A stretch of DNA of 64,000 bases, taken from positions 3,473 through 67,472 of the forward strand of contig CAYHWW010000002.1 in the NCBI GenBank assembly GCA_964360145.1, written 5' to 3'. The position numbers and the translations under genes were made by a program. The notes under the pieces are model-generated. The model saw only the letters and a list, made by a program, of their open reading frames with translations. It searched no databases and had not been told where the DNA came from. This DNA comes from an uncultured Oligoflexia bacterium (lineage in GTDB: Bacteria > Bdellovibrionota > UBA1018 > CAYHWW01). This document shows, piece after piece, positions 1 through 64,000 of the stretch; the first letter of the stretch is position 1; every line of letters begins with the position of its first letter.

Positions 1-50
1 GCCTGGGGCTTTGGGGCTACATTTCTCGCCAAAATCATTGGGGAGGACTC

Positions 51-905
51 ATGGCCATTCGCACCGTGGGCGTCATTGGCGCCGGTCAAATGGGATCAGG
101 CATTGTCCAGGTGGCTGCAAGCGCCGGATACGATGTGCTGATGCAGGACATCTCTGACGAAGCCCTACGTCGAGCCGTGAGCGGCATCGAGAAGAGCCTA
201 GGTAAACTTGTAGAGAAGGGCAAGCTTGCGGCCGATTTAGCGGAAGGCGCCAAGGCTCGCGTCAAGACCGTGCGCACGATGGAAGATCTAGCGAGTGCCG
301 ACCTTGTTATTGAGGCGGTCACGGAGAACCCCGCCATTAAGTTTGAAATCTTCAAGAGGTTGGATGCCGCCTGCAAAAAAGAAGCAATTCTGGCCTCAAA
401 CACCTCTTCCATAAGCATCACTGAAATTGCAGCAAAGACGAAGCGACCTGGGCAGGTCATTGGTATGCACTTCATGAACCCAGTGCCCATCATGCAGCTT
501 GTGGAAGTGATTCGTGGCATTGCCACCGACGATGTCTGTTTTGCCGAGACCAAGGCTTGCTCCGAGAAAATGGGAAAAACCGTCGTGGAGGCTCGGGACT
601 ACCCCGGTTTCGTGGTGAACCGCATCTTGATGCCCATGATCAACGAGGCTGTGTATGCGCTCTATGAGGGATTGGCCACGGAGAAAGACATCGACGCGGC
701 CATGAAGCTGGGCACCAACCAGCCCATGGGCCCCCTTACCCTCGCGGATTTCATTGGTCTCGATACTTGTCTTGCCATTATGAACGTCCTTCATGATGGG
801 CTCGGTGATTCCAAGTATCGTCCGTGCCCCTTGCTCAAAAACTATGTGGCTGCGGGTTGGTTGGGCCGTAAAGCGGGGAGAGGGTTCTACACGTATGATG
901 TTTGA
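51..905 (+). CDS. hbd: 3-hydroxybutyryl-CoA dehydrogenase (3-hydroxyacyl-CoA dehydrogenase family)
   Basis: N-terminal Rossmann motif VGVIGAGQMGSGI; HCDH-family core with C-terminal GRKAGRGFY; GGAGGA RBS just upstream of ATG 51. Confidence 0.9.
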   Translation: MAIRTVGVIGAGQMGSGIVQVAASAGYDVLMQDISDEALRRAVSGIEKSLGKLVEKGKLAADLAEGAKARVKTVRTMEDLASADLVIEAVTENPAIKFEIFKRLDAACKKEAILASNTSSISITEIAAKTKRPGQVIGMHFMNPVPIMQLVEVIRGIATDDVCFAETKACSEKMGKTVVEARDYPGFVVNRILMPMINEAVYALYEGLATEKDIDAAMKLGTNQPMGPLTLADFIGLDTCLAIMNVLHDGLGDSKYRPCPLLKNYVAAGWLGRKAGRGFYTYDV

Positions 906-1683
906 GAGTCTCAGTTTCCAAATCCGCGAGAACGGTATTGGCATCCTAGAAATCAATCGCCCCAAGGCCCTTAACGCGCTGAACTCCGCTGTACTGGGAG
1001 AATTGGTCCACTTCTTTAGAGAGGCGGCCATGCGCAAGGATATCAAAGCGCTTATTTTTACAGGCGCAGGTGACAAGGCTTTTATCGCTGGCGCTGATGT
1101 TTCTGAAATGTCTGGGTTGAGTCAGGCCCAAGCGCTGACGTTTGCCGAGGCCGGACAAAAAGTGACGACCCTTATCGAGGCATTTCCAGCCCCCGTCATT
1201 GCAGCGGTGAACGGCTATGCCCTTGGTGGTGGCTGCGAGATGGCCATTGCCTGCGATTTTATCATCGCCTCCAGTAAGGCCGTATTCGGCCAGCCGGAGG
1301 TGACCCTGGGCCTCATCACCGGTTTCGGCGGAGCGGTGCGCCTGGCGGAGTTCGTTGGTTGGCCCCGGGCTCGGGAACTCATCTACAGCGGACGCCGCAT
1401 CAACGCCCAAGAGGCTTTGCAAATAGGTTTGGTCAATCGCGTGGTTGAGCCCGCGGACCTCATGGCGACGGCCACTGCCATAGCGACGGAAATCGCCGCG
1501 CAATCGCCCTTCGCCGTGCGCCAAGTGAAGCGCGCAATGCAAGAAATTCGTTCCACCGCCAGCGTCTCTGATCGTCTCGCTCTCGAAGCCCGCGCTTTTG
1601 CCGGCGTGTTTGAGTCCTATGATCAGCGCGAAGGCACCAAGGCTTTTCTCGAAAAAAGGAAGCCCGGATTTAAAGGGGAGTGA
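895..1683 (+). CDS. enoyl-CoA hydratase (crotonase family)
   Basis: Crotonase fold motifs ([32 protein letters not shown]). ORF track starts at 793 but overlaps hbd; in-frame ATG pair at 895/898 immediately follows the hbd stop. Confidence 0.85.
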
Positions 1684-2831
1684 TCGTGGATCTTTTCATG
1701 CTTTCTGACCATCACAAGATGATCCTGGAAACTGCTCGGGATTTCTCGAAGAAGCAAATCGAGCCCATGGCGTCGGACTTGGATAAAACGGGACGGTTTC
1801 CAAGGGAAATCATCAGTCAGCTCGCGGACATGGGTTTCATGGGGATGATGGTACCGGAGCAATATGGCGGTGCGGGCCTTGATGCGTTGTCTTACGCTAT
1901 CGCCATGGAGGTGGTATCGGCTGCCTGCGCATCCACTGGCGTTATCATGTCAGTGAACAACTCGCTGGTGTGTGCGCCTCTTCTCGATTTTGGCTCGGAA
2001 GAGCAAAAGAAAAAATTTCTGACACCGCTAGCTCAAGGGAAAAGGCTGGGTTGCTTTGCTCTCTCTGAACCCGGCAACGGCAGCGATGCCGCCGCACTGA
2101 AGACAGTGGCGCTGAGGGATGGCGAGCACTATGTATTGAATGGTACCAAGAACTGGATCACCAACGGTCTTGAGGCGGATACCTGCATCGTATTTACCAC
2201 GATCGATAAGACAAAGGGCACCAAGGGGGTCACAGCCTTTATTGTGGAGAAGGGCACGCCCGGCTTCAGCCCCGGTAAAGTGGAAGAAAAGCTCGGCATT
2301 CACGCATCAAGCACCACCCAGCTCATCTTCGAAAATGTGCGCATTCCCGTCAGCCAACGTCTCGGCGAAGAGGGCATGGGCTTCAAAATTGCCATGGCGA
2401 CCCTCGACGGTGGTCGCATCGGCATTGCCTCACAGGCTGTAGGTATTGCCGCCGCTGCATTAGAGGCCGCGAAGAAGTTCGCTCGGGAGCGGGAAGCCTT
2501 CGGCGCCCCCATCGGAAAGCTTCAAGGCATCCAGTGGCACATCGCTGACATGGCGACCAGAGTTGATGCCTCTCGACTATTGACCTGGCGCGCGGCACAG
2601 AAAAAAGATGCTGGTGAGCGCTACACGCGCGAGGCTGCCATGGCGAAACTCTTTGCCTCTGAGGCCGCGACCTGGGTTGCCAACAAGGGTCTACAAGTTC
2701 ATGGCGGCTACGGCTACGTGCGGGATTATCCCGCTGAGCGCCACTACCGGGACGCCAAGATTACAGAGATCTACGAGGGTACCTCCGAGATCCAACGCAT
2801 CGTCATCGGCCGCATGGAGCTCGGACTGTGA
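1680..2831 (+). CDS. acyl-CoA dehydrogenase (short-chain/butyryl-CoA dehydrogenase type)
   Basis: ACAD family signatures (GGYGY, catalytic-base region YEGTSEIQR near C-terminus); GTG start overlapping crotonase stop. Confidence 0.9.
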
Positions 2832-4498
2832 CCATGGCAAAGGATGATTTTTCCAAGCAGTACGAAGGCTGGAAACTAAAGCTCGCACAACACGAAAAAA
2901 AACACCCACCCACGAAGAAGCGCCACTCCACCTGGAGCGATCTGGAAGTGCCCCTGCTCTGCACCCCGGAGGACGTGAAGGATGTAGATTACATGCGGGA
3001 CCTTGGTTTCCCCGGTGAGTATCCCTACACTCGGGGCGTTCAAGCAAATATGTATCGCGGCAAGCTCTGGACCATGCGCCAGTTCGCCGGGTTTGGAACG
3101 CCCGAAGAGACCAATAAGCGCTATAAAACGATCTTGAAGAACGGCCAGATGGGCCTGTCTGTCGCATTCCATATGCCGACACTCATGGGCTACGACAGTG
3201 ACTCCCCCCTTTCTAAGGGCGAGGTGGGCAAGTGCGGTGTTGCTGTGGACACCCTCGCCGACATGGAAACCCTCTTTGATGGCATAGACCTCAACGAGAT
3301 CACGACGAGCATGACCATCAATGCGCCGGCCCCCATGGTGCTTGCCATGTATGTGGCGGTCGCAGAAAAACAGGGGGTTCCCAAAGAGCGCATTCGCGGC
3401 ACCCTCCAGAACGATATTTTGAAGGAATACATCGCTCAAAAAGAGTGGATGTTCCCGCCAAGGCCCGCCATGAAGTTGGTGGCGGACACCTTGGAGTATT
3501 GCACCAAAGATCTGCCTAACTGGAACACCATCAGCATCAGCGGCTATCATATTCGTGAGGCAGGAGCGACAGCAGTGCAGGAGCTGGCCTTTACGTTGGC
3601 GGACGGCATTGCTTACGTGGAAGCTGGTGTGCGGCGGGGCCTCGATGTGGATGATTTCGCGCCCCGCCTCTCCTTTTTTTGGGACGTCCATAACGACTTC
3701 TTTGAAGAAATTGCCAAGTTTCGTGCTGGCCGCCGCATCTGGGCCCGCATTATGAAGGAGCGCTACAAGGCGAAGAACCCCAAGTCCTGGATGCTTCGTT
3801 GCCACGCGCAGACAGCTGGCGTCTCCCTCACCGCCCAGCAGCCCATAAATAATGTGGTGCGCACCACCATTCAGGCCTTAGCCGCCGTGTTGGGTGGCAC
3901 CAATTCGCTTCACACCAACTCTCTTGATGAGACATTTTCCCTTCCCACGGAAGATGCAGCCCTCGTCGCGCTGCGTACCCAGCAGATTATTGCCGAGGAA
4001 AGCGGCATCGCTAATGTGGCGGATCCGCTGGGTGGTTCTTATTACGTGGAGTGGCTCACGAATAAGACGGAACGGATGGCGCTGGACTATATCGAGAAAA
4101 TCGATGCTATGGGCGGCATGTTGGAGGCAATCGATAAGGGCTATCCCCAGGCCGAAGTGGCTAACTCCGCCTACCATTTCCAGCGCCTTGTGGAGGCGAA
4201 TGACAAGGTTATGGTTGGGGTCAATGGTTACGTTTCTAAAGAGTCACATAAAATTGATACCCTATATATTGATGGGAGCGCTGAGCGCACTCAAATTGAA
4301 AAAATTCGCAAGATCAAGGAAACCCGAGATTCCAAGGCCGTGGCCCTGGCTCTTAAAAAGCTTGAGGCAGCCTGTCGCGGTGATGAGAACACCATGCCCC
4401 ACCTCCTCGACTGCGTGAAAAAATACGTAACCCTCCAGGAAATGTGCGACGTCATGCGTGGCGTCTTTGGCATCTATCGGGATCCGGGAAACTTCTGA
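2828..4498 (+). CDS. icmA: B12-dependent acyl-CoA mutase, catalytic (large) subunit; isobutyryl-CoA mutase-like
   Basis: Methylmalonyl-CoA mutase catalytic-domain homology throughout ([40 protein letters not shown]); MRQFAGF (Phe where MCM has Tyr) and IAQKEW (Gln where MCM has Arg), the pattern I recall for ICM-type mutases; 556 aa lacking the B12 domain. Confidence 0.8.
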
Positions 4499-4506
4499 GG
4501 ACAGTG

Positions 4507-4911
4507 ATGACAACGAAACAGAGCAAAATCAGGGTACTCATCGCCAAGCCTGGCTTAGACGGTCATGATCGTGGCGCCAAAGTCATCGCTCGTGCGCTCC
4601 GGGATGCAGGGTTTGAGGTGATCTATACCGGTCTCCACCAAACCCCGGATATGATCGTCAATGCCGCCATCGATGAAGACGTGGACGTGGTGGGGTTGAG
4701 CATTCTCTCCGGCGCCCACAAAGCCCTCGTTCCTGAGATCATCGATGGAATGAAGAGGGCTGGCGCGGAAGACGTCATTTATGTCGTGGGCGGCATCATT
4801 CCTGAAGACGACATTGTGGAGCTGAAGAAGCTCGGCGTGCATCAGGTTTTCACGCCAGGGGCAAGCCTCGACAGCGTGATTGCGTTCATTAAAACGAGTG
4901 TGAAAAAATAG
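4507..4911 (+). CDS. icmB: acyl-CoA mutase B12-binding (small) subunit
   Basis: B12-binding domain with DGHDRGAKV (DxHxxG) motif, about 135 aa; ORF track start 4444 overlaps the large subunit, in-frame ATG at 4507 is the likelier start. Confidence 0.85.
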
Positions 4912-4925
4912 AGCGCTTCGGGTCC

Positions 4926-6509
4926 CTACAGCCGCTTCTCTGTTTTGATCATCTCGACAAACTCAACAAGGAGATTGGGCAGCGCCAGGGCTCTCCGCAG
5001 CCAGGAGCGACGATAGAGGAAGTTGAGTAGGTGTCTAAACATCGCCAGTTGGTGGCGTGAATAGGGGAACCACCACAGGGACTTGAACACCAAAAAGGAC
5101 CAGCGTTCCTTGTGAATGTGGCGCACGTTCACAAATTCATAGAAGCCAAGGTCTGAGTGAACACGACCAAACCCGCTTTGTTTCACGCCGCCCCAGGGGG
5201 TTTCCGGGAGGCCGTGAGTGTAAAGGACTTCATTTATGAGAACGCTGCCTGCGCGGATCTGCTCTGCCATCTGCATGGCCATGGCGGTATCTTTGCCGAT
5301 GATGCTCGCAAGCAAACCATATTGCGTGTCATTGGCCTTCTCAACGGCCTGCTTTGATGTTTTGTACTTGGTTACGGCCACGATGGGACCAAAGGTCTCT
5401 TCTCGGTAAAGCTTGGTTTTTTCCAGGGGACAGTCATCCACGGTAGACCCGGGGGGGTTGGTCACTACGGTGGGACCGAGAAACGTGCCGTCAGGACTCA
5501 TGTCACCACCGCAAACGATATTAGAGTTGCTGTCGTTTAGTTCCGCGAGCTGAGACTTGTAGATTTCTTTTTGGCGATCGAAGGTTATGGAGCCTAAATC
5601 GCTCAATTCGCTACTAGTGTTACGTCGCAGTTTGCCCGCTTTTTCCGCGAGCTTCCGCACGAAATCATCATGAATCGATTCATGGACGATGATGCGCTCA
5701 GTAGAGGCGCAGGCTTGACCAGAATTTGCGAAAGAGCCCCACAGCGCGGCGCTGGTGGCGAAGTCCAGATTCGCGTCGGGCATCACAATCATGGGGTCTT
5801 TGCCGCCCAGCTCTAAGATCACGGGCGTCAGTGATTCCGCGGCGGCGGCCATGACTTTCTTTCCCGTGGGAACGCTGCCGGTGAAGAACACCTTGTCTAC
5901 TCCGCCGGTGACAAGCGCGTGGCCGCGTAGCCCATCACCCAAGACAATCTGAAAGATATTCTTCGGCAGCCCCGCATGCTCCAGAACTTCCGCTATTTTG
6001 AGCCCCACCAGAGGCGTCACCTCGCTTGGCTTCATGATCACCGCATTGCCTGAGAGCAATGCTAAAACAACTTCGCCAAAAGGAATCGAGAAGGGGAAGT
6101 TCCATGGCGCAATGACCGCGACCACCCCAACGGGCCAGTAATGGAGGTAGCTTGCCCGATGTAACATCACACGTAGGGGAAGGCGCTTTTTCCGCAAGAG
6201 ATCCGGCGCGCGCCTTACGTATGTAGTCATAAGCTCACAGACCGGGAGAATGTCGTGGATGATGGCTTCTGTTTGGGGCTTGCCATTTTCTGACTGGATC
6301 AGCGCCGCAATATCGTCAATGTTCTCTAAGATGTGTTCGCGAGCATTGCGGATGATTTGACAGCGAGTCTTCGCGGGCAGTTGGGCCCAGACCTGTTGTG
6401 CGTCCCGAGCTTTTCCCACGATTTCTGGAATGGCGCTGAGCGCAGTTTGTTCCAGTTGCCGCAAGGGGGAGAGGGTGGAGGGATTGCGTGACGAGAAGGG
6501 TTCGTTCAT
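4926..6509 (-). CDS. aldehyde dehydrogenase family protein with C-terminal hydrophobic/aromatic tail
   Basis: ALDH motifs (ELGGKDP, FANSGQACAS-type catalytic Cys region, EETFGPI); about 70-aa C-terminal extension rich in W/F/L/R. Confidence 0.85.
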   Translation of the reverse strand: MNEPFSSRNPSTLSPLRQLEQTALSAIPEIVGKARDAQQVWAQLPAKTRCQIIRNAREHILENIDDIAALIQSENGKPQTEAIIHDILPVCELMTTYVRRAPDLLRKKRLPLRVMLHRASYLHYWPVGVVAVIAPWNFPFSIPFGEVVLALLSGNAVIMKPSEVTPLVGLKIAEVLEHAGLPKNIFQIVLGDGLRGHALVTGGVDKVFFTGSVPTGKKVMAAAAESLTPVILELGGKDPMIVMPDANLDFATSAALWGSFANSGQACASTERIIVHESIHDDFVRKLAEKAGKLRRNTSSELSDLGSITFDRQKEIYKSQLAELNDSNSNIVCGGDMSPDGTFLGPTVVTNPPGSTVDDCPLEKTKLYREETFGPIVAVTKYKTSKQAVEKANDTQYGLLASIIGKDTAMAMQMAEQIRAGSVLINEVLYTHGLPETPWGGVKQSGFGRVHSDLGFYEFVNVRHIHKERWSFLVFKSLWWFPYSRHQLAMFRHLLNFLYRRSWLRRALALPNLLVEFVEMIKTEKRL

Positions 6510-6562
6510 AGGTTGCAGTTCTCATTATACTCTGATAATTCCCAATCGAATCCACCATATGC

Positions 6563-6636
6563 GCGGGCGTAGCTCAGTTGGCTAGAGCACGAGCTTCCCA
6601 AGCTCGGGGTCGAGGGTTCGAGCCCCTCCGCCCGCT
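6563..6636 (+). tRNA. tRNA-Gly (anticodon CCC)
   Basis: Cloverleaf by eye: 7-bp acceptor GCGGGCG/CGCCCGC, D-arm GCTC...GAGC, anticodon stem CGAGC/GCTCG with loop TTCCCAA, T-arm GAGGG-TTCGAGC-CCCTC, followed by CCA at 6637-6639. Confidence 0.85.
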
Positions 6637-6724
6637 CCATTTATCGCGACGCAAAAACCAGCTTGAAAGACTGATTAAAATAGTCTATTCGGATATCCCT
6701 CAGTTGGTCCAAGCAAGAAGGAGA

Positions 6725-8623
6725 ATGTTCCACGTGGAACATCGTTTTGATGTCATTGTCGTCGGTGCTGGACATGGAGGCTGTGAGGCTGCCCTCGCCG
6801 CGGCGCGCATGGGGGTCCAGGTCTGCCTGTTGACCCTTAACAATGACAGGGTGGGTTACATGTCTTGTAATCCTGCCATCGGCGGCTTGGCCAAGGGCCA
6901 GCTAGTCAAAGAGATTGACGCCATTGGTGGTCAAATGGGTGTCAACACCGACAAGAGCGGCATCATGTTTCGACGTCTCAATGCATCGAAGGGATACGCA
7001 GTTCGATCCAGCCGCGCACAGTGCGACAAGTACCTCTATGCTGCCAACATGAAGCAGGTCATCGAAACAACCCCCGGTGTTGCCCTGCTTCAGAGGGAAG
7101 TGGAATCCATCATTTTAAAGAAGGGACGCGTCACTGGGGTGACGACAACCTGGGGTGAGTCCATCCATGCGCCCACTGTGATTCTCACTACGGGCACATT
7201 TTTGGGAGGTCTCATGCACACTGGCTTCCACCAAGAAAAGGGTGGTCGGGCAGGGGATAGCGCCTCCTATGGACTCACCAAATGGCTGTCGGAACAGGGC
7301 CTTCGATTAAAGCGCCTCAAGACGGGAACGCCCCCCCGCCTCGAACGCAGAACAATCCAGTTTCAAGGACTTGAAGAACAGTGGGGCGATGAGCCTCCGC
7401 GTCCATTCTCTTTCCGCCGCGTGCCCAGCCCTTTCCCCTATATTCAACAGATTAATTGTTGGATCACCCATTCCAATGCTCGAACTCACGAGATTATCGC
7501 AGAGAACTTTGAGTGTTCTCCCATGTTTACAGGTGTCATCAAGGGCTGCGGTCCCCGTTACTGCCCCAGCATTGAAGACAAGGTGAAGCGTTTTGCGGAC
7601 AAGGATCGGCATCAGATTTTCCTGGAACCCGAGGGATTGCAAACGCAGGAAATATACGCCAATGGCTTGAGTACGAGCCTTCCTCTGGATGTACAAATCA
7701 AATTCCTTCGCACAATTCCAGGGCTAGAGAGGGTGGAAGTCTCTCGCCCCGGCTACGCGGTTGAATATGACTGCGTGGACCCCACTCAGCTCTTCCATAC
7801 GCTCGAGACCAAGGACCTTCCTGGACTGTACTGCGCAGGCCAAATCAATGGCACTTCCGGCTATGAGGAGGCAGGAGCCCAGGGTTTGATCGCCGGCATC
7901 AATGCTGCCCAGAGGGTTTTGGGTCGTGAGGAGTACGTACCTCTGCGTACAGAGTCTTACATTGGCGTCATGATCGATGATTTGGTTACGAAGGGGGCTG
8001 ACGAGCCCTATCGGATGTTCACCAGTCGGGCTGAAAGTCGCCTTTTTTTGCGGGAAGACAACGCTGATTTGCGGCTAACAGAGCAAGGTCGGCGCCTGGG
8101 TTTGGTGGATGATGCGTTGTTTGTCGCATTTGAAGAAAAGCGCCAGCAGATTGAGGCCGAGTTAGCACATCTCGACACACACTACTTCTACCCCACCACG
8201 GAGACCAATGAAGGTCTTGCGACCGTGGGTTCAGCACCACTGAAAGATCGGGTTAGTGCTAAAATTCTTCTTCGTCGCCCTGAGATGACTGTTTCACGGA
8301 TGCAAGGCCTAGGCTTTGAACCCAAAAATACTTCCCAAGAGAGTCTTGAGCAGGCTGAAATTAGTGTGAAGTACGAGGGATATGTTAAAAAAGAGACTGA
8401 ACAGCGAGAAAGCTTCGTGCGCAACGAACGCATGCGCATTCCCCTGGAGATTGATTACGGCGCCATCGGCGGACTATCCACCGAGGTGCGGGAACGATTA
8501 AGGCATATTAGGCCTGAAACCATTGGACAAGCTTTGCGGATGCCTGGCTTAACTCCAGCGGCTGTTGCAGCCCTACTCATTTATATCAAGTCGACGAAGG
8601 GGGTTTCTTCCCTTGAACACTGA
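6725..8623 (+). CDS. mnmG: tRNA uridine-5-carboxymethylaminomethyl modification enzyme MnmG (GidA)
   Basis: FAD motif [15 protein letters not shown], full-length MnmG homology. ORF track start 6578 runs through the tRNA; true start is ATG 6725. Confidence 0.95.
6726..6741. promoter_or_regulatory. parS: parS-like centromere site TGTTCCACGTGGAACA (perfect 16-bp palindrome)
   Basis: Matches the chromosomal parS consensus tGTTnCACGTGnAACa with symmetric changes; overlaps the mnmG ATG (6725); identical copy at 9292. Confidence 0.65.
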
Positions 8624-9275
8624 GAAACTCCTTCTCCAGCTCGTCTCGGCAGGGGCTGCCCCTGAGCAGGCCCAGAGGCTTTTGAGTTATGGCGCAAGAC
8701 TCCTGGCCTGGAATGAAAAGATGAATCTAACCGGTGCCAAAGACCTGGACGAGCTTACGCAGAAACACCTCTTGGACTCCGTATTGGCGTGGAAAGTGCG
8801 AAACACAGCGATGGCGGGCGCACTTATATTTGATCAGATCGTAGATGTGGGCTCCGGCGGGGGAATACCGGGTATCCCATTGGCTATTCTGCAGGATAAG
8901 CCCGTGGTGCTGGTGGAGCGTCGTCAGAAAAAGGCCCGTGCATTAGAAGAGCTTGCCATCGAATGTGAGCTTGGTCCGAGAGTAGGCGTTAGGGCCGAGA
9001 GCCTTGAAAAACTCTGTTTTTCTACGCGTTCTGAGTTTTGGTTCCGCGGGGTTCTCCCGGCAGATAAATTAATAAGCTATTTCTCTCGGGAGATACCCTC
9101 TCGAGCCCTCTCTCAGGTGGTTCTCATGAAGGGCCCGGCCTGGGGGGAGGAGCTGCGTCGAGCACTAGAGCAGCCGGACATGGATCACCTCTGGTGTCAG
9201 CGATTTGAGCAGGCTGAAGTTTTTGGTTATGAGTTGCCGGACGGGGCTGGAACTCGGAACCTGGTTCTGCTGTAA
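8565..9275 (+). CDS. rsmG: 16S rRNA (guanine527-N7)-methyltransferase RsmG (GidB)
   Basis: RsmG motifs ([17 protein letters not shown] motif [16 protein letters not shown]); ATG 8565 overlaps mnmG by 59 nt, alternative TTG at 8613 gives a shorter overlap. Confidence 0.85.
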
Positions 9276-9291
9276 GTGTGTGTGGAGTGAA

Positions 9292-9307
9292 TGTTCCACG
9301 TGGAACA
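9292..9307. promoter_or_regulatory. parS: parS-like centromere site TGTTCCACGTGGAACA (second copy)
   Basis: Identical 16-bp palindrome in the rsmG-parA intergenic region. Confidence 0.65.
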
Positions 9308-9418
9308 AGTGGGTGGTCATTGAGTAGTCATGCTGGGTTATGACGACTCTTGGTCAGTCACTCATTGCATTTCAAAAAAATGACTTTAAAGTGGATGAAT
9401 AGACAGAGGGTTTCCGCC

Positions 9419-10243
9419 ATGGGAAAAGTCATAGCCGTCATCAATCAAAAGGGCGGGGTGGGTAAGACTACAACCACAGTGAACCTAGCGGCGGCACTTG
9501 CAGTGGCTGACCGAAGGACGCTCATTCTGGACCTGGACCCACAGGGCAATGCGTCATCGGCGCTGGGCGTGGATCGCGCTCAATACTCAACTAAAAACAT
9601 TTATCACGCCCTTATGGGCATGGTGCCATTGGGCGAGGCCATTGCCCCTACGGAGATCGATCGTCTCTGGGTGGCCCCGAGCAATACAGACCTCGCCGGC
9701 GCGGAGATTGAGTTGGTTTCGGCGTTCGCCAGGGAGAATAAGCTTAAGGCCGCCATTGCGACCATCAAGGATCAATACGATTTCATCTTCATTGATTGTC
9801 CGCCTTCACTGGGGCTGCTTACAGTCAATGCCCTCACTGCGGCCGACAGCTTTCTGGTGCCGCTCCAGTGCGAATACTTTGCCCTCGAGGGCCTCTCTCA
9901 GCTCCTGATCACTGTGCGTCTGATCAAGCAAAGCTTGAACCCCACGCTGGAAGACGAAGGTATCGTGCTCACCATGTTTGATAGTCGGAACAACTTAGCG
10001 CACGAAGTGGTGAAGGAGGTGCGCACGCACTTTGGCGCCAAGGTTTTTGACACGGTTATCCCACGTAACGTGAAGCTGAGTGAGTGCTCGAGTTTTGGTA
10101 AGCCGGTGATCCTCTACGACATCGACTCCAAGGGGAGCATTGCCTATCTCAATATGGCTAAAGAGCTCATCAATCGCACCGTGGGAGTTGAGCATGTGCA
10201 GCTCCTTACGGAAGAGCGCTCATCACCCCATTTAGAGGTTTGA
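9419..10243 (+). CDS. parA: chromosome partitioning ATPase ParA (Soj)
   Basis: Deviant Walker A KGGVGKTTT directly after in-frame ATG 9419 (ORF track start 9350); full Soj/ParA homology. Confidence 0.9.
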   Translation: MGKVIAVINQKGGVGKTTTTVNLAAALAVADRRTLILDLDPQGNASSALGVDRAQYSTKNIYHALMGMVPLGEAIAPTEIDRLWVAPSNTDLAGAEIELVSAFARENKLKAAIATIKDQYDFIFIDCPPSLGLLTVNALTAADSFLVPLQCEYFALEGLSQLLITVRLIKQSLNPTLEDEGIVLTMFDSRNNLAHEVVKEVRTHFGAKVFDTVIPRNVKLSECSSFGKPVILYDIDSKGSIAYLNMAKELINRTVGVEHVQLLTEERSSPHLEV

Positions 10244-10246
10244 GTT

Positions 10247-11215
10247 ATGGAAACAACGAACAGCACGACGAATGCAAATACCGCGAAAGAGCGCCCCGCT
10301 CCGCGCCCTGCCCTGGGCAAGGGCCTCGCCTCCCTGTTCCCCGCCCCGCCCGCCGCCACCGCGGTTGCCCATGAAGTCGCTGAAGCGGCGGCAGGTGCAC
10401 TAGCCAATAAAGATCGTCACATGGGTATTATGATGTGCGCCGTCGAGGACATCGTGCCCAACCAGTTTCAGCCACGTCGTGAGTTTGACGAAGCAACCGT
10501 CGAAGAGTTGGCGCAGTCCATTCGGGAAAATGGCCTCATCCAGCCTCTTGTGGTGCGCAAGGGCGCGAAGGGTTTCCAGCTCATTGCCGGCGAGCGCCGC
10601 CTGCGCGCGGCGAAGCTTGCTGGCCTGAGGCAAGTGCCCATCGTCATTCGTCGATCCACGGACCAAGAGGCGCTGGAGCTGGCTCTCATCGAAAATATTC
10701 AGCGTGAAGACCTGAACTGCATGGACACCGCCCACGCCTATCAACAGCTCATGAGTGAGTTCAGCATGACTCAGGAGGCAGTGTCTCAAAAGGTGGGCAA
10801 GGATCGTGCGACAGTGGCCAATCACTTGCGCCTCTTGCGGCTTCCCGAAAAAATCCGGGCATGGCTTAAAGAGGGAACGATATCTTATGGCCATGGGAAA
10901 ACGCTGGCGGGCCTGATGGATCATCCCGCGGATGCGGAGCGCTTTGCTGAAGAGGCTATAGATCTGCGCTGGTCCGTGCGAGAGCTCGAGCACCGCATTC
11001 AGGCGTGGAAAGACGGTCGGGTCGAGTCGCCGGAGACGCCCGTCGCCGAAGGGCTTACACCCGTGGCTCTGCGCCTTCAGAACGTGAGCAAGGAACTTTC
11101 TCAAAAGTATTCGACCAAAGTAGTTGTAAAGGGTCATGATAGGCGCGGCAAGATCGTGTTGGATTACTACTCCGTCGATGATCTCCATCGCTTGATCGAT
11201 ATGCTCGGTCGTTAG
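10247..11215 (+). CDS. parB: chromosome partitioning protein ParB (Spo0J)
   Basis: ParB box (LIQPLVVR, IAGERRLRAAKLAG), HTH region, N-terminal ParA-interaction-like motif LGKGLASL. Confidence 0.9.
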   Translation: METTNSTTNANTAKERPAPRPALGKGLASLFPAPPAATAVAHEVAEAAAGALANKDRHMGIMMCAVEDIVPNQFQPRREFDEATVEELAQSIRENGLIQPLVVRKGAKGFQLIAGERRLRAAKLAGLRQVPIVIRRSTDQEALELALIENIQREDLNCMDTAHAYQQLMSEFSMTQEAVSQKVGKDRATVANHLRLLRLPEKIRAWLKEGTISYGHGKTLAGLMDHPADAERFAEEAIDLRWSVRELEHRIQAWKDGRVESPETPVAEGLTPVALRLQNVSKELSQKYSTKVVVKGHDRRGKIVLDYYSVDDLHRLIDMLGR

Positions 11216-11225
11216 TGAGGCCCCC

Positions 11226-11627
11226 GTGAAGCGCGTTGACCTGTCCACTAAACTAGAAAATCATAGCATTAGCGGCATCATAGAACAGGGTTGCGAGTTT
11301 GAGGGCAAGCTCTGTTTTGAGGGCACCGTGCGCATCGGTGGGCGCTTCCGCGGCAGCATCATAACAAATGATGTGCTTGTCATTGGTGAGGGTGCCCGGG
11401 TTGAGGGTGATGTGGAGGCCGGCACTGTGATCATCAGTGGTGAAATGGTGGGCGACATTGTGGCCAAGCACCGCGTGGAAATTCACCGTCCCGCGATCTT
11501 CCGCGGCAATATCATGACGCCCAGCTTGATGGTTGATGAGGGCGTGATTTTTGAGGGCAGTTCGCGGATGATTTCTCATCGTCCTGCCGGGGAAAAATCC
11601 TATCTGGGCCGGGTAGAATCGAATTGA
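11226..11627 (+). CDS. bactofilin family cytoskeletal protein
   Basis: Beta-helical repeats (GxVxGDVxAxxVxIxG pattern), about 130 aa, GTG start. Confidence 0.7.
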   Translation: MKRVDLSTKLENHSISGIIEQGCEFEGKLCFEGTVRIGGRFRGSIITNDVLVIGEGARVEGDVEAGTVIISGEMVGDIVAKHRVEIHRPAIFRGNIMTPSLMVDEGVIFEGSSRMISHRPAGEKSYLGRVESN

Positions 11628-11665
11628 CAGTAATTTTTTGTGCGTGCTAGTCCTGCCGTACACTT

Positions 11666-12109
11666 ATGCTCACCGAAATTGCAGCGCAGCTGGGCATCGA
11701 CCAGTCATTTTACGTCCAGTTCATTCTGATTGTAGTTTTCTATCTCCTCGTCAGCAGTCTCTACCTGAAACCATTTCAGCGCCTGCTTGCGTTACGTGAA
11801 GAGCGCACCACCGGCGCTTTGAAAGAGGCTCAGGGGTTGAATCAAAGGGCCGAAGAGCTGCAGGGGCAATACAAGGCGCGCCTTCAGGATCTGCACCAGC
11901 GCACGCGCGGCATACTAAAAAAAGTAGAAGATGAGTCCAAGCTTGATGCCAGTAAGATTCTTGATGCGGCAACTCAAGAAGCGCGGGGAAAAGTACAGGT
12001 GACGCTCAAGGAGCTAGAGCTGCAAAAGGCCTCTCTTTTGAGCGCACTCTCCGCGGACGCCCAACAAATTGCCCAAGAGATTGTAATAAAGGTGCTCAAC
12101 CGAGCCTAG
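11666..12109 (+). CDS. atpF2: F0F1 ATP synthase subunit b' (b-type stator)
   Basis: N-terminal TM helix then long charged coiled coil; first of two tandem b-type genes preceding atpH. Confidence 0.75.
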   Translation: MLTEIAAQLGIDQSFYVQFILIVVFYLLVSSLYLKPFQRLLALREERTTGALKEAQGLNQRAEELQGQYKARLQDLHQRTRGILKKVEDESKLDASKILDAATQEARGKVQVTLKELELQKASLLSALSADAQQIAQEIVIKVLNRA

Positions 12110-12121
12110 TGATGGTGATGA

Positions 12122-12586
12122 ATGAGTGAGCTTTTCGTTCCCGCAGTAAATTTTGCGATGCTCGTCGGCCTTTTGGGCTATTTTGCGTGGCCACCATTCA
12201 AGACGTTCGTTGCCCAACGCCAGGAAGACATCAAAAAACTGTCAGAAGACGCTCGCACTCAGAAGGTTGAAGCGGAGAAGCGCTTGCGAGAGTTTGAAGG
12301 CAAGCTGCGCGCATTTGAGGTGGATGCTGAGAGTCTGCTACGCGCCGCCCAGGCGGATGCTGAGGTCCTGCGCACGAAAATCATCGAGGACGCACGCAAA
12401 CAAGGTGAATACATCCGTAAAGACGCAGAGAGCACCGCGACGGCCAACGTCAATGACTTCCGTGATGAAGTGAGGCGTCAGGTTGTGCGGCTGGCCGTGT
12501 CCGAGGCAGAAAAAAGCATTCGTGCCAATCTTTCCAAGGATGTTCAAAGCAAGATCATCCGCGATTACATGGAGAAAGTCGTATGA
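12122..12586 (+). CDS. atpF: F0F1 ATP synthase subunit b
   Basis: TM helix LVGLLGYFAWPPF then coiled coil; position before delta. Confidence 0.8.
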   Translation: MSELFVPAVNFAMLVGLLGYFAWPPFKTFVAQRQEDIKKLSEDARTQKVEAEKRLREFEGKLRAFEVDAESLLRAAQADAEVLRTKIIEDARKQGEYIRKDAESTATANVNDFRDEVRRQVVRLAVSEAEKSIRANLSKDVQSKIIRDYMEKVV

Positions 12587-13131
12587 AGGCGATCGCCGTC
12601 AGTCGCGCCTACGCAACAGCGCTCTACGAACTGGCTCGTGATCGCAATGAGATCGATGAGGTTCACGACCAGTTGATGGTGTTGGCGCGGGCATGGACAG
12701 ACTCCAAGGATCTGCAGAGAGTGTTCGCCTCCGGCCGCTTTACGGACAAAGAAAAGACGGATCTTACTGGCGCACTATCGGAAAAACTGGGCCTCTCTCC
12801 GTTGGTCTCCCGCTTTTTTTCCCTGGCGACTGAAAAGGCCCGTCTTTCTCTTCTTCCTGAAATGGCATCCGAGTTTCAGGGCCGCATCGATGAGGCCTCT
12901 GGCACATTGCGCGGTACCGTCTTCACCGCGGAAGCTCTTCCCGAAGAGCAAGTGAAAGACTTGGAGCGCGCCTTTTCTCAGCGCTTCAAGAAAATCGTTC
13001 ACTTGGAGCCCCGAGTGAATGGCAGCCTTTTGGGCGGTCTTTTGGTCCGCATCGGCGATCTCTCATTTGACGGCAGTCTCAGAACCACTCTCGAGAACTT
13101 GAAGAACAAACTTGAAAGGCAGTACCCATGA
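12583..13131 (+). CDS. atpH: F0F1 ATP synthase subunit delta (OSCP)
   Basis: OSCP-family N-terminus ([14 protein letters not shown]); operon position. Confidence 0.85.
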
Positions 13132-14639
13132 TCAAAGTGCGCCCAGAGGAAATCACGCAACTCATCAAAAAGCAGCTCTCCGACTTCGAAAGTAAAGTCG
13201 AAGTTTCGGAGACGGGCTCCGTTATCTCCGTCGGCGACGGTGTAGCCAAGGTACACGGCCTTACCAACGTCATGGCGGGCGAGCTGGTGGAGTTTACCGG
13301 TGGCGTAACCGGCATGGTGCTGAACCTTGAAGAACAAAGCGTTGGTATTGCCATCCTCGGCGATGACACCCAGATCAAAGAGGGTGGCACCGTCAAGCGC
13401 ACGAACAAGATCGTGCAGGTCCCCGTTGGTGAAGAGCTGTTGGGGCGCGTGGTCAACGTGCTTGGCGAGCCCATCGACGGCAAGGGTGAAACCCGCGCTA
13501 AGAATTATCGCCGCATTGAGATCAAAGCTCCAGGCATCGTCGCTCGTCAGGGCGTGAAAGAACCCCTGCAAACTGGCATCAAGGCCATCGATGCCATGAT
13601 TCCCATTGGGCGTGGTCAGCGGGAGCTCATCATTGGTGATCGTCAAACGGGTAAGACCGCCATTGCCGTGGACACGATCATCAACCAAAAAGGCAAGGGC
13701 GTGTACTGCTTCTATGTGGCCATCGGCCAGAAGCAATCAACCGTGGCCCAAGTGGTGGACAAGCTCCGCAGTAATGGCGCCATGGAATACACGACGGTGA
13801 TCTGTGCTGGCGCTGCCGACAGGGCCTCATTGCAGTTCCTGGCGCCCTATTCCGGTGTCACCATGGCGGAGTACTTCCGCGATTCAGGGCGCCACGCCCT
13901 CATCGTTTATGATGACTTAACCAAGCAAGCGCAAGCATATCGTCAGCTGTCCCTGTTGCTCCGCCGCCCTCCGGGTCGCGAAGCTTATCCCGGCGACGTA
14001 TTTTATCTGCATTCCCGGCTGTTGGAGCGTGCCGCGAAGCTCAGCGACAAGCTGGGGGGCGGCTCATTAACCGCTCTACCCATCATCGAAACTCAGGCGG
14101 GCGACGTGTCCGCATATATCCCCACCAATGTGATTTCCATCACCGACGGACAGATTTTCCTGGAGTCTGATTTGTTCTACTCCGGTGTTCGTCCGGCAAT
14201 CAATGTGGGTGTTTCCGTGTCTCGGGTCGGTGGCGCAGCTCAAACAAAGGCCATGAAGTCCGTCGCCGGCACACTGCGTCTTGAGCTCGCTCAATATCGC
14301 GAGAAGGCCGCATTCGCCCAGTTTGGAAGCGATCTGGACGCTGCCACACAGAAACAACTGAGCCGCGGCGCAAGGCTTGTGGAAATCCTCAAGCAAGGCC
14401 AGTACTCTCCGGTGCCCTTTGAGCGCCAAGTGGTCATCATATTCGCGGGCACCCACGGACATCTCGATAAATTCGAGACTTCCAGTCTCGACAAATATGA
14501 GAAGGATCTCATGCAGTACCTGGAGACGAAGCACCCCACAGTGCTGAAGAGTATCGAGTCTTCCGGCAAGATCGACGACTCAATCAAGACGTCCTTGGTG
14601 CGCGCACTCCAGGAGTTCGAAACGGTATTCAGCGGGTGA
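13128..14639 (+). CDS. atpA: F0F1 ATP synthase subunit alpha
   Basis: P-loop GDRQTGKT, highly conserved alpha sequence. Confidence 0.97.
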
Positions 14640-14645
14640 TTTGAG

Positions 14646-15524
14646 ATGGCCAGTTCAAAAGACTTACGCAAACGCATTTCGACGGTGAAGAACACGCAGC
14701 AGATCACCAAGGCCATGAAAATGGTGTCTGCCGCGAAGCTGCGCCGCGCTCAGGATGCCATCGTCAGCTTGCGCCCCTATGCCCGCGAGATCCAAGCCAT
14801 CGTGAGTTCCATTGCTCGTTCCACGGAGGCGGCTCACCCACTGATGGATGAGGCTCGTGCGGAGTCCGGTGACAAGGTGCTCGTCGTGGTTGTTACTTCT
14901 GATCGCGGCCTCTGTGGCGCCTTCAATGCCAGCGTCATCAAGGGCGCCATGCGTTACATGCGCACCCATGGCCATAAGTACAAGAAGTTTGAGTTGGGCT
15001 TTGTGGGCCGCAAGGGCTACGAATTTTTCAAGACCCGGACGCCCAACGCTGGTCGCTACTACCAGAACTTCTTTAGCGGCCTGCGGTTCGCCAAGTCTCA
15101 GGCCATGGCTGAAGAGCTAATTGCCCAATATACCGCGGGTGATTTTGATCAGGTCTTCTTCGTCTACAATGAGTTCCAATCAGCGATCTCTCAAAAGGTT
15201 GCGGTGGAGCGTTTTCTCCCCGTGCGCATTGAAGGCGCAGGCACGGAAACAGCGGGGGACCAAAACCCCGTGGCCTATGAGCCCAGTCGTGAAGAGATAC
15301 TAGACATGTTGTTGCCCAAGCACTTCGCTACGCAGATCCACAGGATTTTACTGGAGTCCTTGGCCAGCGAGCATGGTGCGCGCATGTCCGCCATGGAGAA
15401 CGCAACGAAGAATGCCGGTGAGATGATGTTTGCGCTCTCTCTGGAGTACAACAAGACCCGCCAGGGTGGCATCACCAAGGAATTGCTGGAAATCGTTTCG
15501 GGCTCCGAAGCCCAAAAGAATTAA
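14646..15524 (+). CDS. atpG: F0F1 ATP synthase subunit gamma
   Basis: Gamma N-terminal motif (IKNTQQITKAMKMVSAAKLRRAQ), conserved C-terminus. Confidence 0.95.
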   Translation: MASSKDLRKRISTVKNTQQITKAMKMVSAAKLRRAQDAIVSLRPYAREIQAIVSSIARSTEAAHPLMDEARAESGDKVLVVVVTSDRGLCGAFNASVIKGAMRYMRTHGHKYKKFELGFVGRKGYEFFKTRTPNAGRYYQNFFSGLRFAKSQAMAEELIAQYTAGDFDQVFFVYNEFQSAISQKVAVERFLPVRIEGAGTETAGDQNPVAYEPSREEILDMLLPKHFATQIHRILLESLASEHGARMSAMENATKNAGEMMFALSLEYNKTRQGGITKELLEIVSGSEAQKN

Positions 15525-15530
15525 TCATGA

Positions 15531-16969
<1,439 letters not shown>

Positions 16970-16970
<1 letters not shown>

Positions 16971-17389
16971 TGATGCTGACACTGGAAGTTGTTACACCGA
17001 CAAAACGCGTAGTATCCCCCGTGAGAGTGGAAACGGTTACTCTCATGGGTGCCCAGGGCGAGCTTACCATCTTGCCTGGTCATGCTCGTCTGGTGAGCAG
17101 CATGGAAACCGGTGTTCTCCGTTACGAAACCGAGGGCCACAAGGAAAAGCAGACGGCTGTGATCACTAGTGGCTTCGTCGAAGTGAAAAACGACAAGGTG
17201 ACTGTACTAGCCGAGACCATGGAAATGGCCCGCGAGATCGATGTCGAGCGTGCGAAAAAAGCCCAGACAAAGGCGGAAGAGCGCTTGAAGGACAAGGAGC
17301 TGGACCCGGATAGCTTCCGCAAGTATCAACTGAAGCTTCAGCGTGCGCTCATCCGTCAGCAGCTTGCCCGCGAACACAGCAGCTCGTAA
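16970..17389 (+). CDS. atpC: F0F1 ATP synthase subunit epsilon
   Basis: Epsilon beta-sandwich N-domain plus helical C-terminus; operon position. Confidence 0.9.
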
Positions 17390-17408
17390 GGCTTGGTCTT
17401 TTGCCGCC

Positions 17409-17513
17409 TAGCTTCGTTGTCGTCGTCGCCCGCTCCACGCGGCGGGCAGGCAGCCCGCCTTGGTCGCCGGGCTCCTCCTCCGTCTCGCTAGTCGGCAAAA
17501 TACCTTCGCCTTA
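17409..17513. repeat. about 105-bp intergenic repeat unit (single copy) with internal hairpin
   Basis: TAGCTTCGTTGTCGTCGTCGC...CTCCTCCTCCG...CCTTCGCCT is shared with both arms of the inverted pair at 62207-62492; internal stem GGCGGGC/GCCCGCC. Confidence 0.7.
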
Positions 17514-17625
17514 TCTTGGATGCTGGTATTGCCGTGAGGATATCGGAAGTGTGGTGCATGGATTGCCGCACGGCGGCGTGACCGACGCTTGACCCGTTGC
17601 CAGGATGTTTCCAACAACATAGCCT

Positions 17626-20169
17626 ATGAGTAGGCCCCAATTGACTGGGGTTTTGTGCGGTCACGGAGGATCTTTGGCAGTGGTTCGCCCCAGAAAGGTG
17701 CGAAAACAGTCCGCAGTGCGAGCAACGACGTTGCTCTGCGCTGTTGTCGCATCTTACTGTGCTGCCGAGGCGACGCTTCATTGTGCTCAAAACCTCGCAC
17801 GTCAGTGGCTGAAGCCCTCTCTTCCTCTTACTGCATTGAAGGGGCTGCCGCGGGGCAGTGTAGGCTTACGGTCTCCTGAAAGCCCCGCTATGCTCACTGC
17901 GCATTCCATTTCTGTGCGCTCTTACCGAGTGATTCTGCCTCCTGCACCAAGCGAAAGCAGCGTGCCCCTCGTTGGTGCGGAGGTGGACTCTGGCGCGGCC
18001 CAAGGATTTGCTCTTCTCTCGCAGCAGTATGCCGAGGAGACCCAGCGGCTAGCCTACCGCCATCATCTTCTGTCCATGGAATGGCACAGCATTGCCCAGG
18101 CCCATCAAGCGGCCCGGCAGCAGCGTCGCATGGCTCGGAAAGCTCCGACGCAAAAGAGCGAAGAGCCCACTGAGGTGGTTCAAGCCAGTGCGGTTCATAA
18201 GCTGGCCCCATCACTGGAGATGAAAGTAGCATTAGCTGAGAAGCCGCAGCCCAGGGTTAAATCATCGCCGCACCTGAAGCTTGCCATGAACCTTGAGCCA
18301 CTAGCGTCAATGAATACTCAGACTGACCACTCAGTGGATTATCAAGGTCTCTTAAAGAGCCTCGCAATAGGAGAAGCGCCTCAGATCGAAGAGCTACAGC
18401 CGCCACTGGTTGAGGCCGCACCTCCGGCAGCTGAACCGGAGCAACAACAGATCGCAGAAATCCCCGCTGCTCCGGCGGAGTCGGTGACCGCTATTCAAAC
18501 GGTCACCGAAGTGCATGGAACACCCTCTGCATCGAAGGATGCTCTGAATACCCAGCCTGAGCATCCAGTGATGAATACTCAGGAATACGTCGCCCCCCAG
18601 TATGAGGAAGCACGGGTGGATTATGGCAAGGCTGTGGCAGAGAATATCCAAAACTCCGCACCAACTATTATAGAGGCGGGCAATGTTGTTGCTGGTGCCT
18701 CTGCGTCTGAAGAGTCAGCCACCATCCCCATGGTGGTTTCGGCGACACCGACGATTAGCTATCCCATCGTGATGGGCTTAATTGGTCCCCCTGCTCCTGC
18801 CGCTGCGGTCGCAGCGGCAGGAGCAGCAGCACCCCCTCCGGCAGCGCCCACGCCCACTGTAGATGTGGCACAACAAAAGACCACGGAACCGTCCGAAGAA
18901 GATCAAACCATTCTGGGCTTGGATGGCGGCACCCCAAGTCCGCGTAAAACGACGCCCGCCGTGGAAGTTCAACCCCTCCCCGTGGACGGCTTCAGCGCCA
19001 CCATCTCCGAGGCCTTCAGTGGCGGCAGCAGTGCAATCAGTGGCGCCTCAGCGCAAGTGCTCGGCTCACAGCAGGTTGTGCGGAGCGATGGCCGGGGACA
19101 AGCGCACTTCAAGGAAACAGGACTCACCGGCGTCCTTCCCGTCATCATTCGCAAAGAGGGTTACCTCTGGCGCCGTGCGGACTTGCAGCCCAACAGAGAA
19201 ATGTTCGTCGAATTGGTGTCCGAGAACGCCGCCCGCATGGCAGCACTGGCATCCGGCGATGCTCCCCGCGGGGACAGCGCATTCATGTTCATCCAGCTCG
19301 TCGACCCAGAAGGTAAAAACCTGTCTGGCTATACAGCGCGAATCATCAGCGCCGCGTCTCGCGACGCAGGGATATCTCCCCGCTATGTCGATGAGAACGG
19401 GGCGCCGCTCAAAGCGGGCAGCGCGACGAGCTCCCGCGGCCAACTGATTTTCCCCGCAGCGCCCCAGGGGGATTACATCCTTGTGGTAACAGATGCCGCG
19501 GGTCGCGACCGCGCTCCCCACCTGATGCATGTGGGTGCAGGCGAGGGCATCGTTCGAAAAGTGAGTTTGGGTCGCGCAGTGGGGATCCAGGGGCGCATTC
19601 TCAACGGTCAGCTCGCCAATGCCCCCTTCGCGGGCGCCACCGTACTTCTTTTCGGGACTGATGAAAGCGCAGCTACGGCGACCGCGGACAAGAACGGTCG
19701 TTTCAAGTTTTCCGGTCTATATGTAGATTGCGACGATCTGAACTATCTCCAGGTGGAGCGCGAAGGCATATACCGCAATCGGCTGGAGTATTCCTGCGGT
19801 GGCTCCGACTACTACGTGATGCCGAAAACTCGCGTTGACTCCTTGGCGGAGGAGGCGGGGATGGGCCTTAATCCCAACGCAGGCATCATTATTGGGCACG
19901 TCAGCATGGCTTTCAGCACCAAGGTGCAGCTCATCGGTCCCCAAGAGCTGGTGCCCGCCGAGAATCCCCGCGGCTATGACTTCTACTTTGAGAGGGATGG
20001 TATCATCAACCCCGGCCGGGACCGCACCTCACGCAGCGGTAACTTCATCCTCATGGATGCCCCCGGTGAAATGTCGTACATGCAGGTATTCGACAGGGCC
20101 AACAGCACAACCCGTCACATCACCCCGATATTCACCGCGCCGAGCACCGTCAGCGTTATCGTGCGCTGA
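17626..20169 (+). CDS. large hypothetical protein, Pro/Ala/Gln-rich linker region and C-terminal carboxypeptidase-regulatory-like (transthyretin-like) beta-sandwich repeats
   Basis: Long ORF with coding-like codon usage; low-complexity stretch PPAPAAAVAAAGAAAPPPAAPTPT; C-terminal GATVLLFGTDESAATATADKNGRFKFSGLY resembles CarboxypepD_reg repeats; start codon uncertain. Confidence 0.5.
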   Translation: MSRPQLTGVLCGHGGSLAVVRPRKVRKQSAVRATTLLCAVVASYCAAEATLHCAQNLARQWLKPSLPLTALKGLPRGSVGLRSPESPAMLTAHSISVRSYRVILPPAPSESSVPLVGAEVDSGAAQGFALLSQQYAEETQRLAYRHHLLSMEWHSIAQAHQAARQQRRMARKAPTQKSEEPTEVVQASAVHKLAPSLEMKVALAEKPQPRVKSSPHLKLAMNLEPLASMNTQTDHSVDYQGLLKSLAIGEAPQIEELQPPLVEAAPPAAEPEQQQIAEIPAAPAESVTAIQTVTEVHGTPSASKDALNTQPEHPVMNTQEYVAPQYEEARVDYGKAVAENIQNSAPTIIEAGNVVAGASASEESATIPMVVSATPTISYPIVMGLIGPPAPAAAVAAAGAAAPPPAAPTPTVDVAQQKTTEPSEEDQTILGLDGGTPSPRKTTPAVEVQPLPVDGFSATISEAFSGGSSAISGASAQVLGSQQVVRSDGRGQAHFKETGLTGVLPVIIRKEGYLWRRADLQPNREMFVELVSENAARMAALASGDAPRGDSAFMFIQLVDPEGKNLSGYTARIISAASRDAGISPRYVDENGAPLKAGSATSSRGQLIFPAAPQGDYILVVTDAAGRDRAPHLMHVGAGEGIVRKVSLGRAVGIQGRILNGQLANAPFAGATVLLFGTDESAATATADKNGRFKFSGLYVDCDDLNYLQVEREGIYRNRLEYSCGGSDYYVMPKTRVDSLAEEAGMGLNPNAGIIIGHVSMAFSTKVQLIGPQELVPAENPRGYDFYFERDGIINPGRDRTSRSGNFILMDAPGEMSYMQVFDRANSTTRHITPIFTAPSTVSVIVR

Positions 20170-21469
20170 TTTCACGGATAGCGAAGGGGATTACAACCCT
20201 TGTGCCTTTGGGCAGGCGGCGCTTCAAGTCGAAGATGTCTGGATTGAAAGTTTTTACGGCATCTAACGGCGCCTGATGGAAGGCCGCCACCTCAAACACG
20301 CTTTGGGGCGCCGTCAACTTTACGATCTGCACGCGGTAGGAGCTGCTGGATGCGGGCATGTGGTAAAGACGATCCTGGTAAACTTCGGCATGAACAATGG
20401 CGAGGAACTCCGCGAAGTAATTGCGACTGGCGTAACCCAGGGGCGATTGTTTGTTGCGGGCATCAAGCAGTTTCGCGATATTTTTCACGCCATACTGGTG
20501 GCGAATTTTCACCAGGTTGCGAGCGCCGTGGTTGTAGGCGATGACGGAAAGAGCGATATCGCCCAGGATACGCATGTTGCGTTTGAACATGCGCGTGGCG
20601 GCATGGGCGGACTTAATGGGTGAGAGGCGTTCATCGATGCCCGCCCTTTCATCAACGATCATGTATTCTTGGGCGGACTTGACCAAGAATTGCCAAACAC
20701 CCACCGCGGAGGCCTTCGACTCGGCGGTGATCTGAAAAGAGGACTCAAGGAGTGGTAACCGCGAGAGCTGCACGGGGAGGCCAGCCTCCCGGAAGATGTC
20801 TTCCATGGGTTTCATGAAGGGGCGGCTGGCGCGGATACCGCGGTAAATATAGTCGCGTTGGCCCTTTTGAGTCTTGATGTTGGCAAGCGTCCGTCGCCAG
20901 TGCGAAGCTTTGCATCGCCCCCAGAGTTGCAAGGCGCGAGAGCCAGGGGCACCGACCTTGAACTGAGCCTTGGGGTTGCGGGCGAGAATGCCAAGGTCGT
21001 GGCGTAAGGCATCCAGCATCGACTGAAGGCGCCTCTTGGACATGATTTCAATGCCGATGGCGCCCATGCCGCGGGCCATGAATTCCCGGGCGTCCTGCAC
21101 GGCATAGATTTTATCTGGGCTTTCTTTGTCGAAAACCACCGTTTGCATGCTGGAGTAACGGGCATAAATCTTGAGCCAAAACGCAACATGGCCCTCTAAG
21201 CCAGCGGGCACCTTGAACTCAGGCTCCACCCGATTTTCGGGATCGACCAGCACTTCGGCCAGGTCCTTTGTAGAAACATCCAAGTAGAGGGGGTCAGACT
21301 CCGGCGCCTTATATTGGTCAGAAGCCTCGGGAAAGAGAAGATCCATATCCGCCGCCCGCATGGGAGCCCCATCCCCCGGGGGGAGGGTTGACGAGCGGCC
21401 AGGTACGGCGAACAGGAGGCAAATCGCGCAAGTCATTGTAACCAATAGGGGGACGCGGGTTTGCTCCAT
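20156..21469 (-). CDS. lytic transglycosylase domain protein (MltD-like, periplasmic)
   Basis: N-terminal signal peptide; SLT active-site region ESSFQITAESKASAVGVWQFL with catalytic Glu, and AYNHG motif. Confidence 0.75.
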   Translation of the reverse strand: MEQTRVPLLVTMTCAICLLFAVPGRSSTLPPGDGAPMRAADMDLLFPEASDQYKAPESDPLYLDVSTKDLAEVLVDPENRVEPEFKVPAGLEGHVAFWLKIYARYSSMQTVVFDKESPDKIYAVQDAREFMARGMGAIGIEIMSKRRLQSMLDALRHDLGILARNPKAQFKVGAPGSRALQLWGRCKASHWRRTLANIKTQKGQRDYIYRGIRASRPFMKPMEDIFREAGLPVQLSRLPLLESSFQITAESKASAVGVWQFLVKSAQEYMIVDERAGIDERLSPIKSAHAATRMFKRNMRILGDIALSVIAYNHGARNLVKIRHQYGVKNIAKLLDARNKQSPLGYASRNYFAEFLAIVHAEVYQDRLYHMPASSSSYRVQIVKLTAPQSVFEVAAFHQAPLDAVKTFNPDIFDLKRRLPKGTRVVIPFAIREISAR

Positions 21470-21586
21470 GACTCAATGTAGAGCAAGGAGCCTGCCAACC
21501 GGAGTCAGGCTAACCCCTTGTCAGAAAAGGGTTTTTCTTGTACTTACTCACTAGCTTTCGTACGTCTGTCAAAGGAGTAGACACCC

Positions 21587-21814
21587 ATGACCGAGCCCCG
21601 GCTGGAAGATCATCTCAAGCGTTTAAGCGAGATCGTTCGCACCCTGGAACAGAATGAGGCGCCACTGGAAGAGTCCCTCAAGCTCTTTGAAGAGGGCGTG
21701 GGCTTGGTGAGGGCCTGCCATTCCAAGTTGTCCGATGCGGAGCGGAAAATCGAAGTTTTGACAAAGGTCTCCGCCGACGGAGTGGAGTCCCGCCCTTACA
21801 GCAACACGCCGTGA
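21587..21814 (+). CDS. xseB: exodeoxyribonuclease VII small subunit
   Basis: XseB-family 75-aa helical protein (LEESLKLFEEGVGLVRACHSKL). Confidence 0.85.
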   Translation: MTEPRLEDHLKRLSEIVRTLEQNEAPLEESLKLFEEGVGLVRACHSKLSDAERKIEVLTKVSADGVESRPYSNTP

Positions 21815-22539
21815 AAGTACGCGTAGACGTTCTCGTTGTTGAGCAGGGATTGGCCCCGACGCGGGAAAAAGCCCAGGCCATGATTTTGGCTGGGCAGATT
21901 TTGAGCGGTGATCGCCTTCTGGATAAACCAGGGATAAAAATCAATAAGGACACCCCGCTGAGGACACGGGGCAAAGTAGATCACTACGTTGGTCGAGGGG
22001 CACACAAGCTTAAGCATGCCCTGGTGCAATTCAAGATCGATCTTCAGGGCGCGGTCTGTCTGGACGTAGGCGCATCCACCGGCGGCTTTTCTCAAGTCTG
22101 CCTGGAGGCAGGCGCTCGAAAGGTCTACGCGCTGGATGTGGGACACAATCAATTGGACTGGTCACTGCGCAATGACGCCCGCGTGGTTTCAATGGAGGGA
22201 GTGAATATTCGTACGGCGCCACAGGGCCTCCTGCCGGAGAGGATGGACTTTGCCTGTATTGATACCTCTTTTATCTCTCTGAAGCTTGTCCTAGAGCCCG
22301 CCGCTCGTTTTGTGAGGACGGGAGGCACCATCGTGGCGCTCATTAAGCCCCAGCACGAAGTTGGAAAAGACAACGTGGGCAAGGGCGGGATTGTGAAGGA
22401 TGGAGAACTTCACGGGCAGGTTACCGATGCAATATCTGCCTATGCACAATTGATTGGTCTCGCTGTGGCCGGGTTGGTAGAATCTCCAATACGTGGGACT
22501 ACGGGAAATAAAGAGTTTCTCATCTGCCTTCAGAAGTAG
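21811..22539 (+). CDS. tlyA: TlyA-family rRNA (cytidine-2'-O)-methyltransferase
   Basis: S4 domain N-terminus (RVDVLVVEQGLAPTREKAQAMILAG), FtsJ-like SAM motif LDVGASTGGFSQV. Confidence 0.85.
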   Translation: MKVRVDVLVVEQGLAPTREKAQAMILAGQILSGDRLLDKPGIKINKDTPLRTRGKVDHYVGRGAHKLKHALVQFKIDLQGAVCLDVGASTGGFSQVCLEAGARKVYALDVGHNQLDWSLRNDARVVSMEGVNIRTAPQGLLPERMDFACIDTSFISLKLVLEPAARFVRTGGTIVALIKPQHEVGKDNVGKGGIVKDGELHGQVTDAISAYAQLIGLAVAGLVESPIRGTTGNKEFLICLQK

Positions 22540-23473
22540 GGGGAGGGTTGCCACCCTCGTCCTCGCTTGGACTGTCGCGTTGTCATCGTGTGGTCACACG
22601 CCCACAAAGGCCGAGCCGGAAGCGTCACAGCCCGAGCCACGGCCGGTCGTTCAGGTTTATGAAAATCCCGTGGGACCCGAGCCGCCATTGGGGCCCATGC
22701 CGCCGGAGGGATTTTCGCCAGAGAAGGGTTATGTTCTGGTTCTGGGCCCAGGGATGTTCCGCGCCATGGCTTATGTGGGCGTATTGAAAGAACTGAGCTC
22801 CCGCGGTGTCCGGGTTAACGCAATTGTGGGCACGGAAATGGGCGCGGTCGTCGGTGCTCTCTTCGCGCTGAAGGGAGCGGCGAGCATGGAATGGATCATG
22901 ACCAAGCTCAAGAAGGATGCCTTCAGTGATGTGCCGTTCATCACCATGGGAGAAAAAGAAGCCAAGGGAGATTCCGTGAGCGGGTTTCTCAGAAGCAACA
23001 TGCGCGGTGCCCGGCTAGAACAGTTGAAGACCCCGGTCTATGTGACTTTGGCGGATGCGGAGGGAAAGCCACAGCCGCTCGTATCCCAGGGGATCTTGGC
23101 GGAAGTGCTGCGCGACGCTGTGGCCACCACCGGGCTGATGAAGCCCAGGCACAAGCACGCGCTGCGATCCGCCGTGGATGCAGCGCCCTTTCCCATAGCC
23201 GAGGCGAAGGCTCTGGGGCTGGGACGTGTGGTGGCTGTAGATGTGCTGACGCCGCCCGCGCCGCCGGAGGAGGAGGGCGGATTCGAGGAAAAAACATTCA
23301 ACGTCATGAAACGTTCTCGGGAGCTCGCGGAAGGGCCCCTGAAAGACGCCGATACCGTCATACACGTGCCCGTGGAAGGCATCAGCTACCTCTCCATTGA
23401 AAACCGCGCGGAGTTGGCTTATCGAGGCCGCGCTGCAGCCGTAAAATGGGCAGATGAGGAGGGCTTGAGATGA
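22493..23473 (+). CDS. patatin-like phospholipase family lipoprotein
   Basis: Lipobox LSSC after signal; patatin oxyanion/GxSxG region (VLGPGMFRAMAYVGV, GTEMG); start overlaps tlyA 3' end. Confidence 0.7.
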   Translation: MGLREIKSFSSAFRSRGRVATLVLAWTVALSSCGHTPTKAEPEASQPEPRPVVQVYENPVGPEPPLGPMPPEGFSPEKGYVLVLGPGMFRAMAYVGVLKELSSRGVRVNAIVGTEMGAVVGALFALKGAASMEWIMTKLKKDAFSDVPFITMGEKEAKGDSVSGFLRSNMRGARLEQLKTPVYVTLADAEGKPQPLVSQGILAEVLRDAVATTGLMKPRHKHALRSAVDAAPFPIAEAKALGLGRVVAVDVLTPPAPPEEEGGFEEKTFNVMKRSRELAEGPLKDADTVIHVPVEGISYLSIENRAELAYRGRAAAVKWADEEGLR

Positions 23474-26076
23474 ATGCTCTTTTCAATGTCTTGAAATATT
23501 TTTTCATGGTGATGGTGACGGGAACAATCCTGACGTCCATTTTGGGGGCGGTATTCTTCCTGCATTTTTCCCAAGACGTGCCCATGCTGGAAAGCATTGC
23601 GGACTATAGGCCAGCCATTGTCACCCGAGTGCTTGGCAAGGGCGGGGTTCTCGTGGGCGAATTCTCGGAAGAGCGCCGTATCATCGTGTCCGCGGACCAA
23701 ATCCCTGACAAAGTGGTGAATTGCTTCGTCGCTGCCGAAGATGATCGGTTCTTTGAGCACCAGGGTATCGATTTCCTCGGCATGCTGAGGGCAGCGGTGG
23801 TGAATTTCCGTGCGGGTCATGTGGTGCAAGGTGGCAGCACCATCACGCAGCAGGTGGCGAAGAGCTTGCTTCTCACGCCGGAGAGGAGCTTCACCAGAAA
23901 GCTGCGGGAAGTCATCATAGCCAGCCGCATGGAGAAAAACCTTACAAAGAAAGAGATTCTTTATCTCTACCTGAACCAGATTTACTTCGGCGAAGGCGCC
24001 CATGGCGTTGAGGTTGCGGCGCGTACATATTTCAACAAGCAGGCGAAAGACCTCACGCTTCCTGAGGCAGCAGTGCTGGCTGGTTTACCACAGGCGCCGA
24101 GCCGTTATTCGCCGCTGCAAAATCCGAAGAGAGCCAAGGAGCGACAACAGTACGTGCTCCATCGCTTGAAAGAAAATGGCGGCATCAACGAAAGCGAGTA
24201 TCAAAAGGCCATTGCGGAGCCCGTGCGCATCTATCTATCCAAGGACTTGAATAAGGCGATCGCGCCCTATTATGTGGAGCACGTACGCAAGCATGTGCTC
24301 GAAAAATACGGCAAGGATCAGCTCTATCAGGGTGGCCTCGTTATTCAGACGCCCATCGACCCAGAACTGTCTTTGAGGGCCGCGCTATCTGTTCAGGAAG
24401 GGCTCCGCAACGTGGATAAGCGCCATGGTTATCGCGGTCCATTGGGCAAGGCTAAGAGCAAGAGCGACTGGCCCGCCGCTCTGGAAGACATTTCCGCCAA
24501 AAATCTTGAGAAAAAATTCCCATTCCGTGTGCTCTTGCCCGGAGGGTTCCATGCCACGGACCTCACGCAATACATCGCGGACTACAAAGGTCCCATGGAC
24601 GCCCTCTCCGACAAGGGGATCTACGAGGCTCTCGTTGTCGATGTTAATGATACCAAGAAAGAAGCCAGGGTGGACCTCGGCATCATCCGGGCCTCGTTGC
24701 CGCTCGATAAGATGCGTTGGGCCATTCCGGTCAAGGCAGGAGCCGTGCCTGGTCCCGGTGAGGTTGTGAATCGGGTGGGTCAAGCGCTTCACGTAGGTGA
24801 TCGGATCTTGGTGCGAATGGAAGAGAAGCAGCCCGCCAACGGTGGAATGCCCCTGGTTTCCCTAGAGCAGTTGCCAGACGTTCAGGGCGCCCTGCTCTCC
24901 ATGGATAACGTCACTGGTGAAGTCGTAGCCATGGTTGGAGGCTACGATTTCGAGACCAGTGAATTTAATCGAGCCATGCAGGCTGAGCGGCAGCCAGGCT
25001 CAGCCTACAAGCCCGTGATCTACTCCGCCGCCGTGGATCGGGGCTACACCGCCACAACGATCATCCAAGACTCTCCGCTGATATTTCGATCGGCGGACAA
25101 TGAGGCCTGGAAGCCAGTGAATTACGACGAGCACTTCTCTGGTGACACTACGTTTCGGGTCGCGCTCATCAAGTCCATGAATGTTCCCACCATCAAGATC
25201 GTTCAGGACATCACCATTCCGTACCTCATCAATTACTCGAGGCGCCTCGGCTTCACCAAGAACCTCAACCCCGATTATTCCATCGCCCTAGGCTCATCCT
25301 CCTCCACGCTGCTTGATCTTACGAGAATCTATGCCATCTATCCCCGTGGTGGGCGAAAGGTGCGACCCCTCTTCATCAACCGCGTACTGGATCGCGACGG
25401 AAAAATTCTGGAGGAGGCTACACCTAATTTGCCGCAGCCACCGGTGACGCCAGTGTTGGCTGCTGCCCCTAAGCCCGTTTTTGTCGCCGGCCAGCTGCAG
25501 GCGGAGGCGGAGCGTGGTGATGCACCTGCCATTCCTGAGTGGTTGGCGGACCCCAGTGATCCCGACCGCGTCATGGACCCCCGCACGGCCTATGTCATGA
25601 CCCACCTTATGAATGAGGTGGCCACAACGGGCACCGGTGCTGAGGCGAAAAATCTCAAACGCGCCGCGGCAGGGAAAACAGGCACCACGAACGAATACAT
25701 GGACGCATGGTTCATGGGTTTTACTCCGCATGTGACCACTGGCGCGTGGGTGGGTTTTGATTCTTTGCGCAGCCTGGGCCCCCGTGGCACTGGTGGCGGA
25801 ACGGCACTGCCCATTTGGCTCGACTACATGCAAGAAGCCGTGAAGAACTATCCCGACGTGGGTTTTAGCGTGCCTCAAGGCATTGCGTTCAACTATGTCA
25901 ATGGCAACACAGGGCGCTTGGTGAGCGCCACGACGCCGGGTGCCGTCAAGGAAGCATTCATTGAAGGCACGGAACCTGCACGTAATGGTGGTGGAAGCCG
26001 CACGGGTGCGGCACATCCTGCCGGAGGAGGGGACGATTCTCACCAGGAGGATTTCCTCAAAGAAGACTTTCAGTAA
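23470..26076 (+). CDS. mrcA: penicillin-binding protein 1A (class A PBP, glycosyltransferase + transpeptidase)
   Basis: GT51 motifs (EDDRFFEHQGID, GGSTITQQVAK, RKLRE), transpeptidase SxxK (QPGSAYKP), KTGTT. Confidence 0.92.
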   Translation: MNALFNVLKYFFMVMVTGTILTSILGAVFFLHFSQDVPMLESIADYRPAIVTRVLGKGGVLVGEFSEERRIIVSADQIPDKVVNCFVAAEDDRFFEHQGIDFLGMLRAAVVNFRAGHVVQGGSTITQQVAKSLLLTPERSFTRKLREVIIASRMEKNLTKKEILYLYLNQIYFGEGAHGVEVAARTYFNKQAKDLTLPEAAVLAGLPQAPSRYSPLQNPKRAKERQQYVLHRLKENGGINESEYQKAIAEPVRIYLSKDLNKAIAPYYVEHVRKHVLEKYGKDQLYQGGLVIQTPIDPELSLRAALSVQEGLRNVDKRHGYRGPLGKAKSKSDWPAALEDISAKNLEKKFPFRVLLPGGFHATDLTQYIADYKGPMDALSDKGIYEALVVDVNDTKKEARVDLGIIRASLPLDKMRWAIPVKAGAVPGPGEVVNRVGQALHVGDRILVRMEEKQPANGGMPLVSLEQLPDVQGALLSMDNVTGEVVAMVGGYDFETSEFNRAMQAERQPGSAYKPVIYSAAVDRGYTATTIIQDSPLIFRSADNEAWKPVNYDEHFSGDTTFRVALIKSMNVPTIKIVQDITIPYLINYSRRLGFTKNLNPDYSIALGSSSSTLLDLTRIYAIYPRGGRKVRPLFINRVLDRDGKILEEATPNLPQPPVTPVLAAAPKPVFVAGQLQAEAERGDAPAIPEWLADPSDPDRVMDPRTAYVMTHLMNEVATTGTGAEAKNLKRAAAGKTGTTNEYMDAWFMGFTPHVTTGAWVGFDSLRSLGPRGTGGGTALPIWLDYMQEAVKNYPDVGFSVPQGIAFNYVNGNTGRLVSATTPGAVKEAFIEGTEPARNGGGSRTGAAHPAGGGDDSHQEDFLKEDFQ

Positions 26077-26137
26077 GATTAAACCAGCGGCCGATCAATG
26101 AATGAACGGCCATTTTATGAAACCAGGACGGTGAACC

Positions 26138-26998
26138 ATGAGCGCAGTAGCCGCCTCCAGGCGGGATGAGGAGAAGGTTTTATTATTTCTCCTCATTTCT
26201 TTATTGCTCCACGGCACGTTGGCCGTCCTCCTTGATCTCGGTCGTCGTTGGGCAACGGAGCGCGAAGTCCGTGAAGTCACTATTGAAATTATTGATATCC
26301 CCCAAAAACGAGCTAACAAAGACAGCACGAAACATCAGGTGGTTGAGACCGAGCTCAAACACGAAACCAAAGAATCCGCGCCCGACGCCTATTTGAGCGA
26401 GAAGAATCAGATCGTGCGGGAGCAAACCCGCGCGGCGCGCACGGCACCCTTTGTCGTGGGAAGGCCTGGGGCTGCGAAGGGTAAGGCAGAGAAGCGGTCG
26501 CCCCCCGGCAAGAGCACGCTCCGCGATCTTTCAGAGTTGGCCCTGAAGCCCAACTTAAAACCTCTTGGCCATCTCAACCCTCAGATGCAGGAGGGTGCAC
26601 TGAGTTCTTCGACCAATGATTATCTGAAAAACGTCAAGGCAGGTTCCCAGACTCTGCTCAACACGAAGGAGTACGCCTTTTTCTCTTTTTACCAACGAGT
26701 GCGGCGCCAGCTGGAGCAGTATTGGGAACCCGGCCTGCGTAAGCGCCTGCTCAACATGGTGGCAAGAGGCCGTTATCTTGCCTCCGAACGTGAGCATGCA
26801 ACGAGACTTTTAGTGACAATGAATGTCGTGGGTACAATCACGAATGTTCAGGTGGAAGATACCTCCGGCATCCTCGACTTGGACCAGGCCGCAGTGGATG
26901 CTTTCAATCGTGCCGGCCCATTTCCCAACCCTCCGCATGGGATGATGGATCAGGACGGAAAGGTGCGAGTGGAATGGGAATTCATCCTGAAGACGTGA
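26138..26998 (+). CDS. TonB-like energy-transducer family protein
   Basis: N-terminal TM helix, charged/Pro-containing linker, C-terminal TonB-C-like domain (VTMNVVGTITNVQVEDTSGILDLDQAAVDAFNRAGPFPNPP). Confidence 0.55.
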   Translation: MSAVAASRRDEEKVLLFLLISLLLHGTLAVLLDLGRRWATEREVREVTIEIIDIPQKRANKDSTKHQVVETELKHETKESAPDAYLSEKNQIVREQTRAARTAPFVVGRPGAAKGKAEKRSPPGKSTLRDLSELALKPNLKPLGHLNPQMQEGALSSSTNDYLKNVKAGSQTLLNTKEYAFFSFYQRVRRQLEQYWEPGLRKRLLNMVARGRYLASEREHATRLLVTMNVVGTITNVQVEDTSGILDLDQAAVDAFNRAGPFPNPPHGMMDQDGKVRVEWEFILKT

Positions 26999-27305
26999 TC
27001 TGGGTCTTGAGCTTGTCCAAGCCTTCTTGGAAGATAAAGTCGTCCCATATGCCATCGAGCTCGCGAAAGGCCTGAATCATGGCCTGGGCGGCGGCTTGCT
27101 CGCTGACACCATACTCCTGAGCATAGTCGCGCATGGCGCGCAGAATGACCTGAAACCCAGGTTTACGCATGAGATCTTGCAGACGATTGCAGGCATTTGG
27201 CGAACGCGGGACCTTGGTGGCTATGACCGCGGTGTTCAAGATACGCGTGAAACGATCATTGGCGGCGGAGTTGGTTTCTGTGGATGTTTGATTATGCTCT
27301 GCCAT
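26982..27305 (-). CDS. hypothetical protein (107 aa), co-directional and downstream of gcvP
   Basis: ORF only; no recognisable motifs. Confidence 0.35.
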   Translation of the reverse strand: MAEHNQTSTETNSAANDRFTRILNTAVIATKVPRSPNACNRLQDLMRKPGFQVILRAMRDYAQEYGVSEQAAAQAMIQAFRELDGIWDDFIFQEGLDKLKTQITSSG

Positions 27306-27398
27306 GTTGAACCCGCAGCATATGATGCGCCGAGCCCTCTGTTGTCAAACTAAGCCGTGAAACTTAAAGACGTTGAACTCTGTTAAGAGACATCGTCA

Positions 27399-30284
27399 CT
27401 AGGTTTTGTTCACAGTCATCGCATACTCATCCGTGGGCGGACAAGAGCAGATGAGTTGACGATCCCCCAGGACTTCATTGATGCGGCTCACCGCGGGCCA
27501 GAACTTGGATATATGCTGATGACGAGTGGGATATGCGGCGCGCAACCGGCTGTACGGCCGCGTCCATTGGTCCGCGGCAATGGCCGTGGCGGTATGTGGC
27601 GCGTTTTTCAAGAGATTGTTGTCTTGAGTCATTACGCCCCTCTCAATCTCAGTGATCTCTTCGCGAATCTGAATCATGGCATCAATGAATCGGTTGATCT
27701 CATGAAGGGATTCGCTCTCCGTGGGCTCGATCATCAGCGTGCCTGTCACAGGGAAAGAAACCGTGGGGGCGTGAAACCCGTAGTCCATGAGGCGCTTTGC
27801 CACATCTTGAGGCTCAATGCCTGCCGAGGCCTTGAGGGGGCGGAGGTCGATGATGCACTCATGGGCGACAAAACCGTTCTTACCTTTGTAGAGCACGGGA
27901 TAGTGGGCGTCGAGGCGACGCGCCATGTAGTTGGCGTTGAGGATGGCCACCTCCGTGGCGCGGGTGAGACCGGTGGCGCCCATCATGGTGATGTAGGTCC
28001 ATGAGATGGGCAGGATGCTGGCGCTTCCCCAGGGGGCGGAGGAAATGGCCCCCACTCCGTTCTTGACTCCGGTGCTCACCACGGGGTGGGTGGGGAGAAA
28101 GGGCGCAAGATGAGACTTCACGCAAATGGGGCCCATGCCGGGGCCGCCGCCGCCGTGTGGGATGCAAAACGTCTTATGCAGGTTCAGGTGGCAGACATCA
28201 GGACCAAAATCACCGGGGCGGCATAGACCCACCTGGGCATTCATATTGGCCCCATCCATGTACACTTGGCCGCCCGCGGTGTGCACGAGCTCACACACCT
28301 CCACGATGGATTCCTCGAAGACACCATGAGTGGAGGGATACGTGATCATCAGAGCCGCCACGCGGCCCGCATAGTCCTTGATCTTGCCCCTGAGGTCAGC
28401 CAAATCCACATTGCCCTGGCCGTCACAGTCAACGACAACCACGCTGAGTCCAGCCATGGCGGCACTGGCGGGGTTGGTGCCGTGGGCGGACTTGGGAATC
28501 AAGCAGACATCGCGTTTTCCTTCTCCGCGGGACTCAAGATATTTTCGGATGACAAGGAGCCCTGCGTATTCACCCTGTGAGCCTGCGTTGGGCTGGAGGG
28601 ATACGGCGGAGAACCCTGTGATTTCGGCGAGCATGCCTTGCAGCTGCTCCAACATGAGCTTGTAGCCCTCCACTTGGTCCTGGGGCGCGAAGGGATGGAG
28701 AGAGGAAACCTCGGGCCAACTGAGCGGAAGCATTTCAGATGTGGCGTTGAGTTTCATTGTGCATGAGCCCAGGGGGATCATGGAGTTTGCGAGGGATAGA
28801 TCTTTGCCCTGAAGTCGGGTGATGTAACGCAGAAACTCTGTTTCTGAGTGGTAGCTGTTGAACACGGGGTGGGTGAGGACCGCGGACTGACGCTTATGGC
28901 CGCCGAAGCCGATGGAGGAGGCCTCTTTGGTCAGTTCGTCCAAGGTGAAGTCGAATTTGCGGCCCGACGCGAATACGGTCAGCACGTCCTTCACGTCAGC
29001 GGGGGAGGTGGTCTCATCGAGGGAGATGGTGATGGACTTGCCATCCAGGAGGCGAAGATTGATATGGCGAGCGCGAGCACGGTCCAAGATCTCATGGGCC
29101 TGGGCGTCTCCACTGCCCAACTTTACGCGTATGGTATCAAAGAACACTCCATCGCCCACATCGTAGCCAAGGCGCTTTAACCCCGTGGCGAGGAGGGCCG
29201 CCATGGAGTGTACCCGATGCGCGGTTGCCATCAGTCCCGCGGGACCATGATAGACGGCATACATGCTCGACATGATGGCGAGCAGCACTTGGGCAGTGCA
29301 GATGTTGCTTGTGGCCTTGTCCCGACGAATATGTTGCTCACGGGTTTGCAGGGCCAGGCGGTAGGCGGTGCGTCCTTCGGCGTCTTTGGACGCACCCGCG
29401 ATGCGGCCAGGTAGCTGACGCTTATACTCATCGCGGGCTGAGATGAAGGCGGCGTGGGGGCCGCCGTAGCCCATGGGTACGCCGAAGCGCTGGGTGTTGC
29501 CCACGGCGATGTCCGCACCAAGTTCGCCGGGGGACTGCATTACGGTAAGGGCAAGAATGTCGCAGGCCATGGCCACGAGAGCGCCACTGGCGTGGGCCTT
29601 TTCGATGAAGCCCTTGAAGTTGTGAACCGTGCCGTCAGTGGCTGGGTATTGCACAAGGGCGCCGCAATAGTTTTGTGACCAGTCCACGCTCTCGAACTTA
29701 CCCACGACGACGGGGATGCCCATCCAATGCGCACGGGTCTTCACCACTTCGATGGTTTGGGGATGGCAATGGTCAGCGAGGAAGAAGGCCCGGCGTTCGC
29801 CGTCCTTGCCCTTGATGGCACTGCACATTGCCATGGCCTCCGCCGCGGCGGTGCCTTCATCGAGCAAAGAGGCATTGGCTACGGCGAGGCCCGTGAGATC
29901 CATGACCATGGTTTGGAAATTCATCATGGCTTCAAGACGACCCTGGGAGATCTCGGCTTGGTATGGGGTGTACTGGGTATACCAACCGGGGTTCTCCAGA
30001 ATGCCACGTTGAATTACGGGAGGCGTAATCGTGCCGCTGTAGCCCATGCCGATGTAGGAACGGCAAATGCGATTTTTGCTGAACATTGCCCGCAAGTCTC
30101 GCAGGGCATCATGCTCACTTTTGGCGGCAGGGAGCTGCAGCGTACGCTTGATGCGAATTTGCCGGGGGACGGTGGCATCGACGAGCTTATCCAGGGAGGG
30201 AAGATCGAGGGCCTTGAGCATGATGGCCACTTCGGCCTCATTGGGCCCGATATGACGAGACGTGAATCCAGCAGTGGTATCCAT
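27399..30284 (-). CDS. gcvP: glycine dehydrogenase (decarboxylating), single-chain P-protein
   Basis: 961 aa, GcvP homology throughout including PLP-Lys region. Confidence 0.97.
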
Positions 30285-30310
30285 GAATGCCCCCTAGGCT
30301 TTGCCTGTAT

Positions 30311-30703
30311 TTAGAGAGTGGAAACGTAGTCTGTGTAGGCTTTGCTGTCCAACAAACCATCCAGAGTGCTTTTGTCCGTGACCTGAATGCGGACTAGCCA
30401 GCCATCAGTGTGTGGCGCGGAATTGATGAGCCCGGGCTCTTGAGGCAGGGCACCGTGCACTTCAACCACCTTGCCCGTCACCGGCGAGTAAATATCGCTG
30501 ACAGCTTTGATGGACTCGACAACGCCCAGCGTATCGCCTTTTTTGAGTTCCCGTCCCACCGCGGGTAGCTCCAGAAAAACGATTTCACCGAGGGCCTCTT
30601 GAGCATGATCGGTGATGCCGACGGTAATCACGTCGCCGGAGGTTTGAGAAGTCCACTCATGGTCCTTGGTGTATCTCAGTTCCGCGGGAAAATTTTTACT
30701 CAT
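30311..30703 (-). CDS. gcvH: glycine cleavage system H protein
   Basis: Lipoyl-lysine motif ESIKAVSDIYSP; 130 aa. Confidence 0.95.
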   Translation of the reverse strand: MSKNFPAELRYTKDHEWTSQTSGDVITVGITDHAQEALGEIVFLELPAVGRELKKGDTLGVVESIKAVSDIYSPVTGKVVEVHGALPQEPGLINSAPHTDGWLVRIQVTDKSTLDGLLDSKAYTDYVSTL

Positions 30704-30725
30704 ATGTCCTCCAGGTCTGTGTCAC

Positions 30726-31811
30726 TTAGTAAGGTCTTTTGTAGAACGGCGTGGGCACCACTTCGTGGGGCACGCGTTGATCGCGAATCACCACATCCAA
30801 CTTTGTGCCATGGCCCGCGGACGCAGCATCAACATAAGCGATGGCAATGCCGTGATTCAAGGACGGAGAATGGGTGCCCGATGTCACGATGCCAACGGCA
30901 CGGCCATCCCTCTCCACAACGTAGCCTTGGCGGGGAACCCCCCGGCCCGCGGTTTTCAGGCCCACCAATGTCCGTCCCAAGCCCTTTTCTTTGAGCGCCA
31001 TCAACGAAGCTCGGCCCACGAAGTCACCCTTATCCATTTTGACTACCCACCCGAGGCCAGCCTCCAGTGGATTCAGCGTCTCGCTAATTTCGTGACCGTA
31101 GAGCGGAAACTTCATCTCCGTGCGAAGAGTGTCCCGGGCGCCGAGACCACAGGCCTTGATGCCGTAGGGCTGGCCCGCATCAAGGCAGGCGCGCCATACC
31201 GCGGGGCCGTGGTCCCAGGGCACGTAAAGCTCAAAGCCGTCTTCACCGGTGTAGCCCGTGCGGGCAATGAGGGCCTCCTTACCTAAAACGAGTCCCTCGG
31301 CGAACCAATAGTATTTAATAGCATCAAGGGCAGTGTCGGTGAGGCGAGCGACCACTGCGGCGGCATGGCGACCCTGGATGGCGATCTGGCTCCAAGCGGG
31401 GCTTTCATTTTCCACTGAAACGCCCTGGGGTGCGTGGTCCCGAATCCATGCGAAATCTTTATCCGTGTTGGAGGCATTGACGCAGATGAAGAACTCATCC
31501 GGGCCCTTGCGATGAATGATGAGGTCATCCACGCAGCCGCCATCCGGTTGGCACATGACGTTATATTGGGCCTGGCCGTCTACGATGCGGGACACGTTGT
31601 TGGTGACGAGGCCGTTCAAGAAGGCAAGAGCACCCTTGCCTCGCACCACGACTTCGCCCATGTGAGAGACATCAAAAAGGCCGATGGCGGATCGACAGGT
31701 GTTGTGTTCGTCGGCGAGACCCGTGTACTGCACGGGCATATGCCAGCCGCCGAACTCCACCATGCGGCCGCCCAGATCAATGTGTTGCTGATGTAGCGCG
31801 GTTTGTTTCAT
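30726..31811 (-). CDS. gcvT: glycine cleavage system aminomethyltransferase T
   Basis: GcvT homology (HQQHIDLGGRMVEFGGWHMPVQY). Confidence 0.95.
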   Translation of the reverse strand: MKQTALHQQHIDLGGRMVEFGGWHMPVQYTGLADEHNTCRSAIGLFDVSHMGEVVVRGKGALAFLNGLVTNNVSRIVDGQAQYNVMCQPDGGCVDDLIIHRKGPDEFFICVNASNTDKDFAWIRDHAPQGVSVENESPAWSQIAIQGRHAAAVVARLTDTALDAIKYYWFAEGLVLGKEALIARTGYTGEDGFELYVPWDHGPAVWRACLDAGQPYGIKACGLGARDTLRTEMKFPLYGHEISETLNPLEAGLGWVVKMDKGDFVGRASLMALKEKGLGRTLVGLKTAGRGVPRQGYVVERDGRAVGIVTSGTHSPSLNHGIAIAYVDAASAGHGTKLDVVIRDQRVPHEVVPTPFYKRPY

Positions 31812-32674
31812 TTGAGGTGCTCCAGGGAGGTCCGTGCCCGGGCGAGAGTCAACGTGTTGGCCATGAGCATGGCAATGGTCATGGGGCCAACACCACCAGG
31901 AACGGGGGTAATAGCCTTTACTTTGGGCGCCACCTGTTCGTAGTTCACGTCTCCAGCGAGCTTGCCGGTGGGCAGTCGGTTGATGCCCACGTCGATGACT
32001 ACGGCGGTTGACTTCCAGGGCAGATCGCCACCCAGCATTTGGGGGCGACCAATGGCAGCAACCACCAAGTCGGCTGTGGCGATGTGGGCAGCGAGATTGG
32101 TGGTGCGGGAATGGGCCATGGTGACCGTGGCGTCCGCCTGAAGCAGGAGCTGGGCCATGGGCTTGCCCACGATGTCGCTGCGACCCACGACCAAGGCATT
32201 CATGCCCCTGGGGCTGATCTGATAGTGGGAGAGAATCTCCATGACGCCCGCCGGAGTGCAGGGGGCGACGGTGCCGCGCCCCTGGGAGAGTAGTCCGACG
32301 TTTTGGGGCGAGAAGCAGTCCACGTCTTTCAGTGGATCCAGGGCATCAAAGATCACTCTCTCGTTGATCTGGGGGGGTAAGGGCTTTTGCACCAAGATGC
32401 CGTCCACCGCATCGTCCGCGTTGAGATCGTGCACCAGCTGCAAGAGGTCTTTCTGGAGCGTGCTGGCAGGCAACTTGTAGTCTTTGTGGCCATAACCGAG
32501 GTCAGCGCACATCTGGCCTTTTTTTGCCACGTAGACACGGCTTGCGGGGTCGTCCCCCACGAGAATGGTGGCAAGAGACGGTGGGCGCCCCACGCGCTGG
32601 CGGAACTCCGCCAACTCTTGGCGGAGCCGGAGATATAGCGCCTCAGAGACGGATTTTGCGCTTAATACCAACAC
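31808..32674 (-). CDS. folD: bifunctional methylenetetrahydrofolate dehydrogenase/cyclohydrolase FolD
   Basis: FolD motifs (ILVGDDPASRVYVAKK, VGRSDIVGKPMAQLL, PVPGGVGPMTIAML). ORF track extends to 32794, but GTG at 32672-32674 gives a canonical about 288-aa FolD; stop overlaps gcvT start. Confidence 0.88.
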   Translation of the reverse strand: MLVLSAKSVSEALYLRLRQELAEFRQRVGRPPSLATILVGDDPASRVYVAKKGQMCADLGYGHKDYKLPASTLQKDLLQLVHDLNADDAVDGILVQKPLPPQINERVIFDALDPLKDVDCFSPQNVGLLSQGRGTVAPCTPAGVMEILSHYQISPRGMNALVVGRSDIVGKPMAQLLLQADATVTMAHSRTTNLAAHIATADLVVAAIGRPQMLGGDLPWKSTAVVIDVGINRLPTGKLAGDVNYEQVAPKVKAITPVPGGVGPMTIAMLMANTLTLARARTSLEHLK

Positions 32675-32730
32675 GAGAATGTTGTAACCGCCGAGCGGCG
32701 GCTCCACAAGGGTCTTCAAGCACGGAGTCG

Positions 32731-32765
32731 GAATCTTGACGCCACGCCCGGGTGCGTCAAGATTC
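32731..32765. promoter_or_regulatory. perfect 12-bp inverted repeat GAATCTTGACGC-N11-GCGTCAAGATTC in the folD/flgF divergent intergenic region
   Basis: Perfect dyad about 60-90 nt upstream of the folD start on the minus strand. Confidence 0.4.
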
Positions 32766-32923
32766 ACGCGGTGTCCGGGGCAGGCTTTGCCCATGGTTCA
32801 TGGGGCCGGGGGAAAATTCCACCAAGAGATCAAGGACTCCCCAGGGAGGGAGGGGTTTACCGGGGGATGGATTAAGCATGGTCCGGTGTTTGCTCTGTAT
32901 GCTTTTGGCGAGGACTACCTAGT

Positions 32924-33874
32924 ATGGGATCACCCAGCGGCCTTTGGACTTCTGTTTCCGGCGGACAGGCTCAAAGCCAGAACATCGATACGATTTCCAA
33001 CAACATCGCCAACGCCAATACGGTTGGTTACAAAAAAGATGAGATCGCCTTCAAAGAGTATCTCACCTCCGTGGAAAACCCCGGAGACCCAGTCATAGAC
33101 ATTCCTCGAACGGCCTTTAAAGATTCAGATTTTTACCATCACGATGGCCGCGAGAATGCCATGGTGGATGTGCAGGGCGTGCATACTGACCACGCTCAGG
33201 GCCATTATAAGCAGACCGGGGGCGCCTTCGACCTTGCCGTGGAGGGCCCGGGTTTCTTCGCTTTGCAAACACCCCAGGGAATCCAGTACACCCGGGCAGG
33301 GGCCTTTCTGATGAATGCCCAGGGCCAGCTGGTCAATGCGGATGGGCATCAGCTCTTGGGCCTCAATGCCGATGGCGTGGAGGCGTTGGAAGCCGCACGC
33401 ACCGCGGCTCAGGAGCAGCAGCAGTCAGCGCAAGGGGCGCCCACCGCCCAGGTTCAGCCCGCGGCACCCAATCTATTCGCCACCGCTCTTCAGCGCCAGC
33501 CGGCCCAGGTGGGGAGTACCCTGGGGCCCATCGTCGTTGGAGCACCGGCATCGAAAGTGACCGTGAGCGCTCAGGGCAGGATCTATGAGGGCGACACCCT
33601 TCTTGGGGCCGTGGTGCTGGCGGAATTCCCCGACGTGAAACGCCTGAAGAAGGCGGCGGGCACGACATTCGTCAACGAGGATCCGACAAATACCCCGCTG
33701 CCCGCGCGCTTGTCGCGGGTGCATCAGGGAGCTCTCGAACAGAGCAACGTCAATGCGACGTCGGAGCTTGTGAATTTGATCAAGGCCAATCGGCTATTCG
33801 AAGGAAACATGCGCGCACTGAAGGTTTACGGTGACATGGCGGCCAAAGAAGCCAACGAGGTAGGTAAATTATGA
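32924..33874 (+). CDS. flgF: flagellar basal-body rod protein FlgF
   Basis: Rod-family N-terminus (SGLWTSVSGGQAQSQNIDTISNNIANANTVGYK) and C-terminus (QGALEQSNVNATSELVNLIKANRLFE). Confidence 0.85.
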   Translation: MGSPSGLWTSVSGGQAQSQNIDTISNNIANANTVGYKKDEIAFKEYLTSVENPGDPVIDIPRTAFKDSDFYHHDGRENAMVDVQGVHTDHAQGHYKQTGGAFDLAVEGPGFFALQTPQGIQYTRAGAFLMNAQGQLVNADGHQLLGLNADGVEALEAARTAAQEQQQSAQGAPTAQVQPAAPNLFATALQRQPAQVGSTLGPIVVGAPASKVTVSAQGRIYEGDTLLGAVVLAEFPDVKRLKKAAGTTFVNEDPTNTPLPARLSRVHQGALEQSNVNATSELVNLIKANRLFEGNMRALKVYGDMAAKEANEVGKL

Positions 33875-34659
33875 CAATGAGATCACTTGATATCGCGGCG
33901 ACGGGGATGAAGGCCCAAGAGGCCCAGCTGGACCAAATTTCCAACGACATGGCCAATATGAACACCACGGCCTACAAGCGGGGACGCACGGAGTTTCAAG
34001 ACTTGATGTACCAAACACTCCGCGAACCCGCGGGCGAGGCCGCGCTAGATCGTTCCCCGGTTGGCATTCAAGTCGGTACTGGCGTGAAGGTGGGGGCCCA
34101 GTACAGCATCCACGAAAGCGGGGCCTCGAAATCGACAGGGGGCAACTTGGACATGATGATCAATGGTGAGGGTTTCTTTGCCGTCCAGCTGCCCAACGGG
34201 CAGATCGGCTACACCAGGGATGGCACGTTCAAGATGAGCCCACAGGGACAACTCCTTTCCACCAGCGGCTATCCGCTGGTTCCGGGCATTACCATCCCGC
34301 CAAACAGCGCCAACATCAAGATCAGCCCCCAGGGCGCCGTGAGCGTCAGTTCACCAACAGGAGCCGACAGTGTCGTGGGGCAGATTCAGCTTGTGAACTT
34401 CATTAACCCCAGTGGCACGAAGCGCGTGGGTGAAAACATCATGGTGCCCACGGCGGCATCGGGCCAGCCCCAGCAAGGCAATCCCGGCGACGGAGTGCTC
34501 GGCTATGTGCAGCAGGGCATGCTGGAAACCTCCAATGTGAAACCAACAGAAGCTATTGTGGACATGATCAAGACCCAGCGCACCTATGAGACCAATGCCA
34601 AGATCATGAACGTGGCGGATCAAATGTGGGCCACCACCAATAATGTCGGAACGAAGTAA
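33871..34659 (+). CDS. flgG: flagellar basal-body rod protein FlgG
   Basis: FlgG motifs (RSLDIAATGMKAQEAQLDQISNDMANMNTTAYKR; QGMLETSNVKPTEAIVDMIKTQRTYE). Confidence 0.92.
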   Translation: MTMRSLDIAATGMKAQEAQLDQISNDMANMNTTAYKRGRTEFQDLMYQTLREPAGEAALDRSPVGIQVGTGVKVGAQYSIHESGASKSTGGNLDMMINGEGFFAVQLPNGQIGYTRDGTFKMSPQGQLLSTSGYPLVPGITIPPNSANIKISPQGAVSVSSPTGADSVVGQIQLVNFINPSGTKRVGENIMVPTAASGQPQQGNPGDGVLGYVQQGMLETSNVKPTEAIVDMIKTQRTYETNAKIMNVADQMWATTNNVGTK

Positions 34660-35648
34660 TGGATAACCTGGGTCTCTGCGTGCGTGCGAGTTTCATCGCT
34701 TTGGTCATTGCCCTGAGCTCGGTGGTCCGGGCGAGTGAGTCCCCCATGACTTCCGTGCGCGCTTTGACTCAAAAAGAGTCCGTCAACGCAGTCAGCGAAA
34801 CGGTGTGTTTGGCTGACGTGTTCGAGGAGTTCTGGGTGGACTCGCGTTGTCCCAGGGACAAAGAGGGTTGCTGCCCGTGGAAGCTAGATACCAACCGTCG
34901 CGTCACCGTCACTCGGGCTGAAGCGGCCCGGGTTGCCCTCGCCGCGAAGGTGATCTTGGACGTTTCTTCAGTGAGGGGCGCCACTGAAACGACGGTGATA
35001 CAGACACATCGCTCACTCGGTGCGGACGAGGTGCGAGCTCGTGTGGTGGAAAAACTGAAGGCACTGGGGGGGGACGGCCGGTGGGGCGTTGTCGATGCCC
35101 GCACCCACGGCAGTGTCAATGTTCCGCTGGGTTCAAAATGGGATGTGGCCCTTCCCACCACGCTCATGAAGCTCTCTAGCGTGAAAATTCTCTATGAGGA
35201 TGGTTCCGGCGACGCGCTGGCGGGCTGGGCCCAGGTGACTGTGGCTCACTACAGGTCCGCGCTTGTGGCGCGAAGAGACATCCCCGCGGGAGGCTCGTTG
35301 CGCCCCGAAGACTTCAAGACTCAAGAGATGGATGTGCTGGCGCCCGCGGCCAACGCGGACGGCCCGGCGGCGTCAGCAGCCTTCGACGGCACCGTGCCCA
35401 TGAGGGCGCGCCTTGCTCTTCGTGCTGGCGCCGTGCTTACGGCGGCCACCATGGAAAAGGCGCCCGCGGTGCTTATGGGTGATGCGGTCACCCTGGTATT
35501 GAAGAGCGAGAACCTCAAGGTCATGACGAAGGGAATATCCCAGGGCAGCGGCGCCATTGGCGACACGGTTTCCGTGCAGTTGCGCAGCTTTAACCGCACA
35601 TTCCGCGGCAAGGTAGCCGAGGGCAAGCAGGTGGAGGTGTGGCTGTGA
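34659..35648 (+). CDS. flgA: flagellar basal body P-ring formation chaperone FlgA
   Basis: Signal peptide; C-terminal SAF/FlgA region (GSGAIGDTVSVQLRSFNRTFRGKVAEGKQVEV); position between flgG and flgH. Confidence 0.7.
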   Translation: MDNLGLCVRASFIALVIALSSVVRASESPMTSVRALTQKESVNAVSETVCLADVFEEFWVDSRCPRDKEGCCPWKLDTNRRVTVTRAEAARVALAAKVILDVSSVRGATETTVIQTHRSLGADEVRARVVEKLKALGGDGRWGVVDARTHGSVNVPLGSKWDVALPTTLMKLSSVKILYEDGSGDALAGWAQVTVAHYRSALVARRDIPAGGSLRPEDFKTQEMDVLAPAANADGPAASAAFDGTVPMRARLALRAGAVLTAATMEKAPAVLMGDAVTLVLKSENLKVMTKGISQGSGAIGDTVSVQLRSFNRTFRGKVAEGKQVEVWL

Positions 35649-36487
35649 GTTTAAATTCCCGCCTTAATGCTTTTCTTTTGCTCAGCGGTTTCCTTTCTGG
35701 GTGTGGTTTCGCCCAGTCTCTACGTAAGGATGCCTATGGCCAAGAAGACGCGGACAGGACCCTTGGTCGCGATCACGGCAAAAGCATGGCGCGCAAAGGC
35801 GACAAAATCCCGCTTCCGGTGACGGTGATGGATCAGCAGGTAACTCAGTTCAGCGGCGATCCGGTGGACTTGAGTGGCATCCGCGCGAAAAAAGGCCACA
35901 TATCACGCACCGACTTTGATGCCGTGGCCAATCGCAACGAGAACAGTCTTTGGAAGGAAGACGGTCAGCAGAACTATTTCTTCTCCACCAATAAAGCCAA
36001 AATGCCCGGCGATCTTGTCACCATCGAGGCGTCCAAAGACCTGAGAAACGATATCCTGGCGGAGTTTCGTAAAATTTTGCCCGAGGATGAGCTGGAGGCT
36101 GGAGCCGTCGTTGCGGGGCTTGGCACGGTTTCCGCTCCGAGGGCCGAAAATAAGCCTGTGGCTACAAGTGCCGTGGCGAAAGCCGATGGTGGTGCTGACG
36201 CAGCCACGAAAGAAGCAGGTGCGGCGCCACCGGTGGCCCCAGTGGCGGCCACGCCCAGCCGCGCGCCCGCCTCCGCCGAGGATGAGGCACCTCTGAACAT
36301 CGTCGCTGAAGTGGTGAATCGCTACCCCAACGGCAACGTGCTCCTCCGGGGCATCAAGCGCTTCGCTCATAACGGCCGCAACTACTCGGTGGAAGTCACG
36401 GGCATCGCTCGCGGCAACGACATCAGCGAAGAGGATCGGGTCAGCTCGTCAAAGTTCTTTGAATATAAAACGGAGATGTTCCGATGA
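35639..36487 (+). CDS. flgH: flagellar L-ring lipoprotein FlgH
   Basis: Lipobox LSGC; FlgH core (DLVTIEASKDLRND; NIVAEVVNRYPNGNVLLRGIKRF...VEVTGIARGNDISEEDRVSSSKF); Ala-rich insertion. Confidence 0.85.
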   Translation: MAVSLNSRLNAFLLLSGFLSGCGFAQSLRKDAYGQEDADRTLGRDHGKSMARKGDKIPLPVTVMDQQVTQFSGDPVDLSGIRAKKGHISRTDFDAVANRNENSLWKEDGQQNYFFSTNKAKMPGDLVTIEASKDLRNDILAEFRKILPEDELEAGAVVAGLGTVSAPRAENKPVATSAVAKADGGADAATKEAGAAPPVAPVAATPSRAPASAEDEAPLNIVAEVVNRYPNGNVLLRGIKRFAHNGRNYSVEVTGIARGNDISEEDRVSSSKFFEYKTEMFR

Positions 36488-37515
36488 GATTGTCTTACGC
36501 TCCCGCCGCGGCCCTGTTCATCGTTATCGCAGCGAGCATGCCGGGGGCCCATGCAGCCCGCATCAAAGACATCGCCTCTATTAAAGGTGTTCGAGAGAAC
36601 CTGCTCATTGGGTACGGGCTCGTCGTGGGGCTGAAGGGCAGCGGTGATTCGGGCGCTGAGATCACGACCAAGTCCGTGATCAGGCTTTTCGAGAAGCTTG
36701 GCATTCAAAGCCCCGGGGCTGACTTCAAATCAAAGAATATCGCGGCCGTCATTGTCACCGCGAAGCTCCCCCCCTTTTCCCGTGCGGGAACCCATATCGA
36801 TGTGTCCGTTGCCAGCATTGGCGATGCCGGGAGTCTGGAGGGCGGGACTCTGCTCGTGACCCCCCTACGCGGAGGAGACCAGAGCGTATACGCCGTTGCT
36901 CAAGGCGCCATCACTCTGGGTAACATCATTGGCGGGGGCGGAGGAGGGGGCGGTGGAGCGGCGGCATTCCCCACCTCCGGTCGCGTTGCCAGCGGTGCCA
37001 CCATTGAAAAAGAGATCGATGGAAACTTCACGGACAAGAAGAGCTTCGTGCTTTCCCTGCATAATCCGGATTTCACGACGTCCGCAAGGTTGGCGAAGAT
37101 CATCAACACCGAACTGGGCGGCAAGTACGCGGTATCCCGGGATGCGGGAACCATAGACGTCATCGTACCCTTCAGTTACGAGGGCAACGGCGTGGAGTTG
37201 TTGGCCACCGTGGAAAATCTTCAGGTCAACCCCGACAGCCGAGCCAAGGTCGTGCTCAATGAGAAAACGGGCACGGTAGTCATCGGTGAGAATGTCCGCA
37301 TTGATCCCGTGGCGATCTCCCATGGCGAGCTCACCATCGAGGTCGGCGGCAGCGCCAAGGGCCCCAAGGAGCGCATTGGCATCATCAGCGGAGCGAACAT
37401 CAAGGAAATCGTAAAAGCACTGAACACCCTGGGTGCCAAACCCCAGGACATGACCGCAATATTCCAGGCTCTCCGGGTCTCCGGCGCCCTGCACGCGGAT
37501 TTGGAGGTGCTATGA
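36484..37515 (+). CDS. flgI: flagellar P-ring protein FlgI
   Basis: RIKDIASIKGVRENLLIGYGLVVGLKGSGDS; full-length FlgI; Gly9 insertion. Confidence 0.92.
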   Translation: MRLSYAPAAALFIVIAASMPGAHAARIKDIASIKGVRENLLIGYGLVVGLKGSGDSGAEITTKSVIRLFEKLGIQSPGADFKSKNIAAVIVTAKLPPFSRAGTHIDVSVASIGDAGSLEGGTLLVTPLRGGDQSVYAVAQGAITLGNIIGGGGGGGGGAAAFPTSGRVASGATIEKEIDGNFTDKKSFVLSLHNPDFTTSARLAKIINTELGGKYAVSRDAGTIDVIVPFSYEGNGVELLATVENLQVNPDSRAKVVLNEKTGTVVIGENVRIDPVAISHGELTIEVGGSAKGPKERIGIISGANIKEIVKALNTLGAKPQDMTAIFQALRVSGALHADLEVL

Positions 37516-37940
37516 CCCCTGACGTGATCGTCGAACGCAGGGCCGACAAGGTCCCTGCCTTTTCCGTGCGGCCCGCCAACACGGCATCCACGGCACGGAC
37601 CGAGCCCCCCCCCAGGGCAGAGAGCACTGCCGCTCTCATGTTCATTGTGGTGGCCATGGTGGTGGCACTTACGGCATTTTTTGCCGGCTTGAAGGAGCTC
37701 TCCGCCGCGGAGTATTCTCCTGAGGAGCTGGAGGCGGCCCAGGGCATGGAAGCGCTCATGGCCAACATGCTTATCGGGCAAATGCGGAAGTCAGTGCAAG
37801 AGAGTGATTTCATGCCTAAGAGCAGCGCGGAGAAAATTTTTGAGTCCATGATGGACTATGAATATGCGCAGACTATGAGCCGGGCAGGAACCTTCGGGTT
37901 ATCAGAACTGATTCTTGCCGAGATGCGTCGCAACAGATAG
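37512..37940 (+). CDS. flgJ: flagellar rod-binding protein (FlgJ N-terminal-domain-only)
   Basis: Rod-binding family segment (EALMANMLIGQMRKSVQESDF...FESMMDYEYAQTMSRAGTFGLSELI); no muramidase domain. Confidence 0.65.
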   Translation: MTPDVIVERRADKVPAFSVRPANTASTARTEPPPRAESTAALMFIVVAMVVALTAFFAGLKELSAAEYSPEELEAAQGMEALMANMLIGQMRKSVQESDFMPKSSAEKIFESMMDYEYAQTMSRAGTFGLSELILAEMRRNR

Positions 37941-37966
37941 TATTTAACTAGGGACATGGAGGTCTT

Positions 37967-38287
37967 ATGAGAGTTTCAAACGACAAGCAGGGCGTCGAGA
38001 GTGGCCTTGAAAGCGCGAAGACAGGCAAGGCGAAGGAAAGCCGCGAAGCTCGCCGGAGCACGCGGGGCGAGGGGGTCGCTGGCAAGGCGCAGTCCCAAGA
38101 AAAAGTAGAGGTTTCCTCCCGGGCCAAGGACGCCGCGCAGGCGAGGAGCATCGCCGCATCCGCGCCAGACGTAAGGGAAGACAAGGTGGCAAAGCTCAAG
38201 CAAGCCGTGCAAGGCGGCAACTATGAGGTAGATGCCAACAGGGTTGCGGACCGCATGGTTGATGAACATATGGAAACCATGTTCTAA
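37967..38287 (+). CDS. flgM: anti-sigma-28 factor FlgM
   Basis: Small (106 aa), disordered K/E/A/S-rich N-terminus, conserved C-terminal REDKVAKLKQAVQGGNYEVDANRVADRMV. Confidence 0.7.
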   Translation: MRVSNDKQGVESGLESAKTGKAKESREARRSTRGEGVAGKAQSQEKVEVSSRAKDAAQARSIAASAPDVREDKVAKLKQAVQGGNYEVDANRVADRMVDEHMETMF

Positions 38288-38307
38288 GGACACCCCACGG
38301 AGGGGCA

Positions 38308-38814
38308 GTGAACATTGAATCGCAGAAGCTATTGCAGACGTTGACGCGCATGGCGCGCCTCTACTCCGTGCTCGAAGAGAGCTTGGTGGCGGAGGGGCTT
38401 GCCATGGAGCACGTCGATGTTTTGGCTTTGGGCGAAGTCACTCAAGCCAAAGAGGCGCTTCTCTCCGAAATTTGGGCCGCGGAACAGGCCCGCGTGGAGC
38501 AGGCCACGGCGTTGGCGGAGACGCTGGGCATCCATGACCCCAATCCCACACTATCCCAAATGTCGGCACGGCTGCCCGTGGATGCGCGGGAGCAGATTTC
38601 CGCGGCACAAAGAGCCCTCGCGGAGCTTCTCGACCGTTGTCGCGAGCGCAACCAGGGCAACATGGCTCTCGCCAGCTCGGCCCTCGAGCGCATCGAGACG
38701 ATGAAGAGCAATATCCTTGGCCGCAACGGCAACAACGCCGAAAACTACAACGCCCAGGGCGGTCGTAATCCCATTAATGAACATGGAGGCAGGCTGCTCT
38801 CCGAGCGAGCCTGA
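38308..38814 (+). CDS. flgN: FlgN-like flagellar export chaperone (putative)
   Basis: Helical 168-aa protein between flgM and flgK, the canonical FlgN position. Confidence 0.5.
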   Translation: MNIESQKLLQTLTRMARLYSVLEESLVAEGLAMEHVDVLALGEVTQAKEALLSEIWAAEQARVEQATALAETLGIHDPNPTLSQMSARLPVDAREQISAAQRALAELLDRCRERNQGNMALASSALERIETMKSNILGRNGNNAENYNAQGGRNPINEHGGRLLSERA

Positions 38815-38820
38815 GGCGCC

Positions 38821-40245
38821 ATGTCTTCGGTCAACATGTTCAACACCGGTAAGTCGGCTCTCTTCGCCAACAAGGCGGCGCTGGCGACCACGGGTCACAA
38901 CATCGCCAACGTGAACACCGAAGGGTTCACGCGCCAGCGCGTGGAACTCACCGCGGCGGATGCCCATGCCACCATAAGCAAGTCCATGACGGGCACCGGG
39001 GTTCGCGTCGACCAGGTGACGCGCATCAACGACGAGTATCTCGATCGGCAAATCTTCAATGAGCAGAAGTACCTTGGCTCCTATGAAGAGCGTGATTATG
39101 CCCTGAATCAAGTCGAGGCCATTTTCAATGAGACTCAAAACGAGGGACTCAATCGCGTCATCACCGGCTTCTTCAACGAGTTCCGCAAGCTGGGCAACCA
39201 GCCCGAGAACGAGTCCATGCGCCTCACGGTGCGGGAGTCCAGCGAGCAACTCATCGCGGATTTCAAGCGTATCCATCGCACCCTACGAGACATCCAGCGG
39301 AACCTCGATAACCGCATTGAAGGCGACATCCATCAGGCCAACGACCTCATTAAGAGGGTTGGCCACCTCAATGGCGAGATCCGTCACATGGAACTGGGCG
39401 GCGGCCAGTCCGGCGATCTGCGGGACAAGCGAGACCTGGCGGTAAAACAGCTCTCCAACATGTTGGGCACTTCGGTCAGCTCCAATGAGCATGGCGAGTA
39501 CAATGTTTCCATGGCCGGCGTCGGCGTGTTGGTAACGGGCACTAAATTCACGCAATTCAAAACTGAAATGGGCAAAGCGAACTACGAAACCGGCAAACCC
39601 GAGAACTCCGTCAATGTCCTCATCGAAGACTTGCTCCCACCGGATGTCACTAACCGCTTTGGGGAGACGGGCCGCATCGGCGCCCTCGTCGAGTCCCGCG
39701 ACGGCACCATTGGTGGCATCCTGCGCCGCATGGATGAGCTCGCCTACACCCTTTCCACCAGTATCAATCAGGTCCATCGCCAGGGCTACGGTCTGGATGG
39801 CGGCAGCGGCCGCAACTTCTTTGATGAACCCACAAAGATCCAGGGTGCCGCCGACGGCCTGCAGCTCGCGGACGAGATTAAAGAAGATGTCTCCGCCATC
39901 GCCGCCGCCATTACGCCCAACGCCCCCGGCGACAACCGTCTGATCCAACGGCTCACGGCGCTTCAGTTTGAGCGCAACATGGGTGGAGGAAAAAGCACGT
40001 TTGACGACTATTACAATGCCACGGTGGCGGACATGGCCACTCTTCATCAGAAGAACAAGCTGAACTTTCAGCACCAGAAAAGCGTCGTGGGCCAGCTCGA
40101 GAAGTTTCGTGAATCCATTTCAGGCGTCAGCATCGATGAAGAGACCACCAACCTCATCCAATTCCAGCACGCCTTCGATGCTGCCGCGAAAGTCATTAAG
40201 GTGGCCGATGAGATGTTGGACACTGTATTGAGCATCAAAAGGTGA
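38821..40245 (+). CDS. flgK: flagellar hook-associated protein 1 FlgK
   Basis: N-terminal MFNTGKSALFANKAALATTGHNIANVNTEGFTRQR; C-terminal ETTNLIQFQHAFDAAAKVI. Confidence 0.85.
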   Translation: MSSVNMFNTGKSALFANKAALATTGHNIANVNTEGFTRQRVELTAADAHATISKSMTGTGVRVDQVTRINDEYLDRQIFNEQKYLGSYEERDYALNQVEAIFNETQNEGLNRVITGFFNEFRKLGNQPENESMRLTVRESSEQLIADFKRIHRTLRDIQRNLDNRIEGDIHQANDLIKRVGHLNGEIRHMELGGGQSGDLRDKRDLAVKQLSNMLGTSVSSNEHGEYNVSMAGVGVLVTGTKFTQFKTEMGKANYETGKPENSVNVLIEDLLPPDVTNRFGETGRIGALVESRDGTIGGILRRMDELAYTLSTSINQVHRQGYGLDGGSGRNFFDEPTKIQGAADGLQLADEIKEDVSAIAAAITPNAPGDNRLIQRLTALQFERNMGGGKSTFDDYYNATVADMATLHQKNKLNFQHQKSVVGQLEKFRESISGVSIDEETTNLIQFQHAFDAAAKVIKVADEMLDTVLSIKR

Positions 40246-40252
40246 ATGAGCC

Positions 40253-41290
40253 GTGAGAGTCTCTGACAATACCTCCAGAAATGCCGTGCACGACGCCCTG
40301 GGGCGCACTCGTGCGCGCATGGAGGATTTACAGTTGAAGAACTCCACACTGAAGAAGCTGAATGCTCCCAGCGACGACCCCGTGGGCAACAGCAAAATCA
40401 TGGACATTCGCACCCAGTCCGCGGTGAATAAACAATTCGAGATGAACGCGGGCACGGCCAAGGACAGGCTCCAGCATTCAGAGAACGCCGCCCAGGAGCT
40501 GACGGACCTACTTGTTCGCGCCAAAGACATCGCTGTCAATCAGTCCAGCGGGGCCAGTGCTACCCCAGAGTCCAGGGCTGGCGTGGCCCAAGAGATCACC
40601 CAGCTGTATAAGCAGGCGGTTGCCATCGCCAATCGTCGCATCGGCGATCACTATATTTTTGGGGGCTTCAAAACCCTGTCCCAGCCCTACACCGCGGATG
40701 GCGCCTACTTGGGTGATGGTGGCGAAATGCCTTTGGAGATCCAAAAAGGCGTCTTTGTGAACTCCAATGTACCAGGCCCCAAGGTCTTCCTGGCCCGTCG
40801 GTATACCCAAGAGAACTTGGCAGAGGCGGCGCTGGCCGAGGATGCCTCCGAGAACGCCACGGAAAACCCCACCTTCGCGCACCGCCCCGGAACCCGAGAT
40901 GTGGCCTCGGGGGGTGATCAAAGGGGACAGATCCAGGCCCCGCAAGCCCTTGAAGTCACTGATATGTTTAGGACTATCGACGCCTTGCGCATCGGTCTCC
41001 TGACCAATGACACTAATACGATTCGGGCTACCCTAGAGCCCTTGGATTCACTCATAGAGAATACCGTATCGCTGCGTTCCAAAATCGGCTCTCGTGTGAT
41101 GGGCATCGATTCCGCCATGGGGGCCACGGATCGTACGAATCTTCAGAATGCCATTGTGCAGTCCAACCTTGAGGACGCGGATTACGCTGAGCTTTGGTCC
41201 AACCTGGCCCGGGAAGAGTCCGTGTTGCGGGCGTCCCTGTCTGCGGCTCAAAAGCTAATTCAGCCCACGTTGTTGGACTTCATGAAGTGA
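40253..41290 (+). CDS. flgL: flagellar hook-associated protein 3 FlgL
   Basis: Flagellin-like N-terminal segment (RVSDN..., PSDDPVG) and C-terminal helical segment; follows flgK. Confidence 0.8.
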   Translation: MRVSDNTSRNAVHDALGRTRARMEDLQLKNSTLKKLNAPSDDPVGNSKIMDIRTQSAVNKQFEMNAGTAKDRLQHSENAAQELTDLLVRAKDIAVNQSSGASATPESRAGVAQEITQLYKQAVAIANRRIGDHYIFGGFKTLSQPYTADGAYLGDGGEMPLEIQKGVFVNSNVPGPKVFLARRYTQENLAEAALAEDASENATENPTFAHRPGTRDVASGGDQRGQIQAPQALEVTDMFRTIDALRIGLLTNDTNTIRATLEPLDSLIENTVSLRSKIGSRVMGIDSAMGATDRTNLQNAIVQSNLEDADYAELWSNLAREESVLRASLSAAQKLIQPTLLDFMK

Positions 41291-41370
41291 TAGTTGATTC
41301 GGGAAGACAGTCGAAGTAAGTATCGTAGGGGGTTCAACCCAGGGAAGTCTGAGTTTTTTGGAGTATCTCG

Positions 41371-41598
41371 ATGCTGGTTCTCACACGGAAGATTGGTGAA
41401 AGTATTGCCATCGACGACCACATTAAAATTGTGGTCGTGCAGATCAAGGGCAAGCAGGTACGGCTCGGGATCAAGGCGCCTAATGAGACCAAGATACACC
41501 GTGAAGAGGTGTACATGGCCATCCAGGACCAAAACAAGCAGGCTGCCACGGCCCCCTCATCTGTGAAGGACGTATCAAAGGCCATCAAGGGAGGCTGA
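41371..41598 (+). CDS. csrA: carbon storage regulator CsrA
   Basis: MLVLTRKIGESIAID...IKIVVVQIKGKQVRLGIKAP.ETKIHREEVY, canonical CsrA. Confidence 0.92.
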   Translation: MLVLTRKIGESIAIDDHIKIVVVQIKGKQVRLGIKAPNETKIHREEVYMAIQDQNKQAATAPSSVKDVSKAIKGG

Positions 41599-41600
41599 GG

Positions 41601-42152
41601 GTGAAAATCCAATCAACCCGCTTCGGGGAACTGGACGTCGGTGCTGATGAAGCCATCGAATTTCCAGAGGGGATTCTCGGGTTTGATAAGTTGCGCAGAT
41701 TCTGCTTGGTGGACTCGGGTGATGACACTCTGATTCTCTGGCTGCAATCTTTGGAGAGCCCTGAGATCGCCTTCCCGGTGCTGGAGCCCCGCTTCTTCAA
41801 GAACGACTACGTGGTGCGCCTCTCCGCCCAAGAGCTCCGCCTCTTGAAGCTTGAGAACGTGAACCAGAGCGTGGTTTTCAATATTCTCACCATTCCTAAC
41901 GATGTGGTCCAGATGACCGCCAACGTGAAGGCGCCCATCGTCATTAATCTCAAGGATCAACTGGGCAAGCAGGTCGTGTTGCAGGAAAGCGAATATACCC
42001 TGAAGCAGCTCATGTTTAAGGAGCTGAAGTCCCATCTGGTGACCATCGCTTCCAATCGCGCTGCCTCCGACCAAGCATCAGACAAGGTGGCCACCATAGT
42101 GCCCATCAACCTGCGCCAGATCGTGCCGAGCAGTTTCGTTAAGGCGTTGTAG
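41601..42152 (+). CDS. fliW: flagellar assembly factor FliW
   Basis: FliW homology (FPEGILGFDKLRRFCLVD, NPIVINLKDQLGKQVVL); GTG start. Confidence 0.88.
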   Translation: MKIQSTRFGELDVGADEAIEFPEGILGFDKLRRFCLVDSGDDTLILWLQSLESPEIAFPVLEPRFFKNDYVVRLSAQELRLLKLENVNQSVVFNILTIPNDVVQMTANVKAPIVINLKDQLGKQVVLQESEYTLKQLMFKELKSHLVTIASNRAASDQASDKVATIVPINLRQIVPSSFVKAL

Positions 42153-42184
42153 CGCCAGCGCATCATATGATGCCAAACACAAAG

Positions 42185-42220
42185 CCCCCGCTCTCTTGCA
42201 AGAGCGGGGGCTTGTTTCTT
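42185..42220. terminator. bidirectional Rho-independent terminator
   Basis: GCCCCCGCTC-(8-nt loop)-GAGCGGGGGC, then TTGTTTCTTTC on the + strand and a T-rich run on the - strand; lies between convergent fliW and the 42221-42814 lipoprotein gene. Confidence 0.75.
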
Positions 42221-42814
42221 TCAATCGATGGTTACAGCAGGAACAGCGGAGTCTTCAGCGGGCGTGATGACCGTGATGGAGTCCACTTCCACGTTATCAA
42301 CGCCTTGGAGCGTGACGCTGCCGAGGCCCAGGCTGAGCACAGCGGAGTCGCGGCTTTCGATGCGATCCAGGAACTGATCCACAGCGGCCTCAGATTCACC
42401 GCGCATTTCAGCTTCGAAACGCACAGTGCCGACAGTCATGGACGGATCCACGGCATGTTCGATGGCTACGCCCTCAAAGGAAGCACCATTCAGCGCCAAC
42501 GCACCGAAGCCCGTGGAGGGCAGCGTGATGGCGGCAGTCTTGGGCACGACGATGATGCCACCAGGGCGACCACCGCGACCGCGTCCACCACGAGGGGGGA
42601 CCACGATGACGGGACTGGGAGCAGGACGGTAGTAACCGGGGCGACGGTAGCCAGGGCGACCGTAAACGGGAACGGGACGAACATAAACGGGATTTCGATA
42701 GCCAGGATAGTAACCAGGGCGACGATAGTAATAGCCGCCGCGAACAAAACAACCAGAGAACAGCACTGCGCAGAGCAGCGCGGCAGATAACCTAATAAAC
42801 ATGATACCTCCCAT
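42221..42814 (-). CDS. hypothetical lipoprotein with Gly/Tyr/Arg/Pro-rich repeat region (RPGYY-type)
   Basis: Lipobox LFSGC; repeats YYYRRPGYYPGYRNPVYVRPVPVYGRPGYRRPGYYRP then RGGRGRGGRPGG; C-terminal globular part. Confidence 0.55.
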   Translation of the reverse strand: MGGIMFIRLSAALLCAVLFSGCFVRGGYYYRRPGYYPGYRNPVYVRPVPVYGRPGYRRPGYYRPAPSPVIVVPPRGGRGRGGRPGGIIVVPKTAAITLPSTGFGALALNGASFEGVAIEHAVDPSMTVGTVRFEAEMRGESEAAVDQFLDRIESRDSAVLSLGLGSVTLQGVDNVEVDSITVITPAEDSAVPAVTID

Positions 42815-42863
42815 GTGTAGGAGGCTATATCCACGCGCTGCGTCGAAATTGCAAGGACCTAGG

Positions 42864-43589
42864 CTAGGTTGTGGTCTCGGTGGCCTGTTTGGCCATGCCT
42901 AGGTAGGTGATCACTTCAGCGTTTCCCGGCTCTAGCCGGAGGGCCTGTTCCCACTCGCTCTGTGCGTCGATGACATTGCCCAGGGAGAAGTACATGAGGC
43001 CCAGATGGATGCGTGCCGGCAGATAATCGGGATGTTCCGCGCTGATTTGTTTGATTTCTTGGACGGCGCGGGTGGTGTAACCCTTTTTGGCGTAGGTTTT
43101 TGCGATCTTGATACGGTAATCCATCTGCTGGGGAGCAAGGCGCACAGCCTTGCTGTAATCCTCCAGGGCCTCATCGAAGCGGTTGTACTTGAAGTACAGG
43201 TCGCCAAGCTCGATATGTTTCAGCGCAAATTTGAGATCAAGGCTTGCGTCGCTGCCATGTTTTTTCTGGGGCAGGGATTGGTTTGCCATCTGATAGGCGC
43301 GCTTGGCGTCGTCGTATTTCCCGAGATCATTGTAGATGACACTCAACGTGATGGCGGAATCCGTGTATCGGGGGTCCATCTCCAGCACTTTTTTGAAGCA
43401 GTCTATGCTCTGTGCCAGGCTGTTTTGAAAATAATGGGTCATGCCCTTGAGATGGAGGGCGGACTTTTTGTGGGACTCCGGCGCCTGGGGTGATTGCAGC
43501 GTCGCCTCACACGCGGTCATGGCATCAGAGAAGCGCCGCTGTTTCAACATGCGCTGCACGGCATCCGCATCAAACGTGATGTGCTCCAT
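42864..43589 (-). CDS. TPR repeat protein
   Basis: Multiple 34-residue TPR units (AYQMANQ..., YRIKIAKTYAKKGY..., ALRLEPGNAEVITYLGMA). Confidence 0.75.
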   Translation of the reverse strand: MEHITFDADAVQRMLKQRRFSDAMTACEATLQSPQAPESHKKSALHLKGMTHYFQNSLAQSIDCFKKVLEMDPRYTDSAITLSVIYNDLGKYDDAKRAYQMANQSLPQKKHGSDASLDLKFALKHIELGDLYFKYNRFDEALEDYSKAVRLAPQQMDYRIKIAKTYAKKGYTTRAVQEIKQISAEHPDYLPARIHLGLMYFSLGNVIDAQSEWEQALRLEPGNAEVITYLGMAKQATETTT

Positions 43590-44317
43590 CAGATCCCCCG
43601 TTTCGCTTTGTCCGCGTACTCGCCGCTGGGAAAGCGGCTCAAGTATGAGCTTAACACATGGCGCGCTTCATCTGCCTTCTTCTGCTTGGCGAGGGACTCG
43701 GCCCAGCGGATGTATGCCCGCTGCTCGGCTTTTGAGCCGGCGTAGGTTTTTGCGATCTTTTGGAAGCGCAGGGCTGCACTCTCGTACTGCTCCTGTTTGA
43801 AGTAGAATTCCGCGATGTAGGCCTCTTTTTCAGCCAGTTTGTCCCTGGCGGAGAAGGCTCGTTGCTTGGCCTCAGGCATATGGGAGGAGTTGGGATAGAG
43901 CTTCTCCAGTTCGGCGAAGGCCTCGATGGATTTTACCCCGGGGGACTGATCGCGATCCACCGCGTCTGGCATCTGGTTGTAGTAGGATTCGCCAATGCGG
44001 AAGAGCACATAGTCGGCCCGTTCGTACTTGGGGTGGAGATCCCGGAAGGTTTCATAGGCGGCGGCCGCCTCAGGAAAGGCCTCTTCCAGGAAGGCCACAT
44101 CAGCGAGACGCAGCGCAGCCTGGGTGGAGAGATGACTGTAGGGGAACTTGTTCTTGATGATGCGGAGGCGTTCGGCTGCCTGCAGGTAGCGTTTCTCTTG
44201 AATGTCTTTTTCCGCTTCTTTGTAGAGCTCGTCGGGATTGCCCTCATCGATTTGTTTCGATGAACAAGCCGCGGAGAATAGAGAGATGGCGAGTGTGAGC
44301 GCGAGCAGTGCCTTCAA
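43589..44317 (-). CDS. bamD: outer-membrane protein assembly factor BamD-like lipoprotein
   Basis: Lipobox LFSAAC; BamD/YfiO-like TPR architecture (LYKEAEKDIQEKRYLQAAERL, FPYSHLSTQAALRLADVAF, YVLFRIGESYY). Confidence 0.7.
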   Translation of the reverse strand: MKALLALTLAISLFSAACSSKQIDEGNPDELYKEAEKDIQEKRYLQAAERLRIIKNKFPYSHLSTQAALRLADVAFLEEAFPEAAAAYETFRDLHPKYERADYVLFRIGESYYNQMPDAVDRDQSPGVKSIEAFAELEKLYPNSSHMPEAKQRAFSARDKLAEKEAYIAEFYFKQEQYESAALRFQKIAKTYAGSKAEQRAYIRWAESLAKQKKADEARHVLSSYLSRFPSGEYADKAKRGI

Positions 44318-44406
44318 GTGATTACCTCTTTGATTTCAATATCATGAACCATATGTGAGGGGTCGCCTTTCTTGCAACCGAAAATCCCCTATGTTAGCTT
44401 CGCACA

Positions 44407-45810
44407 ATGTCGCAAACGGTGTTCCAGGGCATGGTCGGAGATCAGGAGTATCGCCGCCTCAAAGACGCGCTGGTGCAGCGTCTTGAGAGCGGGCTTTCCC
44501 GAATCCAGGGTGTAAAAGCCCCACTGCCTGAACTGAAACAAAGTTACGAAGAGGCCGTCAAGGCCGTGGGCAAACTCCGAGGGCGTGATTTGTTCTACCC
44601 CTACATCGGGTCCGGCGCGGGCCACGGCCCCTTTGTGGAGCTTGGCGACGGCTCCGTGAAGTACGACCTCATCACGGGCATTGGCGTGAATTTCTTCGGC
44701 CATGGTCACATGGAGATGTTCAAGGCCACCTTTGACTCCCTCTGGTGTGATGTCATGCAGGGCAACCTGGGCCCCAATCCTGAATATGTCGGCTTGCTTC
44801 AGGATCTGGTGGGGGCCGTCGGGCCCAAAAGCCGGTTGAAACATGCATGGCTCACCACCTGTGGCGCCACAGCCAACGAGACCGCACTGAAGATCATCCG
44901 CCAGAAAAAATCCCCCGCAACCCGAGTCTTCGCATTCAAAGACTGCTTTGCGGGCCGCACCACCGCACTGCAGGAAATTACCGACAACGCAGCCTATCGC
45001 CAGGGTCAGCCCACTTATGGGGAGGTGCATTATCTCTCCTATTTCGATCCCAAGTTAAAATCCACGGCCGCGGAGCAAGCGGCCATTGTCGTGAAGCAAA
45101 TGAAAGAGGAGCTGGCTCGCAACCCCGGGCGTTATGCCATGTTGGAATTTGAGCTGGTGCAAGGAGAGGGGGGCTTCAACGTGGCGCCCCGTGAATTCAT
45201 GGTGCCCATTCTGCAAGAGGCCAAGGCGGCGGGTCTTGGCATTTGGGATGACGAGGTGCAAACCTTCGGCCGCTGCGGGGAAGTGTTTTGTTTCCAGCGT
45301 CAGGGGCTTGATGAGTTCATCGATGTTGTCACGGTGGGCAAGATGCTCCAGAACGCCGCGGTGCTCTACACCGAAGAGTACAATCCCAAGCCCGGCCTCG
45401 TTTCCGGCACCTTTGCGGGCTCCTCCGCGTCGTTGAGGGCGGCCCAGTGGGTGCTCCACGAATTGCGTGATAAATTCACTGGCACCAATGGGCGCATCGC
45501 ACAGCTGGAAAAGCTCACGGTGAGTGAGTTTGAGAGGCTGAAAAAAGGACCCGTGGGTAAGCACGTCACAGATTACACGGTCTTCGGTGGAATGATCGCC
45601 TTCACGGCGCTTCGTGGCACCCTCGATGACACGAAGAAGCTTTTGTTCCGTCTCTTTGAGAATGGCGTTGTTGCCTTCTATTGCGGCCATGGTCCCCATC
45701 GTGTGCGCATGCTGCCTCCCTTCGGCATCGTTACCGACACGCAATGGAAAGAGGTGTTTTCCATTATCGAGAAGAGCCTGGGCGAAACCGCCAAGGAGTT
45801 GGGTCTGTGA
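44407..45810 (+). CDS. class III (PLP-dependent) aminotransferase, succinylornithine/acetylornithine transaminase-like
   Basis: Fold-type I class-III motifs (GIWDDEVQTFGRCG, TVGKML PLP-Lys region); about 55-aa N-terminal extension. Confidence 0.8.
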   Translation: MSQTVFQGMVGDQEYRRLKDALVQRLESGLSRIQGVKAPLPELKQSYEEAVKAVGKLRGRDLFYPYIGSGAGHGPFVELGDGSVKYDLITGIGVNFFGHGHMEMFKATFDSLWCDVMQGNLGPNPEYVGLLQDLVGAVGPKSRLKHAWLTTCGATANETALKIIRQKKSPATRVFAFKDCFAGRTTALQEITDNAAYRQGQPTYGEVHYLSYFDPKLKSTAAEQAAIVVKQMKEELARNPGRYAMLEFELVQGEGGFNVAPREFMVPILQEAKAAGLGIWDDEVQTFGRCGEVFCFQRQGLDEFIDVVTVGKMLQNAAVLYTEEYNPKPGLVSGTFAGSSASLRAAQWVLHELRDKFTGTNGRIAQLEKLTVSEFERLKKGPVGKHVTDYTVFGGMIAFTALRGTLDDTKKLLFRLFENGVVAFYCGHGPHRVRMLPPFGIVTDTQWKEVFSIIEKSLGETAKELGL

Positions 45811-47291
45811 TCCAGTTTTTACAAGAGGCCGTGAAGCTCATTTCCATCAATTCCGTTTCGCAAAATGGAAGTGAGGAGATCGCCGCTTATTGCGCGGGCC
45901 TCATGACGTCCACGGGCTTCAGGGCGAATTTGCAGCACGTTACCCACTCCGTGGACGGAGTGAGCAAGCGCCAGTTCAACGTCATCGGGATCATGGGGGA
46001 CTCCCTTGTGGATTCCCGCACGCGGAAGGGGCTGTTGCTCAGCACACCCCTGGATACCCCCGCGCCAGGTCTTGCGGCGAACTGGAAGCTCGGAGGGGGC
46101 CAGCCCTTTAAGGCGACCCTCCTGGAGGATCGCATCATCGGTCTGGGAGCCGCTTCCGCCAAGCTCGACTTCCTGTGTAAATTAAAGGCCTGTGAGCGGT
46201 ATCGGGGGCGTAAGCTGCGCATTCCCATCTACCTGGTGGGTACCGCGGGCTCTGAGCTGGGCGGCCTTGGGGCGCGCTTCCTCGTGAAGTCCATGACAGT
46301 GAACCCGCAGTATGTGGTGGTGGGTGCCCCCACGGGTTTACGGGTGGTGACGACGCACAAGGCGACGGCGGTTTATCAGGTGGGGGTCAGCTACAATCAG
46401 CTGGAGCGTGATGCCAAGGGTTTCAATACGCGCATCGGCGTGCGCTGCACGGGTCGCTCCGCCCATGGGGGGTACCCGCAACACGGCGAGAACGCTATTT
46501 TGCGCACATTAGCGGTGGTCCAGAAAGTTCGCTCCGCCAATTTCCAGCTGAAGTTGGCGGGCGTGCGCGGTGGAGATACGCCGGCTAGCGTTCCTGATGT
46601 GGCCACTCTCGAGTTTTACATTCAAAACAGCGCCTTTGAGGATTTCAAAAAATTCTACCGCGAAGGTTTGTTGGCGAACGCGGAAGAAGTGGCTCACCTG
46701 CAAATCGAGTTCGGTGGCTTGGGCGAGTCCGGGGTGAAGTTCCTCGCGGACAATATTCTGGATGCCGTGCGATCCGTGCAGGAGTTCTTCGCGGGTCTCA
46801 AAGACAACCTCCTCTCTGCCCAGGACACAAGCTTTGACGAACCCCAGTCCACCGTGAATTTCAGCGGCATTCGAGAGCGGGCGGCTGGCGTGGATCTGTT
46901 CTTCGACGTGCGCCTGCTCCCATCATTGCAGATTGATTCCTTCGAAACGCAACTCAAAGAATCCGTGCAAAAACTCAACGGCGCTTATCCCAATCTCATG
47001 TTCACGCTCACGCGGGTACGGCACACCCCAGCCCTTACGGCTCGCCCCGGGTCATTGTTTTACGCCCAGGTCGTGGAAGCCCAGAAGGGGCTTACGCCGG
47101 TGGATGCCAACAAAAATCTGAGCATTTCAACTGAAGCAGCGGTGTACAGCGCATCAGGGTACGAGAGCGTGGTTTTTGGCCCGGGCGAGGCGGCTGGCAA
47201 CAGCCACGGACCCGATGAGCACGTGCTGGTGGAGCATCTGGACAAAGCCGTGCATTTCTATGATCGCCTCATCGAGAGGTTCTGTTTATGA
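45807..47291 (+). CDS. M20 family metallohydrolase (ArgE/DapE-like deacylase)
   Basis: Family membership rests on the CTGRSAHGGYPQHGENAI and VVFGPGEAAGNSHGPDEHV motifs; GTG 45807 overlaps the aminotransferase stop (ORF track start 45681 overlaps upstream gene). Confidence 0.65.
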   Translation: MIQFLQEAVKLISINSVSQNGSEEIAAYCAGLMTSTGFRANLQHVTHSVDGVSKRQFNVIGIMGDSLVDSRTRKGLLLSTPLDTPAPGLAANWKLGGGQPFKATLLEDRIIGLGAASAKLDFLCKLKACERYRGRKLRIPIYLVGTAGSELGGLGARFLVKSMTVNPQYVVVGAPTGLRVVTTHKATAVYQVGVSYNQLERDAKGFNTRIGVRCTGRSAHGGYPQHGENAILRTLAVVQKVRSANFQLKLAGVRGGDTPASVPDVATLEFYIQNSAFEDFKKFYREGLLANAEEVAHLQIEFGGLGESGVKFLADNILDAVRSVQEFFAGLKDNLLSAQDTSFDEPQSTVNFSGIRERAAGVDLFFDVRLLPSLQIDSFETQLKESVQKLNGAYPNLMFTLTRVRHTPALTARPGSLFYAQVVEAQKGLTPVDANKNLSISTEAAVYSASGYESVVFGPGEAAGNSHGPDEHVLVEHLDKAVHFYDRLIERFCL

Positions 47292-48334
47292 TCGTGCTCC
47301 GCGAGGTCACCGAAGACGACATCCCCGGCCTGGAGCGACTGTCCTCCATCGCCGCGGAGCGCCACCCGGGTTTCCTCAATGTGCCATCCGACCCGGAGGG
47401 CTGGCGGGAAAAGATCTCTTTTTCCCAGCACAGCTTCGCCGGGAAGTTGGAGTCCCCTCATGCCGGGAAATATATCTTCGTCGCTGAAGACACGGAGAGC
47501 AAGCACGTCGTGGGCATTTCCATGGCCGCATCCCAGCACGGCACCAAGGATAGCCCCCATTTTTATTTTGAAGTGGGCCACGAGCAAAAGTTCAGTCAGA
47601 CCATCAACACCGGGTTCATCCATGGCACGTTGAGTCTCAAGATCGAATACGATGGGCCGACGGAGATCGGTGGTCTCCTCGTGGACCCTGAGAGCCGCAA
47701 CACGCCGGACCGCGTGGGACGCCAGATCTCGTTCGTGCGCTTTCTCTACATCGGCGCTCATCGCACGAGTTTTCGTGATCATATTCTGGCTGAGCTGCTC
47801 CCCCCCCTCACGAAGAAGGGCAAGTCCCCTCTTTGGGAAGCCGTCGGACGACGCTTTACCAATATGGACTACTGGGAGGCGGACTATCTCAGCTCAAAAA
47901 ATAAAGAGTTCATCCTCTCGCTTTTCCCGAGCGGTACCATCTACGTCACCTTTCTTCCCGCCGATGCCCGGAATTCCATTGGTAAAGTAAGCAAAGAGAC
48001 CGAGCCCGTCATGCATATGCTCAAAAAGGTCGGATTCAAATATTTAAACCAAGTGGACCCCTTTGACGGAGGCCCCCATTTGGTCGCCCGTACCGATGAG
48101 GTGACGCCCATTCAAAAGGTTGCGCCCTTAGCCTATGGCGGCACGCTCAGCGAATCCGGTGAATCCGAAACGGACACAAGCGGCATTGCTTCGCCCAAGG
48201 ATGCCAAGCCGTTCCGAGCTCTCTCTGTGAGGGGCGTAGTCAAAAATGGGGCATTGTACACTGACCACCCCGGAATCAAGTCGTATCTTGGCTTGAAACC
48301 TGGCGATGCAGTGCTGTACATGCCCTACTACTGA
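47288..48334 (+). CDS. astA: arginine N-succinyltransferase family protein (AstA/AruF-like)
   Basis: AstA-family architecture (MIVLREVTEDDIPGLERL..., HGTLSLKIEYDGPTEIGGLLVDPESR, FPSGTIYVTFLP); about 348 aa. Confidence 0.8.
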   Translation: MIVLREVTEDDIPGLERLSSIAAERHPGFLNVPSDPEGWREKISFSQHSFAGKLESPHAGKYIFVAEDTESKHVVGISMAASQHGTKDSPHFYFEVGHEQKFSQTINTGFIHGTLSLKIEYDGPTEIGGLLVDPESRNTPDRVGRQISFVRFLYIGAHRTSFRDHILAELLPPLTKKGKSPLWEAVGRRFTNMDYWEADYLSSKNKEFILSLFPSGTIYVTFLPADARNSIGKVSKETEPVMHMLKKVGFKYLNQVDPFDGGPHLVARTDEVTPIQKVAPLAYGGTLSESGESETDTSGIASPKDAKPFRALSVRGVVKNGALYTDHPGIKSYLGLKPGDAVLYMPYY

Positions 48335-48349
48335 GGTGAGGTCCTAACG

Positions 48350-49882
48350 ATGAGTTCGATGAAGCGCTCCTATGAGAAGCTGCTGACGCCAGCGGGCAAC
48401 TATATTGCCGGCACTTTTTCAAAACCCAAGGATCAGGCAGGGGTCATTACCATCAAAAGCCCCGCGGATTTCAGCGATGTGCTGGGGGCTTTCACCTATT
48501 GTTATCAAGACGTGGATACTGCCGTTGCTTCAGCGCGGGATGCCTTCGAGGGTTGGCGCAACTCCGCCCAATCCACGCGGACTGAGTATCTGGTGAAGTA
48601 CCGTGATGCGCTGAAAAAAATCGAACCTCGCCTGGCGGAGGTCATTGCGCGTGAAGTGGGCAAGCCCCTTTGGGAAGCCAAGGGCGAAGTGTCCACGATG
48701 ATCAACAAAGTGGACGTCACCATCAATGAGGGTTTGCCTCGGGTAGAGGCTAAGGCCATCGTCGGTATCATGCCAGGCACAACGGGCATCACTCAGTACA
48801 GGCCTCACGGCGTGTTCTTGGTGTTGGGGCCCTTCAATTTCCCTGGTCATCTAGCCAATGGCCACATTGTTCCCGCGCTGCTCGCGGGCAATACGGTGAT
48901 CTTCAAGCCGTCAGAAAAAAGTCCTGCCACCGGGCAGCTCATGGCTGAGGCTTTTCATGAGGCCGGTCTTCCCAGGGGCGTATTTAATTTGGTGCAGGGA
49001 GAGCGAGAGGTGGGCCGTAGGCTCACCACCCATGAGGGCATCGACGGGATTCTCTTTACGGGCTCTTATGAAGTGGGCCTGAAGATCAAGCAGGATACGC
49101 TGCAGCAGCACTGGAAGCTCTTGGCTCTTGAGATGGGAGGCAAGAACGCCTCTCTTGTGTGCGAGGATGCCGCGCTGGACGCCGCTGTGTATGAGATTCT
49201 GAGCAGCGCGTTTCTTACCGCGGGCCAGCGGTGCACGGCCACTAGCCGGGTGTTGGTGCACCGCAAACTACACGCTGCGTTCATCGAACGCTTCCACGAA
49301 AAGGCGAAAAAGTTCCAGATTGGCCATCCCCTGGACAATCCGTTCATGGGGCCGCTCATCGATGGGGCCGCGGTGGAGAAATACATCATGTTCACCGGCA
49401 TCGCGGAGCGTGAAGGCTGCGAGATTATCATGAGGGGCAAGGAGCTGCAGACCGACTACAACGGGCACTATGTGACCCCCTCCCTTTGCTTGGTAAAAGA
49501 CACCTCGCTGCAAGCCGTGAAGAAAAGCGTGTATCAACAAAGCGAGATCTTCGGCCCCAATGTGGCGATCTATTCTTTCGATGATCTGGACGAGGCCGTG
49601 AAGTTGGCCAATGCCACTCAATTTGGCTTGGCGGCCAGCATTTTCACGGCGCGGCACGACACGTTCCTGAGGGCGTCACGGGATATTCGGGCCGGCCTCA
49701 TCAACTGGAACCGCTCCACTGTGGGCGCCTCCTCGCGACTGCCCTTCGGTGGCATCAAGCGCAGCGGCAACCATGTGCCCGCCGCCATCGCTGCCATCGA
49801 TAGCTGCGTTTACCCCGTGGCCACCCTCGAAGTAGAGGCGCCGACGGTACCTACCCAGGTGTTGCCCGGCCTGGGGTGGTAG
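48350..49882 (+). CDS. astD: succinylglutamate-semialdehyde dehydrogenase
   Basis: Closely matches the AstD sequence as I recall it (GKPLWEA.GEV..MINK; RPHGVFLVLGPFNFPGHLANGHIVPALLAGNTVIFKPSE; ALEMGGKN; TAGQRCTA). Confidence 0.88.
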   Translation: MSSMKRSYEKLLTPAGNYIAGTFSKPKDQAGVITIKSPADFSDVLGAFTYCYQDVDTAVASARDAFEGWRNSAQSTRTEYLVKYRDALKKIEPRLAEVIAREVGKPLWEAKGEVSTMINKVDVTINEGLPRVEAKAIVGIMPGTTGITQYRPHGVFLVLGPFNFPGHLANGHIVPALLAGNTVIFKPSEKSPATGQLMAEAFHEAGLPRGVFNLVQGEREVGRRLTTHEGIDGILFTGSYEVGLKIKQDTLQQHWKLLALEMGGKNASLVCEDAALDAAVYEILSSAFLTAGQRCTATSRVLVHRKLHAAFIERFHEKAKKFQIGHPLDNPFMGPLIDGAAVEKYIMFTGIAEREGCEIIMRGKELQTDYNGHYVTPSLCLVKDTSLQAVKKSVYQQSEIFGPNVAIYSFDDLDEAVKLANATQFGLAASIFTARHDTFLRASRDIRAGLINWNRSTVGASSRLPFGGIKRSGNHVPAAIAAIDSCVYPVATLEVEAPTVPTQVLPGLGW

Positions 49883-49912
49883 GCACGGTTCTTAGGGCCT
49901 GACTTTCGGCCA

Positions 49913-51073
49913 TCAAAACCACTTCCAGAACCAATATTTCTCAAACAGGATTTTGAGAATGTGCCAGCGAAGCGCGGGTGGCTTTATCGCAACGGCTGGA
50001 GCGGGCTCGGCGTAGAAATTTCCACTTCCGATTCCTGCCCTGTGATCGCCGGTTTCGATGAAGCACAGTCCGTGACCGTCAAAGGAGCGGGCCTCGCCCT
50101 GCCGCCCGGTCCATTCGTGGGCGATATTGTGCGCGACAACCTCGGCCTGTCCATGTGCGAACACACCAGCTTTAGGAAGTGGTTTCCCCATTTTGAGCGG
50201 AACTGCGACGACATCCCCGATGGCATAGACCCCTTGGTACTTCGTCTGAAAGGTGTGGTGGTCGACGACGCCCCAGCCATTTTCGGAGACTAGCCCAGCC
50301 TGTTTCACGACCTCGGGCGCACGATGCGGTGGGACATAGAACAGCAAATCAAAATTCGCAGTGGCACCCCCGGAGAACGAGATTTTTCTGGCCGTGGGAT
50401 CAACTTCCATCACCTGGTGGCTTGGGTAGTATTTGATCCCCTTGGATTCCACTATCTGGCGAACAGCAGCGGAAACCTTCGGTCCCGCCGTTCCCATTGG
50501 ACCGGGCTCCGCGGTGTAGAGAGCAATCTCGATCTTATTGCGTGTGCCGTGCTTCCGACAGAAGGATTCAACCAACATGGCCGCTTCGTAGGGAGCCGCC
50601 GGACATTTGTACACGGGGTTTGTCGTCAGGATCACGATCTTTCCGCCTCGGAACGCTGCAAGATCCACGTAAATCGCGCTTGCCCCGTCGAGAGTGTAGA
50701 TGTTTCGACCCACATCATTCAGTCCTGGAATAATCTCGGGAGCCAGCTCGGCGCCCAGAGAAATGACTATGGCATCCCCGGAAAGCTCCCGTCCCGCGAC
50801 CCGGACGGTTTTCGTCTCGGGGCTGATCTTTTCGATTCGACCCCTGACAAATTCGATTCCCTTTCGATTCAGGAGGCTCAGAGGACGCACGATTTGTTCC
50901 GCTCGCCTCATCCCGATCATTACCCACAGAAGGGAGGAGGCAAAGATGTGTTTGTCCTCCTGGTCAATCACAATGATTCGATGTTGCCGCGGTAGCAACT
51001 TTCGTAAGGTATTCGCCGCGACAACACCACCAACTCCACCGCCCAAGATCAAAGCTGTTTTTACGTCGTTCAT
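49913..51073 (-). CDS. FAD-dependent pyridine nucleotide-disulfide oxidoreductase, sulfide:quinone oxidoreductase-like
   Basis: N-terminal FAD motif ILGGGVGGVVAA, second dinucleotide fold, conserved Cys in KCPAAPYE, C-terminal amphipathic tail; adjacent to DsrE. Confidence 0.7.
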   Translation of the reverse strand: MNDVKTALILGGGVGGVVAANTLRKLLPRQHRIIVIDQEDKHIFASSLLWVMIGMRRAEQIVRPLSLLNRKGIEFVRGRIEKISPETKTVRVAGRELSGDAIVISLGAELAPEIIPGLNDVGRNIYTLDGASAIYVDLAAFRGGKIVILTTNPVYKCPAAPYEAAMLVESFCRKHGTRNKIEIALYTAEPGPMGTAGPKVSAAVRQIVESKGIKYYPSHQVMEVDPTARKISFSGGATANFDLLFYVPPHRAPEVVKQAGLVSENGWGVVDHHTFQTKYQGVYAIGDVVAVPLKMGKPLPKAGVFAHGQAEVVAHNIAHEWTGRQGEARSFDGHGLCFIETGDHRAGIGSGNFYAEPAPAVAIKPPALRWHILKILFEKYWFWKWF

Positions 51074-51082
51074 GATGTGCCC

Positions 51083-51433
51083 CTAAAATACGATGACTTT
51101 ATCGGCCCAGACGGTCCAAGCGGTTAGCTCATCAAGCGTGCTTCGCTTGGCGCCTTCCATGAGTTCTTGTTCGGTGATCCCACGCGCATCCATGCACGTC
51201 CCGCAGACGCCGATTTCTGAATTGTGGCGAACGACACTCTTAATCATGAGTTCGATGTTGTAGTACCCTTGAGGAAGCTTGTGGCCCTTCTTGGGACAGG
51301 ATGCCGCGTCTCCCATCAGGAATACTTTAACCTGCTCACCCTCGCGTTTAGCCAACGAGCCCGCGAGCCGCAGGCCGTTGTAGCTTCGCTCAGTTCCGTA
51401 GGGGGCATCATTCAGAATAAAAAGTGTCTTCAT
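51083..51433 (-). CDS. DsrE/DsrF/TusD-family sulfur-relay-like protein
   Basis: MKTLFILNDAPYGTERSYNGLRLAG...GVCGTCMDARGI, typical DsrE fold with conserved Cys; start placed at internal ATG 51433. Confidence 0.7.
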   Translation of the reverse strand: MKTLFILNDAPYGTERSYNGLRLAGSLAKREGEQVKVFLMGDAASCPKKGHKLPQGYYNIELMIKSVVRHNSEIGVCGTCMDARGITEQELMEGAKRSTLDELTAWTVWADKVIVF

Positions 51434-51594
51434 TTTTCGCTCCTCTTCAGCGGTTCCATATTGGTCATCCTTCTCAAAACCGTTCAAGGCACAAAGCGTC
51501 GCGTGTGACCTGGCCGGTAGGCACGGTCAATGCAATGGGATGGGCAAGGGGAACGGAATGCCCCGAATTGGTACATCCACGGAGAGGATCGCCC

Positions 51595-52059
51595 ATGGAT
51601 CTGAAAAAGAAGACGGCCTTTGGCATTTACAAAACTGAATCCGAGGCTTGGGCTGGGGTTAACGCGCTCCATAGAGCGGGCTTTTCCGGCTACGAGATGA
51701 GCATGATGACAAGCGAAGGAAAAGCCCCCGACACCGGGACCGCGGAGGGCGCGGCCGTGGGCGCTTTAATCGGGGGATTCGTGGGTATATTCGTTGGGCT
51801 TGGCGCCATCGCGATCCCTGGCATCGTGCCCCTGATCGTGGCGGGGCCCGTTATGGGGACACTGAGCTGCGCACTCATTGGCGGCTTGATCGGTGCGTTC
51901 GTCGGCCATAGGCGCCCTGATGGTGGCAAGGTCTTGATGGCTGTGCACATTGAAACCGCGGGAGACATGGAGCGCGCCGTGGGTGAGCTTGAACGCACAG
52001 GCGCCACGGAGATCACCACGAATACGGTGTTTCAGAATGAAGCGAGAGCCAGCAGCTGA
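51595..52059 (+). CDS. small membrane protein with glycine-zipper TM segments (general-stress-protein-like)
   Basis: GGAGAGGA RBS then ATG 51595; GxxxG-rich hydrophobic core GALIGGFVGIFVGLGAIAIPGIVPLIVAGPVMG. Confidence 0.5.
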   Translation: MDLKKKTAFGIYKTESEAWAGVNALHRAGFSGYEMSMMTSEGKAPDTGTAEGAAVGALIGGFVGIFVGLGAIAIPGIVPLIVAGPVMGTLSCALIGGLIGAFVGHRRPDGGKVLMAVHIETAGDMERAVGELERTGATEITTNTVFQNEARASS

Positions 52060-52065
52060 AGATGA

Positions 52066-53535
52066 TCACCAGTAGGCGTAGGGCATGGGCATCGCATAGG
52101 GAGCGTAGGTCGCCTGGTTGGGGGATGCGCCGTAGAAGTAGGATGCGCCGTAGCCCGTTGAGCCCTCGGAGGCGTCGTTGTACTCGCCGCGTGATGCGTT
52201 CTCGGACCAGTGGCGTTGGGCCATTTGGTCAGCGATGCCGCCGGAGCGTTCGCCGCGACGGCCCACTTCGGCACCGAGGAGGCGGTTGCCATCGAGGTAC
52301 ATGCGGGTGAATGGGCGCTCTTCGGCATTGGCGCGGGTTTCGTGGCGGGCCATTTTGGCGACGTGACCCTTTTGGGCCAGCAGGCGTTCCACTTTCCGGC
52401 GGATTTGGCGGTAGTTGCGTCCATCGCGGTCTGGGTGTTCCGCGGCGAAGGCCAATTGCTCGAAGGCAAGGCGATCCACGGCCATAAGCGCACCGCGGGC
52501 CCCCAGGCGGCGAGCATCAGAGAGAAGGTGCTCGCGAAGGGTCAAGCGACGGCGGTCAAAGCGCACATCATCATCGTTCTCACCGGCTTCCAGATCATCC
52601 TTGATGGCATCAGAAAGTTTCATCAAAGCTTCGCCCACGCGACGCTTGTAGTCTGCGTTGTCTTCAGCGAAGGCCCAGAGCGCGTCACCTTTTTCGGTGG
52701 CCTCGGTCAGGTTATTCACGGCCATGTCCAGGATGCCATCGAACATAGTAGCGAGGCGCTTCTCTTCAAGGCGGTTGGCCACGGTCACCATGCCGGCGAA
52801 ACCACGAAGCTCATTGATGGCGTCAGCATCGCCTTCAGCGGCGCGGGCACAGATGCCTTCAAGCTGAGCCTTCTCTTCACGAGCGGCCTCTTCTGCTGCT
52901 TGGGCCGCGATTTCGGCGGCGCCCGTGTGGTGCACGAGGGTGCGCACGGTTGTGGGAGGCAAGGCTTCGCCGGTGCCGCTGGGGTCCATCTCAGTGCTCG
53001 CCACGCGGTGAACCACATCGCCGCTTTCAGTGAGGGAGTGGGTGGCCACAAGGGGGGCGATTTCGTTCAAGGGAGTACAGTTGCGCTCAGAGGGGTTCAG
53101 GCTCAGCTTGCAAGCGGTGGCGGGATTAGCGCCAAAGCACACCTCAGGGGTGACGACGTTGCCCGCGGCATCAATCTGGTTATGGGCTTCCACATGGAGG
53201 GGGTAGGCGTGGGCTTCAGCATCGTAGATGTTTTCGGTGCCGGGGGCGCCCAGGGTGACATCGATCATGCTCTTACATTCATTGGGAACCCAGCCGCGCA
53301 GGCTCACGAAGCTAGTGCCATCGGGGCGCTGTTCGATGACCGCGCCGAAGCTGCGAACAAAATTTTGTATCTGAGAGGCAGGGATAATGCGCCGGTTGCC
53401 CACTTCAGTTTCTAGTGTGCCAAGGGTGGGAATATCCATCGCCAAACCCACTCGGGGGAGGAATGCCGCGGCGGACGTCAGGGCCACAATGAACTTCAAG
53501 CTTTTGGATTGCATAGATACTCCTCTGGTTCTCAA
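52066..53535 (-). CDS. hypothetical secreted protein (489 aa)
   Basis: Signal peptide (KFIVALTSAAAFLPRVGLA), helical/charged middle, C-terminal Tyr/Ala/Pro-rich tail (YAPYAMPMPYAYW). Confidence 0.5.
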   Translation of the reverse strand: MRTRGVSMQSKSLKFIVALTSAAAFLPRVGLAMDIPTLGTLETEVGNRRIIPASQIQNFVRSFGAVIEQRPDGTSFVSLRGWVPNECKSMIDVTLGAPGTENIYDAEAHAYPLHVEAHNQIDAAGNVVTPEVCFGANPATACKLSLNPSERNCTPLNEIAPLVATHSLTESGDVVHRVASTEMDPSGTGEALPPTTVRTLVHHTGAAEIAAQAAEEAAREEKAQLEGICARAAEGDADAINELRGFAGMVTVANRLEEKRLATMFDGILDMAVNNLTEATEKGDALWAFAEDNADYKRRVGEALMKLSDAIKDDLEAGENDDDVRFDRRRLTLREHLLSDARRLGARGALMAVDRLAFEQLAFAAEHPDRDGRNYRQIRRKVERLLAQKGHVAKMARHETRANAEERPFTRMYLDGNRLLGAEVGRRGERSGGIADQMAQRHWSENASRGEYNDASEGSTGYGASYFYGASPNQATYAPYAMPMPYAYW

Positions 53536-53715
53536 CTCAAAGCTACAAATTGCAATGCCAGGGCCAGGCCTCGATTTGATATTGATTAATAATTTCGACT
53601 AGTTACCGTGGCGACATTCCTCCTCCCCGTCCAAATCCTGACAGGGTGTCTAAAGGAAAGACGGTTTACCCATCCTCGCGGGCAATGTAAGACCCTCTGC
53701 GGAGGGAACAGAATC

Positions 53716-54765
53716 ATGAGACTTTTCGAGAGGATCCGCGCCGAAGGCTACGAACAGGTCGTGTTTTGCCACGACAAAGAAGTGGGCCTCAAGGCCATTG
53801 TGGCGATCCATGATTCTACCCTGGGCCCCGCCGTGGGCGGCTGCCGCATGTATCCTTATGCTTCCGAAGATGCGGCCCTGGAAGACGTGCTCCGTCTTTC
53901 TAAGGGCATGAGTTATAAATCCTCCATCAGTGGTCTCGGTTGGGGTGGCGGTAAAGCCGTCATCATCGGCGATTCAAAAAAAGATAAAACGCCGGGTCTA
54001 CTCCGCCGCTTCGCCCAATTCGTTGACTCCCTGAGCGGTCGTTACATCACCGCCAAAGACGTGGGCATCAGCACGGATGATCTTAAAATCATGCGCGAAG
54101 TGAGCCGCCATGTCCTCGGCATGGATGGAGTGCCCGGTTCCAGTGGCGATCCCTCCGTTTTCACCGGCTGGGGCGTTTATAACGGCATGAAGGCCGCCGC
54201 CGCTCATCTTTGGGGCAGTGACTCTTTGAGGGGCAAGCGCATCGCTGTGCAGGGTTTGGGCAAGGTGAGCACCTATCTCATCACCCACCTGGTGAAAGAG
54301 GGCGCTGAAGTCATTGGTGCCGACGTGGATCGTGACGCCGTGGCCCGGGCCCGGGACGAGTTTGGCGTGAAGATCGTCGATGCCGACCGTATCCTCTTTG
54401 AGGACTGTGACATTCTTTCCCCCAACGCCATGGGCGGCAGCATCACCAAAGACGTGGCGGCTCGCATCAAGTGCAAGATCGTGGCTGGTGGTGCCAACAA
54501 CCAGCTCGCCACCCCGGAAGAGGGCTATGCCCTCATGCAGCGGGGCATCGTTTATGCGCCCGACTACGCCATCAACGCCGGCGGCATCATGAACATCTAC
54601 AATGAAATCGGTGGCTACGACGCGAAGAAGGCTTGGGACCATGTGGCCCAGATCCGTGGCACCGTGGCGCGAATTCTGGAGCGGGCGAAGACGGAGAAGT
54701 TGCCGCCCCACCTCATCGCCGATCGCATGGCCGAGGAGCGCATCGCCAATGGCAAGCGGCGCTGA
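53716..54765 (+). CDS. Glu/Leu/Phe/Val-family amino acid dehydrogenase (leucine dehydrogenase-like)
   Basis: Catalytic Lys region GLGWGGGKAVIIGD, NAD motif GLGKVSTYL; ATG 53716 with GGAGGGA RBS (ORF track 53608). Confidence 0.85.
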   Translation: MRLFERIRAEGYEQVVFCHDKEVGLKAIVAIHDSTLGPAVGGCRMYPYASEDAALEDVLRLSKGMSYKSSISGLGWGGGKAVIIGDSKKDKTPGLLRRFAQFVDSLSGRYITAKDVGISTDDLKIMREVSRHVLGMDGVPGSSGDPSVFTGWGVYNGMKAAAAHLWGSDSLRGKRIAVQGLGKVSTYLITHLVKEGAEVIGADVDRDAVARARDEFGVKIVDADRILFEDCDILSPNAMGGSITKDVAARIKCKIVAGGANNQLATPEEGYALMQRGIVYAPDYAINAGGIMNIYNEIGGYDAKKAWDHVAQIRGTVARILERAKTEKLPPHLIADRMAEERIANGKRR

Positions 54766-55807
54766 TCGGTTCGGCACACATAGAGTAATGGTTCCCCGGG
54801 GTAGCCTGCCGCAGCAGGCACAGAAGCTATCGCCCGCGCTTCCCATCCACGGCAATGAGATGCTCATCGAGGTTGAAGCGCTGAACATTGATTCGGCAAG
54901 CTTCCACCAGATTCGTGAGAGCTGTGGTGGCGACGTGGGGCTCATGGAGCACATGATCCGTGACATCGTGAAAGAGCGGGGCAAGCTGCAGAACCCCGTC
55001 ACTGGCTCCGGTGGCATGCTCATCGGCACCGTGAAAGAGGTGGGCTCGGAGTTTCTCGTGGAGCGTCCGGCATCCGAGCAGGTGGAGGTGGGCGACCGCA
55101 TCGCCACGCTGGTGTCGCTGACTCTGACGCCCCTCGTGATCCGTCGGGTGAAGAAGATCCACCTCGATAAAGACCGGGTGGACATCGAGGGCCACGCTAT
55201 TTTGTTTCAGAGTGGCATTTACAGCAAACTGCCATCGGACATCCCCGATGCGCTGGCACTTGCCATTCTCGACGTGGCGGGCGCCCCGGCCCAGACTCAA
55301 GCTCTATGCAAGCCTGGTCAGACCGTGGTGGTTCTGGGGGGCGCGGGCAAGTCCGGCATCCTTTGTTTATATGAGGCCAAGCGTGCGGTGGGGGCCGGGG
55401 GCCGCGTCATCGGTCTCGACTACAATGAAGCTGCCGCACGGACAATGAAGGGGTTTTCCTTTGTGGATGATGTCGCGGTAAGTGACGCCCGCAACGCCGT
55501 GGCCACCTGGCGCACGGTGAGTGAGCTCACCGGGGGCAAGATGGCCGACGTGGTCATCAACGTCACCAATATCCCCGACACCGAGATGTCCTGCATTCTG
55601 GCAGCTAAGCCCGGGGGGCTGGCGTACTTTTTCAGCATGGCCACGAGCTTTACCAAGGCAGCCCTGGGGGCTGAGGGCGTGGGGGCCCACGTGGAGCTTA
55701 TCATGGGCAACGGATACCGCCCCGGTCATGCCGCGCTTTCCCTCGACATCCTGAGGCAATCGCGGGAGATTCGGGAACTATACGAGCGCAAGTATGGCCC
55801 ATCTTGA
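54749..55807 (+). CDS. kdd: L-erythro-3,5-diaminohexanoate dehydrogenase-like
   Basis: Read as Kdd from length, linkage with kamDE and kce, and a nucleotide-binding-like fold (VVVLGGAGKSGI); exact start uncertain (54749 or 54788). Confidence 0.7.
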   Translation: MASGADRFGTHRVMVPRGSLPQQAQKLSPALPIHGNEMLIEVEALNIDSASFHQIRESCGGDVGLMEHMIRDIVKERGKLQNPVTGSGGMLIGTVKEVGSEFLVERPASEQVEVGDRIATLVSLTLTPLVIRRVKKIHLDKDRVDIEGHAILFQSGIYSKLPSDIPDALALAILDVAGAPAQTQALCKPGQTVVVLGGAGKSGILCLYEAKRAVGAGGRVIGLDYNEAAARTMKGFSFVDDVAVSDARNAVATWRTVSELTGGKMADVVINVTNIPDTEMSCILAAKPGGLAYFFSMATSFTKAALGAEGVGAHVELIMGNGYRPGHAALSLDILRQSREIRELYERKYGPS

Positions 55808-57359
55808 GCTAAAACATCAGACCATCATCGAGTGTCGGCGCTTGGCGAATGAGATCGTCGCCAAGGTGAAGCCCGTTATCGACACACATACTACTGTCAG
55901 CATCGAGCGGGCGTCCCTGCGCCTCATCGGCGTCGAAGGCGCGCTGAGCCGTGAGGGGTTGTCCTACCCACTGGTGAACCACATCGTGGACCAGCTGCGG
56001 GAGGATCGGGCCCTGGCGAGTGGTGCCCTCTACTGGTTTGCCAACGCCATGATGCACACGGGTAAGTCAGTTGAAGACGTGTGCCGTGACATCACCGCGG
56101 GCGAGTTGCGTCTCGGCCAGCAGCCACGATTACCCTTGGCTGAAGTGCGTAAAATCGCCGTCGATCTCTGCCGCAAGGGGCTCGACCGCGTGGCAGCTAA
56201 AAAAGAGCAGCGCAATGTGCTTCGCAAAAAACAGGGCGATCCCTTCGACATGACCTTCCAGGGTAGTCCCCTGATCTATGTCATCGTGGCGACGGGCAAT
56301 ATCTTTGAAGACGTGGCCCAAGGCAAGGCCGCCGCCCGGGCTGGCGCCGAGGCAATCGCCGTCATCCGCAGCACTGCTCAAAGTCTCCTCGACTATGTCC
56401 CCGAGGGCGCGACCACCGAAGGCTTCGGTGGCACCTACGCCACGCAAGAAAACTTTCGCATCATGCGAGCGGCACTGGACGAAGTCGGTGACGAAGTGGG
56501 GCGCTACATCCGCCTCACGAATTATTCCTCCGGGCTTTGCATGTCCGAGATCGCCGCCACGGCGGCGTTGGAGCGCCTGGACTTCCTGTTGAATGACGCC
56601 ATGTACGGCATTCTCTTCCGCGACATCAACATGAAGCGCACTCTCATCGACCAGCACTTCTCGCGTCTCATCATTTCCGCCGCGGATATCGTTATTCATA
56701 CCGGGGAAGATAATTATCTCACCACCGCCGATGCGGTGGAAAATGGCCATCAGGTGCTGGCCTCCCAGTTCATCAATGAACGTTTTGCCGTGAACGCCCA
56801 CATGCGTGAAGAGCAGATGGGCTTGGGCCACGCCGCGGAGATGAACCCCTGGCATCCCAATGTGTTGCTCCTCGAGATTGCCCGGGCGCAGATGACACGG
56901 GATATTTTCCCCAAGGCACCCATTAAGTTCATGCCGCCCACCCGCCACAAGGTCGGCGATATTTTCTTCAGTCACTTGATGGATGCCATGTTCAATCTCG
57001 TGGGATCCCTCACCAACCAGGGCATTCAGCTCCTGGGCATGCCCACCGAGGCCATGCATACGCCTCTGCTCATGGACCGCTGGATGAGTATTAAGAACGC
57101 CAAGTACGTCTTCGGCGCCACGAAAGACCTGGGCAAAGAGATCACTTTCAAAAAAGATGGCGTGATCTCCAAGTGGGCCAATAAAGTATTGGATGACACC
57201 CTGACTCTCCTGCGTCGCATCGAGCGTGACAGCTTATTCAAGGCAATCGAAGAGAAGGCTTTTGCCAACGTGTCCCGCAAACTCGATGGCGGCAAGGGCC
57301 TGGATGGTGTCGTGCTTCGGGACAAAGATTATCTCAACCCTTTCTTTGAGCTCCTATGA
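55794..57359 (+). CDS. kamD: lysine 5,6-aminomutase alpha subunit (PLP-binding)
   Basis: 521 aa; N-terminus HTTVSIERASLRLIGVEGA resembles the KamD sequence as I recall it. Confidence 0.88.
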   Translation: MAHLELKHQTIIECRRLANEIVAKVKPVIDTHTTVSIERASLRLIGVEGALSREGLSYPLVNHIVDQLREDRALASGALYWFANAMMHTGKSVEDVCRDITAGELRLGQQPRLPLAEVRKIAVDLCRKGLDRVAAKKEQRNVLRKKQGDPFDMTFQGSPLIYVIVATGNIFEDVAQGKAAARAGAEAIAVIRSTAQSLLDYVPEGATTEGFGGTYATQENFRIMRAALDEVGDEVGRYIRLTNYSSGLCMSEIAATAALERLDFLLNDAMYGILFRDINMKRTLIDQHFSRLIISAADIVIHTGEDNYLTTADAVENGHQVLASQFINERFAVNAHMREEQMGLGHAAEMNPWHPNVLLLEIARAQMTRDIFPKAPIKFMPPTRHKVGDIFFSHLMDAMFNLVGSLTNQGIQLLGMPTEAMHTPLLMDRWMSIKNAKYVFGATKDLGKEITFKKDGVISKWANKVLDDTLTLLRRIERDSLFKAIEEKAFANVSRKLDGGKGLDGVVLRDKDYLNPFFELL

Positions 57360-58108
57360 AGACGGATCTAAAGGCCCTCAAGCCCTACGGCGACATGATG
57401 GGTGACGGCGTAGTGCAGCTTTCCTTTACGTTGCCCGTGGAGCAAGGGCCCGAAGCCCGAGAGGCCGCCGTGCAGCTGGCTCAGAAGATGGGCCTCGATG
57501 AGGTGAAGATCGCCACCATGGAATCCGCCACCAGCGGCTTCGCCTTTTTTGTCATCTACGGGAAGATGAAGCACACCGTGGATTACACCGCGATCCGGGT
57601 GGTGAAGATCGAGGCGGCAAAGCGTTCACGTGAGGAAATCGACGAGCTCATCAAAGAAAAATTGGGCCGCAAGGTCGTGATCCTCGGCGCCTGCACGGGC
57701 TACGACGCTCACACCGTGGGCATCGATGCTATCTTCAACATGAAAGGCTTCGCCGGTGACTACGGTCTCGAGCGCTACGAGTGGCTGGATGCCCGCAACC
57801 TGGGCGCCCAGGTGCTCAATGAAGAGCTTCTGAAAAAGGCCATTGAGGCCAAGGCCGACGCCATTCTCGTGTCGAAGATTGTCACCCAGCACAACATTCA
57901 CATCACGGATCTGAAGGACCTCCTCGTTAAGGCCGAGCAGATGGGCTTGCGTGACAAGTTGGTGTTTGTGGCCGGCGGCCCTCGCCTCACCCACCAGATC
58001 GCCTTGGAGTGCGGCTTTGATGCGGGCTTTGGCGTGGGCACTAAACCTAGCGAAGTGGCGAGCTACGTTGTGGAAGAAGTTTTGAAGCGCAAAAAGGGTA
58101 GCGACTGA
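57356..58108 (+). CDS. kamE: lysine 5,6-aminomutase beta subunit (B12-binding)
   Basis: About 250 aa; B12-binding Rossmann domain with DxHxxG (GYDAHTVGID). Confidence 0.88.
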   Translation: MKTDLKALKPYGDMMGDGVVQLSFTLPVEQGPEAREAAVQLAQKMGLDEVKIATMESATSGFAFFVIYGKMKHTVDYTAIRVVKIEAAKRSREEIDELIKEKLGRKVVILGACTGYDAHTVGIDAIFNMKGFAGDYGLERYEWLDARNLGAQVLNEELLKKAIEAKADAILVSKIVTQHNIHITDLKDLLVKAEQMGLRDKLVFVAGGPRLTHQIALECGFDAGFGVGTKPSEVASYVVEEVLKRKKGSD

Positions 58109-58998
58109 TGGCGAAGGGCGCTCAAACTCCCCAGCAAATTCTCGCCACGGTCCAGGGCAAGGGTGGCATCATCGGCCGTGGCGAAGAGGTGCGCAGGCTC
58201 GCCCTCATGTTGCTGGCCGGTCGCAATATCCTCATCGAAGGCCCCGTGGGCGCGGGTAAAACCGCTTTGGCACAAGCCGTGGCCCATGCGTTGGGCCGCA
58301 CCGTCATCCGAGTGGACGGCGACTCACGTTTTACGGAGCAGAAACTCACGGGCTGGTTCGACCCCGCCCAAGCTTTGAAAAAAGGCTTCAACGCCAGCAC
58401 CTTCGTCGACGGCCCCCTGGTGGGCGCCATGAAGGCGGGGGCAGTGCTTTTCATCAACGAGTTGAACCGCATGCCCGAGGCGGTGCAGAACGTGCTCCTT
58501 CCCGCCATTGATGAGGGCATTGTGCAGATTCCGCAGCTGGGCCCGGTGCGTGCGAAGCCCGGTTTCCTCCTCATCGCAACTCAGAATCCGCGGGAATTCG
58601 TGGCCACCTCCCATCTGTCCGAAGCCCTCATGGATCGCATGGAGTGGTTGCCGCTCTCTTATCAATCCGCCGAGGAAGAGCGCACCATCGTGGAGACGCT
58701 CTCGGAGTTTTCCGAGAAACCCTACTTGGACATGGTCATCAGTCTCACGCGAATGACGCGTAATCACCCCAAAATCAAGCGTGGTGCTTCGGTGCGGGCG
58801 GCCATAGCCATCGCACGCATTTTGTCCGTCACGTTGACGGTCATGGGCAAAATCACGGATCAGGACTTTCTCGATGCGGTCATGGCGGCGCTGCCCACGC
58901 GCATCGAACTCTTTGGCTCTGAGTCAGAGGGTGGCACGGAAGCCATGGTGAAGAGTCTCGTCTTGGAGCTCATCGAGGAAGTAAAAAAAAAATCTTGA
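58108..58998 (+). CDS. MoxR-family AAA+ ATPase
   Basis: Walker A GPVGAGKTALAQ, Walker B LFINELNRMP, sensor region; about 296 aa typical MoxR size; A10 tract at 3' end. Confidence 0.85.
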   Translation: MAKGAQTPQQILATVQGKGGIIGRGEEVRRLALMLLAGRNILIEGPVGAGKTALAQAVAHALGRTVIRVDGDSRFTEQKLTGWFDPAQALKKGFNASTFVDGPLVGAMKAGAVLFINELNRMPEAVQNVLLPAIDEGIVQIPQLGPVRAKPGFLLIATQNPREFVATSHLSEALMDRMEWLPLSYQSAEEERTIVETLSEFSEKPYLDMVISLTRMTRNHPKIKRGASVRAAIAIARILSVTLTVMGKITDQDFLDAVMAALPTRIELFGSESEGGTEAMVKSLVLELIEEVKKKS

Positions 58999-59936
58999 AT
59001 CCTCCTGAGGATCCGGGCTTCCTCGCCACATTGGAGATCGCCGAGCAGCGCGGCCCCGAAAAAATCGAAGTGCGCTTCCTTTCGCCGGAGTTGCTTGCCG
59101 CTGGCGCTGATGAAGATATTTCGGGCTATGATAAAAAGCCCAACTGGGACGTCGCGGTGCGCTATCAGGACCTGAAGCGTCTCTTGTCGTTGCCCGATGA
59201 GAAGAAAACCAAGCTGAAGGAGCGTGCCGTGCAAGGCATCATTGAGCGGGCCAAGGCGGCCATGGGCTCCGTCATCAAGCCGGAAAAGAAAGAACTTCTG
59301 TCCTGGCAGGAGTTCACGGCCAAGGGAGCCCACGGGGAGCTGGACGTCACGGCCACCCTGGACGAGATGGTGGGGCGCGGCGAGATCCTTGAGTCTCTGC
59401 GTTTCGAGGCCCGGGTGCAGAAGGACCGAGATGTGGTGGTGCTTCTCGATGCCAGTCTCAGCATGACCAGCGACAAGATGGCGCTGCTCGCGGTTGCCAG
59501 CGCGGTGGTCGCTCTTTGCGTGCCCTCCCGTCACCTCTGCCTTGTGTCATTTTCTTCACAGCCCCGCATGGTCAAGCGTTTCGACGAAGAGCTCTCCGTG
59601 AAGACGGTTGTGGAAAGAGTTTTAGAGATTCCCACCCTGGGCCTCACGAACATCGAGGGTGCATTATTGGAGGCACTCAAAATACTCGATCGCGAAGGAC
59701 GCCCCGGCGCCAACGTGATTTTGGTGGGCGATGGTAAGTACACCGAGGGGAAAGACCCATCATATCTCGGGGGGCGCTTCAAAAAACTCCACGCTTTGAA
59801 GCTGGGCCGGGATATCGCCGGTCGGGCGTTGTTGCAGGACCTGGTGCGCCAGGGCAACGGCCGCCTCTTCGAGGTGCGACGCATGCCCGAGCTTCCTCGG
59901 GTCATGTACGGAGCGTTGCGTTCCCTCCTGCGCTAA
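58995..59936 (+). CDS. VWA (von Willebrand factor A) domain protein, MoxR partner
   Basis: VWA fold with MIDAS-like motif (VVVLLDASLSMTSDK), TTG start overlapping the MoxR stop (translational coupling). Confidence 0.7.
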   Translation: MNPPEDPGFLATLEIAEQRGPEKIEVRFLSPELLAAGADEDISGYDKKPNWDVAVRYQDLKRLLSLPDEKKTKLKERAVQGIIERAKAAMGSVIKPEKKELLSWQEFTAKGAHGELDVTATLDEMVGRGEILESLRFEARVQKDRDVVVLLDASLSMTSDKMALLAVASAVVALCVPSRHLCLVSFSSQPRMVKRFDEELSVKTVVERVLEIPTLGLTNIEGALLEALKILDREGRPGANVILVGDGKYTEGKDPSYLGGRFKKLHALKLGRDIAGRALLQDLVRQGNGRLFEVRRMPELPRVMYGALRSLLR

Positions 59937-59969
59937 GTTATTCATGCAAAGGCTCTAAGAGGGGAAATC

Positions 59970-60785
59970 GTGGAAAAGCTCATTATTACTTGCGCCATCA
60001 CGGGTGCGGAGACCATGAAGCAGGCTTGTCCGCCGCTTCCCACTACTCCGGACGAACAGGCTCAAGCTGCCTACGACTGCTGGAAGGCTGGGGCCACGGT
60101 CATTCATCTCCATGTGCGTGACGACCAGGGTAAGCCCACCCCGTCCCTCGCGCGTTTCAAAGAGAGCATCGAAAAAATCCGCGCAAAATGCCCCGTCATC
60201 ATCCAGATTTCAACGGGCGGCGCCGTGGGTGACCCCATGGACCAGCGCATGGCGCCCCTCGCTTTGAAGCCAGAAATGGCGAGCCTTAATACGGGGTCCA
60301 TCAATTTCGGTGACGACGTGTTCATCAACCACCCCAGAGAGGTGGAGGCCCTCGCCGCTAAAATTTACGGACTCGGAATCATGCCCGAGCTCGAGATTTA
60401 TGATTTTGGCATGCTGGAGGCCACCCTGCGCATGTTGAAAAAGGGCATCCTGAAAGAGCCTGCCCATTTTCAATTCGTGCTGGGCACCAGCCACGGCATG
60501 AGCGGCGAGGCGCGAAATCTTTGTCGTCTGGCTGACGCCATCCCCGGTGGCGCATCGTGGGGCGTGGCGGGCATCGGCCGCTACCAGCTGCCCTGCGCCG
60601 CTCAGGCCATCACCATGGGGGGCCATGTGCGGGTGGGCCTGGAGGATAACATCTATTGGTCCAAGGGTGTCGTGGCCCAAAGCAACGCTCAATTGGTTGC
60701 CCGAGTGAAGCAGTTAGCGGATACTTTGCAGCGTCCCGTGGCCACGGTAGAGGAAGCCAGGCAAATCCTGGGTTTGAACAAATGA
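59970..60785 (+). CDS. kce: 3-keto-5-aminohexanoate cleavage enzyme (BKACE/DUF849 family)
   Basis: TIM-barrel BKACE motifs (LIITCAITGAET, ATVIHLHVRD, ISTGG, HVRVGLEDN); GTG start with AAGAGGGGA RBS. Confidence 0.85.
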   Translation: MEKLIITCAITGAETMKQACPPLPTTPDEQAQAAYDCWKAGATVIHLHVRDDQGKPTPSLARFKESIEKIRAKCPVIIQISTGGAVGDPMDQRMAPLALKPEMASLNTGSINFGDDVFINHPREVEALAAKIYGLGIMPELEIYDFGMLEATLRMLKKGILKEPAHFQFVLGTSHGMSGEARNLCRLADAIPGGASWGVAGIGRYQLPCAAQAITMGGHVRVGLEDNIYWSKGVVAQSNAQLVARVKQLADTLQRPVATVEEARQILGLNK

Positions 60786-62002
60786 AGCAAGCGACAGTGT
60801 CATTGGCCGATATTGAGCAGGCTCGTCAATTTCTTAAAACCATCATTGAGCCCACGCCGCTGCTTTACAACCAGTGGTTGAGTCAGAGCCTCGGCTTCGA
60901 GTGTTACCTGAAGCTGGAGAACATGCTGCCCATCGGCTCCTTCAAGCTCCGAGGCGCTGCCTACAAAATTTCCACCCTGACGTCGCAACAAAAGCGCAAG
61001 GGCGTCATCTGCGCCAGTGCCGGCAACCATGCGCAGGGTGTGGCTTGGGGCGCCCGTCATCTGGGCGTGGATGCCACCATCGTCATGCCCGAAGGTGCGA
61101 GCCTTGTGAAAGTGCAGAGCACCAAAGCCCTCGGTGCGAAGATTATATTCCACGGCAATAGCTATGATGAGGCTTTTACGGAGGCATCCGCCATTGCGCG
61201 TCGCACGGGTAAAGTTTTTGTCCACGCTTTTGAGGACAAATCCGTCATGGCTGGTCAGGGGACTATTGGTCTGGAGATTGTGGATCAGCTGCCAGAAGTT
61301 GATGCGGTGATCGGTTCCATTGGTGGTGGTGGTCTCATGGCTGGCGTGGGAACCGCGCTCAAAGCTCTCAAGCCACAGATCAAAATATACGGCTGTCAGG
61401 CGGCAGGGGCCCCGGCCATCTACCGGGCGCTCAAGTCCCACAAGGCACTGACTCTGGATCGGGTGGATACTTTCGCTGATGGCATCGCCGTGCGTTCAGC
61501 AAAGCCCGCCATGCTGAAGATCTTAAGGGGCGTGCTCGATGGGATCTATTTAGCAGATGACGAAGCCATCGCTGAGTCCATGCTCACCCTCATGGAAAAA
61601 GCGAAAACCGTGGCGGAAGCTTCCGCGGCCATCACGTTATCCATCGCTCAAAACATCCGCTCCAAGCTTAAGGGCCAGAAAGTCGTTCTCATCATCTGCG
61701 GAGGCAATGTGGACGTTAACGTCCTGGGCCGAGTCATTGACCGCGGTCTGATCAAGGCCGGGCGCCGCATTCGCCTCAATGTGCATATTTCCGACAGGCC
61801 CGGCTCACTAAGCGCGCTGACCGGTGTCATTGCCGCGGCAGGTGCTAACATTCTTCAGGCAATCCATGATCGCGGGGAGCTTTCCACGGGGCTCAATGAA
61901 ACCGGCGTGGAATTGACCCTGGAAACCCGCGGTCCGGAGCACACAAAGGAACTGTTGAAAAAATTGCGCACCGTGGTGACGCAATTGGATATGTTACACT
62001 GA
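60782..62002 (+). CDS. ilvA: threonine ammonia-lyase (threonine dehydratase) with C-terminal ACT-like domain
   Basis: PLP-Lys motif SFKLRGA, GGGGL glycine loop, C-terminal regulatory domain; ATG 60782 overlaps kce stop (ORF track 60656). Confidence 0.85.
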   Translation: MKQATVSLADIEQARQFLKTIIEPTPLLYNQWLSQSLGFECYLKLENMLPIGSFKLRGAAYKISTLTSQQKRKGVICASAGNHAQGVAWGARHLGVDATIVMPEGASLVKVQSTKALGAKIIFHGNSYDEAFTEASAIARRTGKVFVHAFEDKSVMAGQGTIGLEIVDQLPEVDAVIGSIGGGGLMAGVGTALKALKPQIKIYGCQAAGAPAIYRALKSHKALTLDRVDTFADGIAVRSAKPAMLKILRGVLDGIYLADDEAIAESMLTLMEKAKTVAEASAAITLSIAQNIRSKLKGQKVVLIICGGNVDVNVLGRVIDRGLIKAGRRIRLNVHISDRPGSLSALTGVIAAAGANILQAIHDRGELSTGLNETGVELTLETRGPEHTKELLKKLRTVVTQLDMLH

Positions 62003-62011
62003 GGGGACTTT

Positions 62012-62200
62012 ATGAAACACAAAGAGATGCCCAAGGGGCCGCTAACTAAAGTGGAATATGAGCTCGAAAAAGGCGTGGCTGAAACCATCCGCGCCATGGA
62101 GAAGTACACCAAGATTCCCACCACGGTTCTGGTGACTACTGCTCTCAAGCGGTTTATATCATCACACAAGGACTACCTCCCCACCGACTTCAAAGCGTAA
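62012..62200 (+). CDS. small hypothetical protein (62 aa)
   Basis: ORF 9 nt after ilvA stop with GAGGGGA-like RBS; no motif. Confidence 0.3.
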   Translation: MKHKEMPKGPLTKVEYELEKGVAETIRAMEKYTKIPTTVLVTTALKRFISSHKDYLPTDFKA

Positions 62201-62206
62201 GTAGGC

Positions 62207-62492
62207 TCGGTATTTCGCCACATAGCTTCGTTGTCGTCGTCGCGGCCTCCACGCAGCGCACAGGAGTGCGCTTTGGTCGGTCCGCTCCTCCTCCGCCTCG
62301 CTCTGCGGCGAAATCCCTTCGCCTACTCAGAAATTTGGTTGAGGATCCGCGGTAAAGCAGAGTCTACGAGTAGGCGAAGGTATTTTTCCTCCTGGCGAGG
62401 CGGAGGAGGAAGTGGCCGACCAAGGCGGGCTGCTGCCCGCCGCGTGGAGGCCACGACGACGACAACGAAGCCAGGAGGAAAAAGACCGAGCC
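62207..62492. repeat. about 285-bp imperfect inverted repeat built from two inverted copies of the 105-bp unit seen at 17409
   Basis: Arm 1 (62223-62328) and arm 2 (62368-62471) are mutual reverse complements (about 80% identity), separated by an about 39-bp spacer, with additional flanking complementarity GTAGGCTCGG/CCGAGCCTAC. Confidence 0.75.
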
Positions 62493-63091
62493 TACGGTTG
62501 GAGGATTGTTATGCGGTGGGCATCGTGGAGGAGACTCTGCGTGCTCTCAGCGGTGGGGTCGCTCACGGCACCAAAAGAGAGGGACACGCTTTCGGTGCCG
62601 TCTATGCGGCTCACGGATACGTGGGCTTGAGGCACCATGGTTTCCATGGGCATGCGATTGGCTCCGCGATTCAGTTCCACTAAAACGATGACGCGACCGT
62701 CATGGCCCGCTTCGGGCAAAAAGCCCTCACGCTCAATGGTGATCTCGCCACCGACCAAGGTCAGGTCTTTAAGTAAATCAGGATCTTGAATCGTAATGCG
62801 AGGCGCATCATCGTTGAGCAACTGGGCAAGGGCATTGGCGCGGCCACGGCTGCTGTAAAATCTGGTGCTCTCCACGGTGAGACGGGTTTCTTCGGAGGCT
62901 ACAGGCTCATCATCATCGCCGTGGTCATCAGAGGGAGAAATGGATACGGATGCCTCGGAGGAATCGCTCGCATGGTGGCCTAGCAATGCCTTGGGGATGC
63001 TCGAGCCACCACCGGCCCCGCAGCCACCGGCCAAGGTGGCCACTGTGCAGGTTGTCAGCAGAATCATCGCGAATCGGCGATTGGTGATCAT
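62492..63091 (-). CDS. hypothetical lipoprotein
   Basis: Signal peptide with lipobox LAGGCG after MITNRRFAMILLTT (ORF track start 63115); acidic Ser/Asp-rich linker. Confidence 0.45.
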   Translation of the reverse strand: MITNRRFAMILLTTCTVATLAGGCGAGGGSSIPKALLGHHASDSSEASVSISPSDDHGDDDEPVASEETRLTVESTRFYSSRGRANALAQLLNDDAPRITIQDPDLLKDLTLVGGEITIEREGFLPEAGHDGRVIVLVELNRGANRMPMETMVPQAHVSVSRIDGTESVSLSFGAVSDPTAESTQSLLHDAHRITILQP

Positions 63092-63234
63092 GAGGTTTCC
63101 TCCAAAATTCCCCAAGCTGGGGCGTCGCTATTATCCAAGCGTCGTGCCAAGACGAAACCTCGCTCCAGGCGGCGCTGAGGGCGCACGTCCGACCACTGGG
63201 TAGGCGGGTGTCTAAGATTTGGACAATGAAGTCG

Positions 63235-64000
63235 CTATCCCAGCGATTGCTCCAGCAGCTCAGCGACGTCTTTGACCACGACCTTGTCGCCCACATCTTT
63301 GGCCTTCACGCCGTCGGTCATCATGGTCATGCAGAAGGGGCAGTTGGCGGCGATGATTTTCGCGCCGGTTTCCAGTGCTTGTTCCGTGCGGGTGACGTTG
63401 ACCCGGGCGCCGATGTGTTCTTCCATCCACATGCGGCCGCCGCCAGCGCCGCAGCACATGGACTTGTTGGCGGACTTGGCCATTTCGGTGATCTTCACTC
63501 CGGGGATGGACTCCATGAGTTTTCGAGGAGCGGAATACTCGCCGTTCCATCGCCCCATGTAGCAGCTGTCGTGGTAGGTCACTGATTCCGTGAAGCCCTT
63601 CTGGGGCCTCAGCGCGCCCTTGGCGATGAGTTCTGCCAGCAGCTGGGTGTGGTGGATGACTTCGTAGTTGCCCCCGAAGTCCTTCCACTCATTTTTGATG
63701 GCATTGAAACAGTGGGGGCAGGCAGTGACCACTTTTTTTACGCCGTAGCGGTTCAACGTCGCGACGTTTTCTTTGATGAGCATTTGGGCGAGATATTCGT
63801 TGCCCATGCGGCGGGCGGGGTCGCCGGTGCACTTCTCTTCGTTGCCGAGGATGGCGAACTTCACGCCGGCCTTGTTCATGAGATTCACCAGGGCGCGGGA
63901 CACTTTTTTGTTGCGATCATCGAATGAGCCCGCGCAGCCCACCCAGAACAGGTAGTCCAGGGGCTCGCCCGCGACGTCGGCCATTTTCTTTACGCTAGAG
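63235..64000 (-). CDS. (Fe-S)-binding CCG-domain oxidoreductase subunit (GlpC/LutA/GlcF-like), 5' end probably beyond the window
   Basis: Two cysteine-rich CCG-type motifs (CPHCFN..., CCGAGGG...ANCPFCM); ORF reaches within 16 nt of the window edge. Confidence 0.65.
   Translation of the reverse strand, partial: SSVKKMADVAGEPLDYLFWVGCAGSFDDRNKKVSRALVNLMNKAGVKFAILGNEEKCTGDPARRMGNEYLAQMLIKENVATLNRYGVKKVVTACPHCFNAIKNEWKDFGGNYEVIHHTQLLAELIAKGALRPQKGFTESVTYHDSCYMGRWNGEYSAPRKLMESIPGVKITEMAKSANKSMCCGAGGGRMWMEEHIGARVNVTRTEQALETGAKIIAANCPFCMTMMTDGVKAKDVGDKVVVKDVAELLEQSLG

What the first reader, a model, noticed from the sequence alone, without database searches (positions are those of the whole stretch)
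11226..11627. Bactofilin gene immediately downstream of parB and directly upstream of the ATP synthase operon
A single bactofilin (beta-helical cytoskeletal) gene follows parAB with a 10-nt gap. In Myxococcus, bactofilins scaffold the ParAB segregation machinery at the cell poles. Conserved synteny here suggests a bactofilin-anchored chromosome segregation system, but with only one bactofilin paralog and no obvious PadC-like adaptor in the window.
Basis: partly seen in the sequence, partly recalled or inferred. Interest (0 to 1): 0.5.

Follow-up and report, generated by a model that had tools for sequence, protein, structure and literature searches.

The report
BacM-type bactofilin in parAB operon
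This is a real bactofilin (self-assembling cytoskeletal scaffold) gene attached to the chromosome-partition genes parAB. The arrangement is already known from Myxococcus (BacM) and Bdellovibrio (Bd3904), and the one direct test of such a gene found no role in chromosome segregation.

Summary
ORF 11226-11627 (+) encodes a 133-aa bactofilin: Pfam PF04519 scores 92.5 bits against a 27.9 cut-off, and the predicted fold superposes on solved bactofilins at TM 0.85-0.92. It starts 10 nt after parB and ends 38 nt before atpF'.

The arrangement is neither unusual nor new. In 79 of 80 related species-level genomes (the 80th locus has no upstream flank), mostly Bdellovibrionota, parB lies directly upstream. 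The junction is usually a 4-nt overlap. The same layout is published for B. bacteriovorus, where bd3906-bd3905-bd3904 are co-transcribed, and for M. xanthus parA-parB-bacM.

I recovered BacM orthologues from metagenomes. The window protein is 49% identical to them without gaps, against 30-36% to other characterised bactofilins.

The functional inference is weak. The Myxococcus bactofilins that organise ParABS are BacNOP plus the ParB-like adaptor PadC, encoded at a different locus. Deleting the parAB-linked paralogue BacM leaves ParA and ParB localisation unchanged and instead deforms the cell. The window holds one bactofilin and no PadC-like gene.

The gene is best read as a BacM/Bd3904-type polymerising scaffold co-expressed with ParAB. 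A ParABS-anchoring role is untested, not excluded. Interest is low to moderate.

The parts
6726..6741 (.). parS-like site 1, TGTTCCACGTGGAACA (perfect palindrome, 1 mismatch to the consensus used). It overlaps codons 1-6 of mnmG (ATG at 6725, peptide MFHVEH).
   Evidence: two palindromic sites (4 strand matches) against 0.07 expected from shuffles.: sequence read.
9292..9307 (.). parS-like site 2, the same 16-mer, in the rsmG-parA intergenic region.
9419..10243 (+). parA (Soj-type partition ATPase). ATG 9419 is preceded by GAGGG. In-frame upstream alternative starts lie at 9350, 9380 and 9395.
   Evidence: AAA_31 2.6e-65, CbiA, ParA.: 52-81% identity to the syntenic gene in 73 loci.: start region.
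10247..11215 (+). parB (ParB_N + HTH_ParB + ParB_C domains).
   Evidence: HTH_ParB 3e-33, ParB_N 5e-33.: TIGR00180 at 176 bits against a 58 cut-off.
11217..11220 (+). GAGG Shine-Dalgarno-like element, 5 nt before the GTG start of the bactofilin gene.
   Evidence: sequence read directly.
11226..11627 (+). Bactofilin gene (133 aa). Disordered N-tail residues 1-13, beta-helical core about 15-115, disordered C-tail 116-133.
11547..11552 (+). Codons for I108-F109 in DEGVIFEG. These are the equivalent of BacM I124/F125, the polymerisation interface.
   Evidence: invariant columns.: gapless alignment to BacM orthologues.: BacM I124D/F125R abolishes fibre formation and fails to complement.
11595..11606 (+). 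Codons for K124-S125-Y126-L127, a C-tail motif (consensus K/R-S-F-L) recurrent in the Bdellovibrionota clade. Role unknown.
   Evidence: S125 nearly invariant.: tails of 80 loci.
11666..17389 (+). atpF'-atpF-atpH-atpA-atpG-atpD-atpC cluster. This is genomic context, not part of the par unit.
   Evidence: The gap statistics separate it from the par-bactofilin unit.

Best explanation
The ORF is a genuine bactofilin gene and the third cistron of the origin-proximal parA-parB unit. It is the orthologue, by sequence and by position, of M. xanthus BacM and (by inference) B. bacteriovorus Bd3904. SHOWN HERE: family membership, the predicted beta-helical fold with disordered tails, conservation of the hydrophobic cap residues, clade-wide parB linkage with a tight junction, two parS sites at the locus, and no second bactofilin and no extra ParA-like or ParB-like gene in the 64 kb. 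INFERRED FROM ESTABLISHED BACTOFILIN BIOLOGY: the subunits polymerise end to end without nucleotide, through the conserved hydrophobic caps (I108/F109 at the C-terminal cap; probably I19 at the N-terminal cap). The resulting non-polar filaments act as a scaffold for client proteins. Because of the 10-nt junction, which is an overlapping ATGA-type junction in many relatives, the protein is made together with ParB. LEAST CERTAIN STEP: its cellular job is most likely BacM-like. That means a morphogenetic or cell-envelope scaffold whose synthesis is tied to the replicative phase, and not a BacNOP-PadC-type anchor for ParABS.
For: Family and fold. Orthology to BacM: metagenomic ORFs of 149-151 aa carry every BacM peptide deducible from published primers (HTLLGKGS, DRGVIFEGSLKMENLG), with L35, I124, F125 and M131 at the published positions in all three numbered ORFs (S28 in two of three), and parA-parB directly upstream. 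The window protein aligns to them without gaps at 49% identity over 114 aa (E 5e-39), against 36% for TtBac and 30% for BacA. Synteny: ParB is directly upstream on the same strand in 79 of 80 loci, and the 80th has no upstream flank. The link also holds in divergent lineages where the downstream gene is not atp. The parB-to-bactofilin gap has a median of -4 nt and lies between -22 and +18 in 71 of 79 loci, whereas the bactofilin-to-atpF' gap is 50-164 nt in 61 of 62 relatives measured, the exception being 4236 nt. Co-transcription of parA-parB-bactofilin is published for B. bacteriovorus and M. xanthus. Function: bacM deletion has no effect on ParA or ParB localisation, and BacM is needed for normal rod shape. 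Polymerisation-defective I124D/F125R fails to complement, and these residues are invariant here. Strong constraint: median identity to the window protein is 65% for the bactofilin against 51% for ParB in the same loci.
Against: No experiment exists for this clade. B. bacteriovorus reviews still list the bactofilin as an untested candidate for polarity or chromosome anchoring. M. xanthus has three further paralogues that could have taken over an ancestral ParABS-related role, so the BacM phenotype may not transfer to an organism that may have a single bactofilin (reviews mention only 'a bactofilin homolog' in B. bacteriovorus). Near-universal operon linkage with a coupled junction is what physically interacting partners would show. 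The window protein lacks BacM's cleaved N-terminal extension of about 16 aa and its Pro-rich C-tail. It also lacks the canonical MFSKKKK-type membrane-targeting start, so the way it attaches to the membrane or to clients is unknown.
Confidence: 0.55

Rival explanations
1. ParABS anchor. The single bactofilin forms a polar or subpolar scaffold that tethers ParB-parS and/or sequesters ParA, as BacNOP does in Myxococcus, but without PadC or with an unlinked adaptor.
For: The parB-bactofilin linkage is invariant and has a coupled junction in 79 loci and beyond. Co-transcription is published. A complete ParABS system with two parS sites sits at the locus. The conserved tail motifs (DLSVP in the N-tail, K-S-F-L in the C-tail) could be client-binding peptides. 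Bdellovibrio reviews consider the role open.
Against: The orthologous, syntenic BacM is dispensable for ParA and ParB positioning. In vitro, BacP did not bind ParB directly and bactofilin polymers did not bind ParA, so an adaptor (PadC) was required. No PadC-like ParB-domain protein, no second ParA-like gene and no second bactofilin occur in the window. There is no BacP-like long C-terminal region. Conserved origin-proximal gene order is not in itself functional evidence: mnmG-rsmG-parA-parB is equally conserved in these loci, and no functional link among those genes is known to me.
Confidence: 0.25
2. A general polarity or other-client hub. The filament recruits clients unrelated to both peptidoglycan and ParABS (for example pili, motility or division-site factors), and the link to parAB only provides replicative-phase expression.
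For: Bactofilins have diverse clients in different species: SofG and type IV pili for BacP, flagella in B. subtilis. Bdellovibrio reviews propose a polarity role. The N-tail differs from the canonical membrane-targeting sequence, which hints at a different partner.
Against: No specific candidate client is linked in the window. This is pure analogy.
Confidence: 0.15
3. The gene belongs functionally to the ATP synthase operon, as an assembly or accessory factor.
For: Only 38 nt separate it from atpF' here, and no terminator-like hairpin lies in the spacer. atp genes follow it in most Bdellovibrionota loci.
Against: The gap to atpF' is 50-164 nt in relatives, while the gap to parB is about 0. The bactofilin stays with parB where atp is absent (L082/L083; BacM loci) or displaced (L046 and L076). 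The fold and family are cytoskeletal.
Confidence: 0.03
4. It is a generic beta-helix protein or a spurious ORF rather than a bactofilin.
For: None found.
Against: Pfam score is 3.3 times the cut-off over the full domain. The structural match is specific to bactofilins, and other beta-helices score TM below 0.32. There are 1508 homologues at E<=1e-5, and the aligned family shows 73% mean column identity.
Confidence: 0.01

Closest known systems
BacM (MXAN_7475) of Myxococcus xanthus
   Same: It lies immediately downstream of parB and is co-transcribed with parAB. The window protein is 49% identical without gaps across the whole bactofilin domain to BacM orthologues recovered here. The C-cap motif GVIFEGS-K-M is shared, including I124/F125 = I108/F109.
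   Different: BacM has a 27-residue N-terminal segment that is proteolytically removed and a Pro-rich, Lys-ended C-tail. The window protein has a 14-residue N-tail that starts about where BacM residue 18 aligns, and a different C-tail with a K-S-Y-L motif. Downstream of bacM is a lipoprotein gene rather than atp (no atp hit in L087). M. xanthus has three further paralogues.
Bd3904 of Bdellovibrio bacteriovorus HD100
   Same: Same phylum and the same published context: rRNA methyltransferase, parA (bd3906), parB (bd3905), bactofilin (bd3904), with two parS sites upstream. RT-PCR shows co-transcription. Bdellovibrio sp. MAG loci L010, L016 and L018 show the identical layout at 65-69% identity.
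   Different: The Bd3904 sequence itself was not retrieved, so orthology is inferred from congeneric MAGs. No function has been determined for Bd3904 either.
BacNOP-PadC scaffold of M. xanthus
   Same: Same protein family. This is the only system in which bactofilins are shown to position ParB-parS and ParA.
   Different: It comprises three co-polymerising paralogues in their own operon together with padC, a ParB-like adaptor, and BacP has a long C-terminal region. None of these features is present in the window. That locus is not next to parAB.
BacA of Caulobacter crescentus (2N3D) and TtBac of Thermus thermophilus (6RIA/6RIB)
   Same: Same fold (TM 0.85-0.92) and an equivalent conserved Phe at the polymerisation interface (BacA F130, TtBac F105).
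   Different: Only 30-36% identity. BacA and TtBac bind membrane through an N-terminal MFSK-type sequence, which the window clade lacks. BacA's client is the class-A PBP PbpC. Neither gene is described as parAB-linked in the papers read.

Membership tests
Bactofilin (Pfam PF04519 / DUF583) | Match to the family HMM above the curated threshold, across the whole domain | tested here: met
   92.5 bits against 27.9; profile positions 2-97 of 98.
Bactofilin (Pfam PF04519 / DUF583) | Compact beta-helical core of about 100 residues, flanked by short disordered tails | tested here: met
   AF2 model is all-beta for residues 15-115 with pLDDT about 84-96 in 10-residue blocks (residues 21-110); the tails score below 50. 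TM 0.92 to 6RIB_A and 0.85 to 2N3D. This is a prediction, not a solved structure.
Bactofilin (Pfam PF04519 / DUF583) | Conserved hydrophobic residues at the terminal caps that mediate polymerisation (BacA F130, TtBac F105, BacM L35 and I124/F125) | tested here: met
   I108 and F109 are invariant and I19 nearly invariant in 40 homologues. They align with BacM I124/F125 and L35.
Bactofilin (Pfam PF04519 / DUF583) | Nucleotide-independent self-polymerisation into filaments | not testable with these tools
   Requires purified protein and EM or sedimentation.
Bactofilin (Pfam PF04519 / DUF583) | N-terminal membrane-targeting sequence of the MFSKKKK type (typical of most members, not universal) | tested here: not met
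   The window protein starts MKRVDLSTKLENHS. None of the 73 Bdellovibrionota-core loci examined (L001-L074, L066 not listed) has an MF start; their consensus is M-A-K-K-x-D-L-S-V-P. Deeper-branching syntenic members do have one: MFFRKKK, MFIRKKK, MFGEK.
BacM-type (parAB-linked) bactofilin | Gene immediately downstream of parB on the same strand | tested here: met
   10-nt gap in the window. Same layout in 79 of 80 related loci, the 80th lacking upstream flank, and in BacM loci L084, L086 and L087.
BacM-type (parAB-linked) bactofilin | Co-transcription with parAB | not testable with these tools
   Consistent with the data: a 10-nt gap, no terminator-like site between parB and the gene, and no excess of promoter-like sites. 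Shown by RT-PCR only in B. bacteriovorus and M. xanthus.
BacM-type (parAB-linked) bactofilin | Closer in sequence to BacM than to other characterised bactofilins | tested here: met
   49% gapless identity (E 5e-39) to BacM orthologues, against 36% for TtBac and 30% for BacA. BacN/O/P were not available, so the comparison is incomplete.
BacM-type (parAB-linked) bactofilin | N-terminal segment of about 27 residues removed by processing | tested here: not met
   The window N-tail is only 14 residues, and the alignment starts at BacM residue 18. Whether any processing occurs cannot be tested.
BacM-type (parAB-linked) bactofilin | Loss causes a cell-shape defect but no ParAB mislocalisation | not testable with these tools
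   Known only for M. xanthus.
BacNOP-PadC ParABS-organising scaffold | Several co-assembling bactofilin paralogues encoded together | tested here: not met
   A family HMM on all six-frame ORFs of at least 50 aa finds only one bactofilin in 64 kb; the next hit has E 0.046. The rest of the genome was not available.
BacNOP-PadC ParABS-organising scaffold | Adjacent PadC adaptor (ParB-like ParBc domain) that recruits ParA | tested here: not met
   phmmer with ParB and with ParA finds only parB and parA themselves in the window.
BacNOP-PadC ParABS-organising scaffold | Subpolar patches that position ParB-parS and ParA | not testable with these tools
   Needs live-cell imaging.

The most novel reading that the evidence does not exclude
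In Bdellovibrionota, which may have a single bactofilin and no PadC, the parAB-linked bactofilin could retain an ancestral, adaptor-free role in organising the ParB-parS complex or ParA. It might act through the clade-specific tail motifs (N-tail DLSVP, C-tail K-S-F-L) that replaced the canonical membrane-targeting start. On this reading the Myxococcus BacNOP-PadC system is a later duplication that took the job over and left BacM with shape maintenance only. That would make this gene the missing chromosome or polarity anchor of non-binary-dividing predators.
Probability: 0.2. Interest if true: 0.6.

Novelty: new member of a known kind. Interest (0 to 1): 0.27.

Why it matters
The gene as it stands is an ordinary orthologue in an uncultured Bdellovibrionota genome. 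It does add some value. First, it corrects a tempting mis-transfer of function from BacNOP to the BacM position. Second, the survey shows that parA-parB-bactofilin is a near-invariant unit across Bdellovibrionota and into Myxococcota-like lineages, with a coupled or overlapping junction in many genomes. It is also more conserved than ParB itself. Third, the Bdellovibrionota clade has replaced the canonical membrane-targeting N-terminus with its own motif. How the chromosome is anchored and how polarity is set in Bdellovibrio is an acknowledged open question. This gene is a cheap, well-defined candidate to test, but that candidacy is already in the literature.

Tried and rejected
1. NCBIfam gave no match for the bactofilin at E<=0.01, so only Pfam names it.

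2. Several routes to the BacM sequence failed before one worked. Koch et al. 2011 (PMC3091990) is not held. The supplement of PMC4372379 holds only image captions. A full-text search for the peptides HTLLGKG and GVIFEGSLK found nothing. A homology search with the Myxococcota-MAG protein returned no hit named Myxococcus, and none of the 240 fetched proteins contained the primer-derived BacM peptides. An exact wild-type DNA pattern built from the primers found nothing in metagenomes. The codon-degenerate pattern then worked.

3. The promoter and terminator scan of 8400-12400 gave fewer sites than the shuffles (1 against 2.0 promoters; 3 against 4.1 terminators). None separates parB from the bactofilin or the bactofilin from atpF', so it gives no positive evidence for transcript boundaries. 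The TTGACA that overlaps the bactofilin stop codon has no acceptable -10 hexamer (read).

4. I considered the ATP-synthase accessory-factor idea and rejected it on the gap statistics and on loci that lack atp.

5. I considered the nearby class-A PBP as a BacA/PbpC-like client. It lies 12 kb away beyond the atp cluster, and its N-terminus runs almost straight into the membrane helix. I did not pursue it.

Full report
**1. Observation**

The ORF at 11226-11627 (+) exists as described.
- Its GTG is the first possible start after an in-frame TGA at 11193-11195, and a GAGG lies 5 nt upstream.
- The parB stop codon ends at 11215, which gives a 10-nt gap.
- atpF' begins at 11666, a 38-nt gap, and atpF, atpH, atpA, atpG, atpD and atpC follow to 17389.
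- Upstream lie mnmG, rsmG and parA.

The protein matches Pfam PF04519 (Bactofilin) at 92.5 bits against a cut-off of 27.9, over profile positions 2-97 of 98. It also matches both solved bactofilin sequences in the PDB: 6RIA at E 3.6e-11 and 2N3D at E 1.1e-7.

An AlphaFold2 model built on 40 homologues is all-beta for residues 15-115, with pLDDT about 84-96 in 10-residue blocks over residues 21-110 and disordered tails. It superposes on the Thermus bactofilin filament subunit (6RIB_A, TM 0.92, 1.0 A) and on Caulobacter BacA (2N3D, TM 0.85). Every non-bactofilin beta-helix scores TM below 0.32.

**2. How common the arrangement is**

A database search returned 1508 homologues at E<=1e-5. The nearest named ones come from Bdellovibrionota, Bacteriovoracia and 'Deltaproteobacteria' MAGs. 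Forty of them align with 73% mean column identity and a common N-terminus, which supports the GTG start.

A scan of one genome per species returned 80 loci. They span the classes Bacteriovoracia, Bdellovibrionia and Oligoflexia, plus one Myxococcota MAG. Locating the window's neighbours in each locus gave these results:
- ParB lies directly upstream on the same strand in 79 of 80 loci. The remaining locus has no upstream flank.
- The full order mnmG-rsmG-parA-parB-bactofilin-atpF'-atpF-atpH-atpA holds wherever the flank allows.
- The two exceptions concern only the atp side: L046 and L076 carry inserts of about 4 kb.

Two more divergent homologues on long contigs keep parA-parB-bactofilin. One is followed by atp (L081). 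The other is followed by a polyprenyl synthase and a TonB receptor (L082/L083).

Gap statistics separate the two junctions:
- The parB-stop to bactofilin-start gap has a median of -4 nt, an ATGA-type overlap and the most frequent value. It lies between -22 and +18 nt in 71 of 79 loci.
- The bactofilin-stop to atpF' gap is 50-164 nt in 61 of 62 relatives (median about 82). The exception is 4236 nt.

The bactofilin therefore belongs to the par unit and not to the atp unit. It is also better conserved than ParB in the same genomes. Median identity to the window protein is 65% for the bactofilin, 51% for ParB, 74% for ParA, 77% for AtpA and 31% for AtpF'.

**3. The rest of the system**

Two identical palindromic parS-like sites (TGTTCCACGTGGAACA) lie at 6726-6741 and 9292-9307, against 0.07 expected by chance. 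The first overlaps the first six codons of mnmG. The second lies between rsmG and parA. This mirrors the two parS sites upstream of parAB reported for B. bacteriovorus.

I scanned all six-frame ORFs of at least 50 aa with a family HMM, and with ParA and ParB as phmmer queries. The scan found exactly one bactofilin, one ParA-like gene and one ParB-like gene in the 64 kb. There is therefore no second paralogue and no PadC-like gene in the window. The rest of the genome could not be examined.

**4. What the literature already says**

[quoted passage not shown] Deleting bacM has 'no significant effect' on ParA and none on ParB-YFP localisation. [quoted passage not shown]

*PadC.* PadC is a ParB-like (ParBc-domain) adaptor and not a ParA-type protein. 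In vitro neither ParB nor ParA bound the bactofilin polymers directly.

*B. bacteriovorus.* parA3 (bd3906), parB (bd3905) and the bactofilin gene bd3904 are co-transcribed. The authors already suggest that 'something similar may operate' as in Myxococcus (PMC7186360). Later work shows the same map. Reviews still list the bactofilin as an untested candidate for polarity or chromosome anchoring.

**5. Orthology to BacM**

The BacM sequence could not be retrieved directly. Mutagenesis primers printed in PMC4372379 encode the BacM peptides HTL[L35]GKG, DRGV[I124][F125]EGSL and GSLK[131]ENLG.

A codon-degenerate DNA pattern for DRGVIFEGSLK recovered six metagenomic contigs, L084-L089. Their ORFs have these properties:
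- The three with a complete N-terminus are 149-151 aa; published BacM is 150 aa.
- They contain all three peptides.
- In those three, L35, I124, F125 and M131 fall at the published positions, and S28 does in two of them (T28 in L084).
- parA and parB lie directly upstream in L084, L086 and L087.

The window protein aligns to these orthologues without gaps over 114 residues at 49% identity (E 5e-39). Window residues 2-115 match BacM residues 18-131. The comparable figures are 56% to the Myxococcota-MAG protein, 36% to TtBac and 30% to BacA. The window protein is therefore a BacM orthologue by both sequence and position. The caveat is that BacN, BacO and BacP were not available for comparison.

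**6. Mechanism**

Shown here are the fold, the tails and the conservation of the cap residues. I108 and F109 (in DEGVIFEG) are invariant in the family. They correspond to BacM I124/F125. The charge substitutions at those positions abolish fibre formation and fail to rescue the crooked-cell phenotype. The equivalent BacA F130R mutant is also polymerisation-dead. I19 matches BacM L35 by alignment.

It is inferred that the protein forms nucleotide-independent filaments that act as a scaffold, and that it is made together with ParB.

The least certain step is the client.
- *BacM-like morphogenetic or envelope scaffold.* The only tested orthologue points to this role. I give it roughly 0.45.
- *ParABS anchor.* This stays possible at about 0.25. 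Bdellovibrionota may have only this one bactofilin, the operon link is near-universal, and Myxococcus paralogues could have taken over an ancestral role.
- *Another polarity client.* About 0.15.
- *ATP-synthase accessory role.* Disfavoured by the gap data and by loci that lack atp.
- *'Generic beta-helix' reading.* Refuted.

**7. Differences worth noting**

The window clade lacks the canonical N-terminal membrane-targeting sequence, whose global consensus is MFSKKKK (PMC12448750). All 73 Bdellovibrionota-core loci listed start with a variant of M-A-K-K-x-D-L-S-V-P. The deeper-branching syntenic members start MFFRKKK, MFIRKKK or MFGEK.

The window protein also lacks BacM's processed N-terminal extension and its Pro-rich C-tail. 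Instead it carries a recurrent K/R-S-F-L tail motif. How this clade's filaments attach to the membrane or to clients is therefore open.

**8. Verdict**

The gene is a new member of a known kind, the BacM/Bd3904-type parAB-linked bactofilin. It is not excluded, but the closest experiment contradicts it. Interest is low to moderate.

Noticed in passing
window 6725-6742 and 9292-9307: There are two identical palindromic parS-like sites (TGTTCCACGTGGAACA). The first overlaps the start codon and first six codons of mnmG (AAGGAG-N2-ATG TTC CAC GTG GAA CAT = MFHVEH), so ParB loading would occur on the 5' end of a coding sequence. The ORF listing start of mnmG (TTG 6578) is therefore probably too far upstream.
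   Followed up: partly
window 11226-11270; L001-L074 compared with L075-L083: The parB-linked bactofilins fall into two N-tail types. Bdellovibrionota-core genomes have M-A-K-K-x-D-L-S-V-P with no MF start. Deeper-branching syntenic members have MFFRKKK, MFIRKKK or MFGEK, which resemble the published membrane-targeting consensus MFSKKKK. This suggests a clade-specific replacement of the membrane anchor.
   Followed up: partly
window 11595-11606 (K124-S125-Y126-L127): A short K/R-S-F/Y-L motif recurs in the otherwise variable, disordered C-tail across many Bdellovibrionota orthologues (S125 is nearly invariant in alignment A1). It could be a client-binding peptide. It is absent from BacM, whose tail is Pro-rich.
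   Followed up: no
window 11292-11315 (C23 and C30 in GCEFEGKLC): There are two conserved cysteines in the first turns of the beta-helix. C23 is invariant in alignment A1 and present in nearly all parB-linked members listed, but it is Ser in BacM proper. C30 is nearly invariant only in the Bdellovibrionota clade and is Thr elsewhere. Their significance is unknown.
   Followed up: no
window 11666-17389: The atp cluster starts with b' (atpF') and contains b, delta, alpha, gamma, beta and epsilon, but not atpI, atpB (a) or atpE (c). Those genes must be encoded elsewhere. The 38-nt spacer after the bactofilin is shorter than in any of the 62 relatives measured (50 nt or more) and has no terminator-like hairpin.
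   Followed up: partly
window 20156-21469 (-) and 23470-26076 (+): An SLT-domain lytic transglycosylase and a class-A PBP (Transgly + PCB_OB + Transpeptidase domains) lie 9-12 kb downstream of the bactofilin, beyond the atp cluster. In Caulobacter the bactofilin client is a class-A PBP. Here the PBP's N-terminus (MNALFNVLKYFFMVMV...) has almost no cytoplasmic tail.
   Followed up: partly
L002 (JBBRLF010000184.1): This contig is labelled 'candidate division WWE3 bacterium' but carries a typical Bdellovibrionota rsmG-parA-parB-bactofilin-atp locus (72% bactofilin, 78% ParA and 83% AtpA identity to the window). It is probably a mis-binned contig.
   Followed up: no
L046 6379-10644 and L076 725-4370: These are the only two related loci with an insertion of about 3.6-4.3 kb between the bactofilin and the atp genes. 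The content of the inserts was not examined.
   Followed up: no
window 17626-20169 (+): This is a large 847-aa ORF right after atpC. It has a long Ala/Pro/Gln-rich low-complexity N-terminal half, and its only Pfam match is a CarboxypepD_reg domain (E 6e-9). Its function is unclear.
   Followed up: no

Follow-up and report, generated by a model that had tools for sequence, protein, structure and literature searches.

The repeat that stands on the stop codon of atpC in an uncultured Oligoflexia bacterium raises the questions of what kind of element it is, why it lies directly at the end of a gene and whether its fold is under selection. The stretch analysed here (the window) comprises 64 kb of contig CAYHWW010000002.1, and all window coordinates refer to this stretch. 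A sequence-only reading of the same DNA had described a unit of about 105 bp after atpC and two further copies forming an inverted pair. Exactly three copies at two loci, in the places so described, were recovered when the whole window was scanned with a covariance model with the filters off. The unit proved to be longer than had been assumed, at 125–129 nt, and its true start lies about 20 nt further upstream, at the atpC stop codon (position 17387), because AGGCTTGGTCTTTTGCCGCC pairs with the 3′ end. Copy A (17387–17513, plus strand, 150.9 bits) has a body at 17389–17511 between TA dinucleotides at 17387–17388 and 17512–17513. Copy B (62202–62325, plus strand, 143.2 bits) has its body at 62204–62323 and TA at 62202–62203 and 62324–62325, and copy C (62371–62494, minus strand, 145 bits) has its body at 62373–62492 and TA at 62493–62494 and 62371–62372. 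The B–C spacer occupies positions 62326–62370. All three copies scored 143–151 bits on the modelled (sense) strand and 29–41 bits on the reverse strand, which shows that the repeat element is asymmetric.

Pairwise identity in the three-copy alignment was 76–82%, as compared with an earlier estimate of about 80%. A repeat search of the window returned the direct matches 17389–17450/62203–62264 and 17456–17511/62269–62324, and it placed the arms of the inverted pair at 62201–62328 and 62368–62495 with 39 nt between them; the 39-bp spacer given before therefore stands, but the limits of the pair (formerly 62207–62492) had to be redrawn. Similarly, the pair had been located between ilvA and a lipoprotein gene, and a lipoprotein-like gene does adjoin copy C, but a 62-amino-acid ORF (62012–62200) separates ilvA from copy B. 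The core words GTTGTCGTCGTCG and GCTCCTCCTCCGCCTCGC were strongly enriched, their observed counts being reached in none of 100 shuffles, and no family of mini-hairpins (GGCTCGCGCC) or solo element ends was present in the window beyond the chance level. The six-frame ORFs that run across the elements had already been regarded as spurious, and we agree, since homologues of such ORFs were not found: concatenated six-frame translations of the element gave no match to spurious ORFs over other copies among the protein matches listed, and an exhaustive search of the representative proteins with the B–C read-through frame yielded one weak low-complexity match only. A coding peptide was also ruled out by the spacing of the core, which is not a multiple of three.

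Whichever strand is folded, each copy yields a single long hairpin with interruptions (z-scores of −4 to −9.7 as RNA and of −3.2 to −7.2 as DNA). The outermost stem GTAGGC/GCCTAC (GTAAGGC/GCCTTAT in copy A) encloses a 14-bp stem and then an internal loop of about 15 × 15 nt, in which GCUUCGUUGUCGUCGUCG faces CUCCUCCUCCGCCUCGC and a G-C pair is possible at every third position only; further inward follow two short stems and an apical 7-bp stem-loop, which reads GGCGGGC-AGGCA-GCCCGCC in copy A (17441–17459, plus strand) and, as a compensated variant, AGCGCAC-AGGA-GTGCGCT in copy B (62255–62272, plus strand). The half-arms alone do not fold (z from +1.4 to −2.3, without a consistent local stem). 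On the complementary, purine-rich strand the internal loop can be drawn as three tandem G·A/A·G pairs between G-C pairs, and the fold of this antisense strand is predicted to be 7–15 kcal/mol more stable.

Structure prediction combined with covariation analysis, as the sequence-only reading had suggested, gave this long hairpin with compensatory changes on both sides in 13 of 44 pairs when the three copies were aligned together with a strain variant, and 96.6% of the cells were paired. None of 500 shuffles matched the observed covariation and pairing, and slid controls had at most three double-changed pairs. The exchange in the apical stem (GGCGGGC/GCCCGCC versus AGCGCAC/GTGCGCT), from which compensation had originally been claimed, was confirmed and accounts for three of the 13 pairs. 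These data support the earlier view that the hairpin is under selection, as in REP/MITE-like elements, rather than a product of neutral duplication. Compensatory change alone is, however, no proof of a host function, because REPINs show the same pattern, which has been ascribed to selection for replication competence (PMC3116915).

The part of the element that varies least is mostly non-pairing. This core, a block of 18 + 16 nt, consists of GCTTCGTTGTCGTCGTCG opposite TCCTCCTCCGYCTCGC; its 5′ strand lies at 17411–17428 in copy A (GCTTCGTTGTCGTCGTCG, plus strand), at 62225–62242 in copy B (plus strand) and at 62454–62471 in copy C (minus strand), and its 3′ strand at 17473–17488 (TCCTCCTCCGTCTCGC, plus strand; the strain variant L026 carries C for T at 17483), 62286–62301 (plus strand) and 62395–62410 (minus strand), respectively. 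Only one of 34 core positions was variable as compared with 32 of 73 stem positions (Fisher p = 9e-6). That the stems drift by compensation around an unpaired, invariant core argues against a simple homogenization of the two arms and favours sequence-specific recognition of the core.

As to known RNA classes, no Rfam 15 family reached its gathering threshold at the element, only a tRNA scoring in the window; the remaining matches of the element and its relatives were to generic hairpins and miRNA precursors, far below threshold. A terminator scan returned no site at any of the three copies. A canonical intrinsic terminator was ruled out, as no U-run follows the hairpin at any of them. The options left by the sequence-only reading (REP/MITE-like element, terminator or small structured RNA) are narrowed accordingly: MITE-like mobility is best supported, and the canonical terminator is absent at all copies.

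All three copies are flanked by TA and lie in sense orientation to the gene upstream, the local contexts being GTA..TAC, GTA..TAC and GTA..TAT. In copy A, the left TA together with the first base of the body constitutes the atpC stop codon TAA (17387–17389). Copy B begins 1–3 nt past the TAA (62198–62200) of the 62-amino-acid ORF downstream of ilvA, and in copy C, on the minus strand, the TAG stop codon (62492–62494) of the lipoprotein-like gene is made up of TA and the initial G of the body. The B–C spacer probably represents the original intergenic region of about 41 nt between two convergent genes; by our reconstruction, excision of B and C with one TA each would leave a 41-nt spacer and a lipoprotein longer by two residues. 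A target-site duplication is unprovable from the copies of the window alone, because TA also belongs to the palindrome, and the sequence that follows copy A is TAT, not the TAA expected from a duplication of TA.

The window consists of chromosomal core DNA (gidA-gidB-parA-parB-bactofilin, the atp operon, flagellar genes, the glycine cleavage system, and lysine and arginine catabolism), and no transposase, integrase or Y1 protein is encoded within its 64 kb. At 6563–17389 the origin-proximal order is tRNA, gidA, gidB, parA, parB and the bactofilin gene, followed directly by the atp operon, an arrangement that is conserved in relatives at 63–68% AtpC identity (L153, L156). The gene next to copy C (62495–63115, minus strand) encodes a lipoprotein-like product with a signal peptide ending in LAGGC; among 5.8 billion proteins it has no homologue but itself, so that it is an orphan gene through which relatives of the B/C locus cannot be reached. 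Adjoining ilvA, a gene cluster at 53608–60785 resembles a lysine-fermentation-type pathway, with a Glu/Leu-type dehydrogenase, the alpha and the B12-binding beta subunits of lysine 5,6-aminomutase, a MoxR-type AAA ATPase, a VWA protein and a beta-keto acid cleavage enzyme. In the region 41601–42790, fliW is followed by a 207-amino-acid ORF without a Pfam match and by no recognizable csrA; a 92-amino-acid ORF upstream, on the opposite strand, is likewise without a match.

The source is a Bdellovibrionota-like bacterium from Hainich groundwater; contigs from well H52 are 99–100% identical to the window, and the best named AtpC matches have about 50% identity. In a relative with 89% AtpC identity, TGA-GGCTCG-CGCCT-CA is found at the atpC stop codon in place of the element. 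This 11-nt remnant corresponds to 6 + 5 nt of the two ends of the element, can still form a 6-bp hairpin and is followed by homologous downstream sequence, and the site looks as if an older copy had lost its centre, not as if it had never been occupied. The mini-hairpin, TGAGGC-TCGC-GCCTCA, lies on the atpC stop codon at 1918–1933 of L030 and 459–474 of L032, and its outer pairs are changed compensatorily relative to GTAGGC/GCCTAC. Relatives at 63–71% identity have nothing at the atpC site. The sequence immediately after atpC is not conserved with the 89% relative, unlike the region 17540–17680, which corresponds to 1960–2100 of L030 (GGATATCGGAAGTG ... GCCAGGAT ... GGAGGA), lies upstream of a gene with a CarboxypepD_reg domain and probably serves as a promoter or 5′ leader; within it, a small hairpin, AGCCTATGAGTAGGC, is found at 17620–17636.

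Seven independent short-read contigs end inside a copy. In the Hainich contig L159 (3299–3396), the left arm and apical loop of copy C run into unrelated sequence (TGTATGGACCCACCC...) not found in the window, which may reflect either a chimeric assembly at the tip of the hairpin or, in a co-occurring strain, a copy that has been rearranged or truncated. The elements are of practical concern in that they break short-read assemblies and give rise to spurious ORFs.

Relatives were sought beyond this lineage with an exact two-anchor pattern against 185,579 species-representative genomes, which gave 25 loci, and with an 18-mer query against metagenomes, which gave at least 120 loci. Chance expectation for the 24-base two-anchor pattern was about 0.1, and BLAST with the whole element aligned only the anchors in the genomic and metagenomic loci. 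True relatives, having both the core and the architecture, made up 16 of the 25 genomic loci (among them nine in Streptomyces sp. B1866, three in Sporichthyaceae, two in Jatrophihabitantaceae and one in Kribbellaceae) and eight metagenomic loci among the matches listed; in these eight, the 17-nt 3′ core lay where its distance from the query match should place it, even though it was not contained in the query. Related elements were also found on Streptomyces plasmids by blastn with the B1866 unit. The remaining loci (e.g. L003, L006, L007, L010, L048, L127 in an ABC-type gene and L015 in an lspA-like gene) were rejected as low-complexity matches in coding sequence. Copy C had no blastn match in 5,426 E. 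coli genomes, plasmids or phages, the elements of L017 and L088 had none when compared with plasmids, a scan of viral sequences did not find the element, and a search of the literature found no description of this repeat class.

The actinobacterial and metagenomic members have a common plan. A long outer inverted repeat ends in GG(S)GTGTC-like termini, in contrast to the element ends of the window lineage, which read GGCTCGGTC, and outside the terminal repeats lie direct repeats of CTAG or TA (L017, L024, L137, L170, L171, L173, L174 and Streptomyces sp. B1866), with CTAG...CTAG in L017, L024, L137, L170, L171 and L173. Inside, a covarying lower stem ending in ..GC/GC.. is followed by the 5′ core NNCGTTGTC(GTC)nG, a variable apical hairpin of 20–60 nt and the 3′ core (CTC)nCTCCGCCTYGC. 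Among 19 members, 15 of 18 lower-stem pairs were double-changed, with a covariation score of 0.33 as against at most 0.17 in slid controls and with no equal in 500 shuffles. The copies of the window, whose possible isolation the sequence-only reading had weighed against itself, accordingly have relatives in other genomes with further compensatory changes.

The number of core triplets was matched on both strands, being one in L171, two in L170 and L173, and three in most members, and in L045 and L137 a change of UCC to GAC permits Watson–Crick pairs with GUC in the register G-C/U·C/C·U. Both observations indicate that the two strands of the core face each other once the element is folded. In Streptomyces sp. 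B1866, a unit of 230–316 bp is near-identical at at least nine dispersed loci, as would be expected after recent transposition. A search for an autonomous element, with 5′ and 3′ cores 0.3–2.6 kb apart, gave only chance pairs and no ORF-bearing pair among the relative loci retrieved.

The orientation of the copies is biased. All nine copies that lie flush with a stop codon (A, B, C, L017, L008, L022, L019, L005 and L170) are in sense, with the pyrimidine-rich strand in the mRNA, and of the copies between genes of the same direction 11 are in sense versus three in antisense, as judged by approximate, GC3-based strand calls. Antisense copies do exist (L024, L171). The bias is present despite the palindromic target, and either selection acts against antisense copies or those in sense bring some benefit; the former could be explained by GGAGGAGGAG, a strong Shine–Dalgarno mimic that would then directly follow the stop codon. 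As for the strand on which the fold matters, the indications lean in two directions: the predicted energies and a count of stem G·U versus A·C combinations (19 versus 36, from a noisy alignment, and not in favour of the sense strand) lean towards the purine-rich strand, and the orientation bias leans towards the pyrimidine-rich transcript.

Taken together, each copy is best explained as a non-autonomous foldback transposable element (MITE) of a previously unnamed class common to Actinomycetota and this Bdellovibrionota-like groundwater bacterium, a reading to which we assign a probability of roughly 60%. IS630/Tc1-mariner and IS5/IS427-type transposases target TA within CTAG or YTAR and duplicate the target. 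The likeness of the present elements to the insertions of these families lies in the TA within CTAG or YTAR and is drawn from the flanks only, and they differ in that the window and the loci retrieved yielded neither a transposase gene nor any full-length element whose ends match. By which type of transposase, in which order of events and with what RNA function, if any, the elements act we infer as follows. Insertion would take place as DNA at TA within a palindromic NTAN/CTAG target, catalysed in trans by a DDE-type transposase (IS630/Tc1-like or IS5/IS427-like), and the first base of the element (G or A) would restore the stop codon, such that surviving copies would come to lie exactly on stop codons. 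As the stems would need pairing only, they could drift through compensatory change. The GG(S)GTGTC-like termini and the asymmetric loop of about 15 × 15 nt, (GUC)n opposite (CUC)n, are kept constant and would have to be recognized in a folded single-stranded form, either as 3′ UTR RNA or as ssDNA. In the RNA form, the element would be co-transcribed with the upstream gene as an interrupted hairpin of about 55 bp with a pyrimidine-rich bubble and might form a barrier at the 3′ end or be processed there.

The position on stop codons would follow from the base composition of the hosts, because TA and CTAG are scarce in GC-rich genomes (57–72% G+C) except in TAA and TAG stop codons and the element regenerates the stop, which makes insertion there both likely and harmless. 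This provides a simple explanation, for which no function need be assumed, for repeats lying exactly on stop codons in GC-rich genomes, and the flush position of copies A, B and C is presumably not in itself improbable, since short intergenic spaces offer few other TA sites. Membership among MITEs is supported for size, terminal repeats and flanks: the copies of the window are 125–129 nt long and non-coding, and their ends pair as GTAGGC/GCCTAC and further inward. Bacterial MITEs such as ERIC/IRU, Correia/NEMIS and RUP are 100–200 bp long, with terminal inverted repeats, TA termini and long stem-loop transcripts, and RUP has been linked to an IS630-type transposase, IS630-Spn1, and TA targets (PMC2229807). 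The elements described here are like these TA-type MITEs in size, terminal inverted repeats, TA at both ends, intergenic location, presumed co-transcription and long stem-loops; they differ in that they have no sequence similarity to them (no ERIC, REP or BIME match by blastn in the 5,426 E. coli genomes), possess a nearly invariant asymmetric internal loop common to phyla, and sit directly on stop codons. The class is MITE-like, with a conserved structured core common to phyla, and may already be catalogued under the name of an IS family.

Other mobile or neutral origins account for the data less well. To our knowledge, HUH transposons make no target duplication of the TA/CTAG kind, and this weighs on the idea that the repeat is a REPIN-like element moved as ssDNA by a RAYT/HUH tyrosine transposase with the 5′ GTAG and the mismatched bubble as recognition determinants. 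Copies B and C do have GTAG at the 5′ end of both strands, and the core of the purine-rich strand can form tandem G·A pairs in the more stable fold; moreover, compensatory changes are common in the long hairpins of REPINs, which resemble the present element in their conserved parts, compensated spacer stems and conserved mismatch region (PMC3116915, PMC8266576), and RAYTs require GTAG together with a conserved bulge of mismatches, their action on folded ssDNA being strand-specific (PMC8266576). Copy A, however, has GTAA and ATAA instead of GTAG. As a REP, the element would carry GTAG 5′ of a short local hairpin, and GTAG occurs in B and C only, without such a hairpin, as seen from the z-scores of the isolated arms. 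The actinobacterial members have direct repeats of CTAG or TA and GG(S)GTGTC termini without GTAG, and neither a RAYT nor another Y1 transposase is found in the 64-kb window, so that we regard a REPIN-like origin as improbable.

Still further down in likelihood, to the point of being scarcely credible, are neutral duplications, chance palindromes and integron attC-type recombination sites. In its size of about 125 bp, its imperfect palindrome and its location immediately behind ORFs, we take the repeat to resemble attC sites. The ends, however, read GTAGGC...GCCTAC and not RYYYAAC...GTTRRRY, the neighbours are housekeeping genes, B and C form an inverted pair and not an array, and the window contains no integrase; attC was ruled out on these grounds, and a neutral origin is excluded by the covariation and the conserved core.

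Two observations are left unexplained by a DDE-type MITE that is purely selfish, namely the near-invariance across phyla of an internal, non-palindromic core while termini and stems differ, and the sense orientation in nine of nine stop-codon-flush cases. Both count in favour of a rival reading, by which the element would be mainly a structured RNA module of 3′ UTRs selected by the host, with mobility serving only as its means of spread. The bubble (GUCGUCGUCG/CUCCUCCUCC), held open by covarying stems, would then be the binding or cleavage site of a universal factor (for example RNase E, Rho, S1/KH-type proteins or the ribosome) and would set the 3′ end or the stability of the mRNA. From a Gram-negative lineage to several families of Actinobacteria the core hardly changes, with all else varying, the co-varying triplet numbers on its two strands point to a constraint on the folded state, and the covariance model and the orientation of stop-flush copies and of those between same-direction genes likewise favour the sense strand. 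On the other hand, no copy has a U-tract terminator, the antisense, purine-rich strand is predicted to fold more stably, the G·U versus A·C count (noisy as the alignment is) does not favour the sense strand, copies are found in antisense, and the multi-copy, CTAG-flanked, near-identical copies of B1866 look like recent transposition. The element is like 6S-RNA-like 'rod with central bubble' RNAs and intrinsic terminators in its long duplex with a bubble of about 15 × 15 nt and in its place at the 3′ end of genes, and it differs from them in being multi-copy, mobile-looking, without an Rfam match and without a U-tract. On balance, a mainly host-selected RNA module appears unlikely, though less so than a REPIN-like origin.

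The preferred reading of the repeat as a MITE-like foldback element leaves room for a function of its central motif, and such a function is probable, because the motif is nearly unchanged in small repeats of Streptomyces and other Actinobacteria. As a rule, palindromic repeats of small size are confined to one lineage and conserved only at their ends; here, an internal asymmetric bubble motif is constant and the ends and stems diverge. We tentatively propose, as a possibility somewhat ahead of the host-selected RNA module yet well short of an even chance, that the core is a structured cargo module of cross-phylum, stop-codon-targeting foldback elements and belongs to an undescribed motif class, acting either as a mobile 3′-end RNA signal read by a universal machine or as a strand-specific ssDNA recognition structure with tandem G·A pairs. 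In such a module, (GUC)n and (CUC)nCUCCGCCUYGC would be held opposite each other by the covarying stems, with G-C at every third position and matched triplet numbers. Candidate readers are RNase E, Rho and the SD/anti-SD system of the ribosome; the repeated GU|CGU of the core presumably resembles the RN|CNU preference of mycobacterial RNase E. If the motif is functional, the elements would spread a ready-made signal to the ends of genes.

As Streptomyces strains and plasmids carry these elements, they would offer an easy experimental handle if the motif is functional. The apical part of the Streptomyces elements (L001–L025 of B1866 and L170–L175 of the plasmids) harbours a further palindromic repeat of lesser length, CCTCCCCCAGCTACCGCTGGGAGGTGCCCCC; this repeat also stands alone between genes on several Streptomyces plasmids (L172, L175) and is a separate REP-like family. 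On a plasmid of Streptomyces sp. NBC_01296 (L174, 1250–1640), an acyl-carrier-type gene and a polyketide synthase gene are separated by two different members, both in sense and arranged head to tail, with the variant cores CGCGTCGTCGTCG/CCTCCTCCTCCGCCTCGC and CGCGTTCTCGTCGG/CTCCCTCCTCGGCCTTGC.

Follow-up and report, generated by a model that had tools for sequence, protein, structure and literature searches.

Results

The 64-kb stretch of Bdellovibrionota DNA that we analysed (the window) carries nine closely spaced or translationally coupled genes on the + strand (53716-62200), in the order LeuDH-Kdd-KamD-KamE-MoxR-VWA-Kce-IlvA-small ORF. The junction overlaps are 17, 14, 4, 1, 4 and 4 nt, and the operon contains a single 33-nt gap. 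Together they make up one operon, which serves the deaminating catabolism of amino acids in its Bdellovibrionota host. A preliminary description of this DNA had bounded a + strand gene run at 53716-62002, which is real, and had presented the genes for Kdd, KamD, KamE and Kce as adjacent. Profiles and solved homologues bear out the four identities, but not the adjacency: the MoxR and VWA genes, which had been overlooked, lie between kamE and kce.

Kdd (54749-55807), an L-erythro-3,5-diaminohexanoate dehydrogenase, scores 232 bits against NF052381 (cutoff 200) and matches the solved enzyme 7dl3 over its full length with 350 bits. Its most likely start is the ATG at 54749, which gives the 17-nt overlap with the LeuDH stop. 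KamD (55794-57359), a lysine 5,6-aminomutase (5,6-LAM) subunit, reaches 751 bits against NF052384 (cutoff 600) and 758 bits against PF09043. We rejected an ornithine aminomutase assignment for KamDE, as KamD scores 103 bits to OraE versus 599 bits to solved 5,6-LAM (9q1a/8t0v/1xrs). The other subunit, KamE (57356-58108, overlapping kamD by 4 nt), scores 359 bits against NF052385 (cutoff 280), matches the Pfam families OAM_dimer and B12-binding, and retains the DAHTVG motif of the His ligand and the NMKG motif of the PLP lysine. The BKACE-family cleavage enzyme Kce (59970-60785) scores 377 bits against NF052387, 5 bits short of the curated cutoff of 382, and 351 bits against PF05853. It matches the characterised Kce 2y7d with 317 bits and ~62% identity, compared to 193 bits for the next BKACE protein, and its alignment conserves the IHLH and LEDN motifs, which we take to carry the Zn ligands.

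Judged by these sequence matches, Kdd, KamD, KamE and Kce are genuine enzymes of the 3,5-diaminohexanoate branch; the KamD, Kdd and Kce scores answer the concern, raised at the outset, that the best matches might lie with ornithine aminomutase or with unrelated BKACE or Kdd subfamilies. Going by characterised and solved homologues, the AdoCbl/PLP-dependent KamDE would convert L-beta-lysine to 3,5-diaminohexanoate, Kdd would oxidise this to 3-keto-5-aminohexanoate, and Kce would use acetyl-CoA to cleave the product to acetoacetate and 3-aminobutyryl-CoA.

The canonical cluster of Fusobacterium and Clostridium has the order kal-kce-atoDA-kdd-kamA-kamB-kamC-kamD-kamE. Kdd, KamD, KamE and Kce of the window are orthologous to the Firmicutes, Bacteroidota and Thermotogota copies (45-58% identity), and the chemistry expected of the three middle steps does not differ. 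The operon differs in three respects: kamA, kal, atoDA and thiolase are missing; MoxR and VWA genes after kamE replace kamB and kamC, which precede kamD in the canonical order; and LeuDH, IlvA and the small ORF are co-transcribed. Across the window we find no homologue of KamA, Kal, KamB, KamC, AtoA/D or thiolase even at E<=1, in line with the earlier statement that kamA and kal are missing here. KamA, Kal and AtoAD are likewise missing from the flanks of related loci, which were fetched by KamD similarity. Pathway flux is thus assumed, because neither KamA nor Kal was found in either set. The lysine 2,3-aminomutase KamA that would supply beta-lysine would have to be encoded outside the window, as would the Kal or Kat-type transaminase that removes the 3-amino group of 3-aminobutyryl-CoA. 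The crotonase, Hbd and acyl-CoA dehydrogenase encoded at 3-2831 could carry crotonyl-CoA to acetoacetyl-CoA.

A precedent for clusters without kal is the variant pathway of Candidatus Cloacamonas acidaminovorans, which uses Kat, a class-III aminotransferase (PMC3149608). The window also lacks kal and encodes a divergent class-III aminotransferase (44407-45810) 8 kb upstream of the operon. However, kamA is retained in Cloacamonas, and the window aminotransferase belongs to an AST-like gene set and has no demonstrated similarity to Kat.

The first operon gene (53716-54765), with an RBS (GGAGGG) ahead of its ATG, encodes an ELFV dehydrogenase (Pfam ELFV_dehydrog_N, ELFV_dehydrog) that matches leucine dehydrogenase 6acf with 378 bits. 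It retains K68, K80, D115 and A113, with Lys in place of E114, and its pocket is aliphatic (V40, I291, I294). An earlier suggestion of a diamino acid as its substrate is unsupported, given this aliphatic pocket. In roughly half of the related loci the gene precedes kdd. IlvA (60782-62002; Pfam PALP, ACT), a threonine ammonia-lyase with one ACT domain, scores 422 bits against TIGR01127 (cutoff 379). Its gene overlaps kce by 4 nt and belongs to the operon only among the window's closest relatives (L001/L006, L004, L086). Both flanking genes had thus been recognised correctly, and we read their products as deaminases of branched-chain amino acids and of threonine that are co-transcribed with the pathway enzymes but take no part in the lysine route.

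The operon ends with a conserved 62-aa ORF (62012-62200), possibly a ribbon-helix-helix protein, whose homologues match VapB/RHH_1 only below threshold. Homologues share the motif NTALKRFISxHKDFLP and occur at 19 of 38 KamE-linked MoxR loci. All but one of these copies (18/19) lie on the same strand, <=180 nt past the last recognised operon gene; the L016 copy sits at another position and is encoded on the opposite strand.

The MoxR-type AAA+ ATPase (58108-58998; Pfam AAA_5, AAA_3) is encoded by a gene that overlaps the kamE stop by 1 nt. It has no NCBIfam equivalog, the best being GvpN with 99 bits versus a cutoff of 267. Its AF2 model (pLDDT 92.5) superposes on NorQ and CbbQ with TM 0.72-0.85, at only 17-25% sequence identity. 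Walker A reads GPVGAGKT and Walker B reads LFINELNR, where Asn replaces the canonical Asp in 118/120 homologues; ATPase competence is therefore uncertain. The partner VWA protein (58995-59936, 313 aa; Pfam VWA_CoxE, VWA_2, VWA) has an uncertain start codon, the candidate TTG at 58995 overlapping the MoxR stop. Its MIDAS residues D152, S154, S156, T218 and D246 are invariant across 28 homologues. The AF2 model (pLDDT 84, residues 1-41 disordered) resembles generic VWA domains, including NorD of the NorQD complex.

MoxR and then VWA follow kamE directly at every Bdellovibrionota-type genome locus whose contig reaches past kamE (L001-L011, L013-L016, L026, L030, L040), while kamE-MoxR adjacency occurs at none of the Firmicutes, Bacteroidota, Thermotogota and Asgard genome loci examined. 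Among 51 genome loci with sufficient flank, 11 have MoxR and VWA without KamB/KamC, 38 have KamB/KamC without MoxR, two have neither and none has both. KamB and KamC may still be encoded elsewhere in the genomes of MoxR-linked loci. In a tree of 102 KamD sequences, all 37 MoxR-linked KamD fall in a single clade, together with one from a truncated contig, separate from Firmicutes KamD. The KamD sub-clades parallel those of MoxR, a pattern that points to a single origin and long co-inheritance. Because the linked loci trace to a single event in a single phylum, the anticorrelation of MoxR with KamB/KamC counts as one independent observation. At eight loci (L026, L030, L040, L104, L106, L122, L133, L149) KamD-KamE-MoxR-VWA stands alone, with neither Kdd nor Kce nearby; since one sub-clade retains only this module, the link of MoxR-VWA is to the mutase itself.

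The window also contains atpA/atpD of an F1Fo ATP synthase, gcvP/gcvT, flgG/flgI and the beta-oxidation genes, as first reported. To call the genome respiratory-looking on this basis is an overstatement, as these genes also occur in many anaerobes. The host is a groundwater bacterium, and one contig of a Hainich groundwater metagenome carries a MoxR gene identical to the window's. A methylmalonyl-CoA mutase gene at 2828-4911 indicates that the host genome uses AdoCbl elsewhere.

Discussion

The lysine pathway has been reported from many phyla (PMC3994512), so its presence in one more is only mildly surprising, and the emphasis first placed on its occurrence outside classic anaerobes was too strong. 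The cluster was rightly called a variant, although the actual difference went unseen. The pathway enzymes themselves are already known; what appears to be new is the MoxR-VWA pair in the place of KamB/KamC.

5,6-LAM needs an ATP-dependent reactivating protein, E2 (PMC9081730), and NCBIfam names KamB (NF052386) 'lysine 5,6-aminomutase reactivase subunit KamB' and KamC (NF052383) 'reactivase ATPase KamC'. We hypothesize, with a probability of roughly 0.55, that MoxR-VWA has displaced KamBC as an ATP-dependent chaperone specific to KamDE, probably as the cobalamin reactivase. MoxR and VWA would together form the client-specific chaperone, with VWA docking on the mutase via its MIDAS site and a NorQ/CbbQ-like hexamer spending ATP to open KamDE. 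The opened enzyme would then swap cobalamin damaged by suicide inactivation for fresh AdoCbl, a task otherwise assigned to the classical E2 protein and, in the canonical cluster, to KamB/KamC.

Like KamB/KamC, MoxR-VWA is a two-gene module with one ATPase, directly beside kamDE, and the two modules are mutually exclusive at the loci compared. The two are not homologous: the ATPase KamC contains MutS domain V and KamB matches no Pfam family, whereas the window encodes a NorQ/CbbQ-like AAA+ ring ATPase and a VWA/MIDAS adaptor with a predicted function. NorQ and CbbQ are MoxR proteins that work with VWA partners to activate or mature specific enzymes. NorQ/NorD, CbbQ/CbbO (Rubisco activase) and CoxD/CoxE share with the window pair the AAA+ fold, a VWA partner with intact MIDAS and genes that adjoin those of the client. 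The window pair differs in its Walker B (NE, not DE) and in its proposed client, a cobalamin/PLP aminomutase; CbbO is also much larger than the window's VWA protein. A literature search for 'aminomutase' together with 'MoxR' returned nothing relevant, and an aminomutase is no known MoxR client. Reactivases and chaperones of B12 enzymes include the Hsp70-like ATPases and a G-protein among DdrAB/GdrAB, EutA and MeaB. Their task, to free an AdoCbl enzyme of damaged cobalamin in a nucleotide-driven step, is the one proposed here, but they belong to unrelated families and none is encoded in the window. If our hypothesis holds, the usual repair factor of a B12 enzyme has been replaced by a different and previously unlinked helper pair.

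MoxR-VWA might instead be a neighbour of kamE by descent only, a chaperone pair with another client or a general role whose position became fixed in a Bdellovibrionota ancestor, and KamDE would be reactivated otherwise or never. We consider this possible, but doubt it. Every linked locus sits in one clade and so represents one event, and the same MoxR family occurs in many unrelated contexts. VWA follows MoxR in 58/61 metagenome loci, yet kamE lies upstream in only 25 of the 57 with upstream sequence; many relatives, mostly fused MoxR-VWA proteins, sit beside histidine kinases, permeases or MsrA/flavodoxin. Even the split pairs of L087 and L152, neighbours of the window's sub-clade in the tree, are preceded by a histidine-kinase-like gene or a permease gene rather than by kamE. 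On the other hand, all 44 KamE-linked MoxR genes are split and form coherent clades, and translational coupling joins the pair to kamE. The adjacency outlasts divergence to ~50% MoxR and 57% KamD identity, loss of all other operon genes in the four-gene module, and a 3.4-kb insertion inside the L016 operon. The KamBC reactivase, moreover, is missing from the flanks exactly where MoxR-VWA occurs.

MoxR-VWA could also serve KamDE in another way, either as a maturation factor, loading AdoCbl or PLP while the enzyme is assembled, or as the ATP-dependent allosteric regulator known from the clostridial enzyme. Systems of the NorQD and CoxDE type do not repair enzymes but insert cofactors, and our ATPase model resembles NorQ; ATP-dependent allosteric regulation of 5,6-LAM via accessory proteins is documented (PMC9081730). 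We regard such a role as rather unlikely, as the displaced genes carry a reactivase annotation, which favours an equivalent function for MoxR-VWA, although sequence alone cannot separate the two.

It is improbable that KamDE draws on prey or the environment for D-lysine or some other diamine, in a route other than that of beta-lysine, possibly with the LeuDH-like enzyme taking a diamino acid. D-lysine is a known substrate of 5,6-LAM, and the solved structures bear the name D-lysine 5,6-aminomutase. KamA is missing within ~10 kb at every Bdellovibrionota-type genome locus, and in one sub-clade KamDE is accompanied by neither Kdd nor Kce. However, Kdd and Kce closely resemble enzymes with specificity for 3,5-diaminohexanoate and 3-keto-5-aminohexanoate, compounds that arise only in the beta-lysine route, the LeuDH-like enzyme resembles leucine dehydrogenase, and genes of a single pathway are scattered in many bacteria.

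Recent horizontal import from fermentative anaerobes, without a settled role, is highly improbable and already contradicted by the present data: the pathway is classically known from clostridia and fusobacteria, but GC content is uniform between operon and flanks, synteny of the operon and the upstream AST-like genes is kept across deeply diverged Bdellovibrionota, and KamD has its own clade apart from Firmicutes.

The use of AdoCbl elsewhere in the host genome also speaks for the link of MoxR-VWA to KamDE, and so do two paralogous MoxR-VWA sub-clades in other corrinoid contexts, one beside MttB-family and MtrH methyltransferases, the other beside CobQ/CobD-like genes.

Gene content of the lysine operon

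Nine plus-strand genes at 53716-62200, which we read as one operon, encode in order a leucine dehydrogenase-like ELFV enzyme (LeuDH), 3,5-diaminohexanoate dehydrogenase (Kdd), the lysine 5,6-aminomutase subunits KamD and KamE, a MoxR-type ATPase, a VWA protein, the BKACE-family cleavage enzyme Kce, IlvA and a small ORF. Six junctions overlap, by 17, 14, 4, 1, 4 and 4 nt in gene order; only kce and the terminal ORF are set off from the preceding gene, by 33 and 9 nt respectively. The preliminary description had kdd, kamD, kamE and kce as four adjacent genes, which is incorrect because 1.8 kb encoding the ATPase and VWA protein sits between kamE and kce. The operon start is preceded by a 180-nt intergenic region held in common with a divergent gene, which encodes a 489-aa protein (52066-53535, minus strand) with a signal-peptide-like N-terminus and no family match; three related loci (L001-L003) have unannotated proteins of similar size at this position that show no similarity to it by tblastn. 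Promoter and terminator scans performed no better than on shuffled sequence, and an Rfam scan of the window found one tRNA and no riboswitch or other RNA element.

The aminomutase subunits score well above their family cutoffs (KamD, NF052384, 751 bits with a cutoff of 600; KamE, NF052385, 359 bits with a cutoff of 280), and they have the two-subunit architecture of about 520 plus 250 aa that belongs to lysine 5,6-aminomutase and not to OraS/OraE. Against the solved lysine 5,6-aminomutase in the PDB they score 599 and 292 bits, compared to about 104 bits against ornithine aminomutase. In KamE, the base-off/His-on cobalamin motif DxHxxG (DAHTVG) and the NMKG motif bearing the PLP lysine both align with the solved enzyme. 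An ornithine aminomutase reading fails, as the OraE model gives only 140 and 139 bits where the KamD model gives 751. By homology, KamDE is a lysine 5,6-aminomutase.

Kdd exceeds its cutoff (NF052381, 232 bits versus 200) and aligns over residues 2-350 with the solved 3,5-diaminohexanoate dehydrogenase 7dl3 at 350 bits. Kce (59970-60785, plus strand) falls 5 bits short of its curated equivalog (NF052387, 377 bits versus 382), and the other BKACE equivalogs score far lower, at most 259 bits for stand-alone enzymes. Its match to the characterised Cloacamonas enzyme 2y7d is 317 bits at about 62% identity, the next BKACE enzyme reaching 193. The motifs IHLH, E(I/V)Y, QISTGG and (L/F)EDN are conserved in this alignment, and we take them to hold the zinc ligands and catalytic glutamate of the 2y7d study. 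By profiles and by comparison with solved structures, the identities first proposed for Kdd, KamD, KamE and Kce are real, with Kce just under its cutoff; neither a best match of KamD and KamE to ornithine aminomutase nor a placement of Kdd and Kce in other subfamilies was found.

The ELFV enzyme aligns with leucine dehydrogenase at 378 bits with coincident endpoints (1-345 to 1-345, the basis of the numbering used here). The catalytic residues K68, K80 and D115 are kept, the pocket is aliphatic (V40, A113, I291, I294), and E114 is replaced by lysine, which is atypical. No NCBIfam LeuDH equivalog matched, the best model being ScyB at 354 bits versus a cutoff of 600. The protein is most simply a predicted branched-chain amino-acid dehydrogenase, and its aliphatic pocket and leucine dehydrogenase match speak against the earlier suggestion that it acts on a diamino acid. 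IlvA is a threonine ammonia-lyase with one ACT domain (TIGR01127, 422 bits versus 379). LeuDH occurs in about half of the related loci, and IlvA is in the operon only in the nearest relatives of the window. Together with Kdd, these two proteins lead us to read the operon as a set of deaminating catabolic enzymes, which would fit a lineage that probably feeds mainly on the protein of its prey.

The terminal ORF (62012-62200, plus strand), directly after ilvA, encodes 62 aa with the motif NTALKRFISxHKDFLP. It is conserved in half of the KamE-linked loci (19/38), and in 18 it comes, on the same strand, directly 3' of the final gene recognised in the operon. With a weak, below-threshold resemblance to ribbon-helix-helix/VapB-like proteins, it may act as a regulator or as the small partner of another protein.

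A NorQ/CbbQ-like ATPase and a VWA protein follow kamE

The ATPase gene (58108-58998) encodes a protein that matches Pfam AAA_5 and AAA_3 and no curated equivalog family among the NCBIfam profiles. Its AF2 model (pLDDT 92.5) superposes best on NorQ, from NorQ-NorD complexes, and on the Rubisco activase CbbQ, with TM scores of 0.72-0.85, and its best PDB matches by sequence are Midasin AAA domains, NorQ, a MoxR protein and CbbQ. Walker A (GPVGAGKT), sensor 1 (ATQNP), the arginine-finger motif DRM and sensor 2 (RGASVRA) are conserved. Walker B departs from the canonical hhhhDE, reading LFINELNR in the window and (I/V/L)LF(I/V)NE(L/M)NR across the family. Asparagine takes the place of aspartate in 118 of 120 homologues, with the catalytic glutamate and all other AAA+ motifs kept. 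Judged from sequence and model, the protein is an AAA+ ATPase of the NorQ/CbbQ-like MoxR class; the Walker B asparagine may affect its hydrolysis of ATP.

The VWA protein has a disordered N-terminus followed by a helical segment and the VWA domain, whose fold matches generic VWA domains, including those of NorD and the Midasin MIDAS domain. Its MIDAS motif (DxSxS...T...D) is complete, with D152, S154, S156, T218 and D246 invariant. Two other readings of the gene pair were set aside: a gas-vesicle GvpN assignment reaches 99 bits versus a cutoff of 267, and the scans revealed no genes for gas vesicles in the window; a cobaltochelatase of the CobS/CobT or ChlD-like type scores 20 bits for CobS and 31 for Cob-chelatase, and no CobN-like gene accompanies the pair.

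Apparent displacement of KamB/KamC

Homologues of the ATPase at 50-84% identity bear, where named, the labels of Bdellovibrionota, Bacteriovoracia, Oligoflexia, Bdellovibrionales or 'Deltaproteobacteria' MAGs. Three homologue contigs repeat the gene order of the window, and a 1.2-kb contig from a Hainich groundwater metagenome carries the identical ATPase gene. A scan with a KamD alignment, taking one genome per species, yielded 80 loci, which we tabulated by tblastn. In every Bdellovibrionota-type locus with contig past kamE, the ATPase gene is directly 3' of kamE and the VWA gene comes next (L001-L011, L013-L016, L026, L030 and L040; the L012 contig stops just after kamE). The loci from Firmicutes, Bacteroidota, Thermotogota, Asgard and other groups are all without MoxR and VWA. 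Those with enough flank have kamA and then two genes before kamD, which NCBIfam names 'lysine 5,6-aminomutase reactivase subunit KamB' and 'reactivase ATPase KamC'.

The two gene pairs were counted at the 51 loci whose contigs extend 4.5 kb or more upstream and 2.2 kb or more downstream. MoxR and VWA without KamB/KamC were found at 11 loci, KamB/KamC without MoxR and VWA at 38, neither at 2 and both at 0; KamB/KamC (NF052386/NF052383) are thus present at 38 of the 40 non-MoxR loci. Whereas canonical clusters have KamB/KamC at the mutase genes, the window lacks the pair there and has a different ATPase and adaptor pair in a neighbouring position. What is new is that a MoxR-VWA pair seems to have replaced the aminomutase reactivase, to which it is not orthologous. 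On two short contigs (L056 and L081, one labelled Pseudomonadota), KamA-KamD-KamE-Kal are found in this order with KamB/KamC missing between kamA and kamD, a further variant of the cluster.

Queries from the canonical Caloramator cluster (KamA, KamB, KamC, Kal, AtoD, AtoA and thiolase) have no tblastn match in the 64-kb window at E<=1, in agreement with the preliminary description, which saw neither kamA nor kal. The flanks of the MoxR-type genome loci likewise contain no KamA, Kal, KamB or KamC, and AtoDA appears at only one of them, L030, about 7 kb downstream of the module.

The conserved partner of MoxR-VWA is the aminomutase

A neighbour-joining tree of 102 KamD sequences places all 37 MoxR-linked sequences in one clade, together with one whose contig ends just past kamE, and no KamBC-type sequence falls inside it. 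The four KamD sub-clades are also those of the ATPase tree, and this agreement indicates that KamD, KamE, MoxR and VWA have been co-inherited since a single origin.

Two observations separate the aminomutase from the rest of the operon. One sub-clade consists of stand-alone KamD-KamE-MoxR-VWA modules with unrelated genes around them (L026, L030, L040, L104, L106, L122, L133 and L149), L030 being a record labelled Bdellovibrio sp. ZAP7, and neither Kdd nor Kce occurs in the sequence flanking these eight modules. At L016, a 3.4-kb insertion parts kamD from kamE, and MoxR-VWA is still 3' of kamE. The pair is thus conserved with the aminomutase rather than with Kdd, Kce, LeuDH or IlvA. The L016 insert (11703-14909) encodes a 247-aa protein and an 820-aa secreted subtilisin-like protease.

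Clade-specific substitutions occur in 92% or more of the MoxR-linked enzymes and in no more than 8% of those of KamBC type. They include KamE D135, four residues past the PLP lysine and His in 93% of KamBC-type enzymes, and KamD D389, which is Asn in 96% of them. Both are possible docking or regulatory sites, offered for hypothesis generation only.

Related ATPases outside the kamE loci

A metagenome scan with the ATPase alignment gave 80 further loci, at which the VWA gene is 3' of the ATPase in 58 of 61 cases and kamE is 5' of it in only 25 of 57. The ATPase tree accounts for this difference. Each of the 44 ATPases linked to kamE has its own gene, unfused, and falls within coherent clades of the tree that match the KamD sub-clades. 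Most ATPases without kamE group apart from these in a large clade of their own, whose members often carry ATPase and VWA as a single fusion of about 600 aa. True exceptions are two split pairs, L087 and L152: they branch beside the sub-clade of the window, but the gene upstream of them is histidine-kinase-like or encodes an amino-acid permease.

The MoxR-VWA paralogues (L099, L107, L111, L113 and L150, and also L114, L118, L130 and L138) and their relatives occupy several contexts. One sub-clade, with fused proteins of about 600 aa, lies among genes for MttB-family and MtrH-type corrinoid methyltransferases, a LarA-like gene and DUF2284, and another sub-clade without kamE is beside CobQ and CobD-like cobalamin-biosynthesis genes. 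The remaining contexts are histidine kinases, MsrA/flavodoxin, and a DAP-dehydrogenase-like gene with a class-III aminotransferase. Neighbours related to corrinoids thus recur without being universal, a pattern that suggests a wider link of the MoxR-VWA family to corrinoid enzymes.

A proposed action of MoxR-VWA on lysine 5,6-aminomutase

By homology, KamDE would convert beta-lysine to 3,5-diaminohexanoate, Kdd would oxidize this to 3-keto-5-aminohexanoate, and Kce would yield acetoacetate and 3-aminobutyryl-CoA. The MoxR-VWA pairs NorQD and CbbQO are established activators of specific enzymes. We propose a like mode of work here, except that the client would be a cobalamin aminomutase: the MoxR ring and its MIDAS adaptor would be dedicated to KamDE as their client and would use ATP to maintain its activity. 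For lysine 5,6-aminomutase, the need for an ATP-dependent reactivating protein (E2) is documented (PMC9081730).

We give the reading that MoxR-VWA acts on KamDE a probability of roughly 0.6. Its function as a reactivase is inferred from gene linkage and from the displacement of KamBC at these loci; set against a role in cofactor loading or regulation, we rate reactivation at a little under even odds. More tentative still is the proposal that MoxR/VWA may represent an unrecognised, NorQD/CbbQO-like structural class of B12-enzyme reactivase, which displaced KamBC once in Bdellovibrionota and is perhaps part of a wider 'NE' Walker B family serving corrinoid methyltransferases and B12 biosynthesis. 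What most weakens the model is that the linkage of MoxR to KamDE, taken as a whole, amounts to one evolutionary event in one phylum; KamBC may also be encoded elsewhere in these genomes. Our literature search returned nothing relevant on a MoxR-aminomutase link, KamB/KamC or Bdellovibrio aminomutases.

If the model is right, MoxR-VWA pairs gain a new class of client, a B12/PLP radical enzyme, and a new protein architecture joins the short list of B12-enzyme reactivases. The pair would then also be a candidate for keeping lysine 5,6-aminomutase active as a biocatalyst, a use limited by suicide inactivation. If it is wrong, the cluster is still correctly identified, as an ordinary set of lysine-catabolic genes in one more phylum. 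A mostly predatory phylum retains the central steps of the 'fermentative' beta-lysine route in a conserved catabolic operon, the output of which would presumably enter central metabolism as acetoacetate and acetyl-CoA units. The pathway was already known from many phyla (PMC3994512), and its presence in Bdellovibrionota is a modest extension of that range.

Metabolic and genomic context

We assume that kamA is encoded elsewhere in the genome, since Kdd and Kce are specific for intermediates supplied only by the beta-lysine route. Lysine clusters without kal exist in a variant that uses the transaminase Kat (PMC3149608). A candidate for a putative Kat is the divergent class-III aminotransferase at 44407-45810, which scores about 110 bits at best against any curated model. 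It belongs to an AST-like gene set (44407-49882, plus strand) that also has an M20 deacylase replacing AstE, AstA-like and AstD-like genes, and no AstB. The set is syntenic, whole or in part, upstream of the lysine operon in several related loci (L001/L006, L002, L004, L009, L010 and L014).

The window opens with plus-strand genes (3-4911) for Hbd, a crotonase, an acyl-CoA dehydrogenase and the methylmalonyl-CoA mutase large subunit with a separate B12-binding subunit. The crotonase and Hbd could carry out the steps from crotonyl-CoA to acetoacetyl-CoA, and the mutase with its B12-binding subunit (2828-4911) implies that the organism uses at least one further AdoCbl enzyme. The genome had been described as respiratory-looking; atpA/atpD, gcvP/gcvT, flgG/flgI, Hbd, crotonase and acyl-CoA dehydrogenase are confirmed, but the case for respiration is weak, as this groundwater organism may live with or without oxygen. 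Upstream of the operon is a type III sulfide:quinone reductase-like gene with a DsrE-family gene (49913-51487, minus strand). Downstream, a CCG-domain Fe-S oxidoreductase (63235-63984, minus strand) recurs near the operon in 12 related loci, in one of which, L002, it adjoins EtfAB.

What the first reader, a model, noticed from the sequence alone, without database searches (positions are those of the whole stretch)
58108..59936. MoxR AAA+ ATPase and VWA protein embedded inside the B12-aminomutase cluster: candidate dedicated reactivase or chaperone
A translationally coupled MoxR-family ATPase and VWA-domain gene pair sits between kamE and kce, with overlapping stop and start codons throughout kdd-kamD-kamE-moxR-vwa. 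Adenosylcobalamin-dependent lysine 5,6-aminomutase undergoes suicide inactivation, and an ATP-dependent reactivating activity has been reported biochemically without a firmly assigned gene. Other B12 enzymes use dedicated ATPase reactivases or G-protein chaperones. A MoxR/VWA chaperone pair in this position may therefore be a reactivation or cofactor-insertion system specific to this aminomutase, which as far as I know has not been described.
Basis: inference. Interest (0 to 1): 0.78.

Follow-up and report, generated by a model that had tools for sequence, protein, structure and literature searches.

The report
AAA+/VWA helper of B12 lysine aminomutase
In one bacterial lineage a motor-protein gene and its adaptor gene are fused into the operon of a vitamin-B12 lysine-rearranging enzyme, in clusters that lack the repair factor other microbes encode beside that enzyme, so the pair is probably an undescribed alternative repair or cofactor-loading machine.

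Summary
Window 58108-58998 encodes a MoxR-class AAA+ ATPase and 58995-59936 a VWA protein with an intact MIDAS site. Both are translationally coupled behind kamD-kamE.

The kamD-kamE-AAA-VWA order recurs in every Bdellovibrionota-type kamDE locus whose contig reaches far enough: 15 of 80 genome loci, 26 metagenome loci and 6 of 7 exact-protein look-ups. It also persists as a bare four-gene unit without kdd or kce.

These loci never carry KamB/KamC, which NCBIfam names the lysine 5,6-aminomutase reactivase. KamB/KamC sit next to kamDE in 46 other loci, and no locus has both. KamD proteins split into two clades that match the accessory type.

Against exclusivity, proteins about 50% identical, often fused AAA-VWA, occur elsewhere:
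- beside corrinoid genes (MttB, MtrH, CobA adenosyltransferase, RACo)
- behind a histidine kinase
- in two clusters that lack kamDE

Best reading (inferred, untested): an ATP-driven KamDE reactivase or cofactor-exchange chaperone that replaces KamBC and works like CbbQO or NorQD.

It is a new variant of a known kind, of moderate to high interest.

The parts
53716..54765 (+). ELFV-family amino-acid dehydrogenase, first gene of the operon. The ORF opens at 53608; the homology-supported ATG is at 53716.
   Evidence: Pfam ELFV_dehydrog_N and ELFV_dehydrog. The best NCBIfam match is Trp dehydrogenase ScyB at 353 bits, below its cutoff of 600. The gene is conserved upstream of kdd in many AAA-VWA-type loci.
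54749..55807 (+). kdd, L-erythro-3,5-diaminohexanoate dehydrogenase. The ORF opens at 54602; the likely ATG is at 54749.
   Evidence: NF052381, 246 bits against a cutoff of 200. The junction sequence was read.
55794..57359 (+). kamD, lysine 5,6-aminomutase alpha subunit (PLP/TIM barrel).
   Evidence: NF052384 at 751 bits; Pfam Lys-AminoMut_A at 758 bits. It scores 599 bits against the PDB D-lysine 5,6-aminomutase alpha chains 9q1a and 8t0v.
57356..58108 (+). kamE, lysine 5,6-aminomutase beta subunit (B12-binding).
   Evidence: NF052385 at 359 bits; Pfam OAM_dimer plus B12-binding. PDB beta chains are matched.
58108..58998 (+). MoxR-class (AAA_5) AAA+ ATPase, the proposed motor subunit.
   Evidence: Pfam AAA_5 and AAA_3. 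Motifs across the family: Walker A GPVGAGKT is invariant. Walker B reads LFINELNR, with Asn117 where Asp is usual, and Glu118 kept. Sensor-1 N160, Arg finger R177 and sensor-2 R230 are invariant. The start codon overlaps the kamE stop.
58995..59936 (+). VWA-domain protein with an intact MIDAS site, the proposed substrate adaptor.
   Evidence: Pfam VWA_CoxE, VWA_2 and VWA. MIDAS residues D152, S154, S156, T218 and D246 are invariant in 32 homologues. The AlphaFold2 model has mean pLDDT 85, with residues 1-41 disordered. Foldseek finds VWA folds, including NorD in NorQD complexes.
59970..60785 (+). kce, 3-keto-5-aminohexanoate cleavage enzyme (BKACE family).
   Evidence: Pfam BKACE at 351 bits; NF052387 at 377 bits against a cutoff of 382.
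60782..62002 (+). PLP-dependent threonine-ammonia-lyase-like enzyme with an ACT domain, last gene of the operon. The ORF opens at 60656; the ATG at 60782 overlaps the kce stop.
   Evidence: TIGR01127 at 422 bits against a cutoff of 379; Pfam PALP plus ACT. The junction ATGA was read. The gene is conserved after kce in L001, L003, L084 and L168.

Best explanation
The two genes encode a MoxR-class AAA+ ring and a VWA adaptor that together form an ATP-driven remodelling machine whose client is the adenosylcobalamin- and PLP-dependent lysine 5,6-aminomutase KamDE. In the Bdellovibrionota-type lineage it takes the place of the KamB/KamC reactivase.

Proposed mechanism, step by step (all inferred):
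1. The MIDAS site of the VWA protein docks onto an acidic side chain of KamDE. Candidates are the residues specific to this clade: KamE D135 and D185, and KamD D389.
2. The AAA+ hexamer, held to the VWA protein through its conserved N-terminal helical region and VWA loops, hydrolyses ATP and pulls or twists the adaptor.
3. This opens the interface between the B12-binding domain and the TIM barrel. The oxidised cob(III)alamin and 5'-deoxyadenosine left by suicide inactivation can then leave, and fresh adenosylcobalamin can bind.

Shown here: the genes, their motifs, the conserved coupling to kamDE, and the exclusion with KamBC.
Inferred: the physical complex, the client, and cofactor exchange.
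For: 1. Conserved gene order. kamD-kamE-AAA-VWA occurs in all 15 genome loci of the Bdellovibrionota, Oligoflexia and Bacteriovoracia type. It occurs in 26 of 80 metagenome loci found with the AAA alone. It occurs in 6 of 7 exact-protein look-ups.
2. Tight coupling. The kamE stop overlaps the AAA start by 4 nt in most loci, and the spacer never exceeds 22 nt.
3. The link is to KamDE, not to the pathway. A subclade keeps only the four-gene unit kamD-kamE-AAA-VWA between unrelated genes, namely a response regulator and PilZ upstream, and GT9 and MlaC downstream.
4. Mutual exclusion with the named reactivase. There are 46 loci with KamB/KamC only, 15 with AAA-VWA only and 0 with both; Fisher p = 4e-10, not corrected for phylogeny.
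5. Co-diversification. All AAA-VWA-linked KamD proteins form one clade, sister to the rest, and the AAA groups mirror the KamD subclades.
6. An independent B12 link. Fused AAA-VWA relatives lie next to ATP:corrinoid adenosyltransferase CobA, the corrinoid reductive activase RACo, MttB and MtrH methyltransferases, DUF2284 and a B12-radical SAM gene in 16 loci.
7. A biochemical need. Recombinant KamDE suicide-inactivates to cob(III)alamin, and the native enzyme needs an ATP-dependent activating protein E2 (PMC3958899; PMC9081730).
8. Precedent. MoxR-AAA+/VWA pairs repair or mature enzymes. CbbQO releases inhibitors from Rubisco through a MIDAS-carboxylate contact (PMC4660213). NorQD remodels a linker to insert a metal cofactor (PMC13036017).
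9. The ATPase and MIDAS motifs are intact and under strong conservation.
Against: - There is no biochemical or interaction data; everything rests on gene context.
- All kam-linked cases belong to one KamD clade, so the exclusion with KamBC may reflect a single ancient event rather than repeated displacement.
- Absence of kamB/kamC was tested only within about 10 kb, and within the 64-kb window, not in whole genomes. Seven kamDE loci, mostly Bacteroidales, have neither accessory nearby. This shows that a reactivase can be encoded elsewhere.
- The family is not exclusive to kamDE. Among the 80 closest metagenomic AAA relatives, 12 sit behind a GAF histidine kinase with polyamine-type genes and 10 sit in assorted contexts. 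L085, one of the closest relatives of the window pair, has no kam gene within 8 kb upstream.
- Two clusters keep ELFV-DH(-kdd)-AAA-VWA without kamDE (L166/L167; L100).
- In the AAA neighbour-joining tree the kam-linked sequences are not a single clean clade.
- Walker B carries Asn instead of Asp throughout the family. The effect on hydrolysis is unknown.
Confidence: 0.5

Rival explanations
1. The pair is a holoenzyme-assembly chaperone. It loads adenosylcobalamin (or PLP) into newly made apo-KamDE once, as NorQD inserts iron into NO reductase. It does not repeatedly repair inactivated enzyme.
For: Characterised MoxR/VWA pairs such as NorQD are cofactor-insertion factors (PMC13036017; PMC9976466 listed). 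The VWA protein matches the CoxE-type VWA model. Fused relatives sit directly after the adenosyltransferase CobA, which makes the cofactor to be delivered.
Against: Recombinant KamDE from other organisms binds AdoCbl and is active without any helper; its limitation is suicide inactivation (PMC3958899). The genes it appears to replace are named as a reactivase. The two roles are not exclusive and cannot be separated from sequence.
Confidence: 0.15
2. The pair has no functional tie to KamDE. It is a general-purpose MoxR/VWA module, for example stress or regulatory remodelling, that became fixed in this operon in one lineage and was inherited with it.
For: Relatives about 50% identical occur in unrelated neighbourhoods, namely histidine kinase with polyamine genes, permease and others. 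L085 is a close relative without kam genes. L166/L167 and L100 lack kamDE. All kam-linked cases are one clade.
Against: The 4-nt kamE/AAA overlap survives KamD divergence down to about 57% identity. It also survives loss of every other pathway gene from the neighbourhood. No kamDE locus of this clade with enough flank lacks the pair. The second largest context is again B12-related.
Confidence: 0.15
3. The pair is an ATP-dependent allosteric activator or conformational switch. It drives KamDE between its open (locked) and closed (catalytic) states, corresponding to the ATP activation once ascribed to E2, without exchanging the cofactor.
For: Native enzyme preparations showed ATP-dependent allosteric activation that the recombinant enzyme lacks (PMC3958899; PMC9081730). 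KamDE needs large domain movements (title and abstract of PMC3958899).
Against: Spending ATP through a hexameric AAA+ motor for routine catalytic cycling would be costly and has no precedent among MoxR systems. Catalysis proceeds without any helper in recombinant enzymes.
Confidence: 0.08
4. The pair is a chelatase-like or metal-insertion system, either a ChlI/ChlD- or CobS/CobT-type system or one that inserts zinc into the BKACE enzyme Kce, and it does not act on KamDE.
For: There are weak matches to BchD/ChlD, 'putative cobaltochelatase' and CobS models. JGI names some VWA homologues 'Mg-chelatase subunit ChlD'. The pair lies directly upstream of kce in the window.
Against: All chelatase models score far below their cutoffs: 42 against 500, 31 against 779 and 21 against 559 bits. 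The window has no ORF of CobN/BchH size; the largest is 961 aa and lies elsewhere. No such gene lies beside the four-gene units. kce is absent from many loci that keep kamDE-AAA-VWA.
Confidence: 0.04

Closest known systems
CbbQ/CbbO Rubisco activase (MoxR AAA+ plus VWA adaptor)
   Same: Both have a two-gene AAA_5-type ATPase plus a MIDAS-bearing VWA protein encoded directly after the genes of the enzyme they serve. The proposed job is the same: ATP-driven release of a dead-end ligand from an inhibited active site. CbbO docks through MIDAS to a surface carboxylate (PMC4660213).
   Different: The relation is only distant: CbbQ E = 3e-8 to 1e-7 in the PDB search. CbbO is about 770 aa with a long N-terminal region, whereas this VWA protein is 313 aa. 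The client is a B12/PLP aminomutase. Walker B carries Asn-Glu.
NorQ/NorD (MoxR AAA+ plus VWA, FeB insertion into NO reductase)
   Same: These are the best solved single-module relatives of the AAA (E = 5e-11). The NorD VWA domain in NorQD complexes is among the structural matches of the VWA model. The general principle is shared: the motor remodels the adaptor, which acts on the client.
   Different: The client and cofactor differ. I did not test whether the pore-penetrating finger and C-terminal contact of NorD exist here. NCBIfam and Pfam do not place the pair in that family.
KamB/KamC, named lysine 5,6-aminomutase reactivase (NCBIfam NF052386 / NF052383)
   Same: Both are adjacent to kamDE and both are ATPase-based. 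The two are mutually exclusive in distribution, so the role is presumed to be the same.
   Different: There is no sequence relation. KamC is a MutS domain-V ABC-type ATPase and KamB is an uncharacterised P-loop-like protein, and they lie upstream of kamD. The AAA and VWA proteins match neither model.
Other B12-enzyme repair systems: diol/glycerol dehydratase reactivases DdrAB/GdrAB, EutA, the G-protein chaperone MeaB/CblA, and RACo/RamA for corrinoid proteins (from general knowledge; RACo seen)
   Same: The logic is the same: nucleotide-dependent release of damaged or oxidised cobalamin, or its re-activation, so that the enzyme can turn over again.
   Different: Those systems use ASKHA-fold ATPases, SIMIBI GTPases or reductive activation. 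None uses an AAA+ ring with a VWA adaptor.
Class I chelatase motors BchI/BchD and CobS/CobT
   Same: Both combine an AAA+ motor with a VWA/MIDAS partner. BchD is itself an AAA-VWA fusion, like the fused relatives found here. CobST works in B12 synthesis.
   Different: Scores are far below the family cutoffs. There is no CobN/BchH-type substrate subunit nearby. The AAA module is of the AAA_5 type rather than the Mg_chelatase type.

Membership tests
MoxR-class AAA+ ATPase (Pfam AAA_5 / AAA_3) | Scores above the curated Pfam threshold for AAA_5 and AAA_3. | tested here: met
   AAA_5 at 83.3 bits against 22; AAA_3 at 51 against 27.
MoxR-class AAA+ ATPase (Pfam AAA_5 / AAA_3) | Walker A, Walker B, sensor 1, arginine finger and sensor 2 motifs. 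| tested here: met
   GPVGAGKT, N160, R177 and R230 are invariant in 37-120 homologues. Walker B keeps the catalytic Glu118 but has Asn117 instead of Asp in 95 of 96 family members.
MoxR-class AAA+ ATPase (Pfam AAA_5 / AAA_3) | Partner VWA-domain gene immediately downstream. | tested here: met
   The VWA gene overlaps the AAA stop codon. The pairing recurs on every contig long enough to show it, and the two are fused in some relatives.
MoxR-class AAA+ ATPase (Pfam AAA_5 / AAA_3) | Forms a hexameric ring with ATPase activity. | not testable with these tools
   Needs purified protein.
VWA domain with MIDAS | The DxSxS...T...D metal-ion-dependent adhesion site and a Rossmann-like VWA fold. | tested here: met
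   D152, S154, S156, T218 and D246 are invariant. The AlphaFold2 model has pLDDT 85. Foldseek hits to VWA domains have E down to 9e-9.
CbbQ/NorQ/GvpN named subfamilies | Scores above the curated NCBIfam cutoff of a named subfamily. | tested here: not met
   GvpN at 98.8 against 266.8; MadB at 70 against 475; no NorQ or CbbQ model was reached. PDB NorQ and CbbQ match only at E = 1e-11 to 1e-7.
KamB/KamC lysine 5,6-aminomutase reactivase | Homology to NF052386 (KamB) or NF052383 (KamC). | tested here: not met
   Neither model appears among the hits of the AAA or VWA protein. Genuine KamB and KamC score 416 and 589 bits.
KamB/KamC lysine 5,6-aminomutase reactivase | Encoded next to kamDE, and restores activity of inactivated KamDE with ATP. 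| tested here: inconclusive
   Adjacency is met. Reactivation is not testable here.
Class I (ATP-dependent) chelatase I/D or S/T subunits | Scores above the cutoff for BchI/BchD or CobS/CobT, and a CobN/BchH-type large subunit is present. | tested here: not met
   TIGR02031 at 42 against 499.6; TIGR02442 at 31 against 779; TIGR01650 at 20.6 against 558.6. The window has no ORF above 961 aa. The flanks of the four-gene units hold unrelated genes.

The most novel reading that the evidence does not exclude
The pair belongs to a small, unnamed family of AAA+/VWA machines. The family is marked by the Walker B signature hhhNE[LMI]NR, exists as split or fused genes, and has about 125 VWA cluster representatives at E <= 1e-30 among 1.84 billion proteins. 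In this reading its general job is ATP-driven exchange or loading of cobalamin on B12-binding domains. It would serve the adenosylcobalamin aminomutase KamDE in Bdellovibrionota and corrinoid-dependent MttB/MtrH methyltransferase systems (together with CobA and RACo) in other anaerobes. That would make it a fourth mechanistic class of B12-enzyme repair factor.
Probability: 0.3. Interest if true: 0.8.

Novelty: new variant of a known kind. Interest (0 to 1): 0.62.

Why it matters
Lysine 5,6-aminomutase kills itself during turnover. This limits its use as a biocatalyst for beta- and diamino acids, and the repair factor of the classical enzyme has never been characterised in detail.

If an AAA+/VWA pair proves to be a KamDE reactivase, three things would follow:
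- B12 enzymes would join Rubisco and NO reductase as clients of MoxR-type machines.
- There would be a second, unrelated solution to cobalamin repair to compare with KamBC, DdrAB and MeaB.
- There would be a simple two-protein tool to test for keeping recombinant KamDE active.

The parallel association of fused relatives with corrinoid methyltransferase and cofactor-activation genes suggests the function may be wider than one enzyme.

Tried and rejected
- Literature. Eight informative full-text searches found no paper linking MoxR/VWA proteins to aminomutases, corrinoids or cobalamin reactivation, and none on KamB/KamC as a reactivase. One search on kamD/kamE was wasted on word-start matches.
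- PDB. There is no KamB structure, and KamC matches only MutS-family proteins. The VWA protein has no sequence relative in the PDB.
- Cobalamin riboswitch. Rfam finds only a tRNA in the window.
- kamA, kamB and kamC elsewhere in the window. None found.
- Chelatase reading. Rejected on scores and on the missing large subunit.
- Kce or Kdd as the client. Rejected as the main reading, because a subclade keeps kamDE-AAA-VWA without them. L166/L167, however, point the other way.
- A client-specific region in the VWA protein. The N-terminal helical region and the DGxYTxGxDP loop are conserved in kam-linked, non-kam and fused forms alike, so no specificity determinant was found.
- A third accessory type beside the Bacteroidales kamDE genes. 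Only a CoA-transferase and unrelated genes are there.
- The apparent KamE-AAA 'fusion' in L143. It is an artefact of an over-extended ORF.
- Source organism. A look-up of the window's own VWA protein found nothing. An identical AAA protein is on record in a Hainich groundwater assembly.
Full report
**What is in the window**

Positions 53.7-62.0 kb carry eight + strand genes with overlapping or nearly abutting ends. No + strand terminator-like site lies between them. In order they are:
- an ELFV-family amino-acid dehydrogenase
- kdd
- kamD
- kamE
- an AAA+ ATPase (58108-58998)
- a VWA protein (58995-59936)
- kce
- a threonine-ammonia-lyase-like PLP/ACT protein

kamD, kamE and kdd pass NCBI's equivalog cutoffs. 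kce misses its cutoff by 5 bits.

The ATPase scores above threshold for Pfam AAA_5 and AAA_3. Its nearest solved relatives are the AAA modules of midasin, NorQ and CbbQ. It reaches no named NCBIfam subfamily: GvpN scores 99 bits against a cutoff of 267.

The VWA protein passes VWA_CoxE and VWA_2 and has a complete MIDAS site that is invariant in 32 homologues. An AlphaFold2 model (pLDDT 85) shows a disordered 41-residue N-terminus, a helical region and a canonical VWA fold. That fold matches, among others, NorD in NorQD complexes and the midasin MIDAS domain.

**Is the linkage to kamDE recurrent?**

A scan of one genome per GTDB species with a KamD alignment returned the best 80 of more than 590 loci. 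I called ORFs in six frames and searched them with the window's proteins.
- Fifteen loci have the AAA gene directly after kamE. All are MAGs labelled Bdellovibrionota, Oligoflexia, Bacteriovoracia, Bdellovibrio or 'Deltaproteobacteria'.
- Twelve of those fifteen also show the VWA gene. In the other three the contig ends within 0.8 kb.
- The one further locus of this KamD clade, L011, ends 173 nt after kamE.

A metagenome scan seeded with the AAA protein alone gave 26 more kamD-kamE-AAA-VWA loci. Six of seven exact-protein look-ups gave the same order with independent gene calls. The kamE/AAA junction is a 4-nt overlap in most loci and never more than 22 nt of spacer.

**Which gene is the partner?**

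In one subclade (L026, L030, L040, L102, L119, L132, L152) only the four genes kamD-kamE-AAA-VWA remain together. They are flanked by a response regulator and a PilZ protein on one side and by a glycosyltransferase and MlaC on the other. So the constant companion of the pair is KamDE, not kdd, kce or the dehydrogenase.

A neighbour-joining tree of KamD puts all AAA-VWA-linked sequences in one clade, sister to all others. The groups seen in the AAA tree correspond to the KamD subclades. This fits long co-inheritance.

**What do other kamDE clusters carry?**

In 46 of the 80 genome loci two genes lie near kamD, usually in the order kdd-kamA-X-Y-kamD-kamE. These loci come from Clostridia, Thermotogota, Alistipes, Asgard archaea and others.
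- X matches NF052386, 'lysine 5,6-aminomutase reactivase subunit KamB' (416 bits, cutoff 210).
- Y matches NF052383, 'reactivase ATPase KamC' (589 bits, cutoff 300), a MutS domain-V ATPase.

No locus has both KamB/C and AAA-VWA. Seven loci with long flanks have neither, and twelve are too short to judge.

I found no experimental paper on KamB/KamC in the library. Reviews still describe only an approximately 80-kDa ATP-dependent protein E2.

The complementary distribution is what a non-orthologous replacement of the reactivase would produce. Because all AAA-VWA cases form one clade, it may reflect a single event. The Fisher p of 4e-10 should not be read as independent evidence.

**Limits of the specificity**

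The 80 closest metagenomic AAA relatives (47-61% identical) fall into five groups:

| Context | Loci |
|---|---|
| kam-linked | 26 |
| corrinoid | 16 |
| histidine kinase | 12 |
| other | 10 |
| too short upstream to judge | 16 |

- In the corrinoid group the AAA and VWA domains are fused into one protein of about 600 aa. Its neighbours are MttB-family methyltransferases, MtrH-like methyltransferases, DUF2284, a CobA/BtuR ATP:corrinoid adenosyltransferase directly upstream (L111, L115, L127, L138), the corrinoid reductive activase RACo downstream (L111, L115), a B12-binding radical SAM enzyme (L112), and 2,4-diaminopentanoate dehydrogenase of the ornithine aminomutase pathway (L103).
- The histidine-kinase group has a fused protein behind a GAF histidine kinase, followed by pyruvoyl arginine decarboxylase, a deoxyhypusine-synthase-like gene and aminotransferases. 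No B12 gene is in sight.
- L085 is one of the closest relatives of the window pair (AAA 328 bits, VWA 261 bits). It has no kam gene within 8 kb upstream.
- L166/L167 have ELFV-DH, kdd, AAA and VWA with no kamDE, between ISL3 transposase genes.
- In L100 the dehydrogenase gene is followed directly by the pair.

Family-wide shared features are the Walker B variant hhhNE[LMI]NR (95 of 96 sequences), the helical region before the VWA domain, and a DGxYTxGxDP loop. I could not identify a client-specific element. The VWA family is small: 125 cluster representatives at E <= 1e-30 in 1.84 billion proteins. No NCBIfam model covers it.

**Interpretation**

The best-supported reading is that the pair is an ATP-driven remodelling machine acting on KamDE, most likely doing the job of KamBC: releasing the oxidised cobalamin left by suicide inactivation so that adenosylcobalamin can rebind.
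- The need is documented. Recombinant KamDE inactivates itself to cob(III)alamin, and native preparations needed an ATP-dependent protein.
- The mechanism has precedents in the same protein class. CbbQO frees inhibited Rubisco through a MIDAS-carboxylate contact. NorQD remodels its VWA partner to insert a cofactor.
- The recurrent corrinoid context of fused relatives independently points to B12.
- Clade-specific acidic residues offer testable docking sites: KamE D135 (His in KamBC-type enzymes), KamE D185 (Asn) and KamD D389 (Asn).

I put 0.5 on this reading. A one-time cofactor-loading role, an allosteric-switch role and 'no functional tie' remain open. A chelatase role is contradicted.

**Caveats on method**
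- ORFs were called mechanically.
- Context labels rest on phmmer with window or locus proteins at 40-50 bits or more, plus spot checks with Pfam and NCBIfam.
- Trees are neighbour-joining without support values and are midpoint-rooted.
- Only about 10 kb around each gene was seen, so 'absent' means absent nearby.

**Verdict**

It is a new variant of a known kind: a MoxR/VWA enzyme activase with a B12 aminomutase as its likely client, standing in for an unrelated reactivase. It is worth an experiment. It is not yet a demonstrated function.

Noticed in passing
L111:7201-12123, L115, L127, L138, L097, L104, L108, L110, L112, L153 (metagenome loci): Fused AAA-VWA proteins of about 600 aa, roughly 50% identical to the window ATPase, lie between or beside corrinoid genes. 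These are CobA/BtuR adenosyltransferase (directly upstream), RACo reductive activase, MttB-family and MtrH-like methyltransferases, DUF2284 and a B12-radical SAM enzyme. This is a second, independent B12 context for the family.
   Followed up: partly
L122, L128, L130, L142, L144, L147, L148, L154, L159-L162: A clade of fused AAA-VWA genes always follows a GAF histidine kinase. It precedes pyruvoyl arginine decarboxylase, a deoxyhypusine-synthase-like gene and class III aminotransferases. No B12 gene is nearby and the client is unknown.
   Followed up: partly
L166:3884-7910 and L167; L100:1-2120: These lysine-type clusters keep AAA-VWA but lack kamDE. L166/L167 have ELFV-DH, a short kdd (320 aa) whose stop overlaps the AAA start, then VWA, flanked by ISL3 transposases. 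In L100 the dehydrogenase gene is followed directly by AAA-VWA.
   Followed up: partly
window 53716-54765 and 60782-62002; L001-L015, L164, L168-L170: AAA-VWA-type clusters never contain kamA (the oxygen-sensitive radical SAM lysine 2,3-aminomutase) within 10 kb, whereas KamBC-type clusters almost always do. Instead they have an ELFV-family amino-acid dehydrogenase and often a threonine-dehydratase-like PLP/ACT gene. ETF alpha/beta and Fe-S/CCG oxidoreductase genes recur nearby, and the window has a CCG protein at 63235-63984. This may be an aerobic or respiratory variant of lysine degradation in which the source of beta-lysine is unclear.
   Followed up: partly
window 58444-58467 (LFINELNR): Walker B has Asn in place of the usual Asp (hhhNE[LMI]NR) in 95 of 96 family members in all contexts. 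It is a sequence signature of this AAA subfamily, and its catalytic consequence is unknown.
   Followed up: yes
window kamE residues 135, 185, 51, 174, 231-232; kamD residues 389, 364, 320, 288: These residues are fixed in AAA-VWA-linked KamDE and different but also fixed in KamBC-type KamDE, for example KamE D135 against His and KamD D389 against Asn. They are candidate contact sites for the respective helper proteins.
   Followed up: partly
L015:11623-14952: In this Bdellovibrio MAG kamD and kamE are separated by about 3.3 kb, unlike every other locus. The content of the insertion was not examined.
   Followed up: no
L032, L038, L039, L043, L045, L055, L058, L079, L082: Bacteroidales kamDE genes stand without kdd, kamA, KamBC or AAA-VWA within 10 kb. 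They are followed by a CoA-transferase subunit and unrelated genes, so the reactivase, if there is one, is encoded elsewhere.
   Followed up: partly
L027, L028, L035, L075: Complete KamBC-type lysine fermentation clusters (kce, kdd, kamA, kamB, (kamC), kamD, kamE) occur on contigs assigned to Promethearchaeum/Promethearchaeota (Asgard archaea) and to an uncultured archaeon.
   Followed up: no
window 59970-60785: The kce homologue scores 377 bits, just under the NCBIfam equivalog cutoff of 382. Its substrate could therefore differ slightly from that of canonical 3-keto-5-aminohexanoate cleavage enzyme.
   Followed up: no
L103:5164-8328: A 2,4-diaminopentanoate dehydrogenase gene, from the pathway of the B12-dependent ornithine 4,5-aminomutase, lies directly upstream of a fused AAA-VWA gene. 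No oraSE gene was seen in the stretch held.
   Followed up: no
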